This document shows positions 1 through 64,000 of a stretch of DNA of 64,000 nt, one piece after another. The notes under the pieces were generated by a model that ran no database searches, was not told the DNA's origin, and saw only the letters and a list, made by a program, of their open reading frames with translations. Made by a program: the position numbers and the translations under genes. Numbering within the stretch: the first letter of the stretch is position 1; each line of letters begins with the position of its first letter. Origin of the DNA: Candidatus Polarisedimenticolaceae bacterium (GTDB lineage: Bacteria > Acidobacteriota > Polarisedimenticolia > Polarisedimenticolales > DASUFT01); the NCBI GenBank assembly GCA_036274395.1, contig DASUFT010000057.1, forward strand, positions 79 to 64,078. Reading direction: 5' to 3'.

Positions 1-430
1 AGTCGCCGTCGCAGATGCGGAACCCGTCGTCGTCGCCGTTGGCCTCGGTGGCGGGGACGTTGCCGTCGCAGTCGTCGTCCTCGCCGTTGCACTGCTCGAG
101 CACGCCCGGGTGAACGTTGGGATTGGCGTCGTTGCAGTCGCCTGCGCAGACGCGGGAGCCATCCCCGTCCCCGTCCCCCTCGTCCGCAGGGATGCCGTCC
201 GCGCAGTCGTCGTCGATCCCGTTGCACTGCTCGGTGGCACCTGGATGCACGTTCCCGTCCAGGTCGTCGCAGTCGCCGTCGCAGACGCGGAAGCCGTCGG
301 TGTCGTCGTCCGCCTCGTCGGCGGGGACGCCGTTCGTGCAGTCGTCGTCGACTCCGTTGCATTGCTCGGCGGCGCCCGGATGCACGTCGCCGTTGCTGTC
401 GTCGCAGTCTCCGCACTGGTCGCCGCCCGT
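1..430 (-). repeat. In-frame tandem coding repeat with a 135-bp period (45-aa MopE-like Cys-rich unit), at least 3 units
   Basis: The unit boundary gcactgctc / gcattgctc recurs at 89, 224 and 359, a spacing of exactly 135 bp. The translated units align: CNG(E/I/V)DDDC...(F)R(I/V)C(D/A)GDC(D/N)D...(N/D)VHPGxxEQ. Confidence 0.8.
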
Positions 431-3400
431 GGGGAGGCAGGCGACGCCGGTCGAGCAGACCGCGTATCCGTCGCCGTCGTCGTCAGGGCAGGCGGGGAGG
501 ACGATCAAGGAGATCGTTCGGTCGGTGTTGTCGGTGGGATTGGGATCACATTCGGCCGAGGTCACGCTGCTCGAGAAAGAGGGACCCCCCGGAGCCGCGA
601 AGGTCACGACGATCTCCGCGGAGGAGCCGCTCCCGGCGGGGATGGTACCCATGGCGCAGGTCACGATGCCCCCGGCCTCGGAGCAGCCGGAACTGGCGGA
701 CACGAAGGTCGCTCCGGCCGGCAGCGTCGTGGTGAGGGTGACCTGCGTCGCGTCGTCGGGTCCGGAGTTCCCTACCTTGGGCGAGTAGGTCACCGGATCG
801 CCGGCGGCCACCGGATCGGGTGCCACGAACGGGGTGATCACCAGGTCGGACGAGCCTGGCTGCGCCACCACCTCGAGCACGACCGTCGTGGCGTTGTACT
901 GGACGTTCCACGTCTTGCCGCAGCCGAAGGCGGGCAGGTTCGTGGTGGCGAATGTGCCGGTGCGGGTGTCGCCGGTGAGGACGGTGAAGGAGTCGCCGAT
1001 GGCGGGGGCAAAGCCGTTGACCAGGCTGACCGTGAGCGAGCCGTCCAGCGCCGCGTCCACGCTGCCGAAGCCTGGATTGGTGAGAGTGAGCCAGTCGTGC
1101 TCCGTCCCCGCCGTGAGCCCGCCGAGCTCGAGCGTGAGGTCCCCCCCGGGTCCCTGCGTGTAGCCGCCCACCAGGTTCAGCGTGCCGGGGGAGAGTCCGG
1201 GCGACACGGCGCCGCCGGTATTGCTCACGCTCCCGGTGATCGTCCCCGTTCCACGCAGCGTGCCGCCCTGGATCAGCAGGGGTGCGGCGTTCGTGATCGT
1301 GCCGCCGTTCACCGTCGTGGAGCCGGCGGTCTGCACGAGCGACGGGCCCGTGAAGTGCAGGTCTCCCGAGAGCGCCTCCAGGGTGCCGCTGTTCGTGAAG
1401 CCGAGGCTGATCTGGGCGGTGCCCACGCTGGTCGTGCGCAGGAAGCTCCCCGCGTTGTCGAAGGTGCCCGACCCGGTGACGGAGGCGTCCGTCTGGTGCT
1501 CGAAGATCCCCAGGTTCGAGAGCACACCCGGGGAGTTGATCATCAGGGGGCCGGTGCCCGAGAGGACCGCGTTCTGGCCCACGGAGTGGATCAGCGTCCG
1601 CGTCAGCGTCTTTTCCGCCGCGGTCGTGAACGCGATCCCGCCGTTCGCGGTGGTGGTGCCGGTGCCGCCCATCGTGCCGCCGCCCCAGGTGAACAGGCCC
1701 GAGAGGGTCAGACTTCCGTCGCCGGTCAGCGTGCCGCTGCTGAGGGTGAAGGGAGCATCGATCTCGGAAGCGTTGGCCAGCGTGAGGCTTCCCGCTCCGC
1801 TGATCGTGAGCGCGGCTCCGCCGCCCTCCACCCGCAGCGACTTCGCGGTCTGGCCCGCCGTGCTCACGATGACGGCGGCGTTCTGGATGCACGCGTCGGT
1901 GGTCGCGGTGGGGACACCGGCGCTCCAGTTGGCCGCGGTCGCCCAGTCTTCGCCCGAGGCGGGCCCCACCCAGTGGGTGTCGCCGGGACAGGTGCCCTGG
2001 GGCGCCTCGGTGTCCGGCACGATGCGCGCCAGGAACACGTCCCCACTTGCGGTGGACTCGGTGCGCGTGGTACCCGGCAGCTCGTCGGAGCGTGTGAGCC
2101 CGGCGAGGAGGGCCCTGCCGCGAGCATCCAGGAGCAGGGCGCCCGCCCGGTCCTCGCGGTCTCCGGCCAGCAGGTGGGTCTCCTCCGGTGCGAAGGTCTC
2201 GGGCACCAGCCGCGCCACGAAGGCATCGGTCAGGCCGTCCTCCTCCCCCTCGAGGGTGCCGGCGATCCAGATCCGTCCGGCGGGATCGAGCGCCAGGGCC
2301 GCCGCGGGAAGCTCCAGGCGCACGGTCTGCAGCACCGCGCTCCCGTCGCCCGCGACGCGCACGAGGAAGGGCTGCGCGTCCTTGCCGAGCAGCAGCACGT
2401 CTCCCCCGCGGTGTACGGCGAGGCCGAGCGGAGTCTCGTCGCCGTCCGCGCCGTAGCACGTCGCCTGCCTGAGGGCTCCCGTGGCCGGGTCCAGGGTGGC
2501 CAGGAACGCGTCCCGCCCCCCTCCGAACGCCTGCAGGGGAGAGCGCACCGGGAAGTCCGCGGACGTGGTCGTGCCGGCGATGTGGAGGGTGCCGTTCCCG
2601 TCGAATGCAAGCGCGGTGGCCTCGTCGTCCCCCCTCCCGCCGAGGTAGGTGAGCGAGGTCACGCTCAGAGCCGCATCCAGGTGCGCGACCCACCCGTCCG
2701 TCCTGCCGCCGGGATGCGCCTGGAGCGCATCGTCGGTCACCGGCAGGTCCGCGCTCGCCGTCCTGCCCGCGACCCAGATCTCTCCCCCATCGTCGACCGC
2801 CAGCGCCTGCGCGACGTCTTCTCCCGCGCCCCCGATCGCGGCCTCGGCGATCGGCCTCAGCCCGCTCCGGGACAGCCGGAGCACGAACGCGTCTTCTCCT
2901 CTCTCCCCCACGAGCACGACGTCGCCTTCCGGCGTCGTGGCGATCGCCTCCGGCCTCTCCATGCTCTCCCCGAACCACGCCGTCTCCAGCACGGTCTCGC
3001 CGGAAACCCGGGACACGAAGGCTCCGGTGCGCTCCGCCAGGGGAGCGTCTCCGGGCTGCAGCTCGCGCGCCCCGCGATGCGGGTGGCCCCGGTGCTCGCC
3101 ACGTCGGGCGGAGCGAGCGTCGAGCTCCACGCCGCCGAGCGAGCCGGCGACGAACACGTCTCCGCCCGCACCGGTGGCAAGGCGCGGGAGGTCGGCCAAT
3201 CCCCGCCCCGGGGGGACCAGGATGTCGATGGACAGATGCACGTGCACGGGTGCAGAGGCGTCGCCGCTCCCCCGGTTCAAGTGCAGGGCCACGGTCCCGC
3301 CCGCGGGAAGGAGGGTTCCCAGCGCGGGCTGCCCGATGCGCACCGCCTCGGCGCCGGACTCCAGGATCGCCGCTCCTTCTCCGTCCAGGCGGAACGCGCC

Positions 3401-3898
3401 GGCACGGCCGAAGTCGAGCACCACGGCGGACGGGTCGGCCCAAGGAGCCAGGACGAGCTCGAGCTCGAGGCCGGCCGGTCCTCCCCGGAACAGCACGTCC
3501 ACGCCGGGGTAGACGCCCCGCCGGAGCAGCCCTCCGAACGTGGGGACACCCGTGACCCAGCCCTCGGGATCGGACCCGGCCACGTAGTGCACGAGCCCGG
3601 GGGAAGGCTCGACCGGCTCCAGCGTCCCCGGGTCTGCTCCCCCCAGGAACCCGAAGCCGAGCGCCGCTTCCCCGGGCAGCTCCACCCGGCCTGCCGCGAA
3701 GGAGACCCTTCCCCCGGCCGCCCGCAGGGCGAACGCGACGTCCGGCCCGAACTGACCGCGGTTGGGCTCGATGGCGGGACGGCGCCCGGTCGCGTGCTCC
3801 ACCGCCAGCGTCGGCGGCACGGGGTGGGAGGCGACGAGCGGAAGAAGGGCAGCGACGACGAGGAAAGGCCTCGAGGCCCGGAGGAAGGGCGTGGACAT
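1..3898 (-). CDS. Giant secreted surface protein. The 5' end is complete and the C-terminus runs off the left edge (>1299 aa). Domains: signal peptide, SBBP-type beta-propeller repeats, autotransporter-like beta-strand repeats, one DUF11-like domain and MopE-like Cys-rich repeats.
   Basis: Absent from the ORF track because it has no stop inside the window. Hand translation from the ATG at 3898 gives MSTPFLRASRPFLVVAALLPLVASHP..., a signal peptide. The same frame is still open at the edge, where 118..1 reads NVHPGVLEQCNGEDDDCDGNVPATEANGDDDGFRICDGD. A spot check at 598..542 reads AAPGGPSFSSSVTSAECDP. No listed ORF sits in this frame. Motifs: GEIWVAGRTASADLPV and GTLHIAGTTTSADFPV (SBBP-like); DCDDxxxxVHPGAxEQCNGxDDDC (MopE-like). 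Confidence 0.8.
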   Translation of the reverse strand, partial: MSTPFLRASRPFLVVAALLPLVASHPVPPTLAVEHATGRRPAIEPNRGQFGPDVAFALRAAGGRVSFAAGRVELPGEAALGFGFLGGADPGTLEPVEPSPGLVHYVAGSDPEGWVTGVPTFGGLLRRGVYPGVDVLFRGGPAGLELELVLAPWADPSAVVLDFGRAGAFRLDGEGAAILESGAEAVRIGQPALGTLLPAGGTVALHLNRGSGDASAPVHVHLSIDILVPPGRGLADLPRLATGAGGDVFVAGSLGGVELDARSARRGEHRGHPHRGARELQPGDAPLAERTGAFVSRVSGETVLETAWFGESMERPEAIATTPEGDVVLVGERGEDAFVLRLSRSGLRPIAEAAIGGAGEDVAQALAVDDGGEIWVAGRTASADLPVTDDALQAHPGGRTDGWVAHLDAALSVTSLTYLGGRGDDEATALAFDGNGTLHIAGTTTSADFPVRSPLQAFGGGRDAFLATLDPATGALRQATCYGADGDETPLGLAVHRGGDVLLLGKDAQPFLVRVAGDGSAVLQTVRLELPAAALALDPAGRIWIAGTLEGEEDGLTDAFVARLVPETFAPEETHLLAGDREDRAGALLLDARGRALLAGLTRSDELPGTTRTESTASGDVFLARIVPDTEAPQGTCPGDTHWVGPASGEDWATAANWSAGVPTATTDACIQNAAVIVSTAGQTAKSLRVEGGGAALTISGAGSLTLANASEIDAPFTLSSGTLTGDGSLTLSGLFTWGGGTMGGTGTTTANGGIAFTTAAEKTLTRTLIHSVGQNAVLSGTGPLMINSPGVLSNLGIFEHQTDASVTGSGTFDNAGSFLRTTSVGTAQISLGFTNSGTLEALSGDLHFTGPSLVQTAGSTTVNGGTITNAAPLLIQGGTLRGTGTITGSVSNTGGAVSPGLSPGTLNLVGGYTQGPGGDLTLELGGLTAGTEHDWLTLTNPGFGSVDAALDGSLTVSLVNGFAPAIGDSFTVLTGDTRTGTFATTNLPAFGCGKTWNVQYNATTVVLEVVAQPGSSDLVITPFVAPDPVAAGDPVTYSPKVGNSGPDDATQVTLTTTLPAGATFVSASSGCSEAGGIVTCAMGTIPAGSGSSAEIVVTFAAPGGPSFSSSVTSAECDPNPTDNTDRTISLIVLPACPDDDGDGYAVCSTGVACLPTGGDQCGDCDDSNGDVHPGAAEQCNGVDDDCTNGVPADEADDDTDGFRVCDGDCDDLDGNVHPGATEQCNGIDDDCADGIPADEGDGDGDGSRVCAGDCNDANPNVHPGVLEQCNGEDDDCDGNVPATEANGDDDGFRICDGD

Positions 3899-3967
3899 GA
3901 ATCCCCCCGTTTCGATCTTTGTGCTGAAGGAGACGGATTTTGCCCCAGGTCAGGGGCACGCAAGCAA

Positions 3968-4774
3968 CTAAAAAGTTACGTGCGCCAGGAATGCAGCGAT
4001 CCGCTCCCCGGCCTCGATCCGGGTGAGCAGGGCGTCGTGCCCCGCACCCTCCACCCGCACGAGCTCCGCCATGCCCGGACGCGCCGCCGCAAACAGCCGC
4101 TCCGCGTGGGCGAAGGGCACCACCTCGTCGTCCGTTCCGTGCACGAAGAGGACGGGGACCCCGAGGGAGGGTAGGTGCGCGCGGCCCCGGAAGGCGTCCG
4201 GGTCCACGCCCACCAGGCGGCGCGCGCTCCTGTGCAGCGTCCTCCGGAACCAGCGAGCCGGGATCCCCTTGCGCTCGAGATACACCTCGGTCGCCTCCAT
4301 GGGGCCCTCGGCGGACGCCACGACCACCAGGGCCGACCACCGGGGATCGGTGGCCGCGCTCACGATGGCGCCGATGCCGCCGAAGGAGTAGCCGAGCAGC
4401 GCCGCACGCGCGCCGTTCAGGTGATCCGCCACCGCGCGCAGGTCCTCGACCATGAGGGCGGCGTGGTACGCCTCCGCCGGCCCGGTCCTGCCGTGCCCGG
4501 GCAGGTCGAGGAGCAAGGCGGCAATCCCCGCCCGCAGCAGCGGACGGGCGAGCGGGGCCATGCGGCCGCCGTCCGAGGACCAGCCGTGCACGAAGACGGC
4601 TGTCCCCCGCACCGATCCCTCCGGCCTCACGTGCCAGGCCTTCATGGGGCGCGGTCCCGGGATCGTCACGTCCTCGGCGCGGGCCACCATGTCCGGCGGC
4701 AGTGCCCGCGGCCTGCGCTGCGGCGGACGGAGCACGCGCCTGAAGAGAGGATCGAGGACGAAGCGTGGGAGCAC
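3968..4774 (-). CDS. Alpha/beta hydrolase (serine hydrolase fold)
   Basis: This is the C-terminal part of track ORF 3968..5506. It contains HGWSSDG, the nucleophile elbow GYSFGG, and VHGTDDEVVP plus GAGHD. The N-terminal 240 aa of the track ORF are low-complexity and overlap the real plus-strand gene at 4904. The start was trimmed to the GTG at 4774. The ATG at 4690 is an alternative. Confidence 0.75.
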   Translation of the reverse strand: MLPRFVLDPLFRRVLRPPQRRPRALPPDMVARAEDVTIPGPRPMKAWHVRPEGSVRGTAVFVHGWSSDGGRMAPLARPLLRAGIAALLLDLPGHGRTGPAEAYHAALMVEDLRAVADHLNGARAALLGYSFGGIGAIVSAATDPRWSALVVVASAEGPMEATEVYLERKGIPARWFRRTLHRSARRLVGVDPDAFRGRAHLPSLGVPVLFVHGTDDEVVPFAHAERLFAAARPGMAELVRVEGAGHDALLTRIEAGERIAAFLAHVTF

Positions 4775-4903
4775 GCCGCCGATCTTAACGGGCGTCGGCC
4801 CTTTTCCGGAGGTCCCGCGCCGCGAGCCCGCCTGCCTTACGAAGGCTGTCGTGGATTCTCGCGTCGTGGCGCCGTAACCCTTCACCACGGCAGGGGGAAC
4901 GGA

Positions 4904-5344
4904 ATGCGAAGCATGCGCGTGACCCTCCTCGCGGCTCTGATGGTGATCTTCCTCGGGTTCCCCCTGCACGTCCACGCCGCCGAGGAGGGGGAGGAGCCCG
5001 CCGGCCCCGAGTGCGGCGAGGGACGGACGTGGTGGCCTCCGCTCGAGGCCTGCGTCACCCTCCCGGTGCTCAAGAAGCGCGTGGACCCGGAGTACCTGGA
5101 CCCCGCGCCGGGCCTGGACTACGGCGCCCTCCTGTACCTGCACGTCTCCGCCCGGGGCGCGGTGGCCGATGTCCAAATCGTCAAGGCGCCGCTCGAGGGG
5201 GAAGAAACCCCCGAAGGCGAAGCGGTCCTCGCCGCCTTCGTGCACGCGGTCCGGCAGTGGACGTTCGAGCCCGGGTTCGACGACTGGGGCAAGCCCGTCG
5301 CCATGACCGTGATCCTGAAGATCCGCCTGCGCACCGAGGCCTAG
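4904..5344 (+). CDS. Small secreted TonB C-terminal-domain-like protein (146 aa), paralog 1
   Basis: This is the C-terminal part of track ORF 4175..5344 and starts at MRSMRVTLLAALMVIFLGFPLHVHA, a signal peptide. The core VLKKRVDPEY...YLHVSARGAVADVQIVK...AVRQWTFEP...GKPVAMTVILKIRL fits the TonB_C fold pattern. It is clearly paralogous to 8313..8750. Confidence 0.75.
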   Translation: MRSMRVTLLAALMVIFLGFPLHVHAAEEGEEPAGPECGEGRTWWPPLEACVTLPVLKKRVDPEYLDPAPGLDYGALLYLHVSARGAVADVQIVKAPLEGEETPEGEAVLAAFVHAVRQWTFEPGFDDWGKPVAMTVILKIRLRTEA

Positions 5345-6564
5345 CCGACGGCGAGCCTCCGCGGACGCTCGCGCACCTGGAGCCGGTTCACCCCCTGATT
5401 TTCTTCCATGGGGAGGTCCGGCAGGACGAAGCGGAACACGGATCCCCGGCCCAGCTCGGACTCGACCCAGATGCGGCCCCCGTAGCGCTCGACGATCTTC
5501 TTGCACACGGCCAGGCCGATCCCGGTTCCGGGGTAGCGCTCCTGGGTGTGCAGCCGGCGGAACAGCTCGAAGATCCGCTCGTGGTATTCCGGGGCCATGC
5601 CGATCCCGTTGTCCGCCACCGCGAACACCCAGCCCATCCCCTCGCGGGCCGCGGAGATCTCCACGTGCGGCGCCCGGTCCCCACGGAACTTGAGGGCGTT
5701 CCCCACCAGGTTGAGGAACACCTGGGTGAGCTGGGTCTCGTTTCCGGCCAGCACGGGGAGGGGACCGACGGTCACCTCTGCACCCAGCTCCTCCAGCGTG
5801 GGGCGGAGGTCTCGGAGGACGCTGCGCACCACGGTCCCGATGTCCACCGGGGCCACCGTGGACGGGGCGGCATCCACGCGGGAGAAGGAGAGCAGGTCGT
5901 TGATCAGGCGGTGCATGCGGTCGGCACCGGCCGCGATGTACCCCAGGAACTCGTCGCCATCGCTTCCGAGCTGGTTCTGGAAGCGCAGGGACAGGAGCTG
6001 CGTGTAGCTCAGGACGGCCCGAAGGGGCTCCTGGAGGTCGTGGGAGGCGACGTAGGCGAAGCGCTCCAGCTCGGCGTTCGAGCGCCGGAGCTGGTCCGCC
6101 TGCTTGCGCAGCTCCGCCGCCGTGCGCTCCCGCTCCCGCAGGTGCGCGCGGATCTGGTACTGGCGGCTGCGGGCGCGCAGCGCATTGCGGAGCGCCCCCA
6201 CCAGGGTGGCCACCCGGACCGGCCGCTCCAGCAGCAGCACGTTGCTCAACCGCTCCAGGGACCAGAGGGCCGCCGGAGAATCCGCCCCACCGCTGCAGAG
6301 CAGGATGAGCGGGAAGTCGGACCAGGGGGGCTGCGCCCCCAGCAGGTCGGCCAGCCTCTCCCTCTCCTCGCCCAGCAGCGCCTCCTCGGTGATCAGCACG
6401 GCACCCGCTCCCCGGCGCAGGGCGGAGCAGAGCGCGTCCATGTCGCGGCAGGGCAGGGCGAGCACTCCCTCGCCCGCCAGGACCTCGGCCGCCAGGCCGG
6501 CGTCCCTGCCCACCGGGGCGAGGATGAGCACCCGGCGCTCCCGCGCGCCCTGCCCGTCAGGCAT
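5341..6564 (-). CDS. Sensor histidine kinase with an N-terminal pseudo-receiver domain
   Basis: H-box FAYVASHDLQEPLR, N-box LNLVGNALKF, and G-boxes DNGIGM and GTGIGLAVC. The N-terminal 120 aa look like a receiver fold, but the acidic pocket is missing (LILAPVGRD in place of DD, VLITEE in place of the phospho-Asp). The start overlaps the kaiC-like stop by 8 nt. Confidence 0.9.
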   Translation of the reverse strand: MPDGQGARERRVLILAPVGRDAGLAAEVLAGEGVLALPCRDMDALCSALRRGAGAVLITEEALLGEERERLADLLGAQPPWSDFPLILLCSGGADSPAALWSLERLSNVLLLERPVRVATLVGALRNALRARSRQYQIRAHLRERERTAAELRKQADQLRRSNAELERFAYVASHDLQEPLRAVLSYTQLLSLRFQNQLGSDGDEFLGYIAAGADRMHRLINDLLSFSRVDAAPSTVAPVDIGTVVRSVLRDLRPTLEELGAEVTVGPLPVLAGNETQLTQVFLNLVGNALKFRGDRAPHVEISAAREGMGWVFAVADNGIGMAPEYHERIFELFRRLHTQERYPGTGIGLAVCKKIVERYGGRIWVESELGRGSVFRFVLPDLPMEENQGVNRLQVRERPRRLAVG

Positions 6565-8077
6565 GGGGGGTGCCGGTCCCGGGCTTGGCGAGCTCGGTCT
6601 CGTGTCCGTTCTTCCGCAAGGGAACGGGGACGCCGGTGAAGACGCCCCGGTACAGCGAGAGCTCGGGCCCGATGGTGATCCCGGTGGGCCCGATGCTCAG
6701 CTCGCGGATCCCCTTTTCGTGCGTCCCCCGGCGCTTCTTCACCACCGACAGCGCCTGCCGCAGGCTGCCCTCCGCCTCGTAGAAGCGGAAGAGGATCACG
6801 GTGTCCGCCAGGTAGCTGGCGTCGAACGGAGTGACCAGGCCCGCGCCCATGAACCCCTGCTGGCCCACGATCAGGATGGTGAGCACCCCTTTCTGGCCGA
6901 GATAGGTGAGCAGCTCGTGGAGCTGGATGGTGAGGAACCGCTCCTCGGGCATGGCGTGCATGTAGCCGTTGAGGCTGTCGATCACCACCGTGCGGGCGCC
7001 ACGCTCCACGGCCCCGCGCACGCACACGGCGAACTCCCCCGGGGGCATCTCCGCCGGGTCGACCTGCTGGAGGTGGAGCTTCTCGGAAGCGATGACCTCC
7101 TCGAGGGACAGGCCCACGCCTGCGGAGCGAAGGCGCAGGGTGGTCACGCTCTCGTCGAAGGCGAAATAGGCGGCCTTATGGCCCTGGGCGATGGCGGCCA
7201 GGGCGACCCGGGTGGCCATCGTGGACTTGCCGGTCCCCGCCGGTCCCAGGAGCAAGGTGCTGGTCCCCCAGTCGAGTCCACCCCCCAGGAGGCCGTCGAG
7301 CGCGTCGTCCCCGGTGTGAAGCCGCTCGACGCGGGTCTCGCCCTGGTGCTCGGCCGCGACCAGGCGCGGGTAGACGTCGAGGCCGCCGGTGCGGATGCGG
7401 AAGTCGTGGTAGCCGCCGCGGTATGCGGAGCCGCGCAGCTTCGTGATGCGCAGGCGCCGCCGCTCCGCCCCGTAGGAGGGCGCCAGGTGCTCGAGAGCGA
7501 TCACCCCATGGGCGATGCTGTGCACCTGGAGGTCGCCGACCGGGCCCGTGCGGTCGTCCAGGAAGAGCATCGTGCAGTCGCGGCCGCTGAAGAACTGCTT
7601 CAGGGCCAGAATCTGCCGCCGGTAGCGCAGTGGGCTCTGGGCCAGCAGGCGCATCTCGGAGAGGGAGTCGAAGGCGAGCCGTCGGGGATGCGAGCGCTCC
7701 ACCTCGTCGAGCACGGCGCGGGTGAGCTGCCCCAGCTCGATCTCGGCGGGGTGGAAGATCGTGTTCTCCGCCTGGGCGCGGATCGCCTCCTCCATGGTGA
7801 TCAGCTCGCAGATCTGGATGCCGTCCAGGGAGAAGCCATGGGAGGCGGCGACGGCCAGCAGCTCCTCCTTCGTCTCCGACAGCGTCACGTACAGCCCGGC
7901 CTCGCCGCGGTGGGCCCCCTCCATGAGGAACTGCATGGCCAGCGTGGTCTTGCCGGCGCCGGGATCCCCCTCGAGCAGGTACAGGCGACGGCGGGGAAGG
8001 CCGCCGCGGAGGACGTCGTCGAGCCCGGCCACTCCCGTGGCGGCCAGAGATGTCGGTTCCTGGGTCCTCGATTCCAT
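6557..8077 (-). CDS. kaiC: KaiC-family double RecA-like ATPase (506 aa)
   Basis: Two Walker A motifs are present, GDPGAGKTT and GPAGTGKST. Each is followed by a KaiC-type domain (LAFDSLSEM, VVIDSLNGY, VVKKRRGTHE). The start was trimmed to MESRTQEP at 8077, because the upstream 129 aa of the track ORF are low-complexity. Confidence 0.9.
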   Translation of the reverse strand: MESRTQEPTSLAATGVAGLDDVLRGGLPRRRLYLLEGDPGAGKTTLAMQFLMEGAHRGEAGLYVTLSETKEELLAVAASHGFSLDGIQICELITMEEAIRAQAENTIFHPAEIELGQLTRAVLDEVERSHPRRLAFDSLSEMRLLAQSPLRYRRQILALKQFFSGRDCTMLFLDDRTGPVGDLQVHSIAHGVIALEHLAPSYGAERRRLRITKLRGSAYRGGYHDFRIRTGGLDVYPRLVAAEHQGETRVERLHTGDDALDGLLGGGLDWGTSTLLLGPAGTGKSTMATRVALAAIAQGHKAAYFAFDESVTTLRLRSAGVGLSLEEVIASEKLHLQQVDPAEMPPGEFAVCVRGAVERGARTVVIDSLNGYMHAMPEERFLTIQLHELLTYLGQKGVLTILIVGQQGFMGAGLVTPFDASYLADTVILFRFYEAEGSLRQALSVVKKRRGTHEKGIRELSIGPTGITIGPELSLYRGVFTGVPVPLRKNGHETELAKPGTGTPHA

Positions 8078-8312
8078 CGGATCGCCCTCTTCGATCGAGA
8101 CGGAGGCCCGGCCGCGGGACACGTGGCCGGGTGCGTTGCCTTCATCTTCCCGGAAAGAGGGGCTGGCACGCAAGCGTCGCGTGGGACGGGCGTTTCCGGG
8201 TCCTCGTCCTTGTCGCCGGAGCCGGCGCGAGAAACCGGCTCCCTTTACGACCACAGGCGTGGTTTCTCGTTGAGAAGCAACGTACTTCCCGGCCAGCACC
8301 GGGGGACAAGCC

Positions 8313-8750
8313 GTGCTGCACATCCGAGCCGCCGTCTTCGCGGCGATCGTCACGCTCGCCGCCATCTCCTTCACGCCGCCGGCCCTGGCCGGCGATGCCG
8401 CACCGGCGGAGCCGGACTGCGGCCAGGGCCGCGCCTGGTGGCCCCCCCTCGAGGCCTGCGTCACCCTTCCCGTCCTGAAGAAGATGGTGGATCCGGAGTA
8501 CGGCAGTGCCGTGCCCGGGCTCCGCTACGGCGCGATCCTCTACGTCCGGGTGCTGGACACCGGACTGGTGGGGGACGTCCAGGTCGTGAAGGCTCCGCCG
8601 GAGGGAGACCCCGCCGAGGGAGACGACACGGCGATCCAGGCGCTCCTCAAGGCCGTGCGCCAGTGGCGCTTCTCCCCGGGCCTGGGGCCGGATGGGAAGC
8701 CGATCGGCATGTCGGTGACGCTCAAGGTGCACCTGCTCACCGAGGAGTAG
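8313..8750 (+). CDS. Small secreted TonB C-terminal-domain-like protein (145 aa), paralog 2
   Basis: Signal peptide MLHIRAAVFAAIVTLAAISFTPPALA. It shares CGxGRxWWPPLEACVTLPVLKKxVDPEY and the AVRQWxFxPG...GKP motif with 4904..5344. DNA identity across that block is high by eye. Confidence 0.8.
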   Translation: MLHIRAAVFAAIVTLAAISFTPPALAGDAAPAEPDCGQGRAWWPPLEACVTLPVLKKMVDPEYGSAVPGLRYGAILYVRVLDTGLVGDVQVVKAPPEGDPAEGDDTAIQALLKAVRQWRFSPGLGPDGKPIGMSVTLKVHLLTEE

Positions 8751-8793
8751 TCCCGGGACCACAATATCCGCGCCCATCCTCCGTCTTCAGGGC

Positions 8794-9312
8794 GTGGAGA
8801 CGATGGCCATCGAGCAGGACCGGCGGATCTCCGAGGTGATGGAGCACGAGGGCTCCCGCCTCGCCCGCTTCATCCGCCGCCGCGTTCCGGACCCCCGCGA
8901 TGCCGAGGATGTCCTCCAGGAGGTCTTCTACGAGCTGGTGGAGGCCAACCGCCTCCTCATGCCCATCGAGCACGTCACCGCGTGGCTCTTCCGGGTGGCA
9001 CGCAACCGGATCACGGACCTGCTGCGGCGGAGAAGGCCGGAGGACGAGGTGCTGGGCCTCGGGGAGCTGCTGCCTTCCCCCCAGGCCGGTCCCGATGCCG
9101 TCCACGCCCGGCGGGTGATGCTGGCCGAGCTGGAACGGGCGCTCCTGGAGCTGCCGGAGGAGCAGCGCGAGGTCTTCCTGGCCCACGAGCTGGCGGGCCT
9201 GAGCTTCAAGGAGATGGCAGCGGCCACGGGGGTGAGCGTGAACACGCTGCTGTCGCGCAAACGGTATGCGGTGCTGCGCCTGCGGGCGCGCTTGCACGAG
9301 GTGATGCGATGA
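8794..9312 (+). CDS. ECF-type RNA polymerase sigma factor
   Basis: Region 2 reads DAEDVLQEVFYEL...WLFRVARNRITDLLRRR. Region 4 reads LPEEQREVFLAHELAGLSFKEMAAATGVSVNTLLSRKRYAVLRLR. The GTG at 8794 or the ATG at 8803 could be the start. Confidence 0.9.
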   Translation: METMAIEQDRRISEVMEHEGSRLARFIRRRVPDPRDAEDVLQEVFYELVEANRLLMPIEHVTAWLFRVARNRITDLLRRRRPEDEVLGLGELLPSPQAGPDAVHARRVMLAELERALLELPEEQREVFLAHELAGLSFKEMAAATGVSVNTLLSRKRYAVLRLRARLHEVMR

Positions 9313-9620
9313 GACCGAGAGCGAAGAAGCTGGTCTGGATCGCGCCGCTGGCGATCGTGGCCATGGCGGCGTTCTTGGCGCTGGGCGGGACGGTGGTGCG
9401 CCTGCTCTGGAACGGCCTCCTGCCCGACCTCTTCGGCTTCCCCGCGGTGACGTTCTGGCAGGCGCTGGGGCTGCTCGCGCTCTGCCGGATCCTCTTCGGG
9501 GGCTTCGGGATGGGTGGGTCGCGCCGTGGCGGGCGGGCCGAGATGTGGGCGCGGATGACCCCCGAGGAGCGGGAGCGGTTCCGCGAGCGCATGCGCTCCT
9601 CGGAAGGATCCAGCACGTGA
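9309..9620 (+). CDS. Small two-TM membrane protein (103 aa) with a charged C-terminal tail, coupled to the ECF sigma gene
   Basis: There is an ATGA overlap with the sigma stop. The sequence is MRPRAKK, TM1 LVWIAPLAIVAMAAFLALGG, TM2 WQALGLLALCRILFGGFG, then the tail RRGGRAEMWARMTPEERERFRERMR. It is the in-frame C-terminal part of track ORF 8982..9620. Confidence 0.65.
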   Translation: MRPRAKKLVWIAPLAIVAMAAFLALGGTVVRLLWNGLLPDLFGFPAVTFWQALGLLALCRILFGGFGMGGSRRGGRAEMWARMTPEERERFRERMRSSEGSST

Positions 9621-10691
9621 TCAGGGGCAGGTGGCCGAGGCGTCCTTGGCCGTGACCCCGCAGAAGCCGGAAGGCGTGAAGCCGTGGCGTTCCTGCCCGG
9701 CCGAATCCGAACCCCAGCTGCTCTCGACGCCGGCGCCGTCCGTGCCCACCATCAGGAAGAAGAAGCTGCCTGGAGGAACCGCCGACCAGGTGGCGGTGCC
9801 GCTCGCCCCCAGGGAACAGACGGCTCCATCGAGGGCGTAGGTGGACACGCTGGCCAGGCTCCCGTACAGCAGCGCGTAGTCCGTGGCGGGACAGGAGAGG
9901 GCATCCCAGGTCACCTGCAGGGCATCTCCCGAGGCGGAGAGGCGGCTGCCACGCATCCCGCCGGGGACGGGCGGAGGTCCGGTGGCGATGCAGGCATCGC
10001 AGGAGCAGCTGGTACCCATGCCCAGGGCGGTCCCGCCCTGAAGCGCGCACGCGCCGGCGGTCAGGTCGGCGCAGGGGGTGCCGGTCAGGCAGCAGGACTG
10101 CGGATCGGGGCTGGCGCCGTCCAGCGTGAGACCGATCACGGCGAAGTCCACGTAGAGCGCGATCTTGTAGGTGTCGAAGCCGCGCAGCAGGGTGGTGCTC
10201 GACGGTCCATAGGTGAAGACCATGCCGTAGTAACCGGTGGCGTCGAGGGCGACGGGGTCGGCGAGGCCGTCCTCGCCGTTCAGGACGGGCATGATCTCGA
10301 TCGAGGCCCCGGCGCCCGCGGTGTTGGCGAGGAGCTCGAACGAGAAGGACGTCAGGTCGAAGACCTCGCCGTCGGCGCGCTGGATGGTCATGCGCGCGTG
10401 GTGGTCGGTCACTCCCGGGGGCGGCGTCGTCACCGCCTGCGCTTCCAGGCCCGACGGCCAGGGGACGCGCACGGCCCGGCCGATCGGCTCCCCCGTCCCT
10501 CCCGTGAACAGCTTGTCGCGCGTGTAGGTGAAGAGATATCCCTGGCTGCGGACCGTGTCCGAGGTCACCCCCGCGGAGACGAGGGCGGCGACCTGGCAGG
10601 GCTGGAACCAGGTCGCGGTGTCCGCGTGCGCGGGAAGAGCAAGCGTGGCACACGTCCCCAGGACGACGGCGCGAGCCAGTGCGTGGTGCAT
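9621..10691 (-). CDS. Secreted protein of unknown function (356 aa) carrying the shared C-terminal C-P-stop module
   Basis: The start was trimmed to MHHALARAVVLGTCATLALPAHA, a signal peptide. A Cys-rich linker (CCLTGTPCADLTAGAC...SCSCDAC) is followed by the C-terminal module ...FFFLMVGTDGAGVESSWGSDSAGQER...ATCP-stop. Confidence 0.7.
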   Translation of the reverse strand: MHHALARAVVLGTCATLALPAHADTATWFQPCQVAALVSAGVTSDTVRSQGYLFTYTRDKLFTGGTGEPIGRAVRVPWPSGLEAQAVTTPPPGVTDHHARMTIQRADGEVFDLTSFSFELLANTAGAGASIEIMPVLNGEDGLADPVALDATGYYGMVFTYGPSSTTLLRGFDTYKIALYVDFAVIGLTLDGASPDPQSCCLTGTPCADLTAGACALQGGTALGMGTSCSCDACIATGPPPVPGGMRGSRLSASGDALQVTWDALSCPATDYALLYGSLASVSTYALDGAVCSLGASGTATWSAVPPGSFFFLMVGTDGAGVESSWGSDSAGQERHGFTPSGFCGVTAKDASATCP

Positions 10692-10752
10692 GAGCCTTGT
10701 GTTGGCGCAGTGCGGCCAGCCGGTCAAGAGGCGAAGCGGACCGACTCGGTCC

Positions 10753-13695
10753 TCAGGGACAGCTCCCGCTCAGGTCCTGCGGCCGGTCGCAGGCGCCGAC
10801 ATTGACCGCCTCCGGCCGCTGACCGGCGGTCCCCGCGCCGTAGCTCCCTTCCCGGGTGGCGTTCTGCCCGACCACGGCGAAGTACAGGAGCGTGCCCGGT
10901 GCCAGGGCCCCGGGGTCGAAGACGGCGTGCCCGGTGTTGCCCACGGCACAGGCAACCCCGGTCCACGCGGGGTGTCCCGGGAACGTCCCCGTCCCCCAGA
11001 AGACGGCGTTGTCCGTGGCGCCGCACGCCGGGGTGTAGAGCACGTCGATGGCGCCGCTCGCCGTGCGCGAGGCGGTCATCCCCCCGCTGGCGCTGACCTC
11101 CTTCGGGTTGGGGGCGGTGCCGGTGGCGCAGGTGCCCGGGATCACCGCGTTGCTGACGGACACGTCGTCGATCCACCACCCCTGGCCGGTGACACCGCCG
11201 TCGCTGGAGAACCGCCAGCGCACCTTGACGCTCTGGCCGGCGTAGGCGGCCAGAGACCCCGTGTACGGGGAGGCGGGATAGGCCGGGGTGGCGATCGTGC
11301 GGGAGAAGACGGCGCCCGTGCTGGTGGGGATGCCGCAGGCGTTTCCCGTGAAGGCGATGGAGTCGGCGGGGTAGTTGAGCGCGAGCTTCGTCCAGTCGGT
11401 GTAGTTGGAGGAGCCGGTCGCGATCTCGACGATGCCCAGGTCGAAGCTCGTCTCCATGTCGTACTTGGAGGCGAAGGAGAGGGAGGCCCCGCTCTGCACC
11501 GTCAGCGCCGGAGTGGTGAGGGCGGCGCAGACGTTGTTCCCGTAGGTGCCGGTGGCGTAGACCCCGGGCGCCGACCTGCCCCCCGTGGGCTTGACGGACC
11601 AGGGGTTCGCGAGCGCCATGGCCGCCGGCCCGGAGTCGCCCGCGGTGTCGGTCCAGGTTCCCACCGTCGGTGGACCGGTGGGGGTGGCGGAGACCGTGAC
11701 GAGATTGCCGTCGTCCGCCCCGTTCCCGCCGTCCACGGCGCGCACGATGTAGGCGTAGGGCGTGGCGGAGGTGAGGCCCGCCTGGTCGTTGAGGAAGTTG
11801 CTGGTCAGGCCGGAGGCCACGACGTTGGCGGGAGAGGGGAGGAACGGCGTGGTCGCCGAGCGGTGCACCGTGTAGGTGACCGCACCCCCGCAGCGCGTCA
11901 CGGCCGACGGCCAGAACAGATGAAGGGTGCAGGTGGAGGCAGCGGAGTCCGCCACCCCCATGGCGCCGGCGAAGGAAGGACCCACCGTGCACGGGCCCGT
12001 GGTCGTGGCCTGCGCCACCGCCGAGTCGGCGGACTCGCAGCCCTGGACGGCGCGCACCAGATAGCGGTAGGTCACGCCCCCCGAGACGGGCGCGTCGTGG
12101 TACGAGGTCTGCGCCCCCGGCACCTCGGCCACCAGCGCGAACGCACCACCGGGATCGAGGGCGCGGTAGACGTGATAGGTGACCGCGTTGGCCGCCGGCT
12201 GCCAGGACACGTCGATGGCGCTGTCCCCGGCGGGCGCCGCCGTCACGCCCTGGGGCACGCCCGGCTGCCCCAGGGTGACGTCGGCGGTCTGGGGGCCGGA
12301 GCCGACCGCCACCTCCCGGGTGGCGGTGCAATAGCCGGGCGAGGAGTAGCGGACGTGATAGGTCTGGCCGCTCTGCACGAGCAGCCGGTAGTTCCCCTTG
12401 GCGTCGGCACGGCGCGGCGCCTCGCCGTGGGTGAACGTCACCTCCTGGAGCTCGAGGTTCGCCGATAGAGGGAGGCCCGTCTGGGCATCGGTCACCTTGC
12501 CCCGGATCTGCGCGCCGTCCAGCGTCTCGTCCAGGAAGTACTGCCAGGCGGTGCGCTGGCGCTGCACGGTGAGGTTGCGCCAGCTGGCGTAGCTGGGCTG
12601 GAAGCCGCCGGCCGCGGAGGAGTTGACCTCGATCACGTAGGCGTAGGCCCCGTACTGGTTGTATTGCGTGTCCACGCTGCCGCCGTCGGCGAGGTAGATC
12701 GTGGACCAGATGGGGCCGGTGGCGTACTGGCCGGGGACACCGCTGTCGTTGAGGAGGATGGCGTTCAGCCCCTGCGCCACCTCGTCCAGCGCCGCCCGCT
12801 CGTCGGGATCGTTGCACCCGTACGAGTACATCAGGTACTCGCCGTACGAGTGGTAGGAGAGGGCGAAGAACGGCCGCACCTGCGCCGTGAGCTGCATCAG
12901 CCCCTGCGTCTCCGGCTCCGATCCGGGAGCCGATCCCCTGGTGTCCTGGGCGCTGCAGGAGGCGCTGGAGCCGTTGCAGGAGCCCCACTGCACCGGGTAG
13001 TTGCGGTTGTTGTCCACGGCGCAGGAGGGGTGGCGGTTCTTCCTCCAGGAGGTGTCCGTGGTGAACACGTACATGGCGCCGTCGGGATTCACGCTCCCCA
13101 CCACGTAGATGTTGATGCTGTCCAGCCAGCGCTGGACCTGGGGATCGGTGGCGTACCGCGACGTGAGGTAGTCGATCATGTCGCGGGCGATCTCCGGAGT
13201 CATGACCTCGCGGGCGTGGTGCTGGGCGTCGAGCACGAAGGAGGGGCGCTCGTTGGCGAGCCCGACGTCCTTGGTGAGGTGGAGCACGTACTGCGTCTGC
13301 CCCTCGAACAGCGGGCTCTGGCTGATCGACTTCTCGGCCAGGTTCGGATACGCGGCCACCACCTGGTCCATGAAGGCCGACATCTCCTGGGGATCGGTGT
13401 AGTCCGCCAGCGCCCGGGTGGCGCTCGGCTCCACGTTGCTCCCGCGCACGGTGACCGCGAAGCCCTTGGCCTGCAGGTCCGCCAGCTCCTGCTCGGTCAC
13501 CACCAGCCCCACCGCCAGCGCCTTGCGGTCGATGCCGGCGACGTCGAACCCTTCCAGGGCCAGGGTGCGGGCCGCCTCCAGCGAGGGGACCGTCACCTCC
13601 ACGAAGAGCCTGGGCTCCGGAGTCTCGGCGCGGAGAGTGCCGCCGGCCACCACCAGGGTGGCGGCCACGAGCAGGCGTCGGAGGTTGCTTGGCAT
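10753..13695 (-). CDS. Secreted M14-family zinc carboxypeptidase (980 aa) with a CarbopepD_reg-like domain, two FN3-like domains, a jelly-roll-like domain and the shared C-terminal module
   Basis: The start was trimmed to MPSNLRRLLVAATLVVAGGTLRA (ATG at 13695). M14 motifs are QHHAREVM (HxxE), VNPDG, WRKNR and SYHSYGEYL. The C-terminus reads ...LLYFAVVGQNATREGSYGAGTAGQR...SGSCP-stop. Confidence 0.9.
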   Translation of the reverse strand: MPSNLRRLLVAATLVVAGGTLRAETPEPRLFVEVTVPSLEAARTLALEGFDVAGIDRKALAVGLVVTEQELADLQAKGFAVTVRGSNVEPSATRALADYTDPQEMSAFMDQVVAAYPNLAEKSISQSPLFEGQTQYVLHLTKDVGLANERPSFVLDAQHHAREVMTPEIARDMIDYLTSRYATDPQVQRWLDSINIYVVGSVNPDGAMYVFTTDTSWRKNRHPSCAVDNNRNYPVQWGSCNGSSASCSAQDTRGSAPGSEPETQGLMQLTAQVRPFFALSYHSYGEYLMYSYGCNDPDERAALDEVAQGLNAILLNDSGVPGQYATGPIWSTIYLADGGSVDTQYNQYGAYAYVIEVNSSAAGGFQPSYASWRNLTVQRQRTAWQYFLDETLDGAQIRGKVTDAQTGLPLSANLELQEVTFTHGEAPRRADAKGNYRLLVQSGQTYHVRYSSPGYCTATREVAVGSGPQTADVTLGQPGVPQGVTAAPAGDSAIDVSWQPAANAVTYHVYRALDPGGAFALVAEVPGAQTSYHDAPVSGGVTYRYLVRAVQGCESADSAVAQATTTGPCTVGPSFAGAMGVADSAASTCTLHLFWPSAVTRCGGAVTYTVHRSATTPFLPSPANVVASGLTSNFLNDQAGLTSATPYAYIVRAVDGGNGADDGNLVTVSATPTGPPTVGTWTDTAGDSGPAAMALANPWSVKPTGGRSAPGVYATGTYGNNVCAALTTPALTVQSGASLSFASKYDMETSFDLGIVEIATGSSNYTDWTKLALNYPADSIAFTGNACGIPTSTGAVFSRTIATPAYPASPYTGSLAAYAGQSVKVRWRFSSDGGVTGQGWWIDDVSVSNAVIPGTCATGTAPNPKEVSASGGMTASRTASGAIDVLYTPACGATDNAVFWGTGTFPGHPAWTGVACAVGNTGHAVFDPGALAPGTLLYFAVVGQNATREGSYGAGTAGQRPEAVNVGACDRPQDLSGSCP

Positions 13696-13733
13696 CGCGG
13701 AAGAGTACGGTGAAGGGCGGCGATTGGGAAGAT

Positions 13734-14396
13734 CTAGGGATCGGTCGCCGCTCCGCAGAGCTCGTCCCGCTGCGGGTAGCTGTCCCGCAGCGCTCCGGAC
13801 TGCGCGATGACCGCCTGCACGGCAGTGACGGGAGACCAGAGCACCTTCTCCGCACGGTCCCGCCACGACGCGCTGGGGAGCACGTAGCTCGCCGCCATCT
13901 GCATGTCGAGCGCGAGGTTCGCGCAGCGGCTCCGGCCCGCGTCCTTGAACTCTCGGCGAAGCGCCCGCATGGCGTCTCCGAAAGCCTGGTTGCAGGCGAC
14001 CGCGTGCCGTCCGTTCCAGATCCAGCAGACGTCGTGGTCCCGGCAGGCCGCGTCCAGGGCATCCACCGGCTTCACCGCGTAGTAGCGGGCGATCAGCTTC
14101 TCCCGCTCGCGCGGCGTCATGTCCCGGGGTCGCTTGCCGCTCTCCCGGGCGAGGCCGGGATACCCCCCGCCGCAGAAGCAGCCGTACCGGAAGCCGGGGG
14201 ACACCTTCACCCGCGCCGGAGCGGGATCGCTGCAGACCTCGGCACGGGCGAGGGCCCGGCGCAGCGTGCGTGACGAGGGAGGGGCCAGATCGACCTCCCG
14301 CTTCGCCCGTGCGTGCGCCACGCTGATGAGAGCGAGCAGGGTGAGGCCGGCCAGGAGGACCGGCTTGCCGCAGAAGCGTGGCGTACGGGGTCGCAT
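13734..14396 (-). CDS. Secreted phospholipase A2-like protein (220 aa)
   Basis: A signal peptide (LLAGLTLLALISVAHA) is followed by YGCFCGGGY, which matches the sPLA2 calcium loop YGxxCGxGG. Further on, DALDAACRDHDVCW matches the sPLA2 catalytic D-x-C-C-x-x-H-D-x-C block. Confidence 0.7.
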   Translation of the reverse strand: MRPRTPRFCGKPVLLAGLTLLALISVAHARAKREVDLAPPSSRTLRRALARAEVCSDPAPARVKVSPGFRYGCFCGGGYPGLARESGKRPRDMTPREREKLIARYYAVKPVDALDAACRDHDVCWIWNGRHAVACNQAFGDAMRALRREFKDAGRSRCANLALDMQMAASYVLPSASWRDRAEKVLWSPVTAVQAVIAQSGALRDSYPQRDELCGAATDP

Positions 14397-14406
14397 GAGG
14401 CTTCTC

Positions 14407-14442
14407 GGCGCGTTCGCCTCCCCCGAGGCAGGCGAACGCGCC
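14407..14442 (-). terminator. Perfect 13-bp GC-rich hairpin between the Cys-rich peptide gene and the PLA2-like gene (terminator, attenuator or stabiliser)
   Basis: ggcgcgttcgcct (14407-14419) is the exact reverse complement of aggcgaacgcgcc (14430-14442), with a 10-nt loop. It lies 15 nt downstream of the peptide stop. There is no U-tract. Confidence 0.55.
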
Positions 14443-14457
14443 CATGGGGCCGGCCTG

Positions 14458-14631
14458 CTAGACGCAGGCGCGCTGCGTGCAGACCACGCCGCCCTTGCCG
14501 CGGCAGCAGGTGTTGCAGTCGACCTGCCAGCAGGTGCTCGCCGCGTTGGCCGGGCTGCTCAGCGCAAAGATGCCGGCGATGGCGGTGAAGGAACCGAGGA
14601 CCAGAGCCAGGGCCGTGAGCTTCTTCTGCAT
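14458..14631 (-). CDS. 57-aa secreted cysteine-rich peptide precursor (not in the ORF track)
   Basis: Hand translation gives MQKKLTALALVLGSFTAIAGIFALSSPANA / ASTCWQVDCNTCCRGKGGVVCTQRACV-stop. A GGAGG sits 6 nt upstream of the ATG. The sequence has a clear signal peptide with an ANA-A cleavage site and six Cys in a 27-aa mature part. A perfect hairpin follows the gene. Confidence 0.65.
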   Translation of the reverse strand: MQKKLTALALVLGSFTAIAGIFALSSPANAASTCWQVDCNTCCRGKGGVVCTQRACV

Positions 14632-14691
14632 GATCTCCTCCTGCGCGAACCCCCTCGCGCCCGCGCAGCATACTCCTGACCGGTCGGGAAG

Positions 14692-17600
14692 CTACATGCT
14701 GCCCACGAGGTTGAAGAACGCGCCCTGGTGGTCGTAGCCGAGGTCGGTGAGATCGTCGGAGAAGTCGGTGAAGTTGTAGCCGGCGCCGACCTTCAGGTGC
14801 TTGCCCAGGGATCGGTAGAGGGTGAACACGGCGCCGGCGCGGCGCTGGCGGACATCGGGCAGGTTCAGCGTGCGCACCTCGAGCAGGCTCTCCCAGCCCT
14901 GGCGGAATCGCCAGTCCGCGCGCACCGCCGCGAAGCGCGCCGCATTGTCGAAGAAGTCGCGCTGCTGGCGGTCCAGGCTCACCTGGCCCAGGCGGTAGGC
15001 GACCTTGCCGCCGATGTCCCAGTCCCGGGTGAGGCCGTAGGAGAGGTCGACCGCTCCGATGTGGCTCTTCTGCAGGAACTCCACGGGGACGTTCCGGAAG
15101 ATCACCTGGTCCGTGGTGGGGACGTTGTAGAAGTACGTGTACTTGACCAGGGCGTTCATCCGGTCGTGGGTCACCGGGCGATAGGCATAGCCGATCACGG
15201 CCTCGGTGTAGCCCCCGTCGTAGAAGTCTCCCAGGGAGCTGTCGCTGAAGGAGTGGTCGAGCTTTCCCAGCACCCGCCAGCTCGGCGTGGCCTGGTACTT
15301 GAAGTTGTTGCGGAAGAGCCAGGCCGTCCGCTCCGTGTGCGTGGTGTCGATCTGCTCCACGTCGTCACGCCGGTACTCGACCCCACTCGCGAGCTGGATC
15401 TTTTCCAGGCCGTAGCCCACCCGGAAGCCGGCCGCCCGGCGGTCGGTCTCGGCGGCGGTCCGCGAATCCACCAGCGTGCCGAACTCCGCATTGGCCCCGA
15501 GGTTCCAGCGCTCCCGTGCCACCAGGTGGATGCCGGTGGCGTGGGTGAGGCCGCTCAGGGACCCGGCGTCCTGGTAGCGCTCCTCCACGTACACGCTGGA
15601 GGCGTCGGACAGCCGCCTCTTGGCCCCGGACACCAGGGTCCCCCGGCGCACCTGCAGGCCGTTGTCGGTGCGCTCGTTCTCCAGGGAGTAGTTGAAGTAG
15701 AGGCTGGTCCTCTCGGACACCAGGAAGTTGGTTCCCAGCCTGCCCCCGGCCCCCAGGTCTCCGTCCGAGACCTCGCCGTCGATGCGGAAGCGCTTGGTGG
15801 GGCTGTAGGAGCCGCCGGCACCGACCCGGCCGTTGTCGGGGCGATTGTCCTTGGTGGAGACCGTCTCCTGCACGAAGCCGTAGGCGCGCCAGTTGGTGCC
15901 GGGATCGAACTTCGCCTGCACCACGGCGTCCGTGCGCTCGCCCAGCTCCTGGGTCAGCGGCACCACGGGGGAGCTGTCCTTGCGCAGGTCGTTGCGCACG
16001 CCGCCGCTCACGTTCCACCTGGGCGTGAGCTGGTACCCGGCGTTCACCTCCAGGGCCCGGGTCTCCACGCCCTGGTCCTCGGTCCTCTGGTCGCCCTTGG
16101 CGGCCAGGCTGAACCGGTCGGTCACCGGCATGCGGAACGTGCCCCCGCGCACCTCGGTCTCCTTGAGGGTGGCCTGGCCCGGAGCCGAGTAGCCGGCCTC
16201 GATGTTCTGGCTGTAGAGGGTGACGCGGCCCTTGTTCCCCTGGAAGAAGTCTCCCAGCCCCACGCTCAGGTCGGCGCGGTAGGCGCCGGCGTCGGCGTCG
16301 GTGAAGCTGGCGTCGGCCGGGCCCTGGAAGACGAAGCCGCCGTCGTCCGAGCGCAGAGAGCTCGAGACCAGGCCTTCGCTCCGGCCCGTCTGCACCTTGA
16401 AGAAGGACTCGGTGCTCATGCGCAGCGTGAGATCTGCCGCGCCCAGGGTGCTGTCGACGTCCCCCTCCTCGTTGGAGTTGGCGGTGACCCCGAGGCGCAC
16501 GTGGTCGCCGAACCAGTAGTGGCCCTGGCCGCCCACGGCCATGGCATCCAGCTCGTCGAAGCCCGGCGTGTACTCGTACCGCACCACCAGGTGGGCCTCG
16601 TCGCCGGAGAGGCCGCTGGTGCGCACCAGCAGGTTGTCGTCGGCGGTGGAGGAGAGCGGCTGGGTGAGGAGCAGCCGGCCCTGCAGGTAGTCGATGTCGT
16701 AGTCCATGACCGGCCGCAGCGGCACCACGCCGGTGACGATGCCCGAGTCCTTGTCCCGGATCTCCACGCGCACGCGCTCCGAGCCCTGGAGGATGTCCTG
16801 GTGGCGCAGGAAGTAGAGGGAGCCGCCGGTGCCCCGGTACTCCTCGTAGCTGGACACCGTTCCCGGCTCGGCGGCGAAGGCGTCGGCGGCGAACCGCCGC
16901 TCCCCGAAGCCGGTGGCGTTCTCCGACACGTAATGTGCGTTGGCGCCGTAGAGGCCGCGGTCCACGTGGGCCAGCTCGTTCTCCAGGTAGCCGACCTTGA
17001 AGTTCCCCCAGAGGCCGTAGTTCTGCCCCCGGGTGGCCTTGACGTAGAACTTGCCCAGCGTGGGCGCCATCTCCTCCACCACGCTGTCGTCCCCGAAGGT
17101 GGGGTAGTGGTCCTCCGGGTCGATGCGGCGGAACAGGGCATCGGGGGACTTGTCCAGGAAGTTGCTGAAGATGTCCTTGAACGGCCCTTCCCGCGTGTCC
17201 GCGCTGGCCGTCAGGTGCCAGTGCTCGGTGACCTTGCCGTTCACGTAGAAGGCGAAACGGCCGTCGAGCCCGGAGTCGAAGGGCTGGGGCGCGTTGGCCC
17301 CCTGGAGCTCCTCCGCCGGCCCGTCCGAGCGGTTCTCGGAGAGCGTGAGGTCGGCCATGCCCACGTAGAAGAGGTCCTTGCGCTTGAACTCGAGGTCCCG
17401 CAGGTAGAGGGAGCCGTTCCCGGCATCGTCCAGCACCGCCACCTCCACGGTGTGGGCGCCGGCGGGAAGGATCTCCTCCGCCGCGAAGTTCCCGGCGGGA
17501 TCGAGGGGCACCTGGCGGCCCGCGACCCACACGGTGTGGCCGGCGGGGATGCCGCCGCCCTGCACCTTCACCGTGCCCCCTTGCAGGGGGATGGCGTGCC

Positions 17601-19704
17601 GGGCCAGGGCGCTCTCTCCGTAGACGGCGAGCAGCTCGGGCGCGCCTTCGGCGGTGCCCGCCGCGCCGCCCTGAGCGAGGAGCCACAGCGGACGTGCCTC
17701 CGTCTCGTCGAAGCGTCCCTGGGCGTCGTAGGCACGCAGCACGAACTGGAGCTCGCGGGGCGCACCCTCGGCCTGCCACTCCGCCGTCCCCGCCGCGTCC
17801 ACGGGGAGGACGGCCAGGGGAGCCGCCTGCAGCGACTGTCCGTGCTCGAAGATGCGGACCTCGGAGCGCTCGACGAAGGCCAGGTAGTTGGCGTAGGTGC
17901 GGAAGCGCACCATCTCGCCCGCGGCGAGGGCGGCGGGATCCGCCGCCACGCCCAGCCGGGGGCGGGACTCCAGGTTGTCGAAGCGGAACTGGATCCTGGC
18001 GCCCTCCAGGGCCACGTCCGTGCACCGCTGCACGTCGGAGGAGCTGCGGCCGGGATCGTCGATGGGCTGACCGTCCACCGTGATGCGCATCACGTTCAGC
18101 GCGTACGGGGTCTGGGGCGTGAGCTCGCGGGTGAGGGGGGTGACGTCCACTCCCTCGTAGTCGTCCAGCGGCACCGGCTCGTCGTACACGGCCTCGGCGC
18201 GCACGAAGGACGTCTCCCCCTGCACGAAGCCGGCGTTGACCACGTCGTCCGAGGTGACGTAGCCCCGTCCCTCGTGCTCGGAGCGGGCGCTCGCCAGCTG
18301 GGGATCCTGCTTGAGGAGCTCCATGGTGCGGCGGGCGCGCGCGGCGGATAGGCCGATGTCGTCGCCGTACACGGTGGCGGTGCGGCGATCCAGGCGCTCG
18401 TTCCTGGTGTAGCCGACGAAACGCAGGCGCGGGTTGGTGCGGCCGGCGATGTCGGTCAGCGCGCGATGGAGGGCGGCGGCGAACCCGGGAGGGATCACCG
18501 GCTGGCCGTCCGCCAGGGCCACCGTGGAGAGGGGCCCCCAGGGCGGATCGTAGACCTTCGTCACCATCTCCTCGCCGGCGTCGCCGGGACAGAGCTGCGG
18601 CTCGTCCGGCAGCTCCTGGAGAGGGTCGTCGTACCAGAACTCCACCTCCACGCGGCGGTTGAGCGTCCGCCCCTGCGCGGTGTCGTTTCCGGCCAGGGGA
18701 TGGGAGGTGCCCCGGCCGTCGCTCTCCACCGAGGAGGAGGAGAGGGACAGCGCCTCCTGCATGGCCAGGGCCACCCGGTGCGCTCTCGCCTTGGACAGGG
18801 AGAGGTGGTCGCCGTAGATGCGCTCGTCACGGGCGTTCAGCGCGCCATCGTCGGTGTAGCCGATGAAGCGGACGCGCAGGCCCTGCTTGTCGTGGAGGTT
18901 GGCCACCGCCTGCCGGACCTGCTTGGTGAACTCCTCGGAGATGGGCGTGGTCTCGTCCTCGTAGCGCAGGGGCAGGACCAGGTTCTTGACCCGGGAGCGC
19001 CGGGCGGCTCCTTCCCTGTAGCGCAGCTTGCAGACGGTCTCCATCCGGCAGACCTTGATGCGCTTGAGGTCGTCGCTGACCACGACCTCCTCTTCCTTCA
19101 CGGCCTCCCGCACCTCGTCGTACCAGACCTCCACCTCCACCCGCCGGTTCTGGGCCCGTCCTTCCTCGCTGTCGTTTCCGGCCAGGGGCTGGGTATCGCC
19201 CATCCACTCGTAGGTGATGGCCTCGGGAGGCAGGCCCAGGCTCTTCTTGAAGTACTCGGCCACCTCGCCCGCCCGCTCCCGGGAGAGGCCGGCGTTGTCC
19301 CCGAACACCTCCTTGAGGGCGGGGGAGAGCCGCTGCGTGTCCGCGTGGCCCACGAAGTGGACGCGCACGTTCTTCCGGTAGCGCATGCTCTCCAGGATGC
19401 GGGCCAGCTTCTCCACGTAGTCGGGCGGGATCTTGGCCACGCCGGACTGGAAGTGGATGGGGGGCACCACGTTCTTCAGCTTGACGGTCTCCAGCTTCTC
19501 CGCCGGAACCTGGCGGACCTCCAGCCGGTCGCCGCGCTCCTTGCCCAGCAGCTCCGGGTCCTGCGTCCACTGCCCGAAGGTCTGATCGCCGGAGATGTGC
19601 CGCTCCACCGGCTCTCCGGGGGCGGTCGTGTCCACGGGAGCGGCCCCCGCCGAGGCGGTCAGGAGCAGTGCTCCCATCAGAGAGAGGCGACGGTGTGTGC
19701 GCAT
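14692..19704 (-). CDS. Giant outer-membrane protein (1670 aa) with three tandem OmpA-like peptidoglycan-binding domains and a C-terminal region of about 1200 aa predicted to be beta-rich
   Basis: The start was trimmed to MRTHRRLSLMGALLLTASAGA (ATG at 19704, GGAGG upstream). OmpA-type blocks are VHFVGHADTQ...NRRVEVEVWY, VRFIGYTDDG...NRRVEVEFWY and a degenerate third block LRFVGYTRNE. The rest has an alternating Y/F/G/D/N-rich, beta-strand-like composition up to GAFFNLVGSM-stop. Confidence 0.85.
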   Translation of the reverse strand: MRTHRRLSLMGALLLTASAGAAPVDTTAPGEPVERHISGDQTFGQWTQDPELLGKERGDRLEVRQVPAEKLETVKLKNVVPPIHFQSGVAKIPPDYVEKLARILESMRYRKNVRVHFVGHADTQRLSPALKEVFGDNAGLSRERAGEVAEYFKKSLGLPPEAITYEWMGDTQPLAGNDSEEGRAQNRRVEVEVWYDEVREAVKEEEVVVSDDLKRIKVCRMETVCKLRYREGAARRSRVKNLVLPLRYEDETTPISEEFTKQVRQAVANLHDKQGLRVRFIGYTDDGALNARDERIYGDHLSLSKARAHRVALAMQEALSLSSSSVESDGRGTSHPLAGNDTAQGRTLNRRVEVEFWYDDPLQELPDEPQLCPGDAGEEMVTKVYDPPWGPLSTVALADGQPVIPPGFAAALHRALTDIAGRTNPRLRFVGYTRNERLDRRTATVYGDDIGLSAARARRTMELLKQDPQLASARSEHEGRGYVTSDDVVNAGFVQGETSFVRAEAVYDEPVPLDDYEGVDVTPLTRELTPQTPYALNVMRITVDGQPIDDPGRSSSDVQRCTDVALEGARIQFRFDNLESRPRLGVAADPAALAAGEMVRFRTYANYLAFVERSEVRIFEHGQSLQAAPLAVLPVDAAGTAEWQAEGAPRELQFVLRAYDAQGRFDETEARPLWLLAQGGAAGTAEGAPELLAVYGESALARHAIPLQGGTVKVQGGGIPAGHTVWVAGRQVPLDPAGNFAAEEILPAGAHTVEVAVLDDAGNGSLYLRDLEFKRKDLFYVGMADLTLSENRSDGPAEELQGANAPQPFDSGLDGRFAFYVNGKVTEHWHLTASADTREGPFKDIFSNFLDKSPDALFRRIDPEDHYPTFGDDSVVEEMAPTLGKFYVKATRGQNYGLWGNFKVGYLENELAHVDRGLYGANAHYVSENATGFGERRFAADAFAAEPGTVSSYEEYRGTGGSLYFLRHQDILQGSERVRVEIRDKDSGIVTGVVPLRPVMDYDIDYLQGRLLLTQPLSSTADDNLLVRTSGLSGDEAHLVVRYEYTPGFDELDAMAVGGQGHYWFGDHVRLGVTANSNEEGDVDSTLGAADLTLRMSTESFFKVQTGRSEGLVSSSLRSDDGGFVFQGPADASFTDADAGAYRADLSVGLGDFFQGNKGRVTLYSQNIEAGYSAPGQATLKETEVRGGTFRMPVTDRFSLAAKGDQRTEDQGVETRALEVNAGYQLTPRWNVSGGVRNDLRKDSSPVVPLTQELGERTDAVVQAKFDPGTNWRAYGFVQETVSTKDNRPDNGRVGAGGSYSPTKRFRIDGEVSDGDLGAGGRLGTNFLVSERTSLYFNYSLENERTDNGLQVRRGTLVSGAKRRLSDASSVYVEERYQDAGSLSGLTHATGIHLVARERWNLGANAEFGTLVDSRTAAETDRRAAGFRVGYGLEKIQLASGVEYRRDDVEQIDTTHTERTAWLFRNNFKYQATPSWRVLGKLDHSFSDSSLGDFYDGGYTEAVIGYAYRPVTHDRMNALVKYTYFYNVPTTDQVIFRNVPVEFLQKSHIGAVDLSYGLTRDWDIGGKVAYRLGQVSLDRQQRDFFDNAARFAAVRADWRFRQGWESLLEVRTLNLPDVRQRRAGAVFTLYRSLGKHLKVGAGYNFTDFSDDLTDLGYDHQGAFFNLVGSM

Positions 19705-19709
19705 GCCGC

Positions 19710-22700
19710 TCACCTCCCCTGCCTCAGGCGGGCATCCGGCTGCTTGGGGGGGCCGCCGCGCCGCCAGAAGATCTCGGGCTCGATGGCCAGGGGATAGCCG
19801 CTGTCGGCGCCCCAGGCATCGGTGAGCTCCCGCTTGACCGCCTCCAGGCGCCGGTGCACCAGGTCCGCCTCCTCGGTGTCGGCGACGTAGGAGAGGCGGA
19901 GCACGGCGGGCGCCTTGCGCAGCTCGTCCAGCAGCAGCTGCAGGCGCGGCTTCCACTGCACGCGGATCTCCGTGCTGCCGGGCTCGAAGGCGGGATCGGA
20001 GAGGTCGAGGGCCACCACCCGGTGAATGGAGGCGCCGAAGTCCATGAGCAGGGCCTTGCCGCGGGTGGCGCGCTTCACCAGCACCTGGTCGGTGGACAAG
20101 CGGAAGCCGCTGGGCAGCGTGCGGTCGTCGAGCTTGAGCACGAAGTTGCTGCCGCGGTACTCGTTGGGCACGATGGCGCAGGTGATGTGATAACGGCCGA
20201 AGGGGTCGGTGATGGCCTGCAGGCCCTGCACCGTGGCCAGGCGGACGCCGGGCAGGCCGTCCTCCCCCTCTTCCTGGCGGCCGTTGCGGTTCCTGTCGTT
20301 GAAGACCTTGCCCATCACGTCGGTGCAGTCGAGCGTGGGATCGGGCACCACCCGCACGGTGGCGGTGGCCTCGCCGGAGATGGCGGCGCCGGTCACGCCC
20401 TCCACCACCTGGGCCCGGTTCACGTACTCGCCCTCGGTGATGCCGGCGCCGGCGGCCAGGAGCAGCTTGACCGTGCTCACCTGGGTTCCCGCCAGGACCA
20501 GGCCGTTCCACCGGAGCTCGCGGCCCGCCACCGCCGGCTCCACGGGAACGCCGTCGAGGACGGCGGAGCCGGGAACGTAGGTGAAGCCCGCCGGGAAGCG
20601 ATCCACCAGGGTGACGTCGGTGAGGAGCAGGCCGGCGACGTTGTTGAGGGTGATCGTGTAGGGCACGAGCTGGCCGCGCGTCACGTCCAGCAGGGGCGTG
20701 GTCTTGGAGATGGCGACCGAGCCGTCCAGCACCGGATCCAGGGGGATGTGGTTGTTGAAGATCTCGCTGGAGCCGGGAGTGCGGCTGCTGTCCAGGCGCA
20801 GGTGCAGGTGGTGGACGGTGCCCACCGTGCGCGCGGGCACCGCCGCCGCCGGCGCCAGCTCCGACGGCTGCACCTCGCAGTAGAGCGGCGTGGCCGGGAT
20901 GGCGTCGTCGGGGCTCATCGGGCAGGTGGGGACCGAGAAGGCTCCCGGGACGGGGGGGATGATCTGCGACTGGCCGGTGACGTAACCGCCTCCCGGGGGA
21001 GGGGTGACATCGATCAGGTACTCGCCGCCGCTGGGACAGGCGGGGTCGCTGAAGTTGACGTCGAACTTGTAGTAGCCGCCGGCCAGGGTGATCTGTCCCT
21101 GCTGGGCGCTGTCGTCGAAGCAGCTCACGGGCAAGGGGGAGCCGCCGAGGTCGCGCAGGGTGAGGGTGACGCCGGCGATGGGGACGCGCGCCATGGAGTT
21201 GTAGACCACGCCGTTGGGATCGATGGGAAGGTTCAGGTTCTGCAGGTTGGCGTCGGGCGGCACCACGATGTCGCTGATCTGCTGCGGCCCGTTGGTGAAG
21301 ACGGAGGAGGCCCGGCCCAGCATGGCCGTGCGCGCACCCGCGCCGGGAGCACGGAAGCGGATCTCGTAGCGCACGCCCGTGCCCTGGTTGGGCTCCACGC
21401 CCAGGATCTGGTAGACGCCGTTCCCATCGGTGACGGAGGTGTGCACCAGGACGCCGTCGCGGTACAGGTCCACCGCCCAGCCCGAAAGCGGCCGCTCGCC
21501 GAGATCGCGCCCATCGTCGAAGTCGGCGTCGTGCCAGGCGGCGCCGTGCAGCGCGGCCACGCCGGGGATGCCACCGACCACGATGGAGACGCTGGCGCTC
21601 GCCGTCTGGGTGGGCGTGTTCCAGGTGACCACACCGGTGTTGGTCACCACCGTCCCCTGCGCCAGGCCCGCGTCGAGCGTGGCCCGGAAGCGGAGGACGA
21701 CGCTCTCGCCGGGCTCGAGGGGACCGCTCACCGCGTTGTAATCGGCGGTGATCGTGGAGCCGGCCACGGTGACCCCGGCGGTGGCGCCGTTCATGGTGGC
21801 CGAGCCGGTCACGTAGGCGAGCTGCCCCGCGGGCAAGGTGTCCGTGAGCACCACGCTGAAGGCGGGAACGGCGGCGATGTTCAGGACGCGGACGGTGTAT
21901 TCCAGCTCCGCGCCGGGCATGGCGGCACCGCCGCCCACCACCGTCACCTGCTTGCTGATGGAGAGCTGCTGGCCGGCGCCCACCACCACCACCGTCGGCT
22001 CGGGACCGGTGGCCGGGTTGCCGTCACCGTCGGTGAGGAGGTCGGGGAGCTCGACGCTGTCCACCACCGCCTGGTTGCTGATCAGCGTGCCCCCGGGCGT
22101 GCCCAGGTTGACGCGGAGGTCGAACTGGAGGGTGGCGGTGGCGCCGGAGGCGATGGTGCCCACGGCGATCCCGGAAGCGAGCGGGGAAACGCCGCCGTCC
22201 GGCTGACCCACCGGGGCTCCGTTCAAGTAGGTGGAGTTCGCCACGTAGGTCGTGTTCGCCGGCACCTGGTCGGTGAGGACCACGCCCGTGGCCGGGGTGG
22301 GGGCGGAGTTCTGGATGGTGATCGTGTAGCGGAGCGTGTCGCCGGGATCGACGATCCCCGGCGAGCCCAGGTCCACGGACAGGGCCACCCGCTTCTCCGC
22401 GTAGAGGAGGGGGAAGTTGCCGACGATGTCCCGGGTGGGGTCGTTGGCGACCGGCGTGTCCGGATCGTCGGAGGGCACGTCCACCACGCCCTGGCCCACG
22501 GCGGAGACGAAGCCCTGGTTGGAGATGACGGTGCCGTCCACGACGCCGGGGTCCACCACCACGTCGAAGGTGATCGTGGCCACGCCACCGACGGGGATGT
22601 TGCCGATGGGCATGCCGTTGACGAGCGGCGAGAGGCCGCCGGAGTCCGCCACCGCCGTCCCGTTCAGGGTGGTGCTCCCCGCCACGTAGGCCGTGTTCAC

Positions 22701-24725
22701 GGGGATGGCGTCGCGCAGCACGACGCCGGTGGCGGCACCGTTCCCGGTGTTCCGGACGGTGATCGTGTAGCGCAGCGTCTCCCCGGCCAGGAGGACGTTG
22801 GGGTCGCCCGTGAGGTCGGTGGAGATCTTCTGCACGAGGAACGCGGGGGAGGCCTGGATGGTGAGACGGGTGGGGTCCTCGTCTCCGGCCACGTCCGGGT
22901 CGGCGATTCCGTTCACGTTGGGGTCGTCGCTCAGGGCGAAGACCGTGTTGTTGGGGAGGCGGAGGGTGGCCTGATCGGCCACCACGGTGCCGTTGACCAG
23001 GCCCGCCGCCAGGGTGATGTCGAACTGGATCACCACCTGGCCGTCGGCGGGCAGACTGAGGCCGCCCACGTCGAGCACCCCGGTGCCGCGGACACCACCG
23101 CTGGGGTTGGTGCCGCTGGTGTTGGCCCCGGGCGGGACGGTGACGAGCGCGAGCGAACCCGGGACGAAGGACGCCTGTGCGTTCAGCGCATCCATCTCGT
23201 CGACGATGCGGAAGCTCTGCAGTCCCTGGTCGGTGGAGCGGAAGCGCAGGGTGTAGCGCAGCCGGTCCCCCGGCGCCGCCGTGGTCGCGGGGTCGGCACC
23301 GCTGGTGAGATCGGCCACCGTCTTCTCGAAGAAGAAGCCGGTGAGGGCCACCGTCACGGTGTGCGCGTCCTCGTGGTCGGAGATGCCCACGGTGCCGTTG
23401 GTCAGGGTGCGGTCGTAGGCCACACGCTCTGGGTTGCTGGCGTCACCGTTGAACCACTGAATGGCGCCCGCCACGTTGGTGAGGGCGACGCCGTCCTGGG
23501 TGTTCCCGTCCAGCACCGTCCGGTAGCGGACGATCAGTCGCTCGCCCGCACCGATGACGGATGCCGGCGTGAGCATGCGCAGGTCGAGCCGGCAGGTGGG
23601 CGCTCCGGTCCAGCTCAGCGTGTAGTCCACACCGGCGTTCAGGGGTCCCTTGCCGGGCACCGGCGTGACACCGTCGGCGGCGAAGACCTGGGCGCTCTGG
23701 ATCTGGGGCGCCTGGTCGCACATGCCGCCGTTCGGTCCGTCCGGGAGGAGGTCCCGGACGGAGGCGTTCCAGGCTTCGCCGAGCCCGGTGTTGCGCACGT
23801 CGAGGACGAAGTCGCCCCACTGCCCGAGGTTCATGGTGGCGGGGCCGGACTTGTCGAAGATCAGCACCGGGGCCGCGATCGTCAGGGGCGGCGAGATGCC
23901 CCACTCGCCGGGCAACGGCTCGTAGAAGGTGCCCGAGATGAGTCGGCCGAAGTCCCACTTGGCGGTGTTGACGAAGGTGGTGCCGGGCACGTTGACGGCC
24001 GGGTTGTCGTTGAGGACCGCGGTGAGCTCGATGACGAACTGGCGGCCGGCCACGACGATGGGGATGTTGTCCCAGGTGAGGAAGCCCCCCACGTTGGTGA
24101 AGGTGTGGGGAACGGGTGTTCCGTCGTCCTCCCAGTAGATGTTGTAGCCGACCAGGCTGAGATCGACGCCGGTGGCGTTGAGGTCGTCCCAGACCGTGAT
24201 GCTGTGCAGATCGTTGAGGCTGCCCTGGTTGTCGATGATGGTGCCGTCGGCGGGGTTGAAGAGGACGGGGATGATCATCTTCCAGGTGAAGGGGACGCCG
24301 ATGGTGGCGGTGGTCCGGTTCGTGGGGACGTTCTGCTTGTCGATCTTCTCGACGGGAATGAGGAGGGCGAGGCAATTCTCCTGGACCGTGGTGGACGCGC
24401 TGTTGACGAACCAGATGAAGTTCCCCTGAGCGCTGAGGTTGCAGGACATGTTGCCGGTGTGCACGACGTTGTCGAAGATGAGCAGCCAGCTGGTGGGATT
24501 GTTGCCGAACCAGCTGATGTTGGAGGTGAGGGGATTGGAGGCGGGATAGTTCCGGATGGTGCAGGGGCCGTCGATGTTGATCTGAGGGGGGGGCACGGGG
24601 TAGTTGACGAAGCCGTCGATCACCCCCCCGGCGTCGGCCACGCAGTCGATCGCCCATGCCGGGACGGCGGAGAGCGCCGCCAGCGCGAAGGCGACGAACA
24701 GGATTCCCAGCCGGCGTGCACTCAT
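19710..24725 (-). CDS. Giant secreted adhesin-like protein (1671 aa) with multiple DUF11 repeat domains and SdrD B-like / Cna-B-like domains
   Basis: The start was trimmed to MSARRLGILFVAFALAALSAVPAWA (ATG at 24725). DUF11-type units include LRYTITVRNTGNGAATGVVLRDAIPVNTAYVAGS, LRYTITIQNSAPTPATGVVLTDQVPANTTYV and LEYTVRVLNIAAVPAFSVVLTDTLPAG. SdrD-B-like units include HGAAWHDADFDDGRDLGERPLSGWAVDLYRDG and GKVFNDRNRNGRQEEGEDGLPGVRL. The stop lies 5 nt before the next start. Confidence 0.88.
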   Translation of the reverse strand: MSARRLGILFVAFALAALSAVPAWAIDCVADAGGVIDGFVNYPVPPPQINIDGPCTIRNYPASNPLTSNISWFGNNPTSWLLIFDNVVHTGNMSCNLSAQGNFIWFVNSASTTVQENCLALLIPVEKIDKQNVPTNRTTATIGVPFTWKMIIPVLFNPADGTIIDNQGSLNDLHSITVWDDLNATGVDLSLVGYNIYWEDDGTPVPHTFTNVGGFLTWDNIPIVVAGRQFVIELTAVLNDNPAVNVPGTTFVNTAKWDFGRLISGTFYEPLPGEWGISPPLTIAAPVLIFDKSGPATMNLGQWGDFVLDVRNTGLGEAWNASVRDLLPDGPNGGMCDQAPQIQSAQVFAADGVTPVPGKGPLNAGVDYTLSWTGAPTCRLDLRMLTPASVIGAGERLIVRYRTVLDGNTQDGVALTNVAGAIQWFNGDASNPERVAYDRTLTNGTVGISDHEDAHTVTVALTGFFFEKTVADLTSGADPATTAAPGDRLRYTLRFRSTDQGLQSFRIVDEMDALNAQASFVPGSLALVTVPPGANTSGTNPSGGVRGTGVLDVGGLSLPADGQVVIQFDITLAAGLVNGTVVADQATLRLPNNTVFALSDDPNVNGIADPDVAGDEDPTRLTIQASPAFLVQKISTDLTGDPNVLLAGETLRYTITVRNTGNGAATGVVLRDAIPVNTAYVAGSTTLNGTAVADSGGLSPLVNGMPIGNIPVGGVATITFDVVVDPGVVDGTVISNQGFVSAVGQGVVDVPSDDPDTPVANDPTRDIVGNFPLLYAEKRVALSVDLGSPGIVDPGDTLRYTITIQNSAPTPATGVVLTDQVPANTTYVANSTYLNGAPVGQPDGGVSPLASGIAVGTIASGATATLQFDLRVNLGTPGGTLISNQAVVDSVELPDLLTDGDGNPATGPEPTVVVVGAGQQLSISKQVTVVGGGAAMPGAELEYTVRVLNIAAVPAFSVVLTDTLPAGQLAYVTGSATMNGATAGVTVAGSTITADYNAVSGPLEPGESVVLRFRATLDAGLAQGTVVTNTGVVTWNTPTQTASASVSIVVGGIPGVAALHGAAWHDADFDDGRDLGERPLSGWAVDLYRDGVLVHTSVTDGNGVYQILGVEPNQGTGVRYEIRFRAPGAGARTAMLGRASSVFTNGPQQISDIVVPPDANLQNLNLPIDPNGVVYNSMARVPIAGVTLTLRDLGGSPLPVSCFDDSAQQGQITLAGGYYKFDVNFSDPACPSGGEYLIDVTPPPGGGYVTGQSQIIPPVPGAFSVPTCPMSPDDAIPATPLYCEVQPSELAPAAAVPARTVGTVHHLHLRLDSSRTPGSSEIFNNHIPLDPVLDGSVAISKTTPLLDVTRGQLVPYTITLNNVAGLLLTDVTLVDRFPAGFTYVPGSAVLDGVPVEPAVAGRELRWNGLVLAGTQVSTVKLLLAAGAGITEGEYVNRAQVVEGVTGAAISGEATATVRVVPDPTLDCTDVMGKVFNDRNRNGRQEEGEDGLPGVRLATVQGLQAITDPFGRYHITCAIVPNEYRGSNFVLKLDDRTLPSGFRLSTDQVLVKRATRGKALLMDFGASIHRVVALDLSDPAFEPGSTEIRVQWKPRLQLLLDELRKAPAVLRLSYVADTEEADLVHRRLEAVKRELTDAWGADSGYPLAIEPEIFWRRGGPPKQPDARLRQGR

Positions 24726-24908
24726 CCTCTCCCCCGTCGCGACAGGGAGGGACCGGGGAACACGTCCACGCCGTCCGTGGAGGGGATTCCGGCGGTCCCG
24801 CTGTCCTGGGGCCCCCGGGGGCCCGTTAGACCGGTGACTTTGCGTCGCCACCTTTCGATGGCTTTGCCTTTGTCAGAATCGATTCCAGCGCGCGCTGTTA
24901 CATGCTCG

Positions 24909-25892
24909 TCATGCCGCCGGCAGGAAGTCGATCGGGTAGACGATCGTCAGCGCCGGCACTCCTTCCTTGGCTCCGAAGTTGATGGTCTTCACCCGGTTCA
25001 CCACCTGGTCGGCGAGCGCGGGCGCGTCCATGTCGGACGACTGCAGCGCGCACATGGACACGCTGCCGTCGGGCTCGATGGTCAGGCGCAGCACCATCTG
25101 ACCCTGCAAGGTGGGGTCGTTGCGCAGCTCGCGGTTGTAGAGCCGGTAGAACGACGCCTTGTAGCGGTCGAAGACGATCTGGATCTCCTCGTCGGTCCGG
25201 GAAGGTCCCACGCCGCCGTGCGACAGCGGCCGGTCGCCCCCGCCGATCCTGGCGATGGGGCTGCCCACCTTGCCCACCTGCACGCCGCCGATCCCGTCGC
25301 CGGTACCGCCGCCGCCGCCGCCGCCGCCGGTGCCCCGGCCGCCTCCGCGGCTTCCCAGGCTGCGCGTCAGGGAGGCCAGGTTGATGCCGCCGCTCCCCGG
25401 GTTGTTGGTGGTGAGCAGGGCGCGGGATGCGGACTGGCTCATCTCGGCGGCGTCGCCGTAGCGCGCGTCCGCCCCCAGCTTCGGCGAGTTCTTCTCCTGG
25501 GCCAGGCTCGCCAGCTGGTCCTTGTAGGCCAGGATGCCGGCCCGTCCCACCTTCTTCTCGGGCGTGGCCTCCCCCTGGGCGGCGGCCTCGATCTCCTGGA
25601 ACGGCTCCCGGGGCGCGGGCGCTCTCGGCACGGGCGGCGCCACGGGAAGCGCGGCCGGCTTGCTCGGCTCCTGCCGCACCCCGGCCGTCAGGTCCCGGGG
25701 GGGAGGCAGCGGCCTCTGCGGCGCCTGGATCCGCGGCAGGAGGCGGCGGAAGACCACGTCCACCTCCCGGGGGCGTGTGCTGTGGTGCAGCACCTTGGCA
25801 GGCACCAGCGCCAGGATGCCGAAGACGAGCCCGTGCACCACCAAGCTCTGCAGCATGCTGCGGGCGGAGGTCGTCCTGGGAGACATGCTCAC
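24909..25892 (-). CDS. TonB-like energy-transducer homolog (327 aa) with an N-terminal anchor, a Pro-rich then Gly-rich linker, and an AgmX/PglI-type C-terminal domain
   Basis: TM segment LVVHGLVFGILALV. The Pro-rich stretch is PQRPLPPPRD...PVAPPVPRAPAP and the Gly run is GGGRGTGGGGGGGGTGDG. The C-terminal part reads IQIVFDRYKASFYRLYNRELRNDPTLQGQMVLRLTIEPDGSV...VVNRVKTINFGAKEGVPALTIVYPIDF. Confidence 0.8.
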   Translation of the reverse strand: MSMSPRTTSARSMLQSLVVHGLVFGILALVPAKVLHHSTRPREVDVVFRRLLPRIQAPQRPLPPPRDLTAGVRQEPSKPAALPVAPPVPRAPAPREPFQEIEAAAQGEATPEKKVGRAGILAYKDQLASLAQEKNSPKLGADARYGDAAEMSQSASRALLTTNNPGSGGINLASLTRSLGSRGGGRGTGGGGGGGGTGDGIGGVQVGKVGSPIARIGGGDRPLSHGGVGPSRTDEEIQIVFDRYKASFYRLYNRELRNDPTLQGQMVLRLTIEPDGSVSMCALQSSDMDAPALADQVVNRVKTINFGAKEGVPALTIVYPIDFLPAA

Positions 25893-25893
25893 C

Positions 25894-26361
25894 TCATTCC
25901 ACCGGGATCACGCCGATCTTCAGGTCGGCGGCGCCGGCCTTGGCGAGATCGACGATGCGCAGCACGCCTTCGTAGTTCAGCCGGTCATCGGCGGCGAGGA
26001 ACAGCAGGCGCTGGTCCGGGGGCTGGCTGCTCACGAGCTCCTTGATGCGTGCCGTCAGCTGGGAGGCGGGGATCTCCTGATCGGCGAGCCCCACCCGGCA
26101 GTCGGTGGGAAGACCGTCCCCTGACGGAGGCTCCAGGATGCCGCAGGTGTCGGGCAGGACGCTGAGGATGAGCTGCGGTGCGTCCTCCTGCACGGGGACG
26201 GCCTCGGCGGACGTGCGCGGGATGTTCACGTTGTACCCCTGCATGGCCAGGGGGACCACCACCATGAAGATGATGAGCAGCACGAGCACCACGTCCACCA
26301 GGGGCGTGACGTTGATCTCGGACTGCAGGCCGGAACCGGGCGCGCCTCCGTTGAGCTGCAT
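25894..26361 (-). CDS. ExbD/TolR-family protein (155 aa)
   Basis: EINVTPLVDVVLVLLIIFMVV is the hallmark ExbD/TolR N-terminus. There is a 1-nt gap to the TonB-like start. Confidence 0.9.
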   Translation of the reverse strand: MQLNGGAPGSGLQSEINVTPLVDVVLVLLIIFMVVVPLAMQGYNVNIPRTSAEAVPVQEDAPQLILSVLPDTCGILEPPSGDGLPTDCRVGLADQEIPASQLTARIKELVSSQPPDQRLLFLAADDRLNYEGVLRIVDLAKAGAADLKIGVIPVE

Positions 26362-26365
26362 GACG

Positions 26366-26788
26366 TCACTTCCCTCGCGCCTGGCCGGCGCGCTGCGCGA
26401 TCAGCCCCACGTCCTTGAAGCCGGCCTCCTCCACCGCGTTCATGGTGCGGCGGACGTCGCCGAAGCGAAGGCTGGCATCCCCCTGGATCACCACCTTGGT
26501 GTCCTCCATGCCCCCCGCCGCCTGGCGAAGGCTGTCGGCGAAGCGATCGGGGGTGACCTGCTGGTCGTCGATCCACAGGGCGCCCTGGGCGTCGATCGTG
26601 ACCAGGAGGCGGTCGCGGGCGTCCCCCTGCTCGGGGGGAGTGCCCGTCTTCGGCAGGTCGACCTCCGGGCCGGGCTTCATCATGCCCGGGGCCACCACCA
26701 TGAAGATGATGAGCAGCACGAGCACCACGTCCACCAGGGGGGTGACGTTGATGGACGCCTGCATGCGGGATGGCTCACCGGGCCGCAT
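26366..26788 (-). CDS. ExbD/TolR-family protein (140 aa, or 132 aa from the internal ATG at 26764)
   Basis: SINVTPLVDVVLVLLIIFMVV is followed by a periplasmic domain, LLVTIDAQGALWIDDQQV...VVIQGDASLRFGDVRRTMNAVEEAGF. Confidence 0.9.
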   Translation of the reverse strand: MRPGEPSRMQASINVTPLVDVVLVLLIIFMVVAPGMMKPGPEVDLPKTGTPPEQGDARDRLLVTIDAQGALWIDDQQVTPDRFADSLRQAAGGMEDTKVVIQGDASLRFGDVRRTMNAVEEAGFKDVGLIAQRAGQARGK

Positions 26789-27446
26789 GGGCCGCCCCCG
26801 CCGTGTGGAACAGGTGGTTCATGAGGTCGGACGAGGCCTGGTTCATCTCCACCTGGAAGGTCTCCAGCTTGCCGTTGAAGCTGTTGAAGGCGATCACGGC
26901 CGGGATGGCCACGAAGATGCCCAGGGCGGTGGCCACCAGGGCCTCGGCGATCCCGCCGGAGACCGCGGCCATGCCGCCGGAGCCGGTGGACGAGATCCCC
27001 TGGAAGGCGTTGATGATCCCCACCACGGTCCCGAAGAGGCCGATGAACGGCGCCGTGGAGCCGATGGTGGCCAGGATGCCCAGGCCCTGCTTCATCTCCA
27101 CCAGCGCCTCCACCTTCGAGTTCTCCAGGGCGCTGGTCACCCGCTCCATCTGAGCGTTGGGATCGGCGGCCTTGGCGCCGCTGTACTCGTTGATCCCCGC
27201 GGAGACCACGAGGGCCACGTGCGAGCCCTGGTGCTGCTTGGCGGCGTCGGCCGCTTCCTGGAGCTTGTCCGCGCGCAGGGAGTTGCCGAACACGGGCTTG
27301 AACTTCTGGGACTGGCGCGCAGCGGCGCGGAAGCGGCGCTGCTTCTGGAAGATCACTCCCACGGAGTAGATCGAGAGCATGGCGAGGCAGACCATCACTG
27401 CCATGCCGAACGGGCCCACGTTCCCCATCAGCTCCATCAAGCTCAT
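26775..27446 (-). CDS. MotA/TolQ/ExbB-family proton channel (223 aa)
   Basis: The start was trimmed to [24 protein letters not shown] (ATG at 27446, AAGGAG upstream). The conserved C-terminal half reads LGILATIGSTAPFIGLFGTVVGIINAF...GGIAEALVATALGIFVAIPAVIAFN. Confidence 0.92.
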   Translation of the reverse strand: MSLMELMGNVGPFGMAVMVCLAMLSIYSVGVIFQKQRRFRAAARQSQKFKPVFGNSLRADKLQEAADAAKQHQGSHVALVVSAGINEYSGAKAADPNAQMERVTSALENSKVEALVEMKQGLGILATIGSTAPFIGLFGTVVGIINAFQGISSTGSGGMAAVSGGIAEALVATALGIFVAIPAVIAFNSFNGKLETFQVEMNQASSDLMNHLFHTAGAAHAAR

Positions 27447-27778
27447 CACTTGCTCCTTCGCGAGGCAGTGGTGGACTGCGCCGCGTTGCTTTCCGATCGG
27501 ATGTCGTAGTAGCTCAGGGCTCTCAGGAACACTTCCCGGTCCACCGGCTGCCTGGAGTCGTCGAGCAGCGGCGAGATGCCCACGGAGGCGCCCAGCTCGG
27601 AGCTCTTCCAGGGCACGATGACCAGCGCTTTGGGCGCCTCCTGGTTCCCCAGGATGGACATGCCCTCCAGCGTCTTCGGCCCCTCCTTCGTCTCCGCCGC
27701 CGGCGTCTCTGGGGGCTCCGCCGCCCGCACCGTCCCGGCGGCCAGCAGCAACGGCAGGCACAACCACCTGGTGTTCAT
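27446..27778 (-). CDS. Small secreted/periplasmic protein (110 aa) of unknown function
   Basis: The start was trimmed to [19 protein letters not shown], a signal peptide. It has an ATGA overlap with the upstream TPR gene and a TGATG overlap with the ExbB-like start. Confidence 0.65.
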
Positions 27779-28437
27779 GGCTTCTCCTGTTGACCGCGGA
27801 TGGCGGCGATCCACTTGCCGACCTCGGTGTCCTCGGGCACGAGCCTGCGGTACGCCTCGTAGTGCGTGAGGGCGCAGGCCTTGTCCCCGAGGTAGAGGTC
27901 GCAGAGGATCGCCAGGTTCCGGTGGGCGAAGTGGAAGTCGGGGAACTGGGCGAGGGCCTCTTCGTAGGCGGCCCGGGCTTCCGGGAACCGGCCCTTCCGC
28001 CGCAGCACCATCCCCAGCTCGTTGCAGGCGGCGGGGTGATGGGGGCTCAGCTCCAGCGCCTTTCTCAGGCTGGCCTCGGCGCGCTCCAGATCGCCGGTGC
28101 GCGCGTAGGCCATTCCCAGATCGACCTGGGGGGCGGTGGCCTCGGGGGCCCGCTCCGCCACCCTGAGGAGCACGGCGATCCCCGCCTCGAACCGGCCGGC
28201 CTCGAGCATGTTCACGGCCATGTCGTAGTCCGCCCGCACGTCGGGGGGGGCGTTCATGCGCTGGGTGATGGTGAAGCCGCCCGCGTCCTGGTGGACGCCG
28301 AGCTGCACCGCCTCCACCGAGGCCGTCACCGGCTTGGCCACCGGCGCCGGGGCCTCCGGGGGACGCTTGGCGCCCGCCCCGCAGCCGGCGGCCAGGAGCA
28401 GGGCCGCCGCGCAGCAGCTACTTCGGATCCGCATCAT
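27775..28437 (-). CDS. TPR-repeat lipoprotein (220 aa)
   Basis: The lipobox is LLLAAGC. TPR-type helices include [67 protein letters not shown] and [14 protein letters not shown]. Confidence 0.85.
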
Positions 28438-31400
28438 CCACCACCGGGCCGTCTCCCAGGGTCAACGGCGAGAGCTGCGCCACCGGAGAGCGATAGACGT
28501 AGGTGTCCATGGCATTGAGGAAGCCGCTGCTGGACTCGCTGCGGGCGTAGCGCCCGGGCGCCAGCTCCACCAGCTTTTCCAGGCTCTTCTCGGTCCAGGG
28601 ATTGAAGACGCCGGCGTGCAGCATCTCCAGGTTCTTCTCGTGGAAGTCGATGGCCTTCTCCTCGAAGGGGAACGCCTCGGTCTCCAGGGCCTCCGCGTAC
28701 TCCGCCTCGTCCCCGGGGTCGAGGTCGGCGGGGCGCTCGGATCCCGTCAGGGAGCGGCTGAAGTCGAGGTAGGTCTCGGCCATGTAGAAGGTGGCGGCCG
28801 CGGTCACGTCGGCGATCTCGTACTCCACCAGGCCGTCCATGGCGTCGATGACCGCGTCCATGCGCTTCTTCTTCTCCTGCAGGCTCTCCTCGAAGGGCTG
28901 CCGCAGCTTCACGTCCACGCACTGCTGGTAGAGGGGCTCCACCAGCACCAGGGCGGCACGTCCGGCCAGCGTCCTGGTGCGTGCCGTCCTGGCAGCGCCG
29001 GCCTCGCCGTCCGCGCGCACGATGTCCTGCAGCTCCTGGCGGTACAGCGCGTCCTCGTGCCGTGTCTTGTGGATCTCGGCGATCTTCCCCCGGGTCTCCA
29101 GGGCGGGCTCCAGGGGCGAGGGGAACGCCTCCACGTACCGGCGGTAGAGGTCGAGCGCGCGCTCGGGCGCGCTGGACTGCGCGTAGAGGTCTCCCGCCGT
29201 GAGCAGGGCCTCACTGCGGACCGCGGGATCGTCCGACTCGCCCGCCAGGCGGTCGTACTCGTCGGCGGCGTGCATCAGCTGGTTGCTCTCCCGGTAGGCG
29301 AGGGCGATCTGTCTGGTGGCCTCGCGACGCAGCTCGTGCTCCGGGTAGGCGGCGCGGAATCCCTCCAGCACGCTGGCCGCCGCCGTCCAGTCCTTAAGCG
29401 TCATCAGCGCGGCGCCGGCGTCGAACTCGGCGGTGGGGCGGATGGTGGAGGTGGGCGCCGCCGTGCGGATGCGGAGGAAGTGGTCGGCGGCGGCGCGATA
29501 GTCCTGCGCCTGCTTGGCCAGCTCGCCCTGCTTGTAGATGGAGGCGGCGAGGTTGTCCACCAGGGCGGCGTGGGAGGCATCGTCCTCCGCCGTCAGCCGC
29601 AGCACCTGGGTGTAGCCCTCCTCCGCCTGCGGGTACTGCGCCAGCTCGAAGGAGCCGTGTCCCACCACGATCCAGGCGGAGCGCCGGATGCCGGGCTCCG
29701 CCGCGGCATACGTGGTGAGCAGCCGCTGGGCGGTGGCCACCGCCGGGGGGTAGTCCTTCATCTCGTACAGGTCGTCGGCAGCCGCGCCCAGGATGGCGGG
29801 GGCGGCCTGATGCTCGGGGAAGGCGTCGGCGAACCTGAGGGAGGCGGCCACGGTGTCCCGCTTCACGGGCTCCCGCTGGTCCTCGGGCGCGACCTTCAGC
29901 TGCTCGCGGTAGGCGTAGACCGCGGCGTAACCGGCGGCCGCGGACTGCTCGTGCGCCGGGTAGTCGTAGGCGGTGCGCGCATACTGCCGGGCCGCCTCGC
30001 CGAAGTCCTTGTTCTCCAGGAGCAGGTCGGCCATCCGGTAGTTGATGGGCGCGGAATCCACCTCCTGGGGGAAGGAGGTGAGGTAGTCGCCGTACCAGCG
30101 CAGGGCCTCGCGGTAGTGCGCGAGCTTCTCGTCCGGCTTGTCGCTGCCCTGGTACTGGGCGTGGTAGTGGGTGGCCAGGTCCTTGAGGTTGGCCTTCAGG
30201 TAGTCCAGCACCTCCGGCGACTCTTCCGGCTTGAAGTGCCGCCAGTACTCGGCCTGCAGGCCATACCTGGCGGCGAACTCCCGCTTGGACTCCAGCACCA
30301 GCTTGGGGAAGCCGCCCTGGGTGAAGGTCTCCACCACCTTCATGGCGAAGCGCGGCGATGCCTTGTGGAAGGGGTAGAGGGTCTCGAAGGCCCGGTAGGT
30401 CTTGGCGGCGTCGTCGTAGCGCAGCTTGGCCAGGTAGTGCTCGCCCAGGTTGGCATAGATGCGGTCCTCGTAGCCCCGCGCGCCCGACCTGGAGAAGCAA
30501 TCCCGCACCGCCTCCGGTCCACCCAGGTTGCTGAAGCTCAGGCTGATGACGCGGAAGGTGTCGGTCACGCGGCGCTCGTCCTCTTCCGCGTGGCTCTCGT
30601 CGAAGTCGTAGCCGATGGAGACCTTGTAGTCGAGGAGGGCCAGGTAGTTCTGCAGGGCCTCCTCGTACATGTCCTGCTTGTAGAACGTCCAGCCCAGCTT
30701 GTAGAGCGCCAGCTCGTGGTACTCGGAGGCGGTGCCGAGCTTTAGGATGCTCCCGTAAGCGTCCTCGGCCTCGCGGTACTTGCGGCGCATGAAGAAGTAC
30801 TCGCCGCGCCGGAACTGCACCTCGTCCAGGTGCCCGGAGTGGGGGCTCACGCGGACCAGCTGCTCCATCGTGGCCATGGCCTCTTCCGTGCGGCCCAGCT
30901 CGTCGTAGGCCCGCGCCTTCTGGTAGAGGACCTGGTCGCTGTGCTCGTACTGCGGGTACTCGGTGAGCAGCCGGTCGTAGAGGGCGATGGCCTCCAGGGG
31001 ACCGGAGGCGTTGGCGTCGGTGCCCAGGGCGTCCCCCGGCATGGCCGTCCAGTTGCTGGCCAGCAGGGTTCCCGTCTCCGACGTGGTGCGGCGCTCGAAG
31101 TCCTGGTCGGACTCGCGGGGGCCGCCGGCCGGGGCAGGATCGGGGACCGAAGCCTGCAGGGGAGCGCTCTCCGGCGCCGCCATCTCCCTGGGCTTGCTCT
31201 CGCCGGTGTGGATGCCGAAGCGCTTCTCGAGCTGGAGGTCGGCCAGGCGCCGCATGGCCTCGGGCGTCATCGCCGTCTCCGGCGTGTCGGCCAGGAAGCG
31301 CCGGTAGCCCTCCATGGCCTGGTCGAGGCCGCCCTCGACCTGAGCTTCCTCGAGGTCCGGGCGCACGTCGTGCAGGGTGGCCAGCGTGCCAGAGGGCGAG

Positions 31401-31474
31401 ACCGGGCGGTGCTTCTGCGCGCAGCCGGCCATGGGTGCCGCCGCCAGCGCCAGGAGGAGCGTGAGACGGCGCAT
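28418..31474 (-). CDS. Large TPR-repeat lipoprotein (1018 aa)
   Basis: The start was trimmed to [18 protein letters not shown], a lipobox. Many TPR-like pairs run along the whole length, for example [64 protein letters not shown] and [20 protein letters not shown]. Confidence 0.85.
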
Positions 31475-33345
31475 CAGCGTGCCTCCGGGCCCGGCCCCGA
31501 CGGCACGCGGGAGGCGCGGTCGTAGCTGTCCGCCACCGCGTAGCGGGCCTGCGTCTGCTGCGCCGCCAGGCGCTCCCGGCGGGACTGGAGCTGGTTGATG
31601 GCGACGGTCTCGATCATGTGACCCTGACGGGAGGACAGCATCTCCACCTTCTCCAGGGCCTCGCCCACGCGCTGCCGCAGCCGGGAGATCTGGGCGTCGT
31701 AGCCCACGTAGCTGTGGGTGGCGGCCTGGCGCGTGCGCACGAACGCGTCGTACTGCTCGTTCATGTCCGCCACGTCCGCATCGAGCGCGATCAGGTGCTC
31801 GAAGGCCGCCGTGAGCCTGGTGTGGTACTCGGTCTCCAGGCGCCAGGTGAGGGCGCCCTGCAGGCGGGCCACCCGCTCCCGCAGGGGATCGGTGTCGCCG
31901 AGCTGCTTCTCGATGGCCTCCAGGCGCTCGCCGGCGATCCGCTCCTCGGCCGTGGCCAGGTACTGGGGGCGGGGAGCGGTGAGCATGGCGTGCAGGCGCT
32001 TCCCCACGTTCTTCTGCTGCTCCAGGCGGAGGCGGATGCGCGCGTCCAGCTCCTGGAACTGTGCGTCCACCTCCGGCAGCAGCGGCGCGTAGTTCTCGCC
32101 CCGCAGCCGGATGACGTCCTCGAAGGCATCGAGGCTGGTCTGCCAGCGGCGGAGGCGCGACTGCAGGTCTTCCAGGTCCAGGTAGTTGTGCAGGGCGGTC
32201 TGGAAGTCGTGCGAGGCCATGAGCTCCATGAGGTAATAGGTCTCGGGCGCTTCCGGCAGCGTGCGCAGGCGGATGACCCACCCCTCGTCCTGCCGGCTCT
32301 CCTCACGCACCAGCGCGGTGAGGAAGCGGCCCTCCCGGATGCTGGCCACGGAGGCGTCCACCCGCTCGATCTGGGTGCTGAACAGCTCCAGCGCGCGGCC
32401 GTAGAGGAGGGCGGCGCGGCCGTGCAGGTTCAGGCTGGCGTAGGCGTAGGGGGTGGCCAGCATGGCCTCCTGCACCGCGGCGTCCGTGGGCTCGCGCTCG
32501 GCCAGGATGTTCCAGGGAACCAGGGCGCGGTCGTAGTGCTGTGCCGTGGCCTCGCCCGTTCCCGCCCGCAGCAGGGCCTGGTTGGAGAAGGGGCCCTCCA
32601 GGCGGACGCGGTCGAGCGCCGTCGTGCCCCGGACCGTGTCGCCGGACTCGAACAGGAGCGTGCCCAGCACGAGGTTCGACTTGTCGCGGATGGCCAGGGC
32701 GGCTGGATCGGAGGCGGAGAGCTGTCCGGCCCGCTCCAGCTGCTCGATCGCCTCCTGCTGCCGCCCATCCTGGAGGAGGGCGATGCCCAGGTTGTAGACC
32801 ACGAACCCCGCCAGGTCGTCGCCGGCCTGCACCTCCTGCAGCACCTTCACGGCGTCGCCCGGCCGCCCGGTGGCCATGTAGATGTTGGCGCGCAGGAACT
32901 CGACGTCGTCCTGGATCTCCGGAGGCACCGGACCCTCGATCCGGGCCAGGGCGTTCAGGGCGTCGTCGAGCTGCCCCTTCTGGAAGTGGATGCGGGCGAG
33001 CCGGAAGGCGGCCTCGTTCTTCACCAGCGGATCCACCGCACCTTCCAGGACCGCCTTGATGGCGCGTCCGGCGCGGTGGTGCATGCGGTAGTTCAGCTCG
33101 AAGTCGCCCACCGAGAACTCGGCGTCGTTCACGTGGTAGTGGAGGGTGTCCAGGCCGGGCTCGTCCAGGCCGTGGTACATGGCCAGCTCGGTGTCCAGCC
33201 TCTGCAGTGCGTCGAAGAACTGGCCCTGGTACGCCTCGTACAGCGCTTCACCGAAGTACACGTCGCGCAGGTCGGCCGCCCCGGCGGGCGGGACCGCCAG
33301 CGCCAACACCAATGCGGCTGCGAGAAGCGGCTGCCGGGCGTGCAT
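31474..33345 (-). CDS. Secreted TPR plus coiled-coil protein (623 aa)
   Basis: Signal peptide MHARQPLLAAALVLALAVPPAGA. The N-terminal half is TPR-like (FRLARIHFQKGQLDDALNAL, YNLGIALLQDGRQQEAIEQL). The C-terminal half has heptad-like, R/E/Q/L-rich segments. Confidence 0.8.
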   Translation of the reverse strand: MHARQPLLAAALVLALAVPPAGAADLRDVYFGEALYEAYQGQFFDALQRLDTELAMYHGLDEPGLDTLHYHVNDAEFSVGDFELNYRMHHRAGRAIKAVLEGAVDPLVKNEAAFRLARIHFQKGQLDDALNALARIEGPVPPEIQDDVEFLRANIYMATGRPGDAVKVLQEVQAGDDLAGFVVYNLGIALLQDGRQQEAIEQLERAGQLSASDPAALAIRDKSNLVLGTLLFESGDTVRGTTALDRVRLEGPFSNQALLRAGTGEATAQHYDRALVPWNILAEREPTDAAVQEAMLATPYAYASLNLHGRAALLYGRALELFSTQIERVDASVASIREGRFLTALVREESRQDEGWVIRLRTLPEAPETYYLMELMASHDFQTALHNYLDLEDLQSRLRRWQTSLDAFEDVIRLRGENYAPLLPEVDAQFQELDARIRLRLEQQKNVGKRLHAMLTAPRPQYLATAEERIAGERLEAIEKQLGDTDPLRERVARLQGALTWRLETEYHTRLTAAFEHLIALDADVADMNEQYDAFVRTRQAATHSYVGYDAQISRLRQRVGEALEKVEMLSSRQGHMIETVAINQLQSRRERLAAQQTQARYAVADSYDRASRVPSGPGPEAR

Positions 33346-33348
33346 CGC

Positions 33349-33888
33349 TCACCATTCCTCGAGCGCGATGGGAGCGATGGCGGAGTCCGTCCCCGCCACC
33401 CGCAGGCCCACCAGCTTGGGCTTCACCTCCTTGCGGAAGGTGAAGTGCTCGGTGTGGCTGTAGTCGGCCCCGCCCTCGAGCTTGCCGTCGACCATCACCT
33501 CGAGCTGGTGCTCGCCGGTGGTCACGTTTCCCACGTAGAGCCGCTGCACGCCGCCCTTTCGCAGGGCCTCCAGCTCCTTGAAGCTGTAGATGTAGTGGGC
33601 GACGAGCTGGCCGTCGATCTGCACGCGCACCGCGTCCAGGCGCATGGGCTCGCCCTTGGCCAGGGCCACGAAGAGCGCCACCTCCGTCCCCGAGGGATAG
33701 AGGAGCTTCTCCTCCAGGCGGCTCAGCTCCTGGGAGATGCCCAGGACGTCCGACTTGATCTCCTGGACCTGCTCGTCGAGCCCCCGCATCTGCTGCTGGT
33801 CGCTCTGCCCGGCCCGGCCGGGGCTGCCGCCCAGGCAGAGGAGGACGGCCAGGATGGCAATGAGCGTGATCCGGCTGCGTCGGGCCAT
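33349..33888 (-). CDS. Membrane-anchored or secreted coiled-coil plus beta-rich protein (179 aa), first gene of the envelope operon
   Basis: N-terminal hydrophobic segment ITLIAILAVLLCLGG. A coiled-coil stretch, QQQMRGLDEQVQEIKSDVLGISQELSRLEEKLL, is followed by a beta-rich domain. The next start is 3 nt downstream. Confidence 0.7.
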   Translation of the reverse strand: MARRSRITLIAILAVLLCLGGSPGRAGQSDQQQMRGLDEQVQEIKSDVLGISQELSRLEEKLLYPSGTEVALFVALAKGEPMRLDAVRVQIDGQLVAHYIYSFKELEALRKGGVQRLYVGNVTTGEHQLEVMVDGKLEGGADYSHTEHFTFRKEVKPKLVGLRVAGTDSAIAPIALEEW

Positions 33889-34077
33889 GGCACCCCCTCG
33901 TCTTCCCGCTCCCCACGGATCGGGCGCGCGGCAGGGGAGGGCAAGGGGCGTGCCGTGTGGGTTTTGGCGCAGGAGGCGGCTAACGGAGCGAGGGGAGGGA
34001 GAATCCGGGGGGTCGCGATGACGATTCGGTCACGGCCGTGCCCGGCCTCCGGTCACGGGCGGAAGAGCCGGAAAGCC

Positions 34078-35358
34078 CTACGGCGGAGGTGCCGCCAGCA
34101 AACCCCGCGCCCTCAGCCATTCCTGGATGGTGCAGATCTCCCGGGGAGAGACGCGGTCCCACACCCAGAAGCCCTGCGGCCAGTTCCAGTCCCCGCCCTC
34201 GAGGTGCTGGCCGAGGTAGCGGTTGTGCCCTTCGCCGGGAAGCGTCACGAGCGTGACGTCGCGGTTTCCGGCCTCGGCGAGATAGCCCCGCATCTTCTCG
34301 AGGTTCTCGGCTGGTGGGACCAGCGTGTCCTTTTCTCCGAAGAGGGCCAGGAGGGGCACGCGGGTGCGCCGCAGCACCGGGGCCGGGTCGTACGCCTGAC
34401 GCCGCCACCCTTCCAGGTCCTCGGCCGAGGTCACGAGCTGCACGTGGGTGGCCCAGGGGCGGTCGCGCAGCTCCGCGGCGCGCCTGGCCACCGTTTCCCA
34501 GGCTCCGGAGCTCTCGGCAGCGCGCAGCATCGCGTCCGTGTAGGCCGTCGCTTCTCCCACCGCCGCTTCGTCCAGCCCCTCTGCCCGCATGGTGTAAGCG
34601 ACGCGCTGCCGCTCCTGCTCGGCCACCGTGACCGCTGCTCCCTTCTCCAGCACGAGGAAGGCCGTCGCCTTCACGCGCGTGGCGGCGAGCGGGGCCAGCC
34701 AGCCGCCCTGGCTCGTGCCGAAGAAGCCGACCCGCCGGGGATCGATGCCCGGCCGGTGCGCCAGGAAGGCATGGGCGGCGGCCGCGTCGTCGGCCAGCGC
34801 GGCGAACGTCGCATCCTCCGATCGCTTGTCGTAGACGAGCGCCACCACGCCCATCCGCGCGAACATCGGTCCCAGGCCGCGATACTCCCACTGCGAGCGC
34901 TTTCCTGGGCCGGAGCCATGGATCACCACCACGCCGGGATGGCGGCCTTCCCACGCCGGCCGATAGACGGTTCCCGCGAGCGCGCCGTCGCGTCCGAACC
35001 GCACCTCCTCCTGCAGGTACTCCGGCGCGCGGGCGGGCACCCTCTTGAGGTGGAGCGCGACCGGTGGGCCCCAGTCGGCGTTGATGGCGGTGATCTCCTG
35101 CGCGGGCTCGCTGAGACGTCCCAGGAAGCGGCCATACTTGAAGCGCAGCTCGATCTCCTCTCCGGAGGCGCGCACGGAGTCCAGCGCCTCGCCGAAGAGG
35201 TTCAGGTCCGGGATGTCGTAGATGCCGGCCACTCCCTCCCCGGTGGACCGGAGCTCGAACACCACGCCCTGGGTGGCGTTGTTCCGCACCACGGCGCCTT
35301 CCCAGCGTCCGGCGAGGTCGGCACCGGAGAGCGCGGCCAGGAGCACGGCGCCGATCAT
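34078..35358 (-). CDS. Alpha/beta hydrolase of the S9/dienelactone-hydrolase type (426 aa)
   Basis: The start was trimmed to MIGAVLLAALSG (ATG at 35358, ATGA overlap with the BlaR1-like stop). Motifs: VVVIHGSGPG, the nucleophile elbow GTSQGGW, and LFGEKDTLVP plus GEGH. Confidence 0.85.
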   Translation of the reverse strand: MIGAVLLAALSGADLAGRWEGAVVRNNATQGVVFELRSTGEGVAGIYDIPDLNLFGEALDSVRASGEEIELRFKYGRFLGRLSEPAQEITAINADWGPPVALHLKRVPARAPEYLQEEVRFGRDGALAGTVYRPAWEGRHPGVVVIHGSGPGKRSQWEYRGLGPMFARMGVVALVYDKRSEDATFAALADDAAAAHAFLAHRPGIDPRRVGFFGTSQGGWLAPLAATRVKATAFLVLEKGAAVTVAEQERQRVAYTMRAEGLDEAAVGEATAYTDAMLRAAESSGAWETVARRAAELRDRPWATHVQLVTSAEDLEGWRRQAYDPAPVLRRTRVPLLALFGEKDTLVPPAENLEKMRGYLAEAGNRDVTLVTLPGEGHNRYLGQHLEGGDWNWPQGFWVWDRVSPREICTIQEWLRARGLLAAPPP

Positions 35359-37085
35359 GGGCGCTCCTCCGGCAGCTCCACCCGGGGCCACCGACTCTCG
35401 ATCCGGGAGTCGAGCAGGCCCCAGTGCCCCCCGTCCTCGAAGCCGACCCCGACCACCTGGACCGTCATGTGCTCGGGAGAGCCGGGGACGATGGGGTTCG
35501 AGCGGAACAGCAGCTCGCATCCAGGGGGAAGCTCCACCGCGCGCGCGGTGACGGCGTGCCCCGGAGCATCGGACTTGAAGCGGAGCTTCACCAGGGTGAT
35601 GCGCCGCCGGGTGGTGTTCTCGAGCGCGACCTCCACCTGCGAGGGTGCGCCGGGGATGCTGAAGGCGCGTGCCGACCTGACATTCAGCGGTGCGCCGTTC
35701 GGGTTCGCGAAGCGCGCGGGGACGCCCTCCCCGGCGGGAGCGGCGACAGGAACGGGGCCCGGACCGAAGCGCACGCCGTCGATCCGGGCGTGCAGCGGGG
35801 CGGCGGTCCCTGCCGGCCGCGTGTTGTGCCACGTCCGCCAGTCCGGCTGCAGGATCGTCGTTCCGTGCGGGGGGAGCGAGAGGTCGAGGTCCACCGCGTC
35901 ACGCCAGGTGCTCCCGTCCCCGAACCCGAGGAGGATGCCGGTCACGGCACGGCCGGTCCCGTTCTCGAGCCGGATCTCCGGAGGGTGCACGATCTCCTCG
36001 CTCCCGGCGGCGGCGATGCGCGCCCGGGCCGCCGTCATGCGCACCGGCTGGGGCGAGCGGTCGATGGTCACCGGTCGCCAGTGGGTTTGCTCCATCCCCG
36101 CCAGGGAGAGCGTGACGCAGGCGAGGGTCACCAGCACGCACGAGGCGTGCTGGCCGGCGCTGCGCGGGTTCGCCGGACGGCGGAGACCGGCGATGCGCGC
36201 CCGCAGGGCGGCCGTCGCCGTCACCATGCCGGGCACCGGCGCGCCCAGGCTGGCACGACAGGCCTTGGCCAGCGCCAGGAGATAGACCTGCGGGCTCCCG
36301 CCGCTCCGCAGGACCTCCTCGTCGCAGGCGCGCTCGCGCTCCACGGCCAGCCTCCGGTCCAGGAGCCACACCACCGGGAAGAACCAGAGCACGCAGGAGA
36401 GCGCGGCCTGCACGGCATGCACGAGGGGATCGCGCCGCCGGACGTGCGCCAGCTCGTGCTGGAGGATGGTGTCGAGCTCCGCCGGCTCCAGGACCCGGGT
36501 GAGCGCGTCCGGAATGACGATGGTGGGGTGGAGGATGCCGGCCGAGCCCAGGTGCTCTGCCTCCTCCGAGGCCAGGAGACGGACCCTGGGGGTGGGGCGG
36601 GAGCGGCCTAGCCGTGCCAGCGCCTCGTGCGCCGGGCCGCTTTCGAGCGGCCTCGCCCTCGCCAGCAGCCGCGCCAGCGCAACCTGCCGGCGGGCGAGAC
36701 CTCCGGCTGTGCACAGGAACCCGGCCGTCCAGATCAGGGAGGCGATGCAGAGGATCTCGGAGTGCCCGCCGGAAGGAACGACGAGATCGGGGACGCGCGC
36801 CACGGTCATCCAGCCGCCCACGGTCGCCATGCTCGGCCCCGTCTCCAGGGACAGGGGCGAGGTGCGCGAAAGCCATGCCAGCGCGGCCGTGAGGAGGAAC
36901 GAGGGGACGGCGAGCTTCACCGCGAGCAGAAGCCAGAGGCGGTGACGGGCGCGTGCCGGGGCGCGGCGGAGTGCCAGCGCCGCGAGGAGCACCACCAGGG
37001 CCAGCAGGGTCCCTTCCCACAGGTGATGGACCACACGAGGCCAGACCCAGGCCGATCCTGCCGCGAGCCAGGCGTGTGCGTTCAT
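35355..37085 (-). CDS. M56-family (BlaR1-like) membrane metalloprotease/signal transducer (576 aa) with a non-penicillin-binding C-terminal domain
   Basis: HELAHVRRRD is the HExxH motif. There are multiple N-terminal TM segments. The C-terminal roughly 250 aa carry no SxxK/KTG transpeptidase motifs. Confidence 0.85.
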   Translation of the reverse strand: MNAHAWLAAGSAWVWPRVVHHLWEGTLLALVVLLAALALRRAPARARHRLWLLLAVKLAVPSFLLTAALAWLSRTSPLSLETGPSMATVGGWMTVARVPDLVVPSGGHSEILCIASLIWTAGFLCTAGGLARRQVALARLLARARPLESGPAHEALARLGRSRPTPRVRLLASEEAEHLGSAGILHPTIVIPDALTRVLEPAELDTILQHELAHVRRRDPLVHAVQAALSCVLWFFPVVWLLDRRLAVERERACDEEVLRSGGSPQVYLLALAKACRASLGAPVPGMVTATAALRARIAGLRRPANPRSAGQHASCVLVTLACVTLSLAGMEQTHWRPVTIDRSPQPVRMTAARARIAAAGSEEIVHPPEIRLENGTGRAVTGILLGFGDGSTWRDAVDLDLSLPPHGTTILQPDWRTWHNTRPAGTAAPLHARIDGVRFGPGPVPVAAPAGEGVPARFANPNGAPLNVRSARAFSIPGAPSQVEVALENTTRRRITLVKLRFKSDAPGHAVTARAVELPPGCELLFRSNPIVPGSPEHMTVQVVGVGFEDGGHWGLLDSRIESRWPRVELPEERP

Positions 37086-37468
37086 CCCTTTCTCCTGCCG
37101 CCGCCGGGCCCCTGCTTCACGGCGGACTCGATCTCCCGGAGGTCGTCGAGCGAGAGCTTTCCGGTTTCCACGAGGTGGAGCATGAGCGGGCGCGCGCCGC
37201 CCACCAGGGCGAGGAACTCGTCCACCAGGCGGCGCTGCGCCGACTGCCGCGTCACCGCGGGCTCGAAGAGATGGGCATTCCCCACCTTGCGAACGCGCCG
37301 CAGGGCGCCCTTGGTCTCCAGCCGGCCCACGATCGTCTGCACGGTGGTGTAGGCCAGGGGCTTCCTGGACGTGAGCCGGGCGTGGACCTCGCGGATGGAC
37401 AGCGGCGTCGAGGCCCCGCTCGTCCAGAACGCCTCCATCACCTCGTGCTCGAACGGGGAGAGCTTCAC
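37082..37468 (-). CDS. BlaI/MecI/CopY-family winged-helix repressor (128 aa)
   Basis: LSPFEHEVMEAFW...PLSIREVHARL...YTTVQTIVGRLETKGAL is typical of the family. The gene has a GTG start with AGGAGG upstream and overlaps the M56 gene by 4 nt. Confidence 0.9.
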   Translation of the reverse strand: MKLSPFEHEVMEAFWTSGASTPLSIREVHARLTSRKPLAYTTVQTIVGRLETKGALRRVRKVGNAHLFEPAVTRQSAQRRLVDEFLALVGGARPLMLHLVETGKLSLDDLREIESAVKQGPGGGRRKG

Positions 37469-37491
37469 GGGCCGCCTCCTACATGCCCGTT

Positions 37492-37517
37492 CTTTCTACT
37501 ACTGGCGTAGTAGAAAG
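37492..37517. promoter_or_regulatory. Probable BlaI-type operator, a perfect 11-bp inverted repeat with a 4-bp spacer
   Basis: The sequence ctttctactac-tggc-gtagtagaaag lies 24 bp upstream of the blaI-like start, in the only AT-enriched patch of this intergenic region. It contains the TAC/GTA half-site core seen in BlaI/MecI-family operators. Confidence 0.6.
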
Positions 37518-37528
37518 GCAAGCCCTTC

Positions 37529-38551
37529 TCAGGCGGTCAGGGCGTGCGCGCTCTCCGGCGTGGCGACCACCGCGGGGATCCCACCGGCCTCGATCAGCCC
37601 GGCCGCGTAGAGGTGGGCGCGCAGCAGACCATGGAGCAGATCGAGCGCCGCCCCCGAGCGCTTCCACCGCGACGCGGCCTCCAGCACCAGGACCCCTGCC
37701 GTCCCTGCCAGGGAGGCCAGCGCCGACCCCCGCAGCGTCGCCTGGAAGAACCGCCGCTGGAGAGGTCCCAGCTCGTCCAGGCGCCCCAGCATCAGCCAGG
37801 AGCGCAGTTCCGGGTGGTGGCGCACGAGGTTCACGTCGGCCACGGCCGCCTGTCGGATGTCCCGGGCGAGATCACGGAAGGTCTTGGTGTAGAGCTGGTG
37901 CGCCACCGCCTGGGGCAGGTAGCGCAGGGGGATCCCCTTCAGGCGCGCGCGCCAGCCGAAATCGATGTCCTCGCCCCCGAAGCATCCTCCCCCGGTGAAC
38001 AGGGGGTCGAAGCCTCCCAGGGCGTCGAACACCGTGCGGCTGACGGAGAGGTGCCCCCCCAGCACCTCGTCCGGGGAGACCGTCGCCGCCTGCCGCAGCT
38101 GCCGATCCCGGCGCCGTGCCCATGCCGCCAGTCCCGCCGAGAGGAAGGAGCGAGGACTGTCCTGGTGCACGGGCACGGCGCCGTAGGCGATCCCCCCCGG
38201 TGCGATGCGATGCGCGCGCAGATGGCGCTGGAGCAGATCGGGAGACGCGATCATGTCGTCGTCGAGGAAGAGGAGGAGGGGAGCGGTGGTCCGGGCCACA
38301 CCGGCATTGCGCGCCGCGGAAGCGCCCGAGCAGGCCTGCTCCGTGACCACGAGGTTCAAGCCCCGCGGCTGACTGGGTCCGTAGCGGCCCCGGGCCTCCG
38401 ACGCCGTGCCGTCGGTGCACCCGTCGCAGACGAGGGAGACCTCGAAGCGCGCCGCCTCCAGGCGCTGCGCGGCGAGCGCCGCCAGCACGCGCAGGACGAG
38501 CTCCCGCCGCTGGTGTGTGGGGATGACGACCGCGATCTCCGGACCGCCCAT
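37529..38551 (-). CDS. Family 2 glycosyltransferase (340 aa)
   Basis: IAVVIPTHQRRELVLRVLAAL..., the DxD-like LLLFLDDDM, and GGEDIDFGWR are all typical of the GT2 family. Confidence 0.85.
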   Translation of the reverse strand: MGGPEIAVVIPTHQRRELVLRVLAALAAQRLEAARFEVSLVCDGCTDGTASEARGRYGPSQPRGLNLVVTEQACSGASAARNAGVARTTAPLLLFLDDDMIASPDLLQRHLRAHRIAPGGIAYGAVPVHQDSPRSFLSAGLAAWARRRDRQLRQAATVSPDEVLGGHLSVSRTVFDALGGFDPLFTGGGCFGGEDIDFGWRARLKGIPLRYLPQAVAHQLYTKTFRDLARDIRQAAVADVNLVRHHPELRSWLMLGRLDELGPLQRRFFQATLRGSALASLAGTAGVLVLEAASRWKRSGAALDLLHGLLRAHLYAAGLIEAGGIPAVVATPESAHALTA

Positions 38552-38721
38552 CGAGGCGCCCCTGTCCTGCCCCCTCCGCCAATGCGGCCATCGAGGAGGT
38601 ACGCCGTCGCGGAGGCTTGTGAAAGCACGATTGTCGTCATGCCGTGCGCGCCGCCAGGACCTTTCTGGATGCTTCTGGTCCGGTCCCCGGCGGGGTTACA
38701 CTTGCCGCTTCCCGGGAAGCC

Positions 38722-40569
38722 ATGAGGACCGACGTCCACGGCGAGAAGGTCATCACCGCGGAGCAGGCCGCCCGCCTGGTGAAGCCGGGCGACCACGTCT
38801 TCGTGGGGACGGCGTGCGCCGCGCCGCGCACCATCCTCTCGGCGCTGGAAGCGCTGGACCCGCCCCCGCCCGGCGTCACCCTCCATCACTTCCTCACCAC
38901 CGGGGTGTACGAGGCCGGCGCATCCCCCGGGGGGACGCGCTACGTCCATCGGGCGCTCTTCATCGGCACGGACATGAAGCCGCTGGTCCCCGGCGGCAAG
39001 GCGGATTACGTCCCCATCCGCCTGCTGGAGGTGCCGCGTCTCCTGGAGAGCCGCCGGCTCGTTCACGACGTGGCGTTCATCCAGGTCTCGGAACCGGACG
39101 GCAACGGCTTCGTGAGCCTGGGGATCTCGGTGGACATCACGATGGCGGTGGTGCGCCATGCCCGCATGGTGGTGGCCGAGGTCAACCCCCACATGCCCTG
39201 GACGCACGGCGACACGTTCGTTCATCTCTCCGACATCGCCCACCTCGTCCCCGTCGATCATGCCCTGCCGACCTTCGCGCACGCGGTGGCGGACGACATC
39301 GCCCATCAGATCGCGCGCTACATCGCCGGGGTCATCGAGGACGGCTCCACGCTGCAGATCGGGCTGGGCCGCATCCCCAACCAGGCCTTGCGCTACCTGG
39401 CGGACCGCCGGGACCTGGGGATCCATTCGGACGTGATCACCGACGGGGTGGCCGAGCTGATCCGCGCCGGTGTCGTGACCGGCGCCCGGAAGACGGTGCA
39501 CCGGAGACAGGTGGTGGCCAGCTACTGCCTGGGCAGCCAGGAGCTCTATGGCCTGGTGGACAGGAACCCCGCGTTTCTCTTCCAGCCCGTGGAGGAGGTG
39601 TGCAACCCGGCCGTGATCGCCGCCCAGAACCGGATGGTGTCCATGACCCAGGCCTTCGCCATCGACCTCACCGGTCAGACCAGCATCGATCAGTTTCAGG
39701 GCGAGTTCTACGGCGGGGTGTCCACCCAGCCGGACTTCATGAGGGGCGCCAGCCTGGCCCGCGATGGCAAGCCCATCATCTGCATGGCCTCCACCACCGA
39801 CGACGGGAGGACGTCGCGCATCCGGCCCCTGCTGGGGGAAGGAGACGGCGTGGGGATTCCGCGCTCCGACGTGCACTACGTGATCACCGAGTACGGCATC
39901 GCCTATCTGTTCGGGAAGTCCATCCAGGAGCGCGCCATGGCCCTCACGGAGATCGCGCACCCCGCGTTCCGCCCCTGGCTCCTCGAGGAAGGCAAGCGCC
40001 TGGGTTACCTGACCGCCAAGCAGCGGCCGGTCCACGCCCCCCGGTACGAGATCGGCGAGGAGCGATCGGTGACGCTCGAGGGTGGCCGTGCGGTGCTGCT
40101 GCGGCCCGCGCGCACGATCGACGCCCGCGCCCTGCAGGGTCTCTTCCATCGCTTGCCGCCGGAGGACGTCTACACCCGGTTCTTCCGCCGGCTCAAGTCC
40201 CTGTCCATCGAGGAGGCCGAGAACCTCTGCAACGTGGACCAGGAGTCGGAGGTGGCGTTCGTGGCCGTGGCCGGCCCCCGTGAGAACGAGACCGTGGTGG
40301 GGAGCGCCTGCTACTTCGTCAACCACACCAGCAACATGGCCGAGACCGCGTTCATGATCGATCCGGAGTGGCAGGGGGTGGGCCTGGGGAGCGCGTTGCA
40401 GACGAGGATGAAGGAGCACGCCCTGGCCCGGGGCCTGCGAGGGTTCATCGCCGAGGTCCTGGCCACGAACGAGAAGATGATCCGCCTGGCCCGGGCCGCC
40501 TCCGACGACGTGCGCATCGAGGGCGACGGGAGCACGTGCCGGATCTCGATGCTGTTCCGGAGCCCCTAG
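38722..40569 (+). CDS. Acetyl-CoA hydrolase/transferase-family domain fused to a C-terminal GNAT acetyltransferase domain (615 aa)
   Basis: The start was trimmed to MRTDVHGEKVITAEQAARLVKPGD. The CoA-transferase-like part contains STLQIGLGRIPNQAL, IHSDVITDG and GGVSTQPDFMRGA. The GNAT-like tail reads FVAVAG...VVGSACYF...AFMIDPEWQGVGLGSALQTRMKEHALARGLRGF. Confidence 0.8.
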   Translation: MRTDVHGEKVITAEQAARLVKPGDHVFVGTACAAPRTILSALEALDPPPPGVTLHHFLTTGVYEAGASPGGTRYVHRALFIGTDMKPLVPGGKADYVPIRLLEVPRLLESRRLVHDVAFIQVSEPDGNGFVSLGISVDITMAVVRHARMVVAEVNPHMPWTHGDTFVHLSDIAHLVPVDHALPTFAHAVADDIAHQIARYIAGVIEDGSTLQIGLGRIPNQALRYLADRRDLGIHSDVITDGVAELIRAGVVTGARKTVHRRQVVASYCLGSQELYGLVDRNPAFLFQPVEEVCNPAVIAAQNRMVSMTQAFAIDLTGQTSIDQFQGEFYGGVSTQPDFMRGASLARDGKPIICMASTTDDGRTSRIRPLLGEGDGVGIPRSDVHYVITEYGIAYLFGKSIQERAMALTEIAHPAFRPWLLEEGKRLGYLTAKQRPVHAPRYEIGEERSVTLEGGRAVLLRPARTIDARALQGLFHRLPPEDVYTRFFRRLKSLSIEEAENLCNVDQESEVAFVAVAGPRENETVVGSACYFVNHTSNMAETAFMIDPEWQGVGLGSALQTRMKEHALARGLRGFIAEVLATNEKMIRLARAASDDVRIEGDGSTCRISMLFRSP

Positions 40570-40570
40570 C

Positions 40571-41164
40571 CTAGGGAACGATGATGGTGTCTCCCGGCTT
40601 CAGCTCGATGTTCAGCTCGGAGCGCTCCCCGCTGACCAGCTTGCGATAGTCGATCTCGGTGCGCACCTCCCGGCCACCCTCCTCGCGCGCCACCACGATC
40701 TTCTTGCTGGCATAGGGAGAGAGACCGCCCGCCATGGCGATGGCCTGAAGAAGGCGCATCCGCCGCTTCAGGGCCAGCTCTCCCTGCTTCCCCACCTCGC
40801 CGATGAGGTAGATCTTGAAGCTGTTGATCTGCTCCACGGTGACGGTGACGAGCGGCTCGTTGACGTACCGGGCCAGCCCCTCGGCGATCGCGGCGGAGAG
40901 CTGGCCCGGCGTCTTGCCCGACGCCTGCAGGTCGCCCACCAGGGGCACGGTGATCTTTCCGTCCGGCCGTACGTTCACGTTCTTCGAGAGCTCGGCCTCT
41001 TTCCAGACCGACACCGACAGGACGTCCTCCACCCCGATGAGGTAGTCGGCGCTCGCCGGGGCCGATCGGCGCCCGGCATCGTCCTGCGCGAGCAGGGGCA
41101 CGGGGGAGAGAGACCCCCACAGCGTCGCCATGAGGAAGACGGGAACGGGCAGGGAGGCTCTCAT
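40571..41164 (-). CDS. Polysaccharide export (Wza-like Poly_export plus SLBB) periplasmic/outer-membrane protein (197 aa)
   Basis: The start was trimmed to MRASLPVPVFLMATLWG. The Poly_export pattern is YLIGVEDVLSVSVW...VRPDGKITVPLVGDLQASGKTPGQL. It is followed by the SLBB-like segment IYLIGEVGKQGEL...LLQAIAMAGGL. Confidence 0.85.
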   Translation of the reverse strand: MRASLPVPVFLMATLWGSLSPVPLLAQDDAGRRSAPASADYLIGVEDVLSVSVWKEAELSKNVNVRPDGKITVPLVGDLQASGKTPGQLSAAIAEGLARYVNEPLVTVTVEQINSFKIYLIGEVGKQGELALKRRMRLLQAIAMAGGLSPYASKKIVVAREEGGREVRTEIDYRKLVSGERSELNIELKPGDTIIVP

Positions 41165-41292
41165 CGGGCCGATCATAAGCCCCGGGGAGCCCCGGTCGCA
41201 GCAGTGGACGGAATCGATCCCCGGGAGCCCAGTTCGAGATTGCCGGCGAGCGGCGGTGGCCGTACGATCCGCCCGACGCGCGGGGGGACCGA

Positions 41293-44200
41293 ATGCGAGC
41301 GTTTGCCGCCGTGTGCCTTCCTCTCGCCGTGCTCGCGGCGCGCGCGGCCCAGCCAGAACCGATCTCCGAGCGCACGCTGAGCGTCGCCGTGGTCGTGCAC
41401 CGGGACGGCGCCGCCCTGGCGGCTTACACGGTGAAGGCACGGCCGTTCCTGGCCGCGGAGGGCGCGACCAGCGCCTCGCAGCAGCTGGAGGTGGTGCTCC
41501 GTGGGCCGGAGGGGGCCGCCATCGTGCGCACGCAGCCGATCCAGGGGCTCTGCCTGGAGCACCCGCGCGGCGCGGAGCCCCACATCACCGGCGACACCAT
41601 CCTGCTCCACGAGGAGACCTTCGTCGTGGAGCTGCCGGAGCTTCCCGGCTTCGACCAGGTCTCGGTCGGCGTCCAGGAGGACACGGGCAAGGCGTCCCGG
41701 TCCATGGCCCTGGGCACGTTCGCCCTCGACGCCGGGCACTTCCAGCGCGCGGCCGGCGAGCTGGCGTACGAGGACCTGGCGATCGCCGGGCAAGGGGTGG
41801 ATCTCCCGGTGGGCTCGCCCGCGCCGTTCGCGGCCACCGTGCACTGGCCCGAGGAGTACAGCGACCCGGACGTCTACCGCGTCTACGGCGACGCCGCGGA
41901 GGTGGCCCGGCGCATCAACGTGGTGATCGTCCCCGACGGCTATCGCTACCAGGACAAAGCGCTGATGGAGAGCCACGCCGCGGCGCTGGTGGCGAGCTTC
42001 CGGGCCAAGACCCCTTTCGCGCAGCACGACTCCTTCTTCAATTACATCCTGGTCTACGCGTACTCCACGGCCAGCGGCACCGATCAGTGTGACTGCTCCG
42101 TCGTGGCCGACACGGCGATGGGCACTCGATTCCCGTTCGGCAACGGCATCTGCGGGCACTCGGACAATCGCTGCCTGTACTACGGCTCCGGCTGCGACAG
42201 CGACGGCCAGTTCAACATCGCCAGCGCCGAGCTGCGCGCGCCCGCCATGGACGAGAGCGTGGTGATGGTCAACACCACCCGCTACGGAGGGTGCGGGGGG
42301 CAGCGCGCCGTCTACTCGGCGGGGCACAGCGCGGGGCCGGACGTCGTCACCCACGAGCTGGGCCACTCCTTCAACGGCTTGGCGGACGAGTACGACGGCA
42401 CCGCGGCCTGCGGCACCTCGGCGGGCGAGATCAACACGTCACGCAACGCCTCCACCGGTGCCTGGCCCGAGTGGATCTCCCAGATCGGTGCGCCCTGGCA
42501 GGGCGCGCAGTACTACAACCAGTGCCTCTACCGGCCGCTGTCGAACTGTCACATGCGCTCTCTCGGTCCGGCGTTCTGCCCGGTGTGCATCCAGCACCTG
42601 TCCCTGGGGGTGTTCGGCCACTTCCGCGTTCATCCCACGGCGCCCATCACCTCGGCGACGCCCGAGCCCACGCCCACGCTCCCCGTGGGCCTGCCCAACC
42701 ACTTCGAGGTCGTGACGCGGCTCCCCCAGGGGGGCATCAACGCCATCACCTGGACCGTTAGCGGCCCGGCCAACCCCACGCCCGTGGTGGTGCAAACCGA
42801 CTGGCCCTACCTCGACTACGTGTTCCCCCAGGAGGGCCAGTACCAGGTGAGCTGCGAGGTGATCGCGGACACGAACTTCATCAAGCCCTCCAGGTACGGC
42901 GCCAACCGCGACACCCAGTTCTGGCTGGTGACGGCGACCTGCGTGGGGGGCGGGGGCAGCGGCCTGCCCGACGGCGACGGGGACACGGTGGCGGACGTCT
43001 GCGACAACTGTCCGCTCCTGCCCAACCAGGCCCAGACGGACAGCGACGGCGACGGTGAGGGCGACGCGTGCGACGGCTGTCCGCTCGATCCCGGGAACGA
43101 CGGCGACGGAGACGGCCTCTGCGCCGAGGTGGACAACTGTCCCGGCCTCGCCAACCCCGGCCAGGAGGATGGCGACGGAGACGGGGCGGGGGACGCCTGC
43201 GACAACTGCCTCGCGCTCGCCAACCCCGGCCAGGAGGAGAGCGACGGCGACGGCGTGGGGGACGCCTGCGACAACTGCCCCGCGGCGGGGAATGCCGGCC
43301 AGCAGGAGAGCGACGGAGATGGGGTGGGGGACGCCTGCGACAACTGCCTCCTCAATCCCAACGGCGGCCAGGAGAACCTCGACGGAGACCCGAACGGCGA
43401 CGTGTGCGACAACTGCCCCACCGTGGCCAACGCCAATCAGTTCAACGGGGACGGTGACGGCCTCGGAGATGCCTGCGATCCCTGTCCCGCCGACCCGCTG
43501 AACGACATCGACGGGGACGGGCGATGCGCGCAGGTGGACAATTGCCCCTTCGCCGCCAACCCCGGTCAGGCCGACTCCGAGCTGGCGCCCCCCGCCGCCC
43601 TGGTGCAGTGGGCGTCTTTGGTCACCGCCAGCAGTCAGTGGACGGCGGACGAGTACTCGGCGATGCAGGCGGCCGGTCCGCCCCAGTATCCCGGCCAGTG
43701 CGTCGATGCGCCCTCCAACTGGTCGCCTGCCACGGACACGTCGAACCCCGAGTGGCTCGAGCTCGTGTATGCGACCCCCGTGCTGGCGAGCGCCGTCTCC
43801 GTCCACGAGCAGACGGAAGCACCGTTCGTGACCGCCGTCCAGCTGCGGGGGACGGACGATGCCTTGCGCACGGTGTGGGCGGCGGCGGATACGACGCTGT
43901 GCGGAGAGACGCTCGAGGTGGCCTTCTCCCCCCGTCCCTACCTGGCGGACGCGGTCGTGGTGCGGACGGCGGCCCCCTTCTTCGAGGAGGTCGATGCCGT
44001 GGGCCTGGAAGGTGTGGGCCGGGTCGCGGTTCCCGACGGCGTGGGGGATGCCTGCGACAACTGCGCCGGCTCCCCGAACGCCGGCCAGAGCGACTCCGAC
44101 GGCGATGGGGTCGGCGACGCGTGTGACTGCGCTCCCACGGATCCGGCATCCGCGGGGCCGGGCGGGGTGACCGGTCTCGTGGTCGCCAAGCCGACGCCCG

Positions 44201-44472
44201 ATACCGCTCGGCTGAGCTGGACGGCGGTCCCGGGCGCGGAGGCGTACTCCATCACGCGTACCGGCCTGGCCGAGGTGGGGACGTGGGCGTACGGACCGTG
44301 CCTGGCGGAGGGCATCGCCGGGACCGCGTTCGACGATCCGGCGCTCCCGGCCTCCGGGCAGGGTTACGTGTATCTCATCCAGCCCTGGACGGAAGCGTGC
44401 GGCGCGGGCACGCTGGGGGAGCAGGCGCCGGGGAACGAGCGCTTCAACGCCGACCCCGACCGCTGCCGCTAG
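41293..44472 (+). CDS. Secreted M64-like zinc metalloprotease (1059 aa) with thrombospondin type 3 repeats, a galactose-binding-like domain and the shared C-terminal module
   Basis: Signal peptide [35 protein letters not shown] is the M64-type HExxH...DEY motif. At least 7 TSP3 units (DxDxDGxGDxCDNC) are present. The C-terminus reads ...[38 protein letters not shown]-stop. Confidence 0.88.
43003..43480 (+). repeat. In-frame tandem coding repeats (mostly 69-bp / 23-aa units) encoding thrombospondin type 3 calcium-binding repeats
   Basis: Units recur with the pattern gacaactg(c/t)c...ggccag...gacgg(c/a)ga(c/t)gg...gg(g/c)ga(c/t)gc(c/g)tgc. They translate to DNCPxxxNPxQxxxDGDGxGDAC. Confidence 0.8.
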
Positions 44473-45365
44473 AGGGGCCCTTCCAGGGCCAGCCCCTCCC
44501 GGATCTTCTCCTGGATCTTGCGGATGAAGCGGCCGCGGACGCTCTCGGAGTAGCCGGCGGCGCGGAACGCATCGTCCATCTGGCGGGGACTGAGGCCGGC
44601 GAGCAGGCGGCAAGCCCAGACCACGTCGTCCCGCCTCACCTGGCCTCGCAACCTGGGATGGCGCCACTGCAGCGCCAGGTGCACCTGCTGCTCCGAGACC
44701 CCGAGGATGAACTTCGTCCGTTCGTAGCCGTCGACGTCGTTCCGTGTCCCGGCGCGGATGCTGGGCTTCCCCAGCGCCGCCCCCAGGTCCTGCACCACGT
44801 AGCGCCGGCGGGGACCGGGCACGTCCTCGTCCATCGTGTAGATCCGGTTCTGGCCGCTGTCCAGGTCCCAGTTGTCGAGGAGGACGTTGATCACGAAGAG
44901 GCCGTGCAGGGGCTGCGTGCCGCTGAACGGGTTCCGGCGCCACGGCCAGTCACCCTCCTTCTCGTGATCGGACTCGAGGCGGAAGCGGCCGGGGGCAGGA
45001 TGCCCGGTGGGGCCGCCGGTCATGCGCCAGTCGTCCACGTAATAGGTGACCGGCTGGTGGAACCCGACGGCCCAGAGGATGCGGGAGACGACGAGCTCGG
45101 CCTGGGCCTCTTCCCCGATCTTCACGTCCCAGTGCCGTCCCCCGGCGTCGATGACCTCGTAGCCGCCGGAGTGGCCCTCCCTGTCCTCGGACACGAACCG
45201 GAACGGCCCGTCGGCGGGTGCGAGCGCCGTTCCACCCGGGCCGTGGAACAGATCGCGAGAGGAGAGGTCCTGCGGCGGCTCCCACAGCTGCTCCAGTGGG
45301 GCCTTCTCCGCGGCTGCGAGGGGGAGGAAGAGCGCGGCCAGGAGGAGGGGGGCGGCTCGACTCAT
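44469..45365 (-). CDS. Secreted conserved hypothetical protein (298 aa)
   Basis: Signal peptide [19 protein letters not shown]. The composition is not low-complexity ([48 protein letters not shown]). The stop codon overlaps the M64 stop within a CTAG tetranucleotide. Confidence 0.65.
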
Positions 45366-45380
45366 CTCCAGCCTTGCCGG

Positions 45381-45406
45381 GGCGGCCCGGCACCCGCCGG
45401 GCCGCC
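45381..45406 (-). terminator. Perfect 11-bp GC hairpin with a 4-nt loop, downstream of the DsbA-like gene
   Basis: ggcggcccggc (45381-45391), accc, then gccgggccgcc (45396-45406). It starts 9 nt after the stop at 45415. There is no U-tract. Confidence 0.55.
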
Positions 45407-45414
45407 TCCATCGT

Positions 45415-46191
45415 TCAGTTCGCCGCCAGAGCCTTGTCGAGATCCGCCTTGAAGGAGTCGTAGGGCTTGGCGCCCACCATGGCCACGATGCCCTTCACCT
45501 TCTTGGGGTCCTTGGGGTCGGTGAGGGCGATCATGAAGCTCGGGGTGCCGGTGATGCCGCCCTTCTGCGCTTCCTTCATGTCCGCCCGGATCGCTTCGGC
45601 GTGCTTGTCGTTCTTCATGCACGCCTCGAACTCGGGGACCTTCAGGCCGATCGCCTCGGCGTGCCCGTTCCAGGGCTCGAGCGCCTGCTGGTTGGTGAAG
45701 AGGCGATGGTGCATCTCCCAGAACTTGCCCTGGTCACCCGCGCAGCGCACGGCCTCGGCCGCGTCGAAGGCCTTGTTGTGCATGGGCAGGGGCATGTCCA
45801 GCATGGCGTAGCGGATCTTTCCGGAGTCGATGTAGTCGGTCGCGATCTTCGGGTACGTCTCACGGACGTATCTCGAGCAGAACGGTCACTGATAGTCCGT
45901 GAACTCGACCAGGGTCAGCTTGGCGGTGGCGGAGCCCTTGGTGGGGTTCGCTCCCAGGTCGAACACGATGTCCTTGACGTTCGGTCCCGCCGGCGCGGGC
46001 GGGGCCTGCCGCGCCGCCATCAGCTTCTTGATCTCCTCGAGCTGCTTCAGGATCTCCTGCTGTCCCTGCTTGAGCCCGTCGATCTCCTTCCGGAGATCGT
46101 CCTTCGATTCCTGCGCGAGGACGGAGGCGGGAGCGGCCGCCAACAAGGCCGCCAGCGCCGCCCCGGTCCCCCTCGAGATCACCTTCCGCAC
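45415..46191 (-). CDS. DsbA-like thioredoxin-fold oxidoreductase (258 aa). It reads through an in-frame TGA at codon 102, at the first Cys of the CxxC motif, and is a probable selenoprotein (UxxC).
   Basis: Track ORFs 45886..46191 and 45415..45804 are in the same frame (777 nt in total). My translation across the junction reads KLTLVEFTDYQ-TGA-PFCSRYVRETYPKIATDYIDSGKIRYAMLDMPLPMH. The family consensus at this position is EF.DyqCPfC. The gene has a GTG start with AAGGAGG upstream and a signal peptide followed by a coiled-coil N-terminus. Confidence 0.7.
45854..45870 (-). other. Candidate bacterial SECIS-like hairpin downstream of the in-frame UGA
   Basis: The minus-strand RNA reads UGA-CCGUUCUGCUCGAGA-UACGUC-CGUGA-GACGUA. 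This is a 6-bp stem starting 15 nt after the UGA, with a 5-nt apical loop containing GU. A short lower stem (UCG/CGA) is also possible. Confidence 0.4.
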
Positions 46192-46251
46192 GATGTCGCC
46201 TCCTTTGGAATCGTCACGCCGGAGATTGTGGCATGAAACGCCGTCCTCTCG

Positions 46252-47394
46252 TCATTCCTCGATCGTCCGCCACGCGCGCGTGCCCGTGCCGCCATCCTCC
46301 ACCACCCGGAACGTCACCGCGGCCAGGGCCCGGCCGTCGTCGGTCTCCGCCGTCACCCGCCACCGCCCCGGCTCGAAGTTGGATTTCACGGCGTAGGCCC
46401 GGAAACCCCTGGCGCGCCCCCCCACCACGGGGAGGCGGATGCGATCGCGGGTGCGCCATCCCCCCTCCCCGCCCCTGGACTCCCAGCGCGCGTAGACCGC
46501 GTGCCGGAACCGCGTGGGGGCGAAGACGCGGACGAAGTAGTGCAGGCGGTCGCCCGGACGCGTCCGGAACGGGCGCGAGTCCTGCCTCCAGAAGAGATGG
46601 AGGGGCGGTTTCTGATAGGTGAGGAGGAACGCGCTGTCCTGCCGCAGAACGTCGTGGTAGATCCCCTGGAACTGCACGGAGAGCGGAACGGGCGGGATCA
46701 GGCGAAAGACGTAGAGTCCGCCGATGAGGAGGCAGACGGTGAGGGCAGGGAGGAACAGGCGAGCGCGGACCGCCCTCCGATCGGCCGCGGGCGCCGCCAG
46801 CCGGTCCGCCACCAGCCACACCACTCCGGCGGAGAGGGAGAGCGCGAGCAGGAACACCCAGCCGGACATGCGGCCGATCAGGAGGGGAACGAAGTAGTTG
46901 AGGAACGAGATCACGCAGAAGGCGTAGAGGCCGAGGCGGAGCCGATACCCTGCGCGCCGGACCTGCGGCATCTCGTTGAGGAACATCAGGGCCACCAGGA
47001 GGAGGAAGAAGACCAGCGGCCGCGCCCGCGTGCTGCTCTTCAGGTAGAGCACCACGTACGCGCTGAGCAGTCCGCCATAGAAGAAGTGGAGGACCTCGAC
47101 GTTGTGGGCCCAGAGCCGCCCCACCGGGGCCGGCGGCTCCCATTGACCGCGCGCTTCGCGATGCTGGTAGAGGAGGAGGACCGTGAGGGCGGCGAGATAG
47201 AAGAGCTGGATGGCCAGGTCCGTCCAGGCGTCGATGCGGCGCATGGTGGCGAGGTCGAACAGGAACCCCGCGGCGAACATCACCACGTTGGAGTGGCGGC
47301 GCAGGAGATGCAGGGTGCTCAATCGGCCGGCACGCAGGAGAAGGCGGCGCTCGCGAGGACGCGGCCCTCGGGATCGCGTGCCTCCACCGTCCAC
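46252..47394 (-). CDS. Multi-pass membrane protein with a C-terminal DUF2914-like domain (about 380 aa, start uncertain)
   Basis: At least 6 hydrophobic segments are present (LAIQLFYLAALTVLLLY, LVFFLLLVALMFL, LGLYAFCVISFLNYFVPLLIG, WVFLLALSLSAGVVWLV, LFLPALTVCLLIGGLYVF). The C-terminal pattern is YARWESR...GWRTRDRIRL...GRWRVTAETDDGRALAAVTFRV. The listed start at 47394 overlaps the upstream gene by 76 nt. The ATG at 47280 is an alternative. Confidence 0.75.
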   Translation of the reverse strand: MDGGGTRSRGPRPRERRLLLRAGRLSTLHLLRRHSNVVMFAAGFLFDLATMRRIDAWTDLAIQLFYLAALTVLLLYQHREARGQWEPPAPVGRLWAHNVEVLHFFYGGLLSAYVVLYLKSSTRARPLVFFLLLVALMFLNEMPQVRRAGYRLRLGLYAFCVISFLNYFVPLLIGRMSGWVFLLALSLSAGVVWLVADRLAAPAADRRAVRARLFLPALTVCLLIGGLYVFRLIPPVPLSVQFQGIYHDVLRQDSAFLLTYQKPPLHLFWRQDSRPFRTRPGDRLHYFVRVFAPTRFRHAVYARWESRGGEGGWRTRDRIRLPVVGGRARGFRAYAVKSNFEPGRWRVTAETDDGRALAAVTFRVVEDGGTGTRAWRTIEE

Positions 47395-48233
47395 TCACCG
47401 GTGGAGCCTTCCGGGAGCAGGCGGCGGCTCTGCGTGCGCCACTGTGCCGCATTCACGTTCAGCTCCGCCTCGGCGATGGACCGGCCCCCGTACCGCCACA
47501 CGTGCAGGATCTTGTCTCCGGGACGGCCGCCGGCCACGTGGGTCCAGAACCACACGACCGTCCCCTCCCGGAACTGGTGCCCACGGCCCACCAGGCGATG
47601 GTGGAGAACGTTCGTGCCGACGCCGAACTCCCCGACCGTCAAGTGGCCCGCGCTCGATGCGGCCGGAGCGGGCACCTCGGGTGGCGGTGAGGGCTCGGGC
47701 GGGCGCGGCGCGACCGCCACGGGCGCGATGGAGGGCGCGCGCTCCACCCGCGGCGGGGCCTCGGGGATGGTCTCGTGCCAGAAGGTCCAGAAAAGAAGGG
47801 CGGCGACCCCCGCTCCGCTCAGGCCCAGCGCGATCCACTTGATTCTCGATCGCACCCGGCCGGCCTGGATTCCCTGACTCTGCGCGAGCTTCTCCAGGAA
47901 GGCCCTGGCCGCATCCTGTGCGTCCCGGCCGCGCAGCGACGCGTCGTCGAATCCCGCAATCCGCCGCTCCCGCGCGTAGGCCTGCAGCAGGTGCTCCGGG
48001 TCCAGGCCGAGGTACTGCGCGTAGGTGCGAAGGTACCCGCGCGTGAACACGTCCGCGGGGAGGGAGTCCCAGTCGTGGCGCTCCAGGGCGTGGAGATAGC
48101 GCAGCTGGATCCTGGTTTCCTCGGACACCTGCTCGAGCACGGCATTGCGGTGCTCCCGTGCCATGCGGAGCTGGTCACCGAGCCGCGTCACACCATCACG
48201 CGCACCACGGCGTGCCCGCGCGCTCGCGTGCAT
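47319..48233 (-). CDS. RodZ-like HTH membrane protein with a C-terminal DUF2914-like domain (304 aa)
   Basis: The start was trimmed to MHASARARRG (ATG at 48233). LGDQLRMAREHRNAVLEQVSEETRIQLRYLHALERHDWDSLPADVFTRGYLRTYAQYLGLD matches the RodZ-type HTH pattern. A TM segment (WIALGLSGAGVAALLFW) and a Pro-rich linker follow. The C-terminus reads ILHVWRYGGRSIAEAELNVNAAQWRTQSRR...GEWTVEARDPEGRVLASAAF. Confidence 0.8.
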   Translation of the reverse strand: MHASARARRGARDGVTRLGDQLRMAREHRNAVLEQVSEETRIQLRYLHALERHDWDSLPADVFTRGYLRTYAQYLGLDPEHLLQAYARERRIAGFDDASLRGRDAQDAARAFLEKLAQSQGIQAGRVRSRIKWIALGLSGAGVAALLFWTFWHETIPEAPPRVERAPSIAPVAVAPRPPEPSPPPEVPAPAASSAGHLTVGEFGVGTNVLHHRLVGRGHQFREGTVVWFWTHVAGGRPGDKILHVWRYGGRSIAEAELNVNAAQWRTQSRRLLPEGSTGEWTVEARDPEGRVLASAAFSCVPAD

Positions 48234-48409
48234 GGCGCCGCGGCTGGACACGGCCACGGTGGACGGCAACGCCCCGGTTTCCCCCTTCAATGGATGCGCC
48301 TCGCCTCCAGGAGGGGATTCCCGCAAGGACCGTGCCCCGGCAGGGGAGGGGCCCCCTCGAACAGGACGGAGGGTTCCACGCATTCAATGCCGTCATCGCC
48401 GGCGCCAGA

Positions 48410-51070
48410 TCATGGACAGGCGACGCCGTCCCGCGGGCTCCCGTGACTGGCGGCGCCGTAGGTGCCGGTCCCGCACGCATTGCGGGCGCGGACGAGGTAC
48501 CAGAAGGCGGAACCGGGCGGGGGCACCGTGACGTCGGCGATCGAAGACGACGTGATGCCCGAGGCGAGACACGCATCCGAGGCCCCGCCCACCGGGAGTT
48601 CTCCCACGACACCGCGCAGGACCTGATGCTGCGTACCGGAACCGGCCCCGGGCGCCGCCGAGATCCAGGACAGCGTGGCGCGATCATCGCCGAAGGAGAG
48701 ACCGGCGACCTCGCCGGGGGCCGCGAACACGGCGGGGTCGTCGAGGCGGCAGTCCGCGAGGTTGTGGGTCCCGTCCCCGTCCGCGTCGGCGGGGCCGAGC
48801 TGATCGAGGTCGAAGACGAACATCGATCGTCCGTGAGTCCCGGCGAAGAGCTGGCGCGAGGGATGGACGAGATCGAGGTCGGGAACGACGACGCTGGGCA
48901 GCCCCGCTCCCAGCAGCGACCACGACGCTCCGTAATCATCGGTGACGAAGACGCCGAGATCGCTTCCCACGAAGAGGCGGCCGCGCATGGCCGGATCGGG
49001 GTCGGCGTTCACGCAGTTGAGGGGGACGTCGGGCAGGCCGGCACCGATGTCGGCCCAGGTCGCCCCGAAGTCGAGGGTGCGGAAGATCCTGGGAAGGGGC
49101 GAGCCGTGGTGATAGCCGGAGTAAGTGACGTAGGCGGACGAGATGGAGAACGGGTCGGCCTCGACGCGCGTCACCCACTCCGCGCGGCCGGGCACGTCCA
49201 CCCGCGTCCACGATGCCCCGCCGTTCTCGGTGACCCAGAGGTTGCCGTCGTCCGTCCCTGCCCAGACGACGTTCAGGCTCAGGGGGGACGCGGCGATCGT
49301 CGTCACCGTCCCCTCCGCCACGTTCTCGACATGATCTCTGACCTCGGTGCCGGCTCGCCTGGCGGAGACGGAGGAGGAGGGGGAGGCATGAGCGAGGGCG
49401 GGGGCACCGTCGGTGAGGTCGGCGCTGATGGGCTCCCAGTGCGCGGCACCGTCCACCGAGCGGTAGACCCGGTCGGTCCCGGCGTAGAGGCGCTGTGCCG
49501 TCCTGGGGTCGTGGACGATGGGAGCGTTCCAGTTCTTCCGGTCGTTCTGGTTGATTCCCTGTTCCCCGTACTCGAAGGTGTCGCCCCCGTTGGTGGAACG
49601 CCGGATGTTGCCGTGCGCGGACTCGCAGTAGACGCGGAGGTGCTCGACCGGGTCGACCTCGCACTGGAACCCGTCACTGGCCAGGATGTTGTTCCAGCTT
49701 CCCGATCCTCCGTCGATCGTGCGGAGCGTCCCCATGTCCTGCGAGCCGCCGTAGCGCCGGTCCGGGTCCACGGGGTCGATGCCGAGATCGTAGAACTGGG
49801 TCACCGCCATGGAGGGCGCGTGCGTCCACGTGCTCCCCAGGTCGGTGCTTCGATAGAAGCCGCCGTCGTTCGCGAGGTAGAGGCGGTCGGGCAGGATCAC
49901 CAGGTCGTGGTGGTCCGCGTACCCGGCGAAGGAAAGGGCGAAGCTCTGCGCCCCGTCCGTCGAGCGCAGCCAGTCCATGTCCAGGACGTAGACGACGCTG
50001 GCGTCGGCCGGATCGACGCGGATCTGTCCGCAGTAGCCCGGGTACCCCCCGAATGCCTGCCTGGCCCCGGACGCGCTCCGTCGTGACCAGCTCTGCCCGC
50101 CGTCGGTCGTCCGGTAGACGCCCATCGGCTTCCCCTCATCGTCGGTGTAGAGGGCGTAGACGGTCTGCGGGCTGGACCTCGCGATGGCGAGGCCGATGCG
50201 TCCGACGTCGGCGGCGCTCGCGGGCAAGCCGCCGCCGAGCCGGGTCCAGGTGTCGCCGCCGTCCAGCGATCGCCAGATCCCGCTGTGGAACCCGGAGGGA
50301 ACCCACTGGGTCGGCGTGCTGAAGTGCTCCCAGATGGCAGCGTAGATCCGCGACGGGTTCGAGGGGTCGATCGCCACGTCGATGGCGCCCGCCGTGGGTG
50401 CGACGAACAGCACGTTCGTCCAGGTCGTGCCGCCGTCGAGCGTGCGGTAGACGCCCCGCCAGGTGTCGCTGACGTAGACGTTCCCCGCCGCCGCCACGAA
50501 GACGCGCTGCGGGTTCACGGGGTCGATGGCGATCCGACCGATCCGTCTGGTGGCTTCAAGTCCCAGGTGCTGCCAGGTGAGCCCGCCGTCGAGCGTGCGG
50601 TAGACGCCGTCGCCGTCGTAGGAGTAGCCCGCGCCATTGGCCTCCCCCAGACCCACGTAGACGATGGCGGAGCTGGTGGGATGCGTCGCGAGGGCGCCCA
50701 CGTTCAGGACCGGCTGGGCGTCGAACACCGGAGTCCAGGTGTTCCCCGCGTCACGGGACTCGAACACGCCACCGGCCGCGCCACCCGCCCAGACGTGGTC
50801 CCGGTCGTTGGGGTCCACCGCGAGAGAGGTCAGCCGGCCGCCCACGTTCGTCGGTCCCGCGGGAACCCAGGTCCCGGGAGCGCGCGGCAGCGCCGCCCTG
50901 CGGTACCGGGCGTCGGCCGGGATGGGATCGCCGCCGGACAGGCGCTGCCGGGCGAACCACGACGCCGCCGGAGGGCGCCCGCCCTGGTCGAGGTCCGGGG
51001 GGCGGTGGACGGTGCACGCGGTGGCGCCCAGCACAAATACCGCGAGAAGACACCTGCGGAGCATCGTCAC
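48410..51070 (-). CDS. Sortilin/VPS10- or GH74-like BNR (Asp-box) double beta-propeller lipoprotein (886 aa) with the shared C-terminal module
   Basis: The lipobox is VLGATAC. Twelve Asp-box-like motifs are present: [88 protein letters not shown] and TDDYGASW. The C-terminus reads ...[34 protein letters not shown]-stop. Confidence 0.88.
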
Positions 51071-51200
51071 GGCCAGAAGCGTACGCGCAAAAAGGGCCGC
51101 CGGGAGGCCCGAGGTGACCTCGCCCGCTCACCCGCTCCCACATCCGCTGTTGGGTTCGCCTCCCGCCGCCGTTAAGGGATGGGTGAGGGAGGGGCTGACG

Positions 51201-54200
51201 ATGCAAGGAGCGCAATCCGTCCCACAGGCAGCAACTTGTGTCTTCCGCTCGGCGCTTGGGGTCCTCGCCCTCGTTGCGGCGGCGGGCAGGGCAACCCCGG
51301 CCAGTGCCCAAAGCTATGCGTACGTCGGGATCGCGGGCGTCGAGCCCGCCGCGGAGGGAGCTCCGCCAGCCCACGTGGTGGCCCTGGGGGCCGGAGACTT
51401 CGACGGAGACGGTGTGCCGGACCTCGTCTCCGGTCTGGCAGCGGAAGGCAAAGGGGCACTGGCGCTGCATCGCGGGGCCGTCGATGTGCTCGGAGTCGTT
51501 GGCGGCACCACCGCCATACCCTTTCTTCCCGGCGTTCGCATCGCCGACGTGCCCGTGGTGCCCGAGCTCCTGGGCACCGGGGACTTCGACGCCGACGGCG
51601 ACGTGGACTTGCTGACCGCGGCCCGAGGAGGCCGGACGCTCTTCCTCTTTCCCGGAGACGGTCACGGTCGGTTCGAGAACGTCCGTCGGGTCCACCTGCC
51701 GGGATCGGTGACGGCGCTCCAGGTCGGCGAGATCAACCAGGCGGACGGCCTGCCCGATCTTCTCGTCGGCGTGCGCTCCACCCTGGGAGCGCAGCTTCTC
51801 GTCTTCGAATCGCCCCGGGGCGCGGTGGAAGACCGTCCCGAGGTCTTCGATCTTCCGGCCGAAGCGAAGGCTCTGGCCCTGGGGCGGCTGGACGACGATC
51901 ACCTCGTGGACCTCGCCGTCGCCAGCGGCGATCACCTCGTCCTGCTGCGGGGCCGGAATCGGCGCCTGTCCCTCGATGCGCGGCTGCAGGAAGAGGTCGG
52001 CCGACCGACCCTGGCCGTGCGCTCTCTTCCCTTCCCTCTCGCTTCCGTCGCGGTGGTCCAGCGCACGGAGGGCGCCGGCTCCGAGGTCGTGGTCCTCTCC
52101 GGTGAGGGCAGGATGGAGATCCTGGACACCGAGCGGCTGCGCTCGGTCTTCGCACCCGGTGACTGGCGCACTCGGCCGGTCGGGGCCTCCGATCCTCGGC
52201 GGCGGGCCATGGCCGCGCAGCTGGCGCAGGCTCGACTGACCGCAGCCTCCCGCGAGGCGCTGCGCTCGAGCGTGGGGCTCGGGATCGACCAGGGGAGCCC
52301 GGTGACGGCTCTCCTCCCCATGCGGCTGAACGGAGATGCGCTCACCGATTATCTGATCGCCCATGCCGAGGGCGGCGATACCGCGACGGCAGCGGTGACG
52401 GTGCCGTCGTCGACCTTCACGGTGACCACGACCAGTGACAGCGGCACGGGATCCCTGCGGAGCGCGATCTCCCTGGCCAACCAGACCCCGGGCGCCGATC
52501 TCATCGCCTTCGCCATTGGAACCGGGCTCCAGACCATCAACGTCCTTTCCGCGCTGCCTGCGATCACGGAGACGCTCGTCATCGATGGGACCACCCAGCC
52601 CGGGTTCTCCGGCACCCCGCTGATCATGCTCAACGGAACCCTGGCCGGGGCAACCTCGAGCGGTCTGCGCATCAACGCTCCCAGCTGTCTCCTGCGCGGC
52701 CTGATCGTGAGCGGCTTCAAGGACAACGGGATCCTCGTCTCGGGTGCGGCGGCGAGGGGGAACGTGATCGAGGGGTGCTACGCGGGCACCGACGCCACCG
52801 GCACGAGTGCCTTGGCCAACGGCGACGACGGCATCGAGATCGGCGGCAACGCCCAGGCCACCATCGGCGGCACCGTGACCAGCGCCCGCAACGTCATCTC
52901 CGGGAATGCCTGGGACGGGGTGTACGTGGACGGCGTGGGCGGGACCGGCGGCAGCGTCGTCCAGGGGAACTTCATCGGGGTGGACGCGACGGGAACGGCG
53001 GCCCTGGGGAACGGGTACCACCCGCAGGGCTTCTTCATGGGGATCGAGCTGGCCAGCGGCACGGATGGCAACGTCATCGGCGGGACGGCGGCAGGGGCGG
53101 GCAATGTGGTGTCGGGCAACGCCTTCATCGGCGTGGGGATCTTCCAGCCCGATTCCAGCGGCAACCTGATCCAGGGGAACAGGATCGGGACCAACGCCGC
53201 GGGGACCGCCGCCGTCGCCAATGTCTATGGCGTCGCCATGCGCTTCGGGCCCCGGAACAACCTGGTGGGAGGCACCGTCGTCTCCGCCCGCAACGTCATC
53301 TCCGGGAACTCGCGGAACTGCTGCAACACCACCCGGGACGGGATCCTGATCGATTCCACCAGCGCGCCGGGGGACACCAGGGACAACGTCGTGCAGGGCA
53401 ACTACATCGGCACCGACGTGAGCGGCACCGCCGCGCTGGCCAACGGGATGCACGGGGTGGAGCTCGCCTTCGGCACGCTGGCGAACACGGTGGGGGGGAC
53501 CGGGGACGGCGCCGGCAACGTCATCTCCGGGAACCTCCAGATGGGCGTGGGGATCTTCAACCCGGGGACGAACAGCAATTACGTCCAGGGGAACGCCATC
53601 GGACTGAGCGCCACGGCCGGCCTGGCATCCCGGGCGGCCGCCCCTGCGCGGGCGGACATCTTCGTGGAGGCCTCGCCGGGAACAGAGACCGATGCGGCGG
53701 TGGCTCTCGAGGATGGCGAGGTCACGGCCGAGGCGGCATCCAGCGCGGGCCGGCCCAGAAATGGGTTCGCGGTGGACCGGGAAGCGGTCGAGGGGAAAGC
53801 GACGCGGAATGACGTCCTCGAGGGAGGGGCGGACCTCGTCACCAACGGGCCCGCTGCCGGACAGGGATCCGGCGCCGCGGCCCCCCCTCACGCCGTCGGC
53901 AATCTCATCGCCGGAGTGGGGATCTTCTCCGGTGCCAAGAACAACGTGGTGGGCGGATCGGCACATGCAGCGGCAAACGTCATCTCGGGCAATCCCAACG
54001 ACGGGGTGCTCCTCACGCAGAACGGGACCAGCGACAACGTGGTGCAGGGGAACCTCATCGGAACCGACCCCGCCGGGAGCACCGCGATCCCCAACGGCTT
54101 CGCCGGGGTCGAGATCGCCTTCGGCGCGACCCTCAATGTGGTCGGAGGCACCCTCGCCGCGGAGGGGAACGTGATCGCCGGCAACACCAGCGTGGGCGTG

Positions 54201-55886
54201 GGGATCTTCAACCCGGGCACCAACTACAATCGTCTGGAAAGCAACCGGATCGGCACGCAAGGGGACGGCATCGCGCCCCTGGGAAACGGCTCGCACGGGG
54301 TGACGGTCACGAACTCGGCGGGGGCAGCCAACACCATCGGCGGTCCGCCGAACACAATCGCGTACAACGGAGGGGCCGGAGTGTGGGTGGCCGCCGGTTC
54401 CCCGAACCCGACGCTGGAGAGGATCAGCGGCAACGCCATCTTCTCCAACGGAGGCCTGGGGATCGACCTCGAGCCGGCAGGCATCGACGTCAACGATGCC
54501 TGCGACGCCGACGGCGGGCCGAATGGCCGCCAGAACGCTCCTGTCCTCACGTCGGCCACGATCTATCTGGGGAGTGTGACGGTGGAGGGAACGCTCGACA
54601 GTACTCCCAACGACGCCTTCACCATCGAGCTCTTCGCGAGTGACGCCTGTGATCCTTCCGGCTACGGAGAGGGGCAGGGCTACCTGGGTTCGCTCACGCT
54701 CGGGTTCTCACAGACCTGCGCCAGGAGTTTCCAGGTCACCTTGCCGGAGGCTCCTGGCACGTCGGTCACGGCGACCGCGACCAGCCTGGACGGGAGCACG
54801 TCGGAGTTCTCGAACTGCATCCCGGTGACCTGCTTCGATTCGGACGGGGACGGCGCCTGCGAGATCGCCGACAACTGTCCATCCGTCGCCAACGCGGACC
54901 AGGCCGACCTCGACGGCGACGGACGGGGGGACGCATGCGACAACTGCGCGCTGGCGGCCAACCCGGATCAGGCCGACTCCGACGTCGTGCTGGAAAGCGT
55001 CATCCGCCAGTGGGCGGCCACGGCGATCGCCAGCAGCGAATACTCGAGCACCGACTATGGGGCGGTCCAGGCCACCGGGACGCCGGAAGCACCGGGAGCC
55101 TGCGCCGATCTGCCCACGAGCTGGTCCCCCCTCACCTCGGAAGCCACACTGGAATGGATCGAGCTCGGCTACGCGACACCGGTGCGTGCGCGGAGCGTCG
55201 AGGTCCACGAGAAGCTGGAGGCTCCCTTCGTCACCGGGATCGACGTGCGGGACACGCAGGGCGCGCTGCACACGGTCTGGGCGGCGACGGACTCCACGAG
55301 CTGCGGAAGCGTGCTCGTGGCCTCGTTCCCCGAGGTGCCGTATCTCGTCCAGGGTGTCGTGGTGCGCACCGCGAAGCCGGGGTGGGAGGAGATCGACGCC
55401 GTGGAGCTGGTGGGGGTCGCCGTGGGCGTGGGGACGACGCCGGCGCCGGACGGGGTGGGAGACGTCTGCGACAACTGTCCGGAAAGGAACAATCCCGCCC
55501 AGGCCGACGCCGACGATGACGGCGCCGGAGACATCTGCGATTGTGCGCCGGCGGATCCCGCCGCCACCGGCCCCGGCGAGGTGACGGGGTTGCAGCTGGG
55601 CTCGCCGCTCCCCGGCGTGACGCGGCTGACCTGGGCGGGCACGGCGGGCGCCGACGACTACGGCATCACGCGCGGACTGCTGTCGAACCTGACCGGTGGG
55701 GCCTACGGCAGCTGCCTCACCCAGGGCCTCACCGCGACCTCCTACGACGACGGGACGGCTCCGCCCCTCGGCAACGGCTTCGCCTATCTTCTCCAGGCCC
55801 GGGGGGCGGCCTGCGGATGGGGCTCGCTGGGGAGCGACTCCGCGGGTCTGCCTCGGGTCAACGGAGATCCCGAGGCATGTCCGTGA
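51201..55886 (+). CDS. Giant secreted protein (1561 aa): FG-GAP/VCBS-like repeats, a CSLREA-type entry motif with long right-handed parallel beta-helix repeats, TSP3 repeats, a galactose-binding-like domain and the shared C-terminal module
   Basis: The start was trimmed to [36 protein letters not shown] (ATG at 51201). [12 protein letters not shown] and [12 protein letters not shown] are FG-GAP-like. [23 protein letters not shown] is followed by more than 15 units of the type NVISGN...GV.I......N.VQGN.IGTD..GT.A..N. TSP3 units read [24 protein letters not shown]. The C-terminus reads ...[38 protein letters not shown]-stop. Confidence 0.88.
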
Positions 55887-55909
55887 GCCCGGGGAACTCG
55901 CCGGCTCAC
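55883..55909. terminator. Imperfect hairpin between the convergent beta-helix and XRE-TPR genes
   Basis: gtgagcccgg ... ccggctcac forms 9 bp with one bulge. It overlaps the TGA of the plus-strand gene. There is no U-tract, so support is weak. Confidence 0.3.
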
Positions 55910-55972
55910 TAGGGCGTGAGCAGCGGCTCCGAGGGAGAATCCGGGCCGGCGTCGAATCCGCTGCGTCCGCAA

Positions 55973-57169
55973 CTACCTGTGCTTGTTGCCTCGACGGGGA
56001 CGGTTCTTCCGCGGAACCACGCGGTCCACGGCACGGCTCTCGGCGGTCCCCCCCTCGAACACCAGGGGATCCGGCTCGTGGTCCACGTAGCGCTGGAACT
56101 GCTCGGCCGCGTGTCGCTCGACGTCCGCGCGCTCGGTGTCGCCCACCAGGGAGAAGGCCATGGACAGGTAGTGGTGGGCGAGGTAGCGCGCGCTGGCGTT
56201 GTCTGCGGCGACTGCCTCGCTGAGCGCAACGCGCAGGGTCGCGATGGCCTCCTCTGACTGACGGCCCGCCAGCTGTGCCTGGCCGAGGAGCACGCGGGCC
56301 CCCGGCTGCAGGGCGGGGTACATGGCGGCAGCCTCCACCACCTGATTGGCCAAACGGATCGCCTGCCGGGCTTCGCCCAGGGCCAGGTGAATCCGGGCCA
56401 GCGTGACGTCGGCCTTGAAGACGCCGCGGTCGTCCTTGGCCTGGCGATAGAGGTCCCGGGCCCGCTTGAGGCTGTTGCGGGCCTCGGCGTAGTTCCGGCG
56501 ACTCAGCTCGATGAGAGCCCGTTCATGGGCAAGCCAGGCGGCCTCCCCGGGCTCGACGTGCGCACCGAAGGTCTCGGCTCTCCCGAGCATGGCCAGGGCG
56601 AGCTCATGGACGCCGAGGCGATTCCAGCAGCCCGCGAGCTGCACGAACACGCGCAGGAGCATGGCCGGCCCGAGCGGCTCCCTGAGGAGCTGCTCGAGGA
56701 GGTAGCGGGAGAGGCTGAAGCGGCCGAGGTTGGCCGCCACGAGCGCGAAGTGCAGCTGCGCCTTCCGTCTCAGCTCGTCGAACTGGGGTTTCCCCGCCAC
56801 CGCCTCCCGGAGAGCGTACATGTGGCCCAGAGCCTGTCCGATCTGACCCGCCCTCCACAGGCGCAGGGCCTCCTCGTAGAGAGCCTGAGGCTCCGCCTTC
56901 TTCGGGATCTCGGCGCGGAGCGTCTCCATGGAGACGACGTCCAGGGCCATTTCCTTCGGCAGGTCGTAGGCCTCCAGGAGCTGCTGGAAGCGCACCACGC
57001 CGGGGTCCACCCGGCCCTGCTCCACCTTCGCTAACGTGGTGAAAGGGATGACCTTCCCGTAGGTCTTGCTCCTCTCCTCCACCTCCCGGAGCGTGAGGTT
57101 CAGCTCCGATCGACGCTGCCGGAGCAGCCGGGCCAGGTCCTGGGAGGCTCGGATCGCAACGCGGGGCAT
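55973..57169 (-). CDS. XRE-family HTH plus TPR transcriptional regulator (398 aa)
   Basis: The start was trimmed to MPRVAIRASQDLARLLRQRRSELNLTLREVEERS (ATG at 57169, GGAGG upstream). The HTH_XRE pattern is followed by TPR-like helices (ALYEEALRLWRAGQIGQAL, ELSRRNYAEARNSLKRARDLY, ARIHLALGEARQAIRLANQ). Confidence 0.85.
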   Translation of the reverse strand: MPRVAIRASQDLARLLRQRRSELNLTLREVEERSKTYGKVIPFTTLAKVEQGRVDPGVVRFQQLLEAYDLPKEMALDVVSMETLRAEIPKKAEPQALYEEALRLWRAGQIGQALGHMYALREAVAGKPQFDELRRKAQLHFALVAANLGRFSLSRYLLEQLLREPLGPAMLLRVFVQLAGCWNRLGVHELALAMLGRAETFGAHVEPGEAAWLAHERALIELSRRNYAEARNSLKRARDLYRQAKDDRGVFKADVTLARIHLALGEARQAIRLANQVVEAAAMYPALQPGARVLLGQAQLAGRQSEEAIATLRVALSEAVAADNASARYLAHHYLSMAFSLVGDTERADVERHAAEQFQRYVDHEPDPLVFEGGTAESRAVDRVVPRKNRPRRGNKHR

Positions 57170-57396
57170 GGCACCTCCAGAAAGCTTCTTCCCGTCCCAC
57201 TTCCCGGTGCTCTCTTCCCGAGGTGGAGCGTAGCTTACCCCTCCACCCGCACCCCTCGATCGAGGAGCCATCGATAGCACGTTCCTGGTGGGACAGGCAC
57301 GCCTGCTGGAGGAGCTACGGGTGGAGTGGCGAGGGGGGGGAGGCAGAGCCGCGGCGGAGCCGGAGCCCCGCCGCGACCGTTTCTAGCGGGGTGCGA

Positions 57397-57783
57397 TCAT
57401 CCGAGCTTGCGGATCACCTGACGGATGCTGCGCTCGGCGCGGGTGGCGCTGTCCACGATGGGTCCGGCGCCGCGGGCCCCGGGCATCGCACCCGTGAGGG
57501 CGGCCGATTCCAGCTTGCCGCTGGTGGGGGCGGTCGGGGTCATGCTCGCGGGTGCGGAGAACGTCCCGGGGACAGGATCGATGGGGTGCGGTAGCTCCAC
57601 CGGGCCGTCTTCGTACGAGGCGTGACCGGAACTGAAGTTGACCAGCGGATGGACAGCGTTCCTGAGGTGGGGGCTGATGGGCGTGTCGTCGTAGGCCAGG
57701 GCAGCTGGGGTGGCGGCGACCAGCATCAGCGCCAAGGCGACGCCGCTGGCGGCCACCCAGAGGATCCGGACCGAGGCGTGCAT
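57397..57783 (-). CDS. Small secreted hypothetical protein (128 aa)
   Basis: The ATG is preceded by AGGAGG. Signal peptide VRILWVAASGVALALMLVAATPAALA. No recognisable domain. Confidence 0.55.
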   Translation of the reverse strand: MHASVRILWVAASGVALALMLVAATPAALAYDDTPISPHLRNAVHPLVNFSSGHASYEDGPVELPHPIDPVPGTFSAPASMTPTAPTSGKLESAALTGAMPGARGAGPIVDSATRAERSIRQVIRKLG

Positions 57784-57941
57784 GACCCCTCCTTGCGGCC
57801 GCGAGAGTGCGGCTCTCCTTCGCTTCTACGCCTGGTGTCGCCGCCGGTCAAGCCCGCTTGCAGCGGGGCGCGGTGGGGCAGCAGCGGCAAGCGTACGCGC
57901 CGCCACCTCTGCGGCTAGACTGGCCTGCGCGGAGAGGGGGG

Positions 57942-58454
57942 ATGCCAGCGACGAGGGAGAGGGCCGACCTCGAGGAGCTGTTGGCGCGCGTGCGTCGCGC
58001 GGTGGCCCGGACGTGCCCGCGCGCGCTCGCTTCGCAGGCCGACGACATCGCGCAGCTCGTCATCGTGCGTCTGCTGGAGTCGGGCCGGGCAGATGGGGGG
58101 GGCGAGCCTCCCCCGACGTCCTATCTCCTGAAGGTCGCGTGGACCGTCGCGGTGGACGAGATTCGCCGGCGGAGCCGCCGCCCCGAGGTCCGTTTGGAAG
58201 CCATGCCCTCCCCGGTCGCCCCCGAGGACCCCGAGCGCGCGGCGTCCTCGCGAGAGATCGGCGACGCCATCACCGCCTGTCTGGGCACGGTGGCGCCGTC
58301 GCGGCAGGCCACCGTGGCCCTCCAGCTCCTCGGCCACTCCGTCCCCGAGATCGCCGCCCTGCTCGGATGGTCCGGGAAGAAAACCGAGCACCTCGCCGCC
58401 CGCGGGCTTCGCGATCTGCGCGCCTGTCTCGAGAGGAAGGGGGTGATCCCGTGA
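57942..58454 (+). CDS. ECF-type RNA polymerase sigma factor (170 aa)
   Basis: The start was trimmed to MPATRERADLEELL (ATG at 57942, GGAGAGGGGGG upstream). Region 2 reads DDIAQLVIVRLL...YLLKVAWTVAVDEIRRR. Region 4 reads LGTVAPSRQATVALQLLGHSVPEIAALLGWSGKKTEHLAARGLRDLRACL. Confidence 0.85.
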   Translation: MPATRERADLEELLARVRRAVARTCPRALASQADDIAQLVIVRLLESGRADGGGEPPPTSYLLKVAWTVAVDEIRRRSRRPEVRLEAMPSPVAPEDPERAASSREIGDAITACLGTVAPSRQATVALQLLGHSVPEIAALLGWSGKKTEHLAARGLRDLRACLERKGVIP

Positions 58455-59086
58455 TCGAGGATCTGCGCGGGCCCTTCCTCGACCGGTCCGGGGTGGTCCC
58501 GCCGTGCCCGCCCGCGGAGGCGCTGTGGGATGCGGCCCACGGGCGCGGCGACAGGGCGGGGAGGGAGGCCATCGCGGCGCATCTCGCCGCGTGTCCCGCC
58601 TGCGCCTCCAGCTGGAGACTGGCGCAGGAGCTGCGCGAGCAGCCCATGGCGGCGCCGGCCGGGGGAGGGCGGCTGGGGTCGCGGCTCCTGTGGGCTCTGG
58701 CGGCGGTGGCGGCGGGTGCCGTCCTCCTGGTGTCGCCGCTGCGCGAGCGGTTCCGAGAGGGAGGGACGGAGGCTCCCGTCGTGTACCGGGCGCCCGGAGC
58801 AGGCGAGCCTGTATCCGAGATTTCCGACTTGAGCGTGTTGCCCCGGGAGGCCTTCGTGCTCCGCTGGTCGGGAGGGCCGCCGGGCACGCGATGGGACCTC
58901 GAGGTATCCGACGCGAGCCTCCGCCCGCTCCACCAGGCCGGCGGTCTGACGGCGCCCACGCAGCGTGTCCCCGCGGACGCTCTGGCTTCGCTTCCTTCCG
59001 GAGCGACGGTCCTCTGGCAGGTGCGTGCCCGTCTCCCCGATGGTCGCGTGCTGGTCTCGGAAACCTGGCGTGCGAGGCTGGAGTAG
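58451..59086 (+). CDS. Single-pass anti-sigma factor with a zf-HC2 motif (211 aa)
   Basis: There is a GTGA start/stop overlap with the sigma gene. HLAACPAC matches H-x3-C-x2-C. A TM segment (LLWALAAVAAGAVLLV) is followed by a roughly 110-aa extracytoplasmic domain. It is the in-frame C-terminal part of track ORF 57710..59086. Confidence 0.8.
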   Translation: MIEDLRGPFLDRSGVVPPCPPAEALWDAAHGRGDRAGREAIAAHLAACPACASSWRLAQELREQPMAAPAGGGRLGSRLLWALAAVAAGAVLLVSPLRERFREGGTEAPVVYRAPGAGEPVSEISDLSVLPREAFVLRWSGGPPGTRWDLEVSDASLRPLHQAGGLTAPTQRVPADALASLPSGATVLWQVRARLPDGRVLVSETWRARLE

Positions 59087-61877
59087 CGGCGCTGCGGTGC
59101 TGCTGCTGCTCGCCTCCAGCGCGGAGGCGGGATTCTCCCTGGACACGCGTGCGGTGAGGGGCCTCCCGGACTGCGAGCGGCTGGTCGCCGCCCATCCCGG
59201 GGAGCTCGACGCCTGGCGCTGCTTCGAGGTGATCGCGCTGCGCGATCACCGGGTGGCGGATGCCGCGGAGGCGCTCGAGAGGCACCGCAGGCAGGGGGCG
59301 CACGCCGCGGCCGCCGCGCTCTACCTCGGGCGCATCGAGAACGTCACGGGAGGCACGCGCGCGGGAGCGCTCCTGCGCGAGGCGGCGGAGGCCTTCGCCG
59401 CCAGCAAAGAAGCCCGCGGCGAAGTCTACGCCCGGCTCACGCTGGCCTGGGGCCTTCTCGACCGCGGGAAGACGGGCGAGGCGGACCGTGAGGTGACCCT
59501 GGCCGCGGCTCCTGCCGAGCGCGACGGCGACCCCGTGCTGCGCGCCCGCATCCGGTGGCTGGAGGCCCGCCTGGCCTTCGTCGCCGGACAAGACGCGCGA
59601 GGGCTGCGCGCCATCGAGGAGGGGCGGGCCCTCCTCCGCGAGAACGATCCCGCCGACGTGCGCCTCGGGCTCGAGAACCTGGCCGGCACCCTGGCCTGGC
59701 GAAGCGGACGGTGGGACGACGCCCTGGCCGCGTACCGTCGCGCGCTCGCCATCTCCCGGACCACGCCTTACCCGCGCTCCGCGGCGGCGGAGCTGTCGGA
59801 CATCGCCTCCGTGCTGCACGCCATGGCGGAGGAGGGGGCGGTCTCCTTCGCGGAGGCGAGCCAGGCCACCGATGCCGCCATCGAGGCCGCGCTCCAGGCC
59901 CGGGCCGACGACCTCGAGGCCGCCGCGCGCCTTCAGCGCGCCGCGGAGCGGGACCGGCCGCTCCAGGACCGCGCGCGCGAGGCTGAGCGCTGCGCGGACG
60001 TCCTGCGCGCCCGGGGGGAGACGACGCACAGGATCGAAGCGCTGAGCCTGCTCGCCGAGTTCCGCGCCGGGGAGGGCCGCCCCGCCGAGGGGGACGCGCT
60101 CCTCGAGGAGGCGGAGCGTGCCGCGCGCGCGATGGGCTCGCCCGCCGAGCTGGCCCGCGTGGCAGTGGCCCGTGCCATGGTGCGTTTCACGCGCGATGGG
60201 CCCGACGGGGCACGCCGTGAAGCGCTGGCCGCCATGGACGTGGTGGACCACGTGGCCGAGGGGCTCGCCGATCCCCTGCAGCGCGCCCGCGTGCGCGCCC
60301 GCTGGCGCCCGCTGGTCCTCGGTGTCTCGGGAGCGCTGCTGGAAGCGGGGGACGTGGAGGGCGGCTTCGCCATTGCGGAGAGGATGCGAGCCGGCGCCCT
60401 CCGGGAGGCGCTGCGGGTCAGCGAGGCGCCGGAGCGCTCCCTTCCCCCCGAGCTGGCCGCGCGCAGGCAGCGGATCCATGCCGCCACCTCCCGCCTCGGG
60501 CGCACGCTGGCCGACCCCGATCTCGCACCGGACCGGCGCCTTGCCGCGCTGGGAGAGCTCGAGCGCTGGGAGACGGCGGCGGCCGCGCTCGACGACGAGG
60601 TCGCGCGCACCGTCCCTCCTCCCGGACCCCTGCTTCCGCCGGAAGCAGAGGACCTGCGGGCGGCCCTGAGACCGGATCGCGCTCTCCTGGCGTTCCAGCT
60701 CGGGGAGCGCGAGAGGGACAGGCGGCGCTCCCCCACGCGCGGGGGCTCGTGGGTGGTGTGCGTCACGTCCCGCACCCTCAGCGCCTTCCCCCTCCCCGAT
60801 GCACCCGAGTTGGATCGCGCGGTACGCCTCTTCCTGGGGCTCGTCCCGGCGCGTGACGGAAGGGAGGCGGAAACGGCCTCGCGCCTGTTCGAGATGGTGG
60901 CGGGAGAAGCCGTGGGAGCGCTCGGTCCCGAGGTCCGGCGCCTGGTGATCGTGCCCGACGGCATCCTGCATCTCGTTCCCTTCGACGCGCTCAGGGATGG
61001 CGAGGGGCGTGCGCTGGCGGAGCGGTTCGACCTCACCGTGGCCCCCTCCGCGGCTGTGTGGCTCGAGTTGCGCACGCGACCGGAGAGCCACGCGCCGGCT
61101 CCCCTCCTTGCCGTCACCGATCCTTCGGAGGCGGGACCGCACGCCGCGCTGCGCGACGGCGGGTTCTGGAGTGAAGGGCTGCGCTTGGGACCGCTTCGCG
61201 GCGCGCGCGCCGAGGCCGCGCACGCCGCCCGACGGTTCGGCGCCGGAGGGCGGCTCCTCCAGGGAGAGGACGCCAGCGAGCGGCGGCTCAAGGAGACCGA
61301 CCTCGCGCACTACCGTGTCGTGCACCTGGCCACGCACGCGGTCGTGGACGAGCGGCACCCGGAGCGCTCCGCCGTGCTCCTCCGCCCGGGCGCGGCCGAC
61401 GAGGACGGGCTCCTCCAGCCCCGGGAGATCGCGGAGCTGCGCCTGCCCGGCGCGGTCGTCGTGCTGGCGGCGTGCGGCTCCGCCGGGGGCGAGCGCGTGG
61501 CCGGTGAGGCGCCGTACGGTCTCGCCCATGCGTTCTTCCAGGCCGGGGCCCGGGCGGTGGTCGCCTCGCTGTGGCCGCTCCGTGACGACCGGGCCGAGCG
61601 CCTGTTCGGCCAGTTCACGGAAGAGCTGGCCTCGGGCAAGAGCGTGGCGGGCGCGCTCGCCGCCGCGCGCCGCGAGCGCCGGGGAGCGGGAGAGGCGGCC
61701 GCCGACTGGGCCGGCGTGGTTGTCCTGGGTGACGGCGATTTCGTTCCCTTTCCCGGGGGGGTGCCCCGGCCCCGCGACCGGCACCAGGTGGCGCTCGCGG
61801 CAGCCGTGATGCTCGCGGTCTCTTTTTTCGGATGGTGGCTGGGGAGAAAGGGGTGGCGCGCGCGTCTTCCCTCCTGA
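59070..61877 (+). CDS. Extracytoplasmic TPR-CHAT (caspase-like) protease-domain protein (about 935 aa) with an N-terminal signal peptide and a C-terminal TM anchor
   Basis: The GTG start at 59070 gives VRGWSSGAAVLLLLASSAEA. The ATG at 59040 is an alternative. TPR/helical repeats fill the first roughly 550 aa. The CHAT dyad context is VVHLATHAVVD (His) and AVVVLAACGSAGGE (Cys). The C-terminal TM is VALAAAVMLAVSFFGWWL. Confidence 0.85.
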   Translation: MRGWSSGAAVLLLLASSAEAGFSLDTRAVRGLPDCERLVAAHPGELDAWRCFEVIALRDHRVADAAEALERHRRQGAHAAAAALYLGRIENVTGGTRAGALLREAAEAFAASKEARGEVYARLTLAWGLLDRGKTGEADREVTLAAAPAERDGDPVLRARIRWLEARLAFVAGQDARGLRAIEEGRALLRENDPADVRLGLENLAGTLAWRSGRWDDALAAYRRALAISRTTPYPRSAAAELSDIASVLHAMAEEGAVSFAEASQATDAAIEAALQARADDLEAAARLQRAAERDRPLQDRAREAERCADVLRARGETTHRIEALSLLAEFRAGEGRPAEGDALLEEAERAARAMGSPAELARVAVARAMVRFTRDGPDGARREALAAMDVVDHVAEGLADPLQRARVRARWRPLVLGVSGALLEAGDVEGGFAIAERMRAGALREALRVSEAPERSLPPELAARRQRIHAATSRLGRTLADPDLAPDRRLAALGELERWETAAAALDDEVARTVPPPGPLLPPEAEDLRAALRPDRALLAFQLGERERDRRRSPTRGGSWVVCVTSRTLSAFPLPDAPELDRAVRLFLGLVPARDGREAETASRLFEMVAGEAVGALGPEVRRLVIVPDGILHLVPFDALRDGEGRALAERFDLTVAPSAAVWLELRTRPESHAPAPLLAVTDPSEAGPHAALRDGGFWSEGLRLGPLRGARAEAAHAARRFGAGGRLLQGEDASERRLKETDLAHYRVVHLATHAVVDERHPERSAVLLRPGAADEDGLLQPREIAELRLPGAVVVLAACGSAGGERVAGEAPYGLAHAFFQAGARAVVASLWPLRDDRAERLFGQFTEELASGKSVAGALAAARRERRGAGEAAADWAGVVVLGDGDFVPFPGGVPRPRDRHQVALAAAVMLAVSFFGWWLGRKGWRARLPS

Positions 61878-61896
61878 ACACGCGAGGGAGGACGCC

Positions 61897-64000
61897 ATGG
61901 CACGACGGTCCTGGATCCTGCTGGGAGTGGCCTTGCTCGCCGCGTCGCCAGCCTTTGCAGGAGACCTCACTCGCGCCTTCGAGCCCATGGGGGAGGACCG
62001 CTACGTCCTCCGCGGCACGCGGTACGAGGCCACCGTGGGCCCCGGCGGAATCCTGCTCACCCTCCCCACGGGGGAGAGCGCGCAGATCGCCCTCGCAGCG
62101 GCAGCCGTTCCCGTCCCGCTCGAGGAGATGAGCGCACGCCTCTACCGTTGGCAGGGCAAGGGACCCGCCGAGGAGCGGCCGCTCGAAGCGGCCCTCGTCT
62201 ACCGCGGCCTTTCCTCCGGCGGCGATCTCGAGGTGCGCGGGCACGCCGGACGGATCGTCCTTTCCGGGTCCGCCGACGCCCTCCGCCTGCTCCAGCCGGA
62301 AGGCGCCGTCCGCCTCCGTCCCGACGGCGCCGGCGGTGTCCTCGTGGACGCGGACTTGGTCCCGCCGCGCTCCGCGCGTTCCAACGAGACCGTGCACGTT
62401 GCGGTGGCCAAGGACGGAACGGTCGCGGTGGCCGGCACCCTCCGTGACGGCGTCCGGCGCGCGTACGTGGCCCGGTTCGCCCCCGACGGCCGCACGCTGC
62501 TCGAGGTCACGATCCTCGGGGGGGAGACCGACACGACGGCGGAGTCGGTGAGCCTCCTTCCCGACGGAGCACTCGCCGTGGCGGCGGCCACGCAGACGGA
62601 CGCGGGGCCGCAGCCCTTCGTGGCGCGCCTGGAGCAGGGGGGCGCGAAGGTCTCCATGGAGCCGCGCGTTCCCTCGGCGGACGAGATCGAGCCCGGTCTC
62701 GTGGCCGACGCCCAGGGCGTGCGCTGGGTCGCCGGCATCGCGGACGAGGAGCCGGGGGACGAGGGGGAGATCCTCTATCCCGGCTCGCTGGGCGGGATCG
62801 GCGTCCTCTCCCGCGTCGCCCCCGCGGAGCCCCAGGCCGCCGGCTGCCCGGGGACCATCCAGTTCGACAACTCCGCCGGCACCGGTCTCTGGCAGACGGC
62901 GACCAACTGGAACCTCGATCGCCTGCCGAACGCGACCGACGACGTCTGCCTCCCGGCGGGATTCACGGTGACCCTGTCCTCGGGCACGCACGCGATCCAG
63001 TCCCTGACCACCGTGGCGGGGACCTCGCTGACGATCTCCATCGGCTCGCTCACCATCGCCCAGGCTTCGACGGCCGGCGGCCCGCTCACGGTCAGCGGTG
63101 GGACCCTGGCCGGCGCCGGCGATCTCTCGGTCGCCGGGCTCACCACCTGGACGGGGGGCACGATGGCCGGGGGTGGGATCACCACCGCCGGAGGCGGGCT
63201 CGCGCTCTCGGGGAGCGGCACGAAGGTGCTGAACCCGCGCACGCTCCGGAACCCCGCGTCGGGGAGCTGGGCGGGAGCGGGACAGTTCCAGTTCGGCGGG
63301 GGATCGGTCTTCGAGAACACGGGGACGTTCGATCTCACGGGGGATGCCACCACCAACGTCCTCGCCGGCAGTGGAAGCATCGTCAGCTCGGGCACCTTGA
63401 AGAAGTCCGGCGGTGCGGGGACGAGCACGATCCAGGTTCCGCTCACGGCCAGCGGCCCCGTGCAGGTACAAACCGGGACGCTGAGCCTGAGCGGCGGCGG
63501 CTCCCTGACGGGGGCGGTGACCGCATCCACGGGAGCGGTCCTGCGCTTCGGAGCGGGGAGCTTCACGCTCGGTCCCACGTCCTCGGTGAGCGCGGAGACG
63601 GTGCAGTTCGAGGGGGGCACGGTCTCGGTGCAGGGGAGCTACGCCGTGACGGGGACGACCTCCATCAACGGGGTGGGACCGTACGCGTTCACGTCCACGG
63701 CGACGCTGACCTCCGTCGGCGCGACCCTGACCGTCGCGCTTGGAACGGTGACCTTCGACACCGGGGAGACGGTGGCGCCGGCGACGCTGACCCTCAGCGG
63801 GGGCACGCTGGGCGGTGCGGACGCGGTGACGGTCAGCGGCCTCACCACCTGGACGGGGGGCACGATGGCCGGGGGCGGGATCACCACCGCCGGAGGAGGG
63901 CTTGCGCTTTCCGGGAGCGCCGCCAAGATCCTGAACCCGCGCACGCTCCGCAACCCCGGCGCGGGGAGCTGGGGGGGGGCGGGGCAGTTCCAGTTCGGCG
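61897..64000 (+). CDS. Giant secreted repeat protein, 5' complete, running off the right edge (>701 aa). It is a paralog of the left-edge gene, with an N-terminal propeller-like region followed by autotransporter-like beta-strand repeats.
   Basis: Absent from the ORF track because it has no stop in the window. The ATG at 61897 follows GAGGGAGG, 19 nt after the CHAT stop. Hand translation gives MARRSWILLGVALLAASPAFA... The frame stays open to 64000 and carries LTVSGGTLAGAGDLSVAGLTTWTGGTMAGGGITTAGGGLALSGSGTKVLNPRTLRNP... repeats. Track ORFs in this area are in other frames or on the other strand. Confidence 0.75.
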   Translation, partial: MARRSWILLGVALLAASPAFAGDLTRAFEPMGEDRYVLRGTRYEATVGPGGILLTLPTGESAQIALAAAAVPVPLEEMSARLYRWQGKGPAEERPLEAALVYRGLSSGGDLEVRGHAGRIVLSGSADALRLLQPEGAVRLRPDGAGGVLVDADLVPPRSARSNETVHVAVAKDGTVAVAGTLRDGVRRAYVARFAPDGRTLLEVTILGGETDTTAESVSLLPDGALAVAAATQTDAGPQPFVARLEQGGAKVSMEPRVPSADEIEPGLVADAQGVRWVAGIADEEPGDEGEILYPGSLGGIGVLSRVAPAEPQAAGCPGTIQFDNSAGTGLWQTATNWNLDRLPNATDDVCLPAGFTVTLSSGTHAIQSLTTVAGTSLTISIGSLTIAQASTAGGPLTVSGGTLAGAGDLSVAGLTTWTGGTMAGGGITTAGGGLALSGSGTKVLNPRTLRNPASGSWAGAGQFQFGGGSVFENTGTFDLTGDATTNVLAGSGSIVSSGTLKKSGGAGTSTIQVPLTASGPVQVQTGTLSLSGGGSLTGAVTASTGAVLRFGAGSFTLGPTSSVSAETVQFEGGTVSVQGSYAVTGTTSINGVGPYAFTSTATLTSVGATLTVALGTVTFDTGETVAPATLTLSGGTLGGADAVTVSGLTTWTGGTMAGGGITTAGGGLALSGSAAKILNPRTLRNPGAGSWGGAGQFQFG
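63080..64000 (+). repeat. In-frame tandem duplication with a 702-bp (234-aa) period inside the right-edge gene
   Basis: ctcaccacctggacggggggcacgatggccggggg occurs at 63139 and again at 63841. The flanking 150-170 bp are near-identical: ...atcaccaccgccggagg.gggct.gcgct.tc.gggagcg.c...ctgaacccgcgcacgctccg.aaccccg...cagttccagttcggcg. Confidence 0.8.

Follow-up and report, generated by a model that had tools for sequence, protein, structure and literature searches.

Selenoproteins with a UxxC motif in a DsbA-like or DsbG-like fold have been known since 2004-2005, and both families are already published (PMC1088965, PMC1794560, PMC13188914). The DsbG-like family corresponds to COG1651 in Zhang, Fomenko & Gladyshev 2005 (PMC1088965) and, in a 2026 review, to the NCBIfam model NF041057, the 'Rcas_1661 family thioredoxin-like (seleno)lipoprotein' (PMC13188914). 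The DsbA-like 'form 1' selenoprotein carries its UxxC in a PF01323 domain and appears as COG2761 in the 2005 paper (PMC1088965, PMC13188914). It has been described from Sargasso Sea data, Anaeromyxobacter dehalogenans, Desulfovibrio desulfuricans and Desulfotomaculum reducens (PMC1088965, PMC1794560, PMC13188914), with COG2761 and NIP15863.1 as published representatives.

We analysed a window of 64 kb, i.e. the whole 64,000-nucleotide stretch of DNA, with 71% GC. On its minus strand lies what is very probably a single, intact gene that encodes a secreted thiol-disulfide oxidoreductase of the DsbA fold with selenocysteine (Sec) in a U-P-F-C motif, the UGA being read by means of SelB and a SECIS hairpin (Table 1). 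Since UxxC DsbA-like and DsbG-like families have been published, this gene does not represent a new kind of selenoprotein. As the initial annotation had proposed, two open reading frames share one frame here and are linked by a single TGA; translation across the junction gives ...LTLVEFTDYQ*PFCSRYVRETYPKIATDYIDSGKIRYAMLDMPLPMH..., exactly as first stated. The GC at the third codon base (GC3) is 0.87 on the 5' side of the TGA and 0.94 on the 3' side, both typical of true genes in this window. TGA is also the stop codon of 22 of the 31 other open reading frames in the window, and we therefore rejected a genome-wide reassignment of UGA. Past the true stop codon, a second hairpin is very stable (minimum free energy, MFE, -34.7 kcal/mol; z = -4.3; none of 200 shuffled sequences as stable). 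A scan for terminators with a T-run did not report it, and it is likely a transcript-end or stabilising structure.

Table 1. Features of the predicted selenoprotein gene and its immediate surroundings, in window coordinates
Feature	Position	Strand	Details and basis
Complete gene, predicted selenoprotein	45415..46191	(-)	258 codons; sequence, translation, Pfam across the junction, GC3
Start and true stop codons	46191; 45417-45415	(-)	GTG start; TGA stop
Shine-Dalgarno AAGGAGG	46199..46205	(-)	7 nt 5' of the GTG start; read from the sequence
In-frame UGA, predicted selenocysteine	45886..45888	(-)	Codon 102; followed by C (UGA-CC)
Redox motif U-P-F-C	45877..45888	(-)	Codons 102-105; sequence, alignment with CPFC of C. 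diphtheriae DsbA 4PWP
SECIS apical hairpin	45854..45870	(-)	6-bp stem UACGUC/GACGUA, 5-nt loop CGUGA; SECIS role predicted
14-nt SECIS core ACGUCCGUGAGACG	45869-45856	(-)	Conservation among Sec forms
Extended SECIS region	45847..45877	(-)	+11 to +41, counted from the U of UGA; lower stem imperfect; MFE -9.4 kcal/mol
Signal peptide MRKVISRGTGAALAALLAAAPASVLA|QE	46114..46191	(-)	Residues 1-26; signal-peptidase-I type, without lipobox Cys; sequence
Long amphipathic N-terminal helix DLRKEIDGLKQGQQEILKQLEEIKKLM	46012..46110	(-)	Residues ~28-60; AF2 model of P0001
DsbA-like thioredoxin-fold domain	45487..45945	(-)	Residues 83-235; Pfam Thioredoxin_4; DSBA model covers 93-251
Thr216-Pro217	45541..45546	(-)	In conserved G-T-P motif; G215, T216, P217 invariant or nearly so
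Cys150	45742..45744	(-)	Invariant in 55 sequences
Cys191	45619-45621	(-)	Invariant in 55 sequences
Downstream hairpin	45381..45406	(-)	11 bp, all paired, G+C-rich; GGGU loop; 8 nt past the stop codon, without U tract

Among the NCBIfam models, NF041057 is the best match of the window protein (3.2e-32). Both have UxxC in the equivalent place of the active site, and both belong to the PF13462/DsbA-type fold. The score of 112 bits is below the curated cut-off of 190, as are those of the relatives (96-170 bits; 96 for the closest one). By the curated threshold, and as judged from sequence, the window protein is a homologue of NF041057 and not a member of it. In the Chloroflexota genes nearest to NF041057 (141-170 bits), the UGA-CCN...ACGUCCGUGAGACG module is identical. 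Unlike the NF041057 lipoproteins, the window protein has a signal-peptidase-I signal peptide, whose end reads ...ASVLA|QE; residues 1-101 contain no Cys that could form a lipobox. This supports the periplasmic location that was initially suggested; the N-termini of the orthologues are equally hydrophobic and end in A-x-A/Q. A further difference from NF041057 is the extra N-terminal helix of ~30 residues. With DsbA-like form 1, the protein shares UxxC in a DSBA domain (UPFC lies inside the PF01323 match), the occurrence in Sec/Cys pairs with widespread Cys homologues, and a SECIS hairpin that follows the UGA directly. It differs from form 1, by the description of that family, in matching PF13462 better than PF01323 and in its predicted export.

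The fused protein, with U replaced by C, matches Thioredoxin_4 (PF13462; 2.3e-27; 96.6 bits for a curated cut-off of 23.2) and DSBA (PF01323; 3.8e-16; 59.9 bits for a cut-off of 25.6), the matches spanning the junction over residues 83-251. They bear directly on whether the locus might instead hold two genes, one for a secreted coiled-coil protein of 101 residues and one for a protein of 129 residues starting from the ATG at 45804. This is how the list of open reading frames and gene callers render the locus; the expectation that gene callers would split the gene proved right, as a 77%-identical relative was called in a metagenome as two genes of 100 and 145 amino acids. We consider two genes extremely improbable: the Pfam domain over residues 83-235 crosses the junction, all relatives conserve the amino acids of the 27 codons from the TGA to the ATG, and the second product would have neither a signal peptide nor the redox motif and first strand of the fold.

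The single-gene reading also agrees with the structural data. The AF2 model used was that of a 74%-identical Cys homologue (P0001; pLDDT 89.6), which stands for the window protein. It has a thioredoxin fold with a helical insert (142-211), a helix at 30-60, a strand at 93-99 and a helix at 104-112 that starts at CPFC, so that CxxC opens the first helix of the fold. The signal-peptide region has a low pLDDT in this model. Thr216-Pro217 is at what we take to be the position of the cis-Pro loop of the thioredoxin fold. PDB sequence matches were found to DsbA, BdbD and ScsC, and Foldseek matched the P0001 model to DsbA-family structures. The best matches of the catalytic domain are Wolbachia alpha-DsbA1 (3F4R), Bacillus subtilis BdbD (3EU3) and Corynebacterium diphtheriae DsbA/TsdA (4PWP, 7UNN), with Foldseek E values of 5e-14 to 4e-11 and target-normalised TM scores of 0.59-0.79; these three proteins have CxxC with Cys and no N-terminal helix. 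Both alpha-DsbA1 and the window protein have a second pair of conserved Cys within the helical insert. Cys150 and Cys191 are by analogy candidates for a second, structural disulfide in this insert, as the Wolbachia protein, the top fold match, has an entry named C97A/C146A.

The trimeric ScsC/BcfH proteins (Proteus mirabilis 4XVW/5IDR/5ID4, Caulobacter 7RGV, Salmonella 7JVE), which use Cys and not Sec, have a helical stalk in front of a DsbA-like catalytic domain, an arrangement that the window protein may share; Thr-Pro in a G-T-P motif is common to both. Full-length Foldseek alignments to these proteins cover 243-257 columns including the N-terminal helix; the identity is only 18-23%, and a different orientation of the stalk brings the rmsd to 10-15 Å. 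PDB sequence matches reach 9.4e-11. The modelled N-terminal helix is thus a candidate coiled-coil or oligomerisation stalk. Since the fold is nearest to the less oxidising alpha-DsbA1 and BdbD and, with its N-terminal helix, to the trimeric ScsC/BcfH isomerases, we favour by analogy a role as reductase or isomerase rather than as primary oxidase.

We then looked at the column of codon 102 in 80 homologous loci of other species, gathered through peptide patterns. TGA is found in 11 of them and TGC or TGT in the other 69, which confirms that the TGA stands exactly where CxxC has its nucleophilic Cys. A metagenome contig yielded another Sec form with 77% identity; TGA is also the codon of locus L082 in this column. 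In addition, we scanned GTDB species-representative genomes with the pattern UGA-CCN-TWY-TGY-N7-ACGTCCGTGRGACG and found at least 119 more loci in about eight phyla. All 120 motif matches are in frame within homologous genes that are 35-82% identical. As the invariance of the SECIS core in the 119 pattern-derived loci holds by construction, only the 13 Sec forms derived from protein similarity count as independent evidence on this point.

Such a distribution is difficult to reconcile with a pseudogene, in which a nonsense mutation of TGC to TGA would have killed a CxxC DsbA-like gene and left its 3' part as decaying non-coding DNA. That change takes only one base, the nearest matches among full-length database proteins (71-75% identity) have Cys, and 4 of ~120 family genes bear extra lesions (a second TGA, frameshifts, an insertion). 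The same TGA nevertheless occurs in the 13 independently found orthologues and in the at least 119 other loci across many phyla, and the 156 codons 3' of the UGA contain no stop or frameshift in the window gene; about as many are open and alignable throughout the Sec forms. Compared with the closest relative (L159; 82% amino acid identity), the part 3' of the UGA has a dN/dS of 0.14 and the part 5' of it one of 0.22. The conservation past the TGA, claimed initially from the window sequence, is therefore a conservation of protein under purifying selection, found on both sides of the UGA (12 Sec forms; L159). Together with a GC3 of 0.94, these comparative data are at odds with a pseudogene, which we judge very unlikely; they support the initial view that the gene is not one.

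The 6-bp stem with its CGUGA loop, reported initially, is present and begins 15 nt past the UGA; the 14-nt core begins 16 nt past it. The bSECIS model specifies an apical loop of 3-9 nt, an upper stem of 4-16 bp, a G within the first two loop positions, a distance of 16-37 nt between UGA and loop, and an MFE of at most -7.5 kcal/mol (PMC13188914). The corresponding values here are a 5-nt loop with G-U at positions 2-3, a 6-bp stem, 21 nt and -9.4 kcal/mol (+11..+41), all within these limits; the bare 17-nt hairpin reaches only -5.3 kcal/mol. The E. coli fdhF and fdnG hairpins are experimentally characterised bacterial SECIS elements. The window hairpin resembles them in lying within the coding sequence shortly after the UGA, at a similar distance and with G-U in the small apical loop. 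It differs from them in having no sequence similarity and a shorter upper stem (4 invariant pairs and 1-2 more).

Stability was rejected as evidence for the hairpin, as 197 of 200 shuffles of a 76-nt stretch fold at least equally well (z = +1.6). Its significance is therefore to be read from cross-species conservation only. The core ACGUCCGUGAGACG is identical in the 13 Sec forms found via protein similarity. Codons 109-112 read GTC CGT GAG ACG in 12 aligned Sec forms (42-63% amino acid identity to the window protein), with the sole exception of GGG (Gly) at codon 111 in L008. There is thus no synonymous variation at all at these four codons, and ~60 other conserved residues use 2-5 codons each, i.e. 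the element is conserved beyond what the protein sequence requires. In Cys homologues, both amino acids and codons vary at the positions of the core. Its conservation at synonymous sites is confined to TGA forms and one evidently recent Cys convert, which also argues against a pseudogene and agrees with the initial reading of the hairpin as a bacterial SECIS. Covariation does not support the helix because its four core pairs never vary: RNAalifold retains just these four invariant pairs, and the pair counts reveal no compensatory changes among the core pairs. In the variable lower stem, neither consistent pairing nor clear covariation was seen over 112 distinct family sequences. An Rfam search gave no SECIS-type match and merely chance-level matches on the opposite strand.

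Concerning the Sec machinery, neither selA, selB, selD nor any tRNA gene was found in the 64-kb window (Pfam on ~30 open reading frames; ARAGORN), a point that would suit a pseudogene. Among the relatives, locus L126 encodes, at a distance of ~2 kb from the gene of the Sec form, a SelB with the winged-helix and beta-barrel domains specific to that factor, and SelB occurs together with the Sec form in 8 assemblies. The flanks of ~280 related loci contained this one SelB only and no SelA, credible SelD or tRNA-Sec, the neighbourhood of the L126 SelB included. Only one other same-frame junction between open reading frames of the window, at 33349, has a coding signal on both sides. As a candidate for a second selenoprotein it was rejected, since a new ATG and a signal peptide show it to be a normal boundary between genes.

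The UGA might also be decoded without SelB, by a suppressor or by a near-cognate tRNA for Trp or Cys that inserts a standard residue at low level. UGA followed by C, as here, is a leaky termination context, and one relative (L012/L118) has a second in-frame TGA in a column where its neighbour carries Trp. Such read-through would leave unexplained why the UGA is confined to the column of the redox Cys, why a synonymous-invariant 14-nt element lies at the distance expected of a SECIS, and why the Sec form co-occurs with SelB; it appears to us highly improbable. From the sequence evidence taken together, the TGA at codon 102 almost certainly encodes an active-site selenocysteine. Under SelB-dependent decoding, the UGA would be read by Sec-tRNA(Sec) delivered by the elongation factor SelB, itself recruited by the coding-sequence hairpin UACGUC-CGUGA-GACGUA, whose apical loop lies 21 nt past the UGA. 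The full precursor of 258 residues would be exported via its signal peptide. In the periplasm, the U102 selenolate would attack substrate disulfides or oxidised cysteines, and Cys105 would then resolve the mixed selenenylsulfide.

More tentatively, and with less than even confidence, we propose that the gene is part of a large clade missed by current annotation models, whose members would be secreted periplasmic selenoproteins with a ScsC-like stalk, possibly oligomeric, and would act as isomerases or reductases. The UxxC and SECIS module, with its 14-nt core invariant from phylum to phylum, would have spread as a unit, with repeated switches between Sec and Cys and fossil SECIS elements in Cys forms. 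If so, the clade would occur in Acidobacteriota, Nitrospirota, Chloroflexota, Rokubacteria, Methylomirabilota, Binatia and other groups.

The window gene leaves the knowledge of Sec decoding unchanged, and its meaning is chiefly one of annotation: gene callers split or drop the gene, and NF041057, the one NCBIfam model curated for selenoproteins of this fold, has a cut-off that the clade of the window protein does not reach. A periplasmic selenoprotein is therefore probably mis-annotated in at least 119 species-representative genomes. The signature UGA-CCN-TWY-TGY-N7-ACGUCCGUGRGACG matched only true family members in 596 Gb and could act as a simple detector of the family. For the uncultured, probably acidobacterial source organism, the gene marks a likely selenium user and would place a selenol in the redox chemistry of the envelope.

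The two minus-strand ORFs that the initial annotation had placed in one frame are indeed separated only by a TGA and 27 sense codons, and translation across the TGA reads, as it had stated, ...AKLTLVEFTDYQ-TGA-PFCSRYVRETYPKIATDYIDSGKIRYAMLDMPLPMH... The N-terminus, MRKVISRGTGAALAALLAAAPASVLA followed by QE, reads as a putative signal peptide of the signal-peptidase-I type. The third-position GC is 0.87 before the TGA and 0.94 after it, like other real genes of this window (71% GC). Of the other 31 ORFs in the window, 22 end in TGA, so the host genome uses UGA as an ordinary stop. When U is written as C, the protein of 258 residues gives hits to Pfam Thioredoxin_4 (2.3e-27, residues 83-235) and DSBA (3.8e-16, residues 93-251), both spanning the TGA. 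Two separate genes, the second starting at the ATG beyond the TGA, are therefore contradicted: the domain crosses the junction and the 27 codons from TGA to ATG are conserved.

In each of the 80 homologous loci obtained by scanning one genome per GTDB species, we determined the codon that aligns with position 102. TGC was found in 45 loci, TGT in 24 and TGA in 11, so that the TGA aligns with the Cys of 69 Cys-containing homologues, an alignment that the initial annotation had proposed as a check. The 11 TGA loci (Sec forms) all fall within the 17 most similar of the 80 (42-63% amino acid identity) and belong to Acidobacteriota, Thermodesulfovibrionales and other Nitrospirota MAGs. In each of them about 156 codons remain open and alignable downstream, in agreement with the conservation claimed past the TGA. 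Among full-length database proteins, the nearest ones are Cys forms. A 145-residue database protein (P0108, 77% identical) is the downstream half of another TGA form, whose locus is annotated as two separate genes (100 and 145 residues); this is the splitting that had been predicted. L159 (82% amino acid identity), from a Terriglobia MAG, is the nearest relative found. Comparison with it gives a Nei-Gojobori dN/dS of 0.22 ahead of the TGA and 0.14 beyond it, so the part beyond the TGA is selected as protein in the TGA-spanning frame.

The hairpin reported 3' of the UGA, UACGUC-CGUGA-GACGUA, is present. Its stability is unremarkable, a 76-nt stretch being less stable than 197 of 200 shuffles; the remarkable property of the hairpin is its conservation, not its fold stability. 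The 14 nt ACGUCCGUG(A/G)GACG start 16 nt after the UGA; the window and 12 out of 12 other Sec forms, a set found by protein similarity, share them in both sequence and register. Codons V109-R110-E111-T112 are GTC CGT GAG ACG in every aligned Sec form, with the sole exception of L008 (codon 111 GGG, Gly), whereas about 60 other conserved residues each use 2-5 synonymous codons. In Cys homologues both amino acid and codon vary in this region (e.g. CAC ATC AAG AAC ACA or GTT CGG GAG ACG). The element also fits a published bacterial SECIS model (loop 3-9 nt, upper stem 4-16 bp, UGA-to-loop 16-37 nt, MFE limit -7.5 kcal/mol; PMC13188914). The apical loop has 5 nt, with G at position 2 followed by U, the upper stem has 6 bp, the UGA-to-loop distance is 21 nt and the MFE of +11..+41 is -9.4 kcal/mol. 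The helix has no covariation support, because its core of four pairs is invariant and pairing in the lower stem is inconsistent. No Rfam family matches the element.

A nucleotide pattern that links UGA to the codons for P-[FY]-C and to the core, TGACCNTWYTGY-N7-ACGTCCGTGRGACG, matched at least 119 loci. All 120 matches listed are in frame inside homologues of the window protein and share 35-82% identity with it; in nearly all of them, 150-185 codons are open beyond the TGA. Their hosts include Acidobacteriota, Nitrospirota, Chloroflexota, Rokubacteria, Methylomirabilis, Binatia, Deltaproteobacteria, Nitrospinae and one Verrucomicrobiia MAG. Core invariance in this set arises by construction and was excluded as evidence; what does count is that the pattern was perfectly specific among the matches listed. 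Some MAGs carry multiple Sec-form paralogues: two in tandem in a Thermoanaerobaculia MAG (L122), and four on separate contigs (L102, L136, L141, L200) in the Acidobacteriota MAG CAZKNR01.

A pseudogene is contradicted by the conserved TGA, the frame left open after it, the selection downstream and the nucleotide constraint specific to Sec forms. The initial view of a selenoprotein is supported, and we consider it very probable that the window gene is a functional selenoprotein gene. SelB-independent read-through of the UGA does not explain the data, as it leaves unaccounted for both the SECIS-like constraint and the confinement of UGA to the redox Cys column.

No tRNA gene was found in the 64-kb window, nor SelA, SelB or SelD among its approximately 30 annotated ORFs. 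Probing relatives with E. coli SelA, SelB and SelD, we found a full-length SelB in an Acidobacteria MAG (L126). It contains the winged-helix and beta-barrel domains specific to SelB, and its gene lies about 2 kb from the Sec-form gene; selB and a Sec-form gene likewise share one contig in JAZFTY01. A second search with the L126 SelB returned 80 loci, and SelB and a Sec-form gene occur together in eight of their assemblies (JADFOI01, JACZQQ01, JAZFTY01, JAPUKI01, JAZFRU01, CP070717, DKBB01 and JAFGAO01). In the flanks of about 280 related loci, selA, selD and tRNA-Sec were not found. In L126 and JAZFTY01, the Sec machinery may be loosely linked with the DsbA-like selenoprotein. The L126 selB adjoins an SRP54 (ffh) gene on the opposite strand.

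Coordinates of the features in the window and in related loci
Sequence	Feature	Position	Strand	Details
Window	ORF before TGA	46191..45886	minus	
Window	Start codon GTG	46191	minus	AAGGAGG upstream, 7-nt spacer
Window	In-frame TGA	45888-45886	minus	
Window	SECIS-like hairpin	45870-45854	minus	
Window	ORF after TGA	45804..45415	minus	
Window	Hairpin, perfect 11-bp G+C, GGGU loop	45381-45406	minus	8 nt after stop; -34.7 kcal/mol, z = -4.3
Window	DUF2914 protein	46252-47394	minus	First of two consecutive, directly upstream of DsbA-like gene
Window	DUF2914 protein	47319-48383	minus	Second of two consecutive; also HTH_25 domain
Window	c-di-GMP-I riboswitch	24788-24878	minus	Rfam RF01051, 75 bits, E 6.6e-13
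Window	Giant repeat protein	19710-24872	minus	About 1,700 residues, DUF11 + SdrD_B domains
L126	selB	2538-4460	plus	
L126	Sec-form DsbA-like gene	6464-6496	plus	Downstream of selB
L122	Tandem Sec-form paralogues	3122-3154; 4100-4132	minus	
L083	P0004 locus	6871-7653		
L084	P0004 locus	6636-7418		

The nearer DUF2914 gene ends only 60 nt before the DsbA-like start on the same strand, so these genes may form an operon. Nucleotide BLAST of window positions 44001-48000 against L159 gave an alignment confined to the DsbA-like gene. The hairpin after the stop codon lacks a U tract and was not detected by a T-run terminator scan. Elsewhere in the window, the riboswitch lies directly 5' of the giant repeat gene, pointing to regulation of a surface adhesin-like protein by c-di-GMP.

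One Cys form (P0004, TGC, 75% identical to the window protein) retains the exact SECIS core ACGTCCGTGAGACG. This fossil SECIS points to a recent Sec-to-Cys conversion. Extra lesions were found in four of about 120 family genes. In a Thermodesulfovibrionales MAG (JAKLQR01; L012, the same as L118), the Sec-form orthologue carries, downstream of the first TGA, another one in frame (at about 3655), in a column that is Trp (TGG) in the close relative L010, and protein similarity goes on beyond it; candidate explanations are a nonsense mutation, an error in the consensus and leaky decoding of UGA. In the Sec-form orthologue L154 (OZ253507.1), a few hundred bases are inserted after ...AIRKDM and the gene continues in a different frame, and the Sec-form orthologues L186 and L163 carry frameshifts. 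At least two of the four lesion-bearing genes come from MFD-series MAGs, which we take to be long-read assemblies, so that errors of assembly are possible; the disruptions of L154, L186 and L163 may be such errors or true decay.

The PDB sequence matches are DsbA-family proteins, the best being C. diphtheriae DsbA (4PWP), whose CPFC aligns with the UPFC of the window protein, followed by 7UNN, B. subtilis BdbD (3EU3) and chains deposited as DsbA-like, metal-resistance or copper-resistance proteins. The structure model of a Cys homologue (P0001, 74% identical; pLDDT 89.6) has a disordered signal peptide, a single long helix (residues 30-60) and a thioredoxin fold with a helical insert, the CxxC standing at the beginning of helix 104-112. 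In Foldseek comparisons of this model, Wolbachia alpha-DsbA1, BdbD and C. diphtheriae DsbA/TsdA are nearest to the catalytic domain, and trimeric ScsC and BcfH align over the full length, N-terminal helix included. Two further features are invariant or almost so: G-T-P (215-217) and a second Cys pair (C150, C191). In established selenoprotein chemistry, nucleophilic reactions (reducing or isomerising) are favoured when a selenolate occupies the attacking position, and on this ground we lean towards a protein that would act as an ScsC/DsbG-like reductase or isomerase rather than as a primary oxidase.

UxxC selenoproteins of the "DsbA-like" (COG2761) and "DsbG-like" (COG1651) types were reported from Sargasso Sea data (PMC1088965). 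A DsbA-like selenoprotein is known in Anaeromyxobacter dehalogenans, Desulfovibrio desulfuricans and Desulfotomaculum reducens, and a DsbG-like one in Symbiobacterium thermophilum (PMC1794560). A 2026 review includes both, the DsbG-like one as NCBIfam NF041057 (PMC13188914). This family is the best NCBIfam match of the window protein (112 bits vs. a cut-off of 190); the corresponding scores are 96 bits for the closest relative and 141-170 bits for the Chloroflexota genes that share the UGA-SECIS module. NF041057 is described as a lipoprotein family, whereas the window protein has no lipobox. Given this and the score under the cut-off, the window protein is a homologue outside the curated family. 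The window gene is therefore a new member, at most a sub-clade, of an already known kind of UxxC selenoprotein, and its interest lies chiefly in annotation.

What the first reader, a model, noticed from the sequence alone, without database searches (positions are those of the whole stretch)
55570..55886. A recurrent roughly 95-aa C-terminal module ending in C-P-stop on five unrelated secreted proteins, a candidate sorting or anchoring tag
Seen in sequence: five proteins with different catalytic or structural N-terminal parts end with an alignable module. They are the unknown protein 9621..10691, the M14 carboxypeptidase 10753..13695, the M64 protease 41293..44472, the BNR propeller 48410..51070 and the beta-helix protein 51201..55886.

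The tails read:
- PPGSFFFLMVGTDGAGVESSWGSDSAGQERHGFTPSGFCGVTAKDASATCP
- APGTLLYFAVVGQNATREGSYGAGTAGQRPEAVNVGACDRPQDLSGSCP
- [40 protein letters not shown]
- [36 protein letters not shown]
- [40 protein letters not shown]

Upstream of these tails all five share an L(S/T)W...Y.(I/V).R / ...C(L/A)... segment that resembles an FN3-like strand pattern. The module is always the very last domain and always ends with Cys within 2 residues of the stop. It has no TM helix, so it is unlike the PEP-CTERM, MYXO-CTERM or GlyGly-CTERM sorting signals.

Inference: a strictly C-terminal domain shared by many cargo types is the signature of a dedicated secretion or attachment tag, as with the T9SS C-terminal domain. 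Five copies in 64 kb is a striking density.
Basis: partly seen in the sequence, partly recalled or inferred. Interest (0 to 1): 0.72.

Follow-up and report, generated by a model that had tools for sequence, protein, structure and literature searches.

The report
Cysteine-stapled FN3 end-domain on exported proteins
Five exported proteins in this Acidobacteriota-like window end in an unannotated, disulfide-stapled fibronectin-III-type domain that sits almost always at the very C-terminus and, in one cargo family, occupies the slot where relatives carry known surface anchors, so it is a plausible but unproven localisation module and not a sortase-type signal.

Summary
The quoted tails are real. 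All five proteins have Sec-type signal peptides and end in Cys plus one residue. They are not one module but two FN3 subfamilies. Type A is on the M64 protease, the BNR propeller and the beta-helix protein. Type B is on the unknown protein and the M14 carboxypeptidase. The two types are no closer to each other than each is to ordinary bacterial FN3 repeats.

Type A models confidently as an FN3 beta-sandwich with a short extension and four conserved Cys. Neither type matches Pfam, NCBIfam or any PDB sequence.

In samples not selected by position, 103 of 115 type A copies and 89 of 96 type B copies end within 3 residues of the stop. The 61 carriers scanned hold 54 Pfam families. Relatives are almost all Acidobacteriota.

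Homologs of the unknown protein's N-terminal domain (60-70% identical) end in PEP-CTERM, IPTL-CTERM, GC-type dockerin or dockerin. So the module sits in an "anchor slot".

Against a pure sorting signal: complete copies, each still ending in Cys-Pro, occur internally in some proteins. No partner gene recurs nearby. There is no TM helix or Arg cluster.

Best reading: a folded C-terminal docking or retention domain. Function is inferred, not shown.

The parts
55506..55886 (+). Type A module of the beta-helix/FG-GAP protein (aa 1436-1561): one TSP3-like Ca-binding repeat ending in DCAPADP, an FN3 core, AACGWG, and a tail ending in EACP-stop.
   Evidence: for sequence and coordinates. AF2 model of residues 55554-55883: pLDDT 90.4, pTM 0.82. 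Best Foldseek matches in the PDB are all FN3 domains.
44092..44472 (+). Type A module of the M64 peptidase/TSP3 protein (aa 934-1059), ending in DRCR-stop.
   Evidence: It is 49% identical to the beta-helix protein across a 366-aa C-terminal cassette.
48410..48787 (-). Type A module of the BNR/Sortilin-type propeller (aa 762-886), ending in VACP-stop.
   Evidence: Full-length orthologs at 66-70% identity in loci L001-L003, L028, L030 and L040 keep the module at the C-terminus.
9621..9974 (-). Type B module of the 356-aa unknown protein (aa 240-356), ending in ATCP-stop.
   Evidence: P0179, a 94% identical homolog of the protein's N-terminal domain, carries the same tail.
10753..11109 (-). Type B module of the M14 carboxypeptidase (aa 863-980), ending in GSCP-stop.
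   Evidence: The closest fragments, P0004 and P0007, are 75% identical.
9621..10691 (-). Carrier 1. It has a signal peptide (MHHALARAVVLGTCATLALPAHA), a roughly 190-aa unannotated 'choice-of-anchor'-type domain, a Cys-rich linker and a type B module.
10753..13695 (-). Carrier 2. Domain order: signal peptide, Peptidase_M14, CarboxypepD_reg, two ordinary FN3 domains, a MAM/choice-of-anchor-J-like domain, then a type B module.
41293..44472 (+). Carrier 3. Domain order: signal peptide, Peptidase_M64, TSP3 repeats, an unknown domain of about 150 aa, a TSP3 repeat, then a type A module.
48410..51070 (-). Carrier 4. It has a signal peptide that may be a lipoprotein signal (..LGATA|C), a Sortilin-Vps10/BNR propeller and a type A module.
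   Evidence: The lipobox reading is from the sequence only.
51201..55886 (+). Carrier 5. Domain order: signal peptide, FG-GAP repeats, a right-handed beta-helix-like repeat region, TSP3, an unknown domain, TSP3, then a type A module.

Best explanation
The tails are two subfamilies of a bacterial FN3 domain that has acquired cysteine staples and a short C-terminal extension ending in Cys-Pro. In type A, four conserved Cys probably form two disulfides.

Proposed mechanism:
1. The carriers are exported by Sec.
2. The domain folds and is oxidised in the periplasm.
3. It then serves as a folded C-terminal localisation module. It docks or retains diverse exoproteins on a cell-envelope or matrix partner without a covalent bond, functionally like a dockerin or GC-type dockerin. 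It is not a cleavable sortase-type signal.

What is shown:
- the FN3 fold, firmly for type A only
- the conserved Cys pattern
- Sec-type signal peptides
- strong C-terminal bias
- cargo diversity
- substitution for known anchors in one cargo family
- restriction of close relatives mainly to Acidobacteriota

What is inferred:
- disulfide pairing, proposed as lead-in Cys with the FG-loop Cys and strand Cys with the terminal Cys
- the docking function
- the existence of a binding partner
For: Fold:
- The type A AF2 model has pLDDT 90.4, and its top PDB matches are all FN3 domains.

Cysteines:
- Cys occupy profile positions 32, 92, 124 and 146 in 88-97% of 101 distinct type A domains, and 84 of them have all four.
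- A two-Cys variant on an M64 homolog in L058 keeps only the strand Cys and the terminal Cys. Two further domains lack both position 32 and position 124. Both observations fit the proposed pairing.

Position:
- 103 of 115 type A domains and 89 of 96 type B domains end within 3 residues of the stop.
- Terminal dipeptides: CP in 81 type A carriers, and CP in 49 plus CD in 14 type B carriers.

Cargo:
- 54 Pfam families occur in 61 carriers, including Kelch, Sortilin/BNR, TSP3, cohesin, LamG and S8.

Anchor slot:
- Among the 120 best homologs of carrier 1's N-terminal domain, a regex classification of the tails gives about 37 PEP-CTERM-like, about 23 IPTL-CTERM-like, 36 dockerin/EF-like and 4 ending in GC (3 GC only, 1 also dockerin-like). 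Only one carries the module.
- NCBIfam confirms the anchors above cut-off: TIGR04174 at 23.5-24.3 bits (cut-off 20.5), TIGR02595 at 25.3-26.8 bits (cut-off 16), NF041540 at 61-64 bits (cut-off 29).

Clustering and export:
- 17 of 102 loci hold two or more separate C-terminal carriers, and the window holds five.
- All five window carriers have N-terminal signal peptides.
Against: - No binding partner or processing gene was found. No non-carrier gene family recurs in more than 3 of the 25 genome loci plus the window.
- Complete modules occur internally. They are interleaved with TSP3 repeats in P0071, P0092 and P0098, and 5 of 115 copies in the loci are internal. The domain therefore also works as an ordinary building block.
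- C-terminal bias is also typical of carbohydrate-binding and other accessory domains that are not sorting tags.
- The anchor-slot argument rests on one cargo family and on type B only.
- The type B fold model is weak (pLDDT 66.8), and its Foldseek matches are not significant.
- If the BNR carrier is a lipoprotein, it would not need a second anchor.
Confidence: 0.42

Rival explanations
1. It is an ordinary accessory domain. On this view the disulfide-stabilised FN3 module is a spacer, stability cap or substrate/polysaccharide-binding module, comparable to FN3, PKD or CBM modules at the ends of secreted hydrolases. It plays no part in sorting or in retention on the cell.
For: - The profile belongs to the huge bacterial FN3 family: 25,448 representative hits, with giant FN3 arrays at the top.
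- Type A is closer to generic FN3 repeats than to type B.
- Complete internal and tandem copies exist.
- No conserved partner gene lies nearby.
- The M64 and beta-helix proteins share a 366-aa cassette, which shows spread by ordinary domain shuffling.
Against: - About 90% of copies in both subfamilies sit at the extreme C-terminus. That is unusual for FN3, which is typically internal or repeated.
- In carrier 1's family the slot is otherwise filled almost only by recognised anchors.
- Carriers cluster in genomes.
Confidence: 0.38
2. It is a true secretion or sorting signal for a dedicated, still unknown outer-membrane export and attachment machine. It would work like the T9SS C-terminal domain: a folded beta-sandwich that is recognised, translocated and then cleaved and/or linked to a surface polymer.
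For: - The signature matches that of T9SS CTDs: a beta-sandwich of about 100 aa, an extreme C-terminal position, very diverse cargo, and many carriers per genome region.
- The module replaces sortase-type signals in one cargo family.
Against: - There is no match to T9SS CTD models (TIGR04183, TIGR04131, PF18962) at permissive thresholds.
- The closest relatives are Acidobacteriota. T9SS is known only from the Bacteroidota/FCB group; that statement rests on my own knowledge.
- Internal copies keep the same C-P end.
- No candidate machinery gene recurs near carriers.
- No conserved cleavage motif is evident at the domain's N-terminal boundary.
Confidence: 0.15
3. It is a chance resemblance or a compositional artefact of a 71% GC genome.
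For: Pairwise identity among the five tails is only 25-32%.
Against: - Leave-one-out E-values reach 1e-15.
- There are hundreds of relatives with conserved Cys and G/R positions.
- The fold prediction is confident.
Confidence: 0.01

Closest known systems
Bacterial fibronectin type III (FN3) domains
   Same: Type A has the same fold: the top Foldseek matches include 5g56, 3mpc, LAR and titin FN3 domains, with TM about 0.55-0.64. It shares the same strand signatures (LxW, YxVxR, YxYxVxAxNxxGxG). The profile cross-hits thousands of FN3 arrays.
   Different: - Generic repeats carry about 0.3 Cys each, whereas these modules carry four conserved Cys.
- These modules have a roughly 20-35-aa extension ending in Cys-Pro.
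- About 90% sit at the extreme C-terminus, whereas generic FN3 domains are mostly internal or tandem.
- Pfam fn3 does not score the tails even at E <= 10.
GC-type dockerin domain (NCBIfam NF041540) and type I dockerin (PF00404)
   Same: Each is a folded C-terminal domain without a TM helix, placed on diverse exported proteins. Both occupy the same slot on homologs of carrier 1. The GC-type dockerin also ends in a C-terminal Cys.
   Different: There is no sequence match, since NF041540 and PF00404 do not hit the window tails. The fold class differs: FN3 beta-sandwich versus EF-hand-like Ca-binding repeats. No cohesin-like partner has been identified.
T9SS C-terminal domain (Por_Secre_tail, TIGR04183/PF18962)
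   Same: It is a beta-sandwich of about 80-100 aa, strictly C-terminal, on many unrelated cargo proteins, with many carriers per genome.
   Different: There is no model match. The lineage is Acidobacteriota rather than Bacteroidota. The module is disulfide-stapled. Internal copies exist. No machinery is known.
Tripartite C-terminal sorting signals (PEP-CTERM, IPTL-CTERM, MYXO-CTERM and others)
   Same: They are C-terminal, occur many times per genome and sit on diverse cargo. They are interchangeable with the module in one cargo family. Some also carry an invariant Cys (10.1101/2023.06.07.544157).
   Different: Those signals are 20-40 aa long: a signature motif, a TM helix and an Arg cluster. 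The module is a 110-125-aa folded domain with no TM segment and no basic tail.

Membership tests
FN3 domain superfamily | Seven-stranded FN3 beta-sandwich fold | tested here: met
   Type A: AF2 pLDDT 90.4, and all top PDB matches are FN3 domains. Type B: the model is weak (pLDDT 66.8). Its best matches are FN3/Ig-like but not significant, so type B is inconclusive on fold alone.
FN3 domain superfamily | Sequence-profile relationship to FN3 domains | tested here: met
   The A2 profile hits giant FN3-array proteins over its core positions 40-127. hhalign against generic bacterial FN3 repeats gives 95.5% for type A and 79% for type B. Pfam PF00041 itself does not hit the tails.
Tripartite C-terminal sorting signals (PEP-CTERM, MYXO-CTERM, IPTL-CTERM, GlyGly-CTERM) | Hydrophobic transmembrane segment after a short signature motif | tested here: not met
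   The tail folds as a beta-sandwich. The maximum KD(19) is 0.57-1.44. No NCBIfam CTERM model hits at E <= 1.
Tripartite C-terminal sorting signals | Arg/Lys-rich cluster at the extreme C-terminus | tested here: not met
   The proteins end in ..CP or ..CR, with 1-3 basic residues in the last 12.
Tripartite C-terminal sorting signals | Location at the C-terminus, with multiple occurrences per genome on varied cargo | tested here: met
   The window holds five carriers in 64 kb.
Tripartite C-terminal sorting signals | Co-occurring dedicated sorting enzyme (sortase, exosortase, rhombosortase or myxosortase) | not testable with these tools
   Whole genomes could not be profiled. No recurrent neighbour gene was found within +/-10 kb in the 25 genome loci. 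Nothing sortase-like is present in the window.
T9SS C-terminal domain | Match to the TIGR04183/PF18962 (type A) or TIGR04131 (type B) models | tested here: not met
   There are no such hits for the five proteins in NCBIfam at E <= 1, or for the tails in Pfam at E <= 10.
T9SS C-terminal domain | Host genome encodes T9SS machinery (Bacteroidota/FCB lineage) | not testable with these tools
   Only 64 kb is in hand. The relatives are Acidobacteriota MAGs, which are not known to have T9SS. That last point rests on my own knowledge.
Dockerin / GC-type dockerin | Match to PF00404 or NF041540 (EF-hand-like Ca-binding repeats) | tested here: not met
   There are no hits on the window tails. The same models do hit homologs of carrier 1's cargo domain.
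Pre-peptidase C-terminal (PPC) domain, PF04151 | Match to the Pfam model | tested here: not met
   There is no Pfam hit on the tails at E <= 10.

The most novel reading that the evidence does not exclude
The Cys-stapled C-terminal FN3 modules (types A and B, plus further variants such as the two-Cys form in L058) are the cargo tags of a previously unrecognised surface-localisation system in Acidobacteriota. This would be a folded-domain tag analogous to the T9SS CTD or the dockerin. A dedicated receptor or export partner encoded elsewhere in the genome would recognise it, and it would take over the role that PEP-CTERM/exosortase and IPTL-CTERM play in other lineages.
Probability: 0.2. Interest if true: 0.8.

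Novelty: new variant of a known kind. Interest (0 to 1): 0.5.

Why it matters
Acidobacteriota are among the most abundant soil bacteria, yet how they display or retain their many exoenzymes and adhesin-like proteins is largely unknown.

This domain is absent from Pfam, NCBIfam and the PDB. It is common in soil metagenomes: one narrow 9-residue pattern alone found 321 relatives. It marks the C-terminus of very diverse exported proteins.

It would therefore be a useful annotation handle for the surface and secreted proteome of these organisms. If a partner exists, it would define a new localisation system. Even if it proves to be only a structural cap, a model for it would name a recurrent unannotated region in these proteins, which has hundreds of relatives in soil metagenomes.

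Tried and rejected
1. Pfam and NCBIfam scans gave nothing on the tails, at E <= 10 for the isolated tails in Pfam and E <= 1 for the whole proteins in NCBIfam.

2. PDB sequence searches with the type A and type B profiles gave only marginal integrin FN3 hits (E >= 0.1) for A and nothing for B.

3. I searched for a sixth copy in the window. None was found; the best other ORF scored E about 0.01-0.07. Two large exported proteins run off the window edges, at 2-3949(-) and 61810-63999(+), so their C-termini are unknown.

4. I looked for the window's own contig through exact protein look-ups. Nothing was on record.

5. I looked for a conserved partner gene near carriers by all-against-all BLAST of ORFs from the 25 genome loci and the window. 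Only the carriers themselves recur, plus a generic histidine kinase in 3 loci. The DsbA-like gene next to the carriers in the window does not recur.

Both large-collection scans therefore used the narrower BNR-type alignment A3, so the positional statistics for type A come from that sub-branch.

7. The top-150 list of the exhaustive representative search is ranked by summed score. It is therefore dominated by multi-repeat proteins and cannot serve as an unbiased positional sample.

8. Disulfide pairing could not be read from the AF2 model, because coordinates are not returned. Only Cys co-occurrence was used.

9. Literature searches on Polarisedimenticolia, C-terminal sorting with Acidobacteria, choice-of-anchor, IPTL-CTERM and GC-type dockerin found no description of this module.

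10. A regex scan for PEP-CTERM-like ORF ends in the window and all loci found only spurious matches.
Full report
**Observation.** The window is 71% GC.
- Each protein begins with a Sec-type signal peptide. The BNR protein's "LGATA|C" could be a lipobox; that reading is from the sequence only.
- Each ends in Cys plus one residue.
- The N-terminal parts are as described: Peptidase_M14 with CarboxypepD_reg and a MAM-like domain; Peptidase_M64 with TSP3 repeats; a Sortilin/BNR propeller; FG-GAP with a beta-helix-like region and TSP3; and one protein with no Pfam hit.
- A leave-one-out HMM built from four tails recovers the fifth at E = 4e-5 to 1e-15 in the six-frame translation of the window. Nothing else scores better than E about 0.01.
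- The resemblance is therefore real, and there are exactly five copies inside the window.
- Two further large exported proteins run off the window edges, so their ends are unknown.

**Not one module but two.** Splitting the enlarged alignment (A2) by its Cys pattern gives two types.
- Type A is on the M64, BNR and beta-helix proteins. It starts with a TSP3-like Ca-binding repeat ending in "DCxPxDP". An FN3 core follows, then "NACGxG", then a short extension "..S.G..R....CP".
- Type B is on the unknown protein and the M14 protein. Its pattern is "ACGATD ... CxxG ... EGSYG..SAGERPE..C......CP".
- A type A-only HMM scores the two type B tails at 0.7 and 19.3 bits. The two ordinary internal FN3 domains of the M14 protein score 14.8 and 17.4 bits, so the type B tails do no better.
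- Profile-profile comparison gives A vs B 88% (E = 3e-6), A vs generic bacterial FN3 repeats 95.5% (E = 1e-8), and B vs generic 79%.
- The "LSW ...
- The M64 and beta-helix proteins share a whole 366-aa C-terminal cassette at 49% identity, so they are not independent carriers.

**Fold.**
- With the 32-sequence alignment, AlphaFold2 models the beta-helix protein's tail at pLDDT 90.4 and pTM 0.82. The model is an all-beta domain whose last 25 residues are irregular.
- The best Foldseek matches in the PDB are all FN3 domains.
- The type B model is weak (pLDDT 66.8). Its best matches are FN3/Ig-like but not significant.
- No Pfam or NCBIfam model matches either tail, and no PDB sequence matches significantly.

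**Cysteines.**
- In 101 distinct type A domains, Cys occupy four profile positions in 88-97% of sequences: the lead-in "DC", the strand "CL", the FG-loop "ACG" and the terminal "CP". Eighty-four domains have all four.
- Type B also has four Cys, but two of them sit at different places.
- A variant on an M64 homolog in L058 keeps only the strand Cys and the terminal Cys, and ends in "PCTP".
- From this co-occurrence, and from FN3 topology in which the N-terminus lies near the FG loop, I infer two disulfides: lead-in Cys with the FG-loop Cys, and strand Cys with the terminal Cys. This is inference.
- The final Cys-Pro is kept in internal copies, where it is followed directly by "DxDxDG". It therefore marks the end of a disulfide-closed domain. 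It is not a motif that depends on being at the carboxy-terminus.

**Distribution and position.**
- An exhaustive search of 1.84 billion representative proteins with the A2 profile gives 25,448 hits. The top of the list is giant FN3-array proteins that match only the core, so the module belongs to the FN3 superfamily.
- In that list, which is biased towards multi-copy proteins, complete Cys-stapled copies occur internally. P0071, P0092 and P0098 have three each, interleaved with TSP3 repeats. P0141 and P0152 have two copies each, and P0148 has one internal copy.
- For a sample not chosen by position, I scanned DNA collections with short patterns from the FN3 F-strand/FG-loop region.
  - The scan of 185,579 species-representative genomes found 25 loci. 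Nearly all are Acidobacteriota MAGs, variously labelled Polarisedimenticolia, "gp22" or Terriglobia.
  - The metagenome scan found 321 relatives, of which the best 80 were kept.
- A six-frame HMM scan of all 105 loci finds 115 complete type A domains. Of these, 103 end 0-3 residues before the stop, 7 end 4-30 residues before it, and 5 are internal. Seventeen of 102 loci contain two or three separate carriers.
- For type B, 89 of 96 complete domains in 101 database proteins end 0-3 residues before the C-terminus. Most of those proteins are fragments, and the few exceptions look like read-through.
- Sixty-one full-length carriers hold 54 different Pfam families, including Kelch and Sortilin/BNR propellers, TSP3, cohesin, LamG, CBM96 and subtilase.

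**The anchor slot.** This is the most informative result.
- The roughly 190-aa N-terminal domain of the unknown protein (window 10047-10622, no Pfam or NCBIfam hit) has 623 homologs. The 120 best are about 60-70% identical and include sequences from Phycisphaerae.
- Their C-termini are interchangeable. Some end in "GIPTxSEWG" plus a TM helix, some in "VPEPS" plus a TM helix and an Arg cluster, some in dockerin-like repeats with or without PEP-CTERM, and some in domains ending "..AGC". Only one of them, P0179 at 94% identity, carries the type B module.
- Curated models confirm IPTL-CTERM, PEP-CTERM and the GC-type dockerin above their cut-offs. Pfam dockerin appears in the precomputed domains.
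- The type B module thus occupies a position that evolution otherwise fills with recognised anchoring or docking domains.
- The M14 protein's MAM-like domain also resembles the domain that precedes the sorting signal in rhombosortase- and myxosortase-dependent M36 peptidases. That support is weak.

**What it is not.**
- It is not a tripartite sortase-type signal, which consists of a signature motif, a TM helix and an Arg cluster as defined in 10.1101/2023.06.07.544157. The module is a folded domain of 110-125 aa with no TM segment and no basic tail.
- It does not match the T9SS CTD, dockerin or PPC models.
- No non-carrier gene recurs near carriers. The window holds nothing sortase-like; its other genes are listed under the things noticed in passing.

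**Mechanism.**
- I favour, at about 0.4, a folded and disulfide-locked C-terminal docking or retention domain. It would be a functional analogue of dockerin or GC-type dockerin, exported by Sec and oxidised in the periplasm. It would hold diverse exoproteins on an envelope or matrix partner.
- The main rival, at about 0.38, is an ordinary accessory, stability or substrate-binding FN3 domain whose terminal position merely reflects domain shuffling.
- A true T9SS-like export tag served by an unknown machine is possible, at about 0.15.
- Chance is excluded.

**Novelty and score.**
- The fold and superfamily are known. The Cys-stapled, C-terminally restricted subfamilies are not described in the libraries or papers searched, and neither is their placement in an anchor slot.
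- I rate this a new variant of a known kind, with interest 0.5.
- It would rise sharply if a co-occurring partner were found, and fall if the domain proves to be a passive cap.

Noticed in passing
window 10047-10622 (-): The roughly 190-aa N-terminal domain of the 356-aa unknown protein has no Pfam or NCBIfam hit. It nevertheless has 623 homologs, the 120 best at about 60-70% identity, including some from Phycisphaerae. They carry interchangeable C-terminal anchors: PEP-CTERM, IPTL-CTERM, GC-type dockerin and dockerin. This is an unnamed 'choice-of-anchor'-type domain. In the IPTL-CTERM homologs and the window protein it is followed by a Cys-rich linker, CCLP..SC....C..QGG..QG.G..C.C..C.
   Followed up: partly
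window 43561-44100 (+) and 54960-55510 (+): The M64 and beta-helix proteins share a 366-aa C-terminal cassette at 49% identity. Its middle section of about 150 aa ('QWA..ASS....Y.A.QA.G.P..PG.C.D.P..WSP...') has no Pfam match, apart from a trailing TSP3 repeat.
   Followed up: partly
window 2-3949 (-): A large exported protein (DUF7948, SBBP beta-propeller repeat, DUF11) has three MopE-type 'putative metal-binding' motifs near its end and runs off the left edge of the window. Its C-terminus is unseen, so it could be a further carrier.
   Followed up: no
window 61810-63999 (+): A signal-peptide protein with long Gly/Thr-rich repeats ('GGTLAGAGDLSVAGLTTWTGGTMAGGGITTAGGGLALSGS..KVLNPRTLRNP') has no Pfam hit and runs off the right edge of the window.
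   Followed up: no
window 45415-45885 (-): A DsbA/thioredoxin-like gene lies between the M64 and BNR carriers. That is plausible for oxidising the Cys-rich exported proteins, but no such gene recurs near carriers in the other loci.
   Followed up: partly
L058 6184-8109 (-): An M64 peptidase homolog is 50% identical to the window's M64 catalytic part. It lacks TSP3 repeats and ends in a third, two-Cys FN3 variant ('..NLYRNGACIV..WTYLVTGVTSSGEGTMG..ATPCTP'). The type A/B profile did not report it as a carrier in that locus (threshold E <= 1e-5). The family of Cys-terminated FN3 end-domains is therefore broader than the two types.
   Followed up: partly
P0071, P0092, P0098 (representative proteins): These proteins are built of TSP3 repeats interleaved with three complete Cys-stapled FN3 units of a distinct 'YKGR...HTCF...NCFGES.LG...CP' variant. 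This internal, repeated form of the module comes from unknown taxa.
   Followed up: partly
window 24909-33345 (-): This is an ExbB-ExbD-ExbD cluster (26775-27767, 26366-26818, 25894-26361) with an unannotated 327-aa gene and several large TPR proteins. It looks like a Ton/Tol-like energy-transducing module.
   Followed up: no
window 14692-24851 (-): Two giant exported proteins lie here. One is a 1939-aa OmpA-domain protein. The other is a 1713-aa protein with DUF11, SdrD_B and DUF7927 domains. The latter does not end in the module. The end of the OmpA-domain protein was not inspected, though no sixth copy was detected anywhere in the window.
   Followed up: no
window 35355-37495 (-), 5341-8464 (-), 57786-61877 (+): Regulatory pairs lie in these regions: a BlaR1-type M56 peptidase with a BlaI-type repressor; a KaiC-like double ATPase with a histidine kinase; and an ECF-type sigma factor next to a 970-aa CHAT-domain protein.
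   Followed up: no
L019 (VBMI01000144.1): One weak type A-like match lies on a contig binned as a Methanobacteriota archaeon MAG. It comes from the same soil study as the acidobacterial 'gp22' MAGs, so it is probably a binning error.
   Followed up: no
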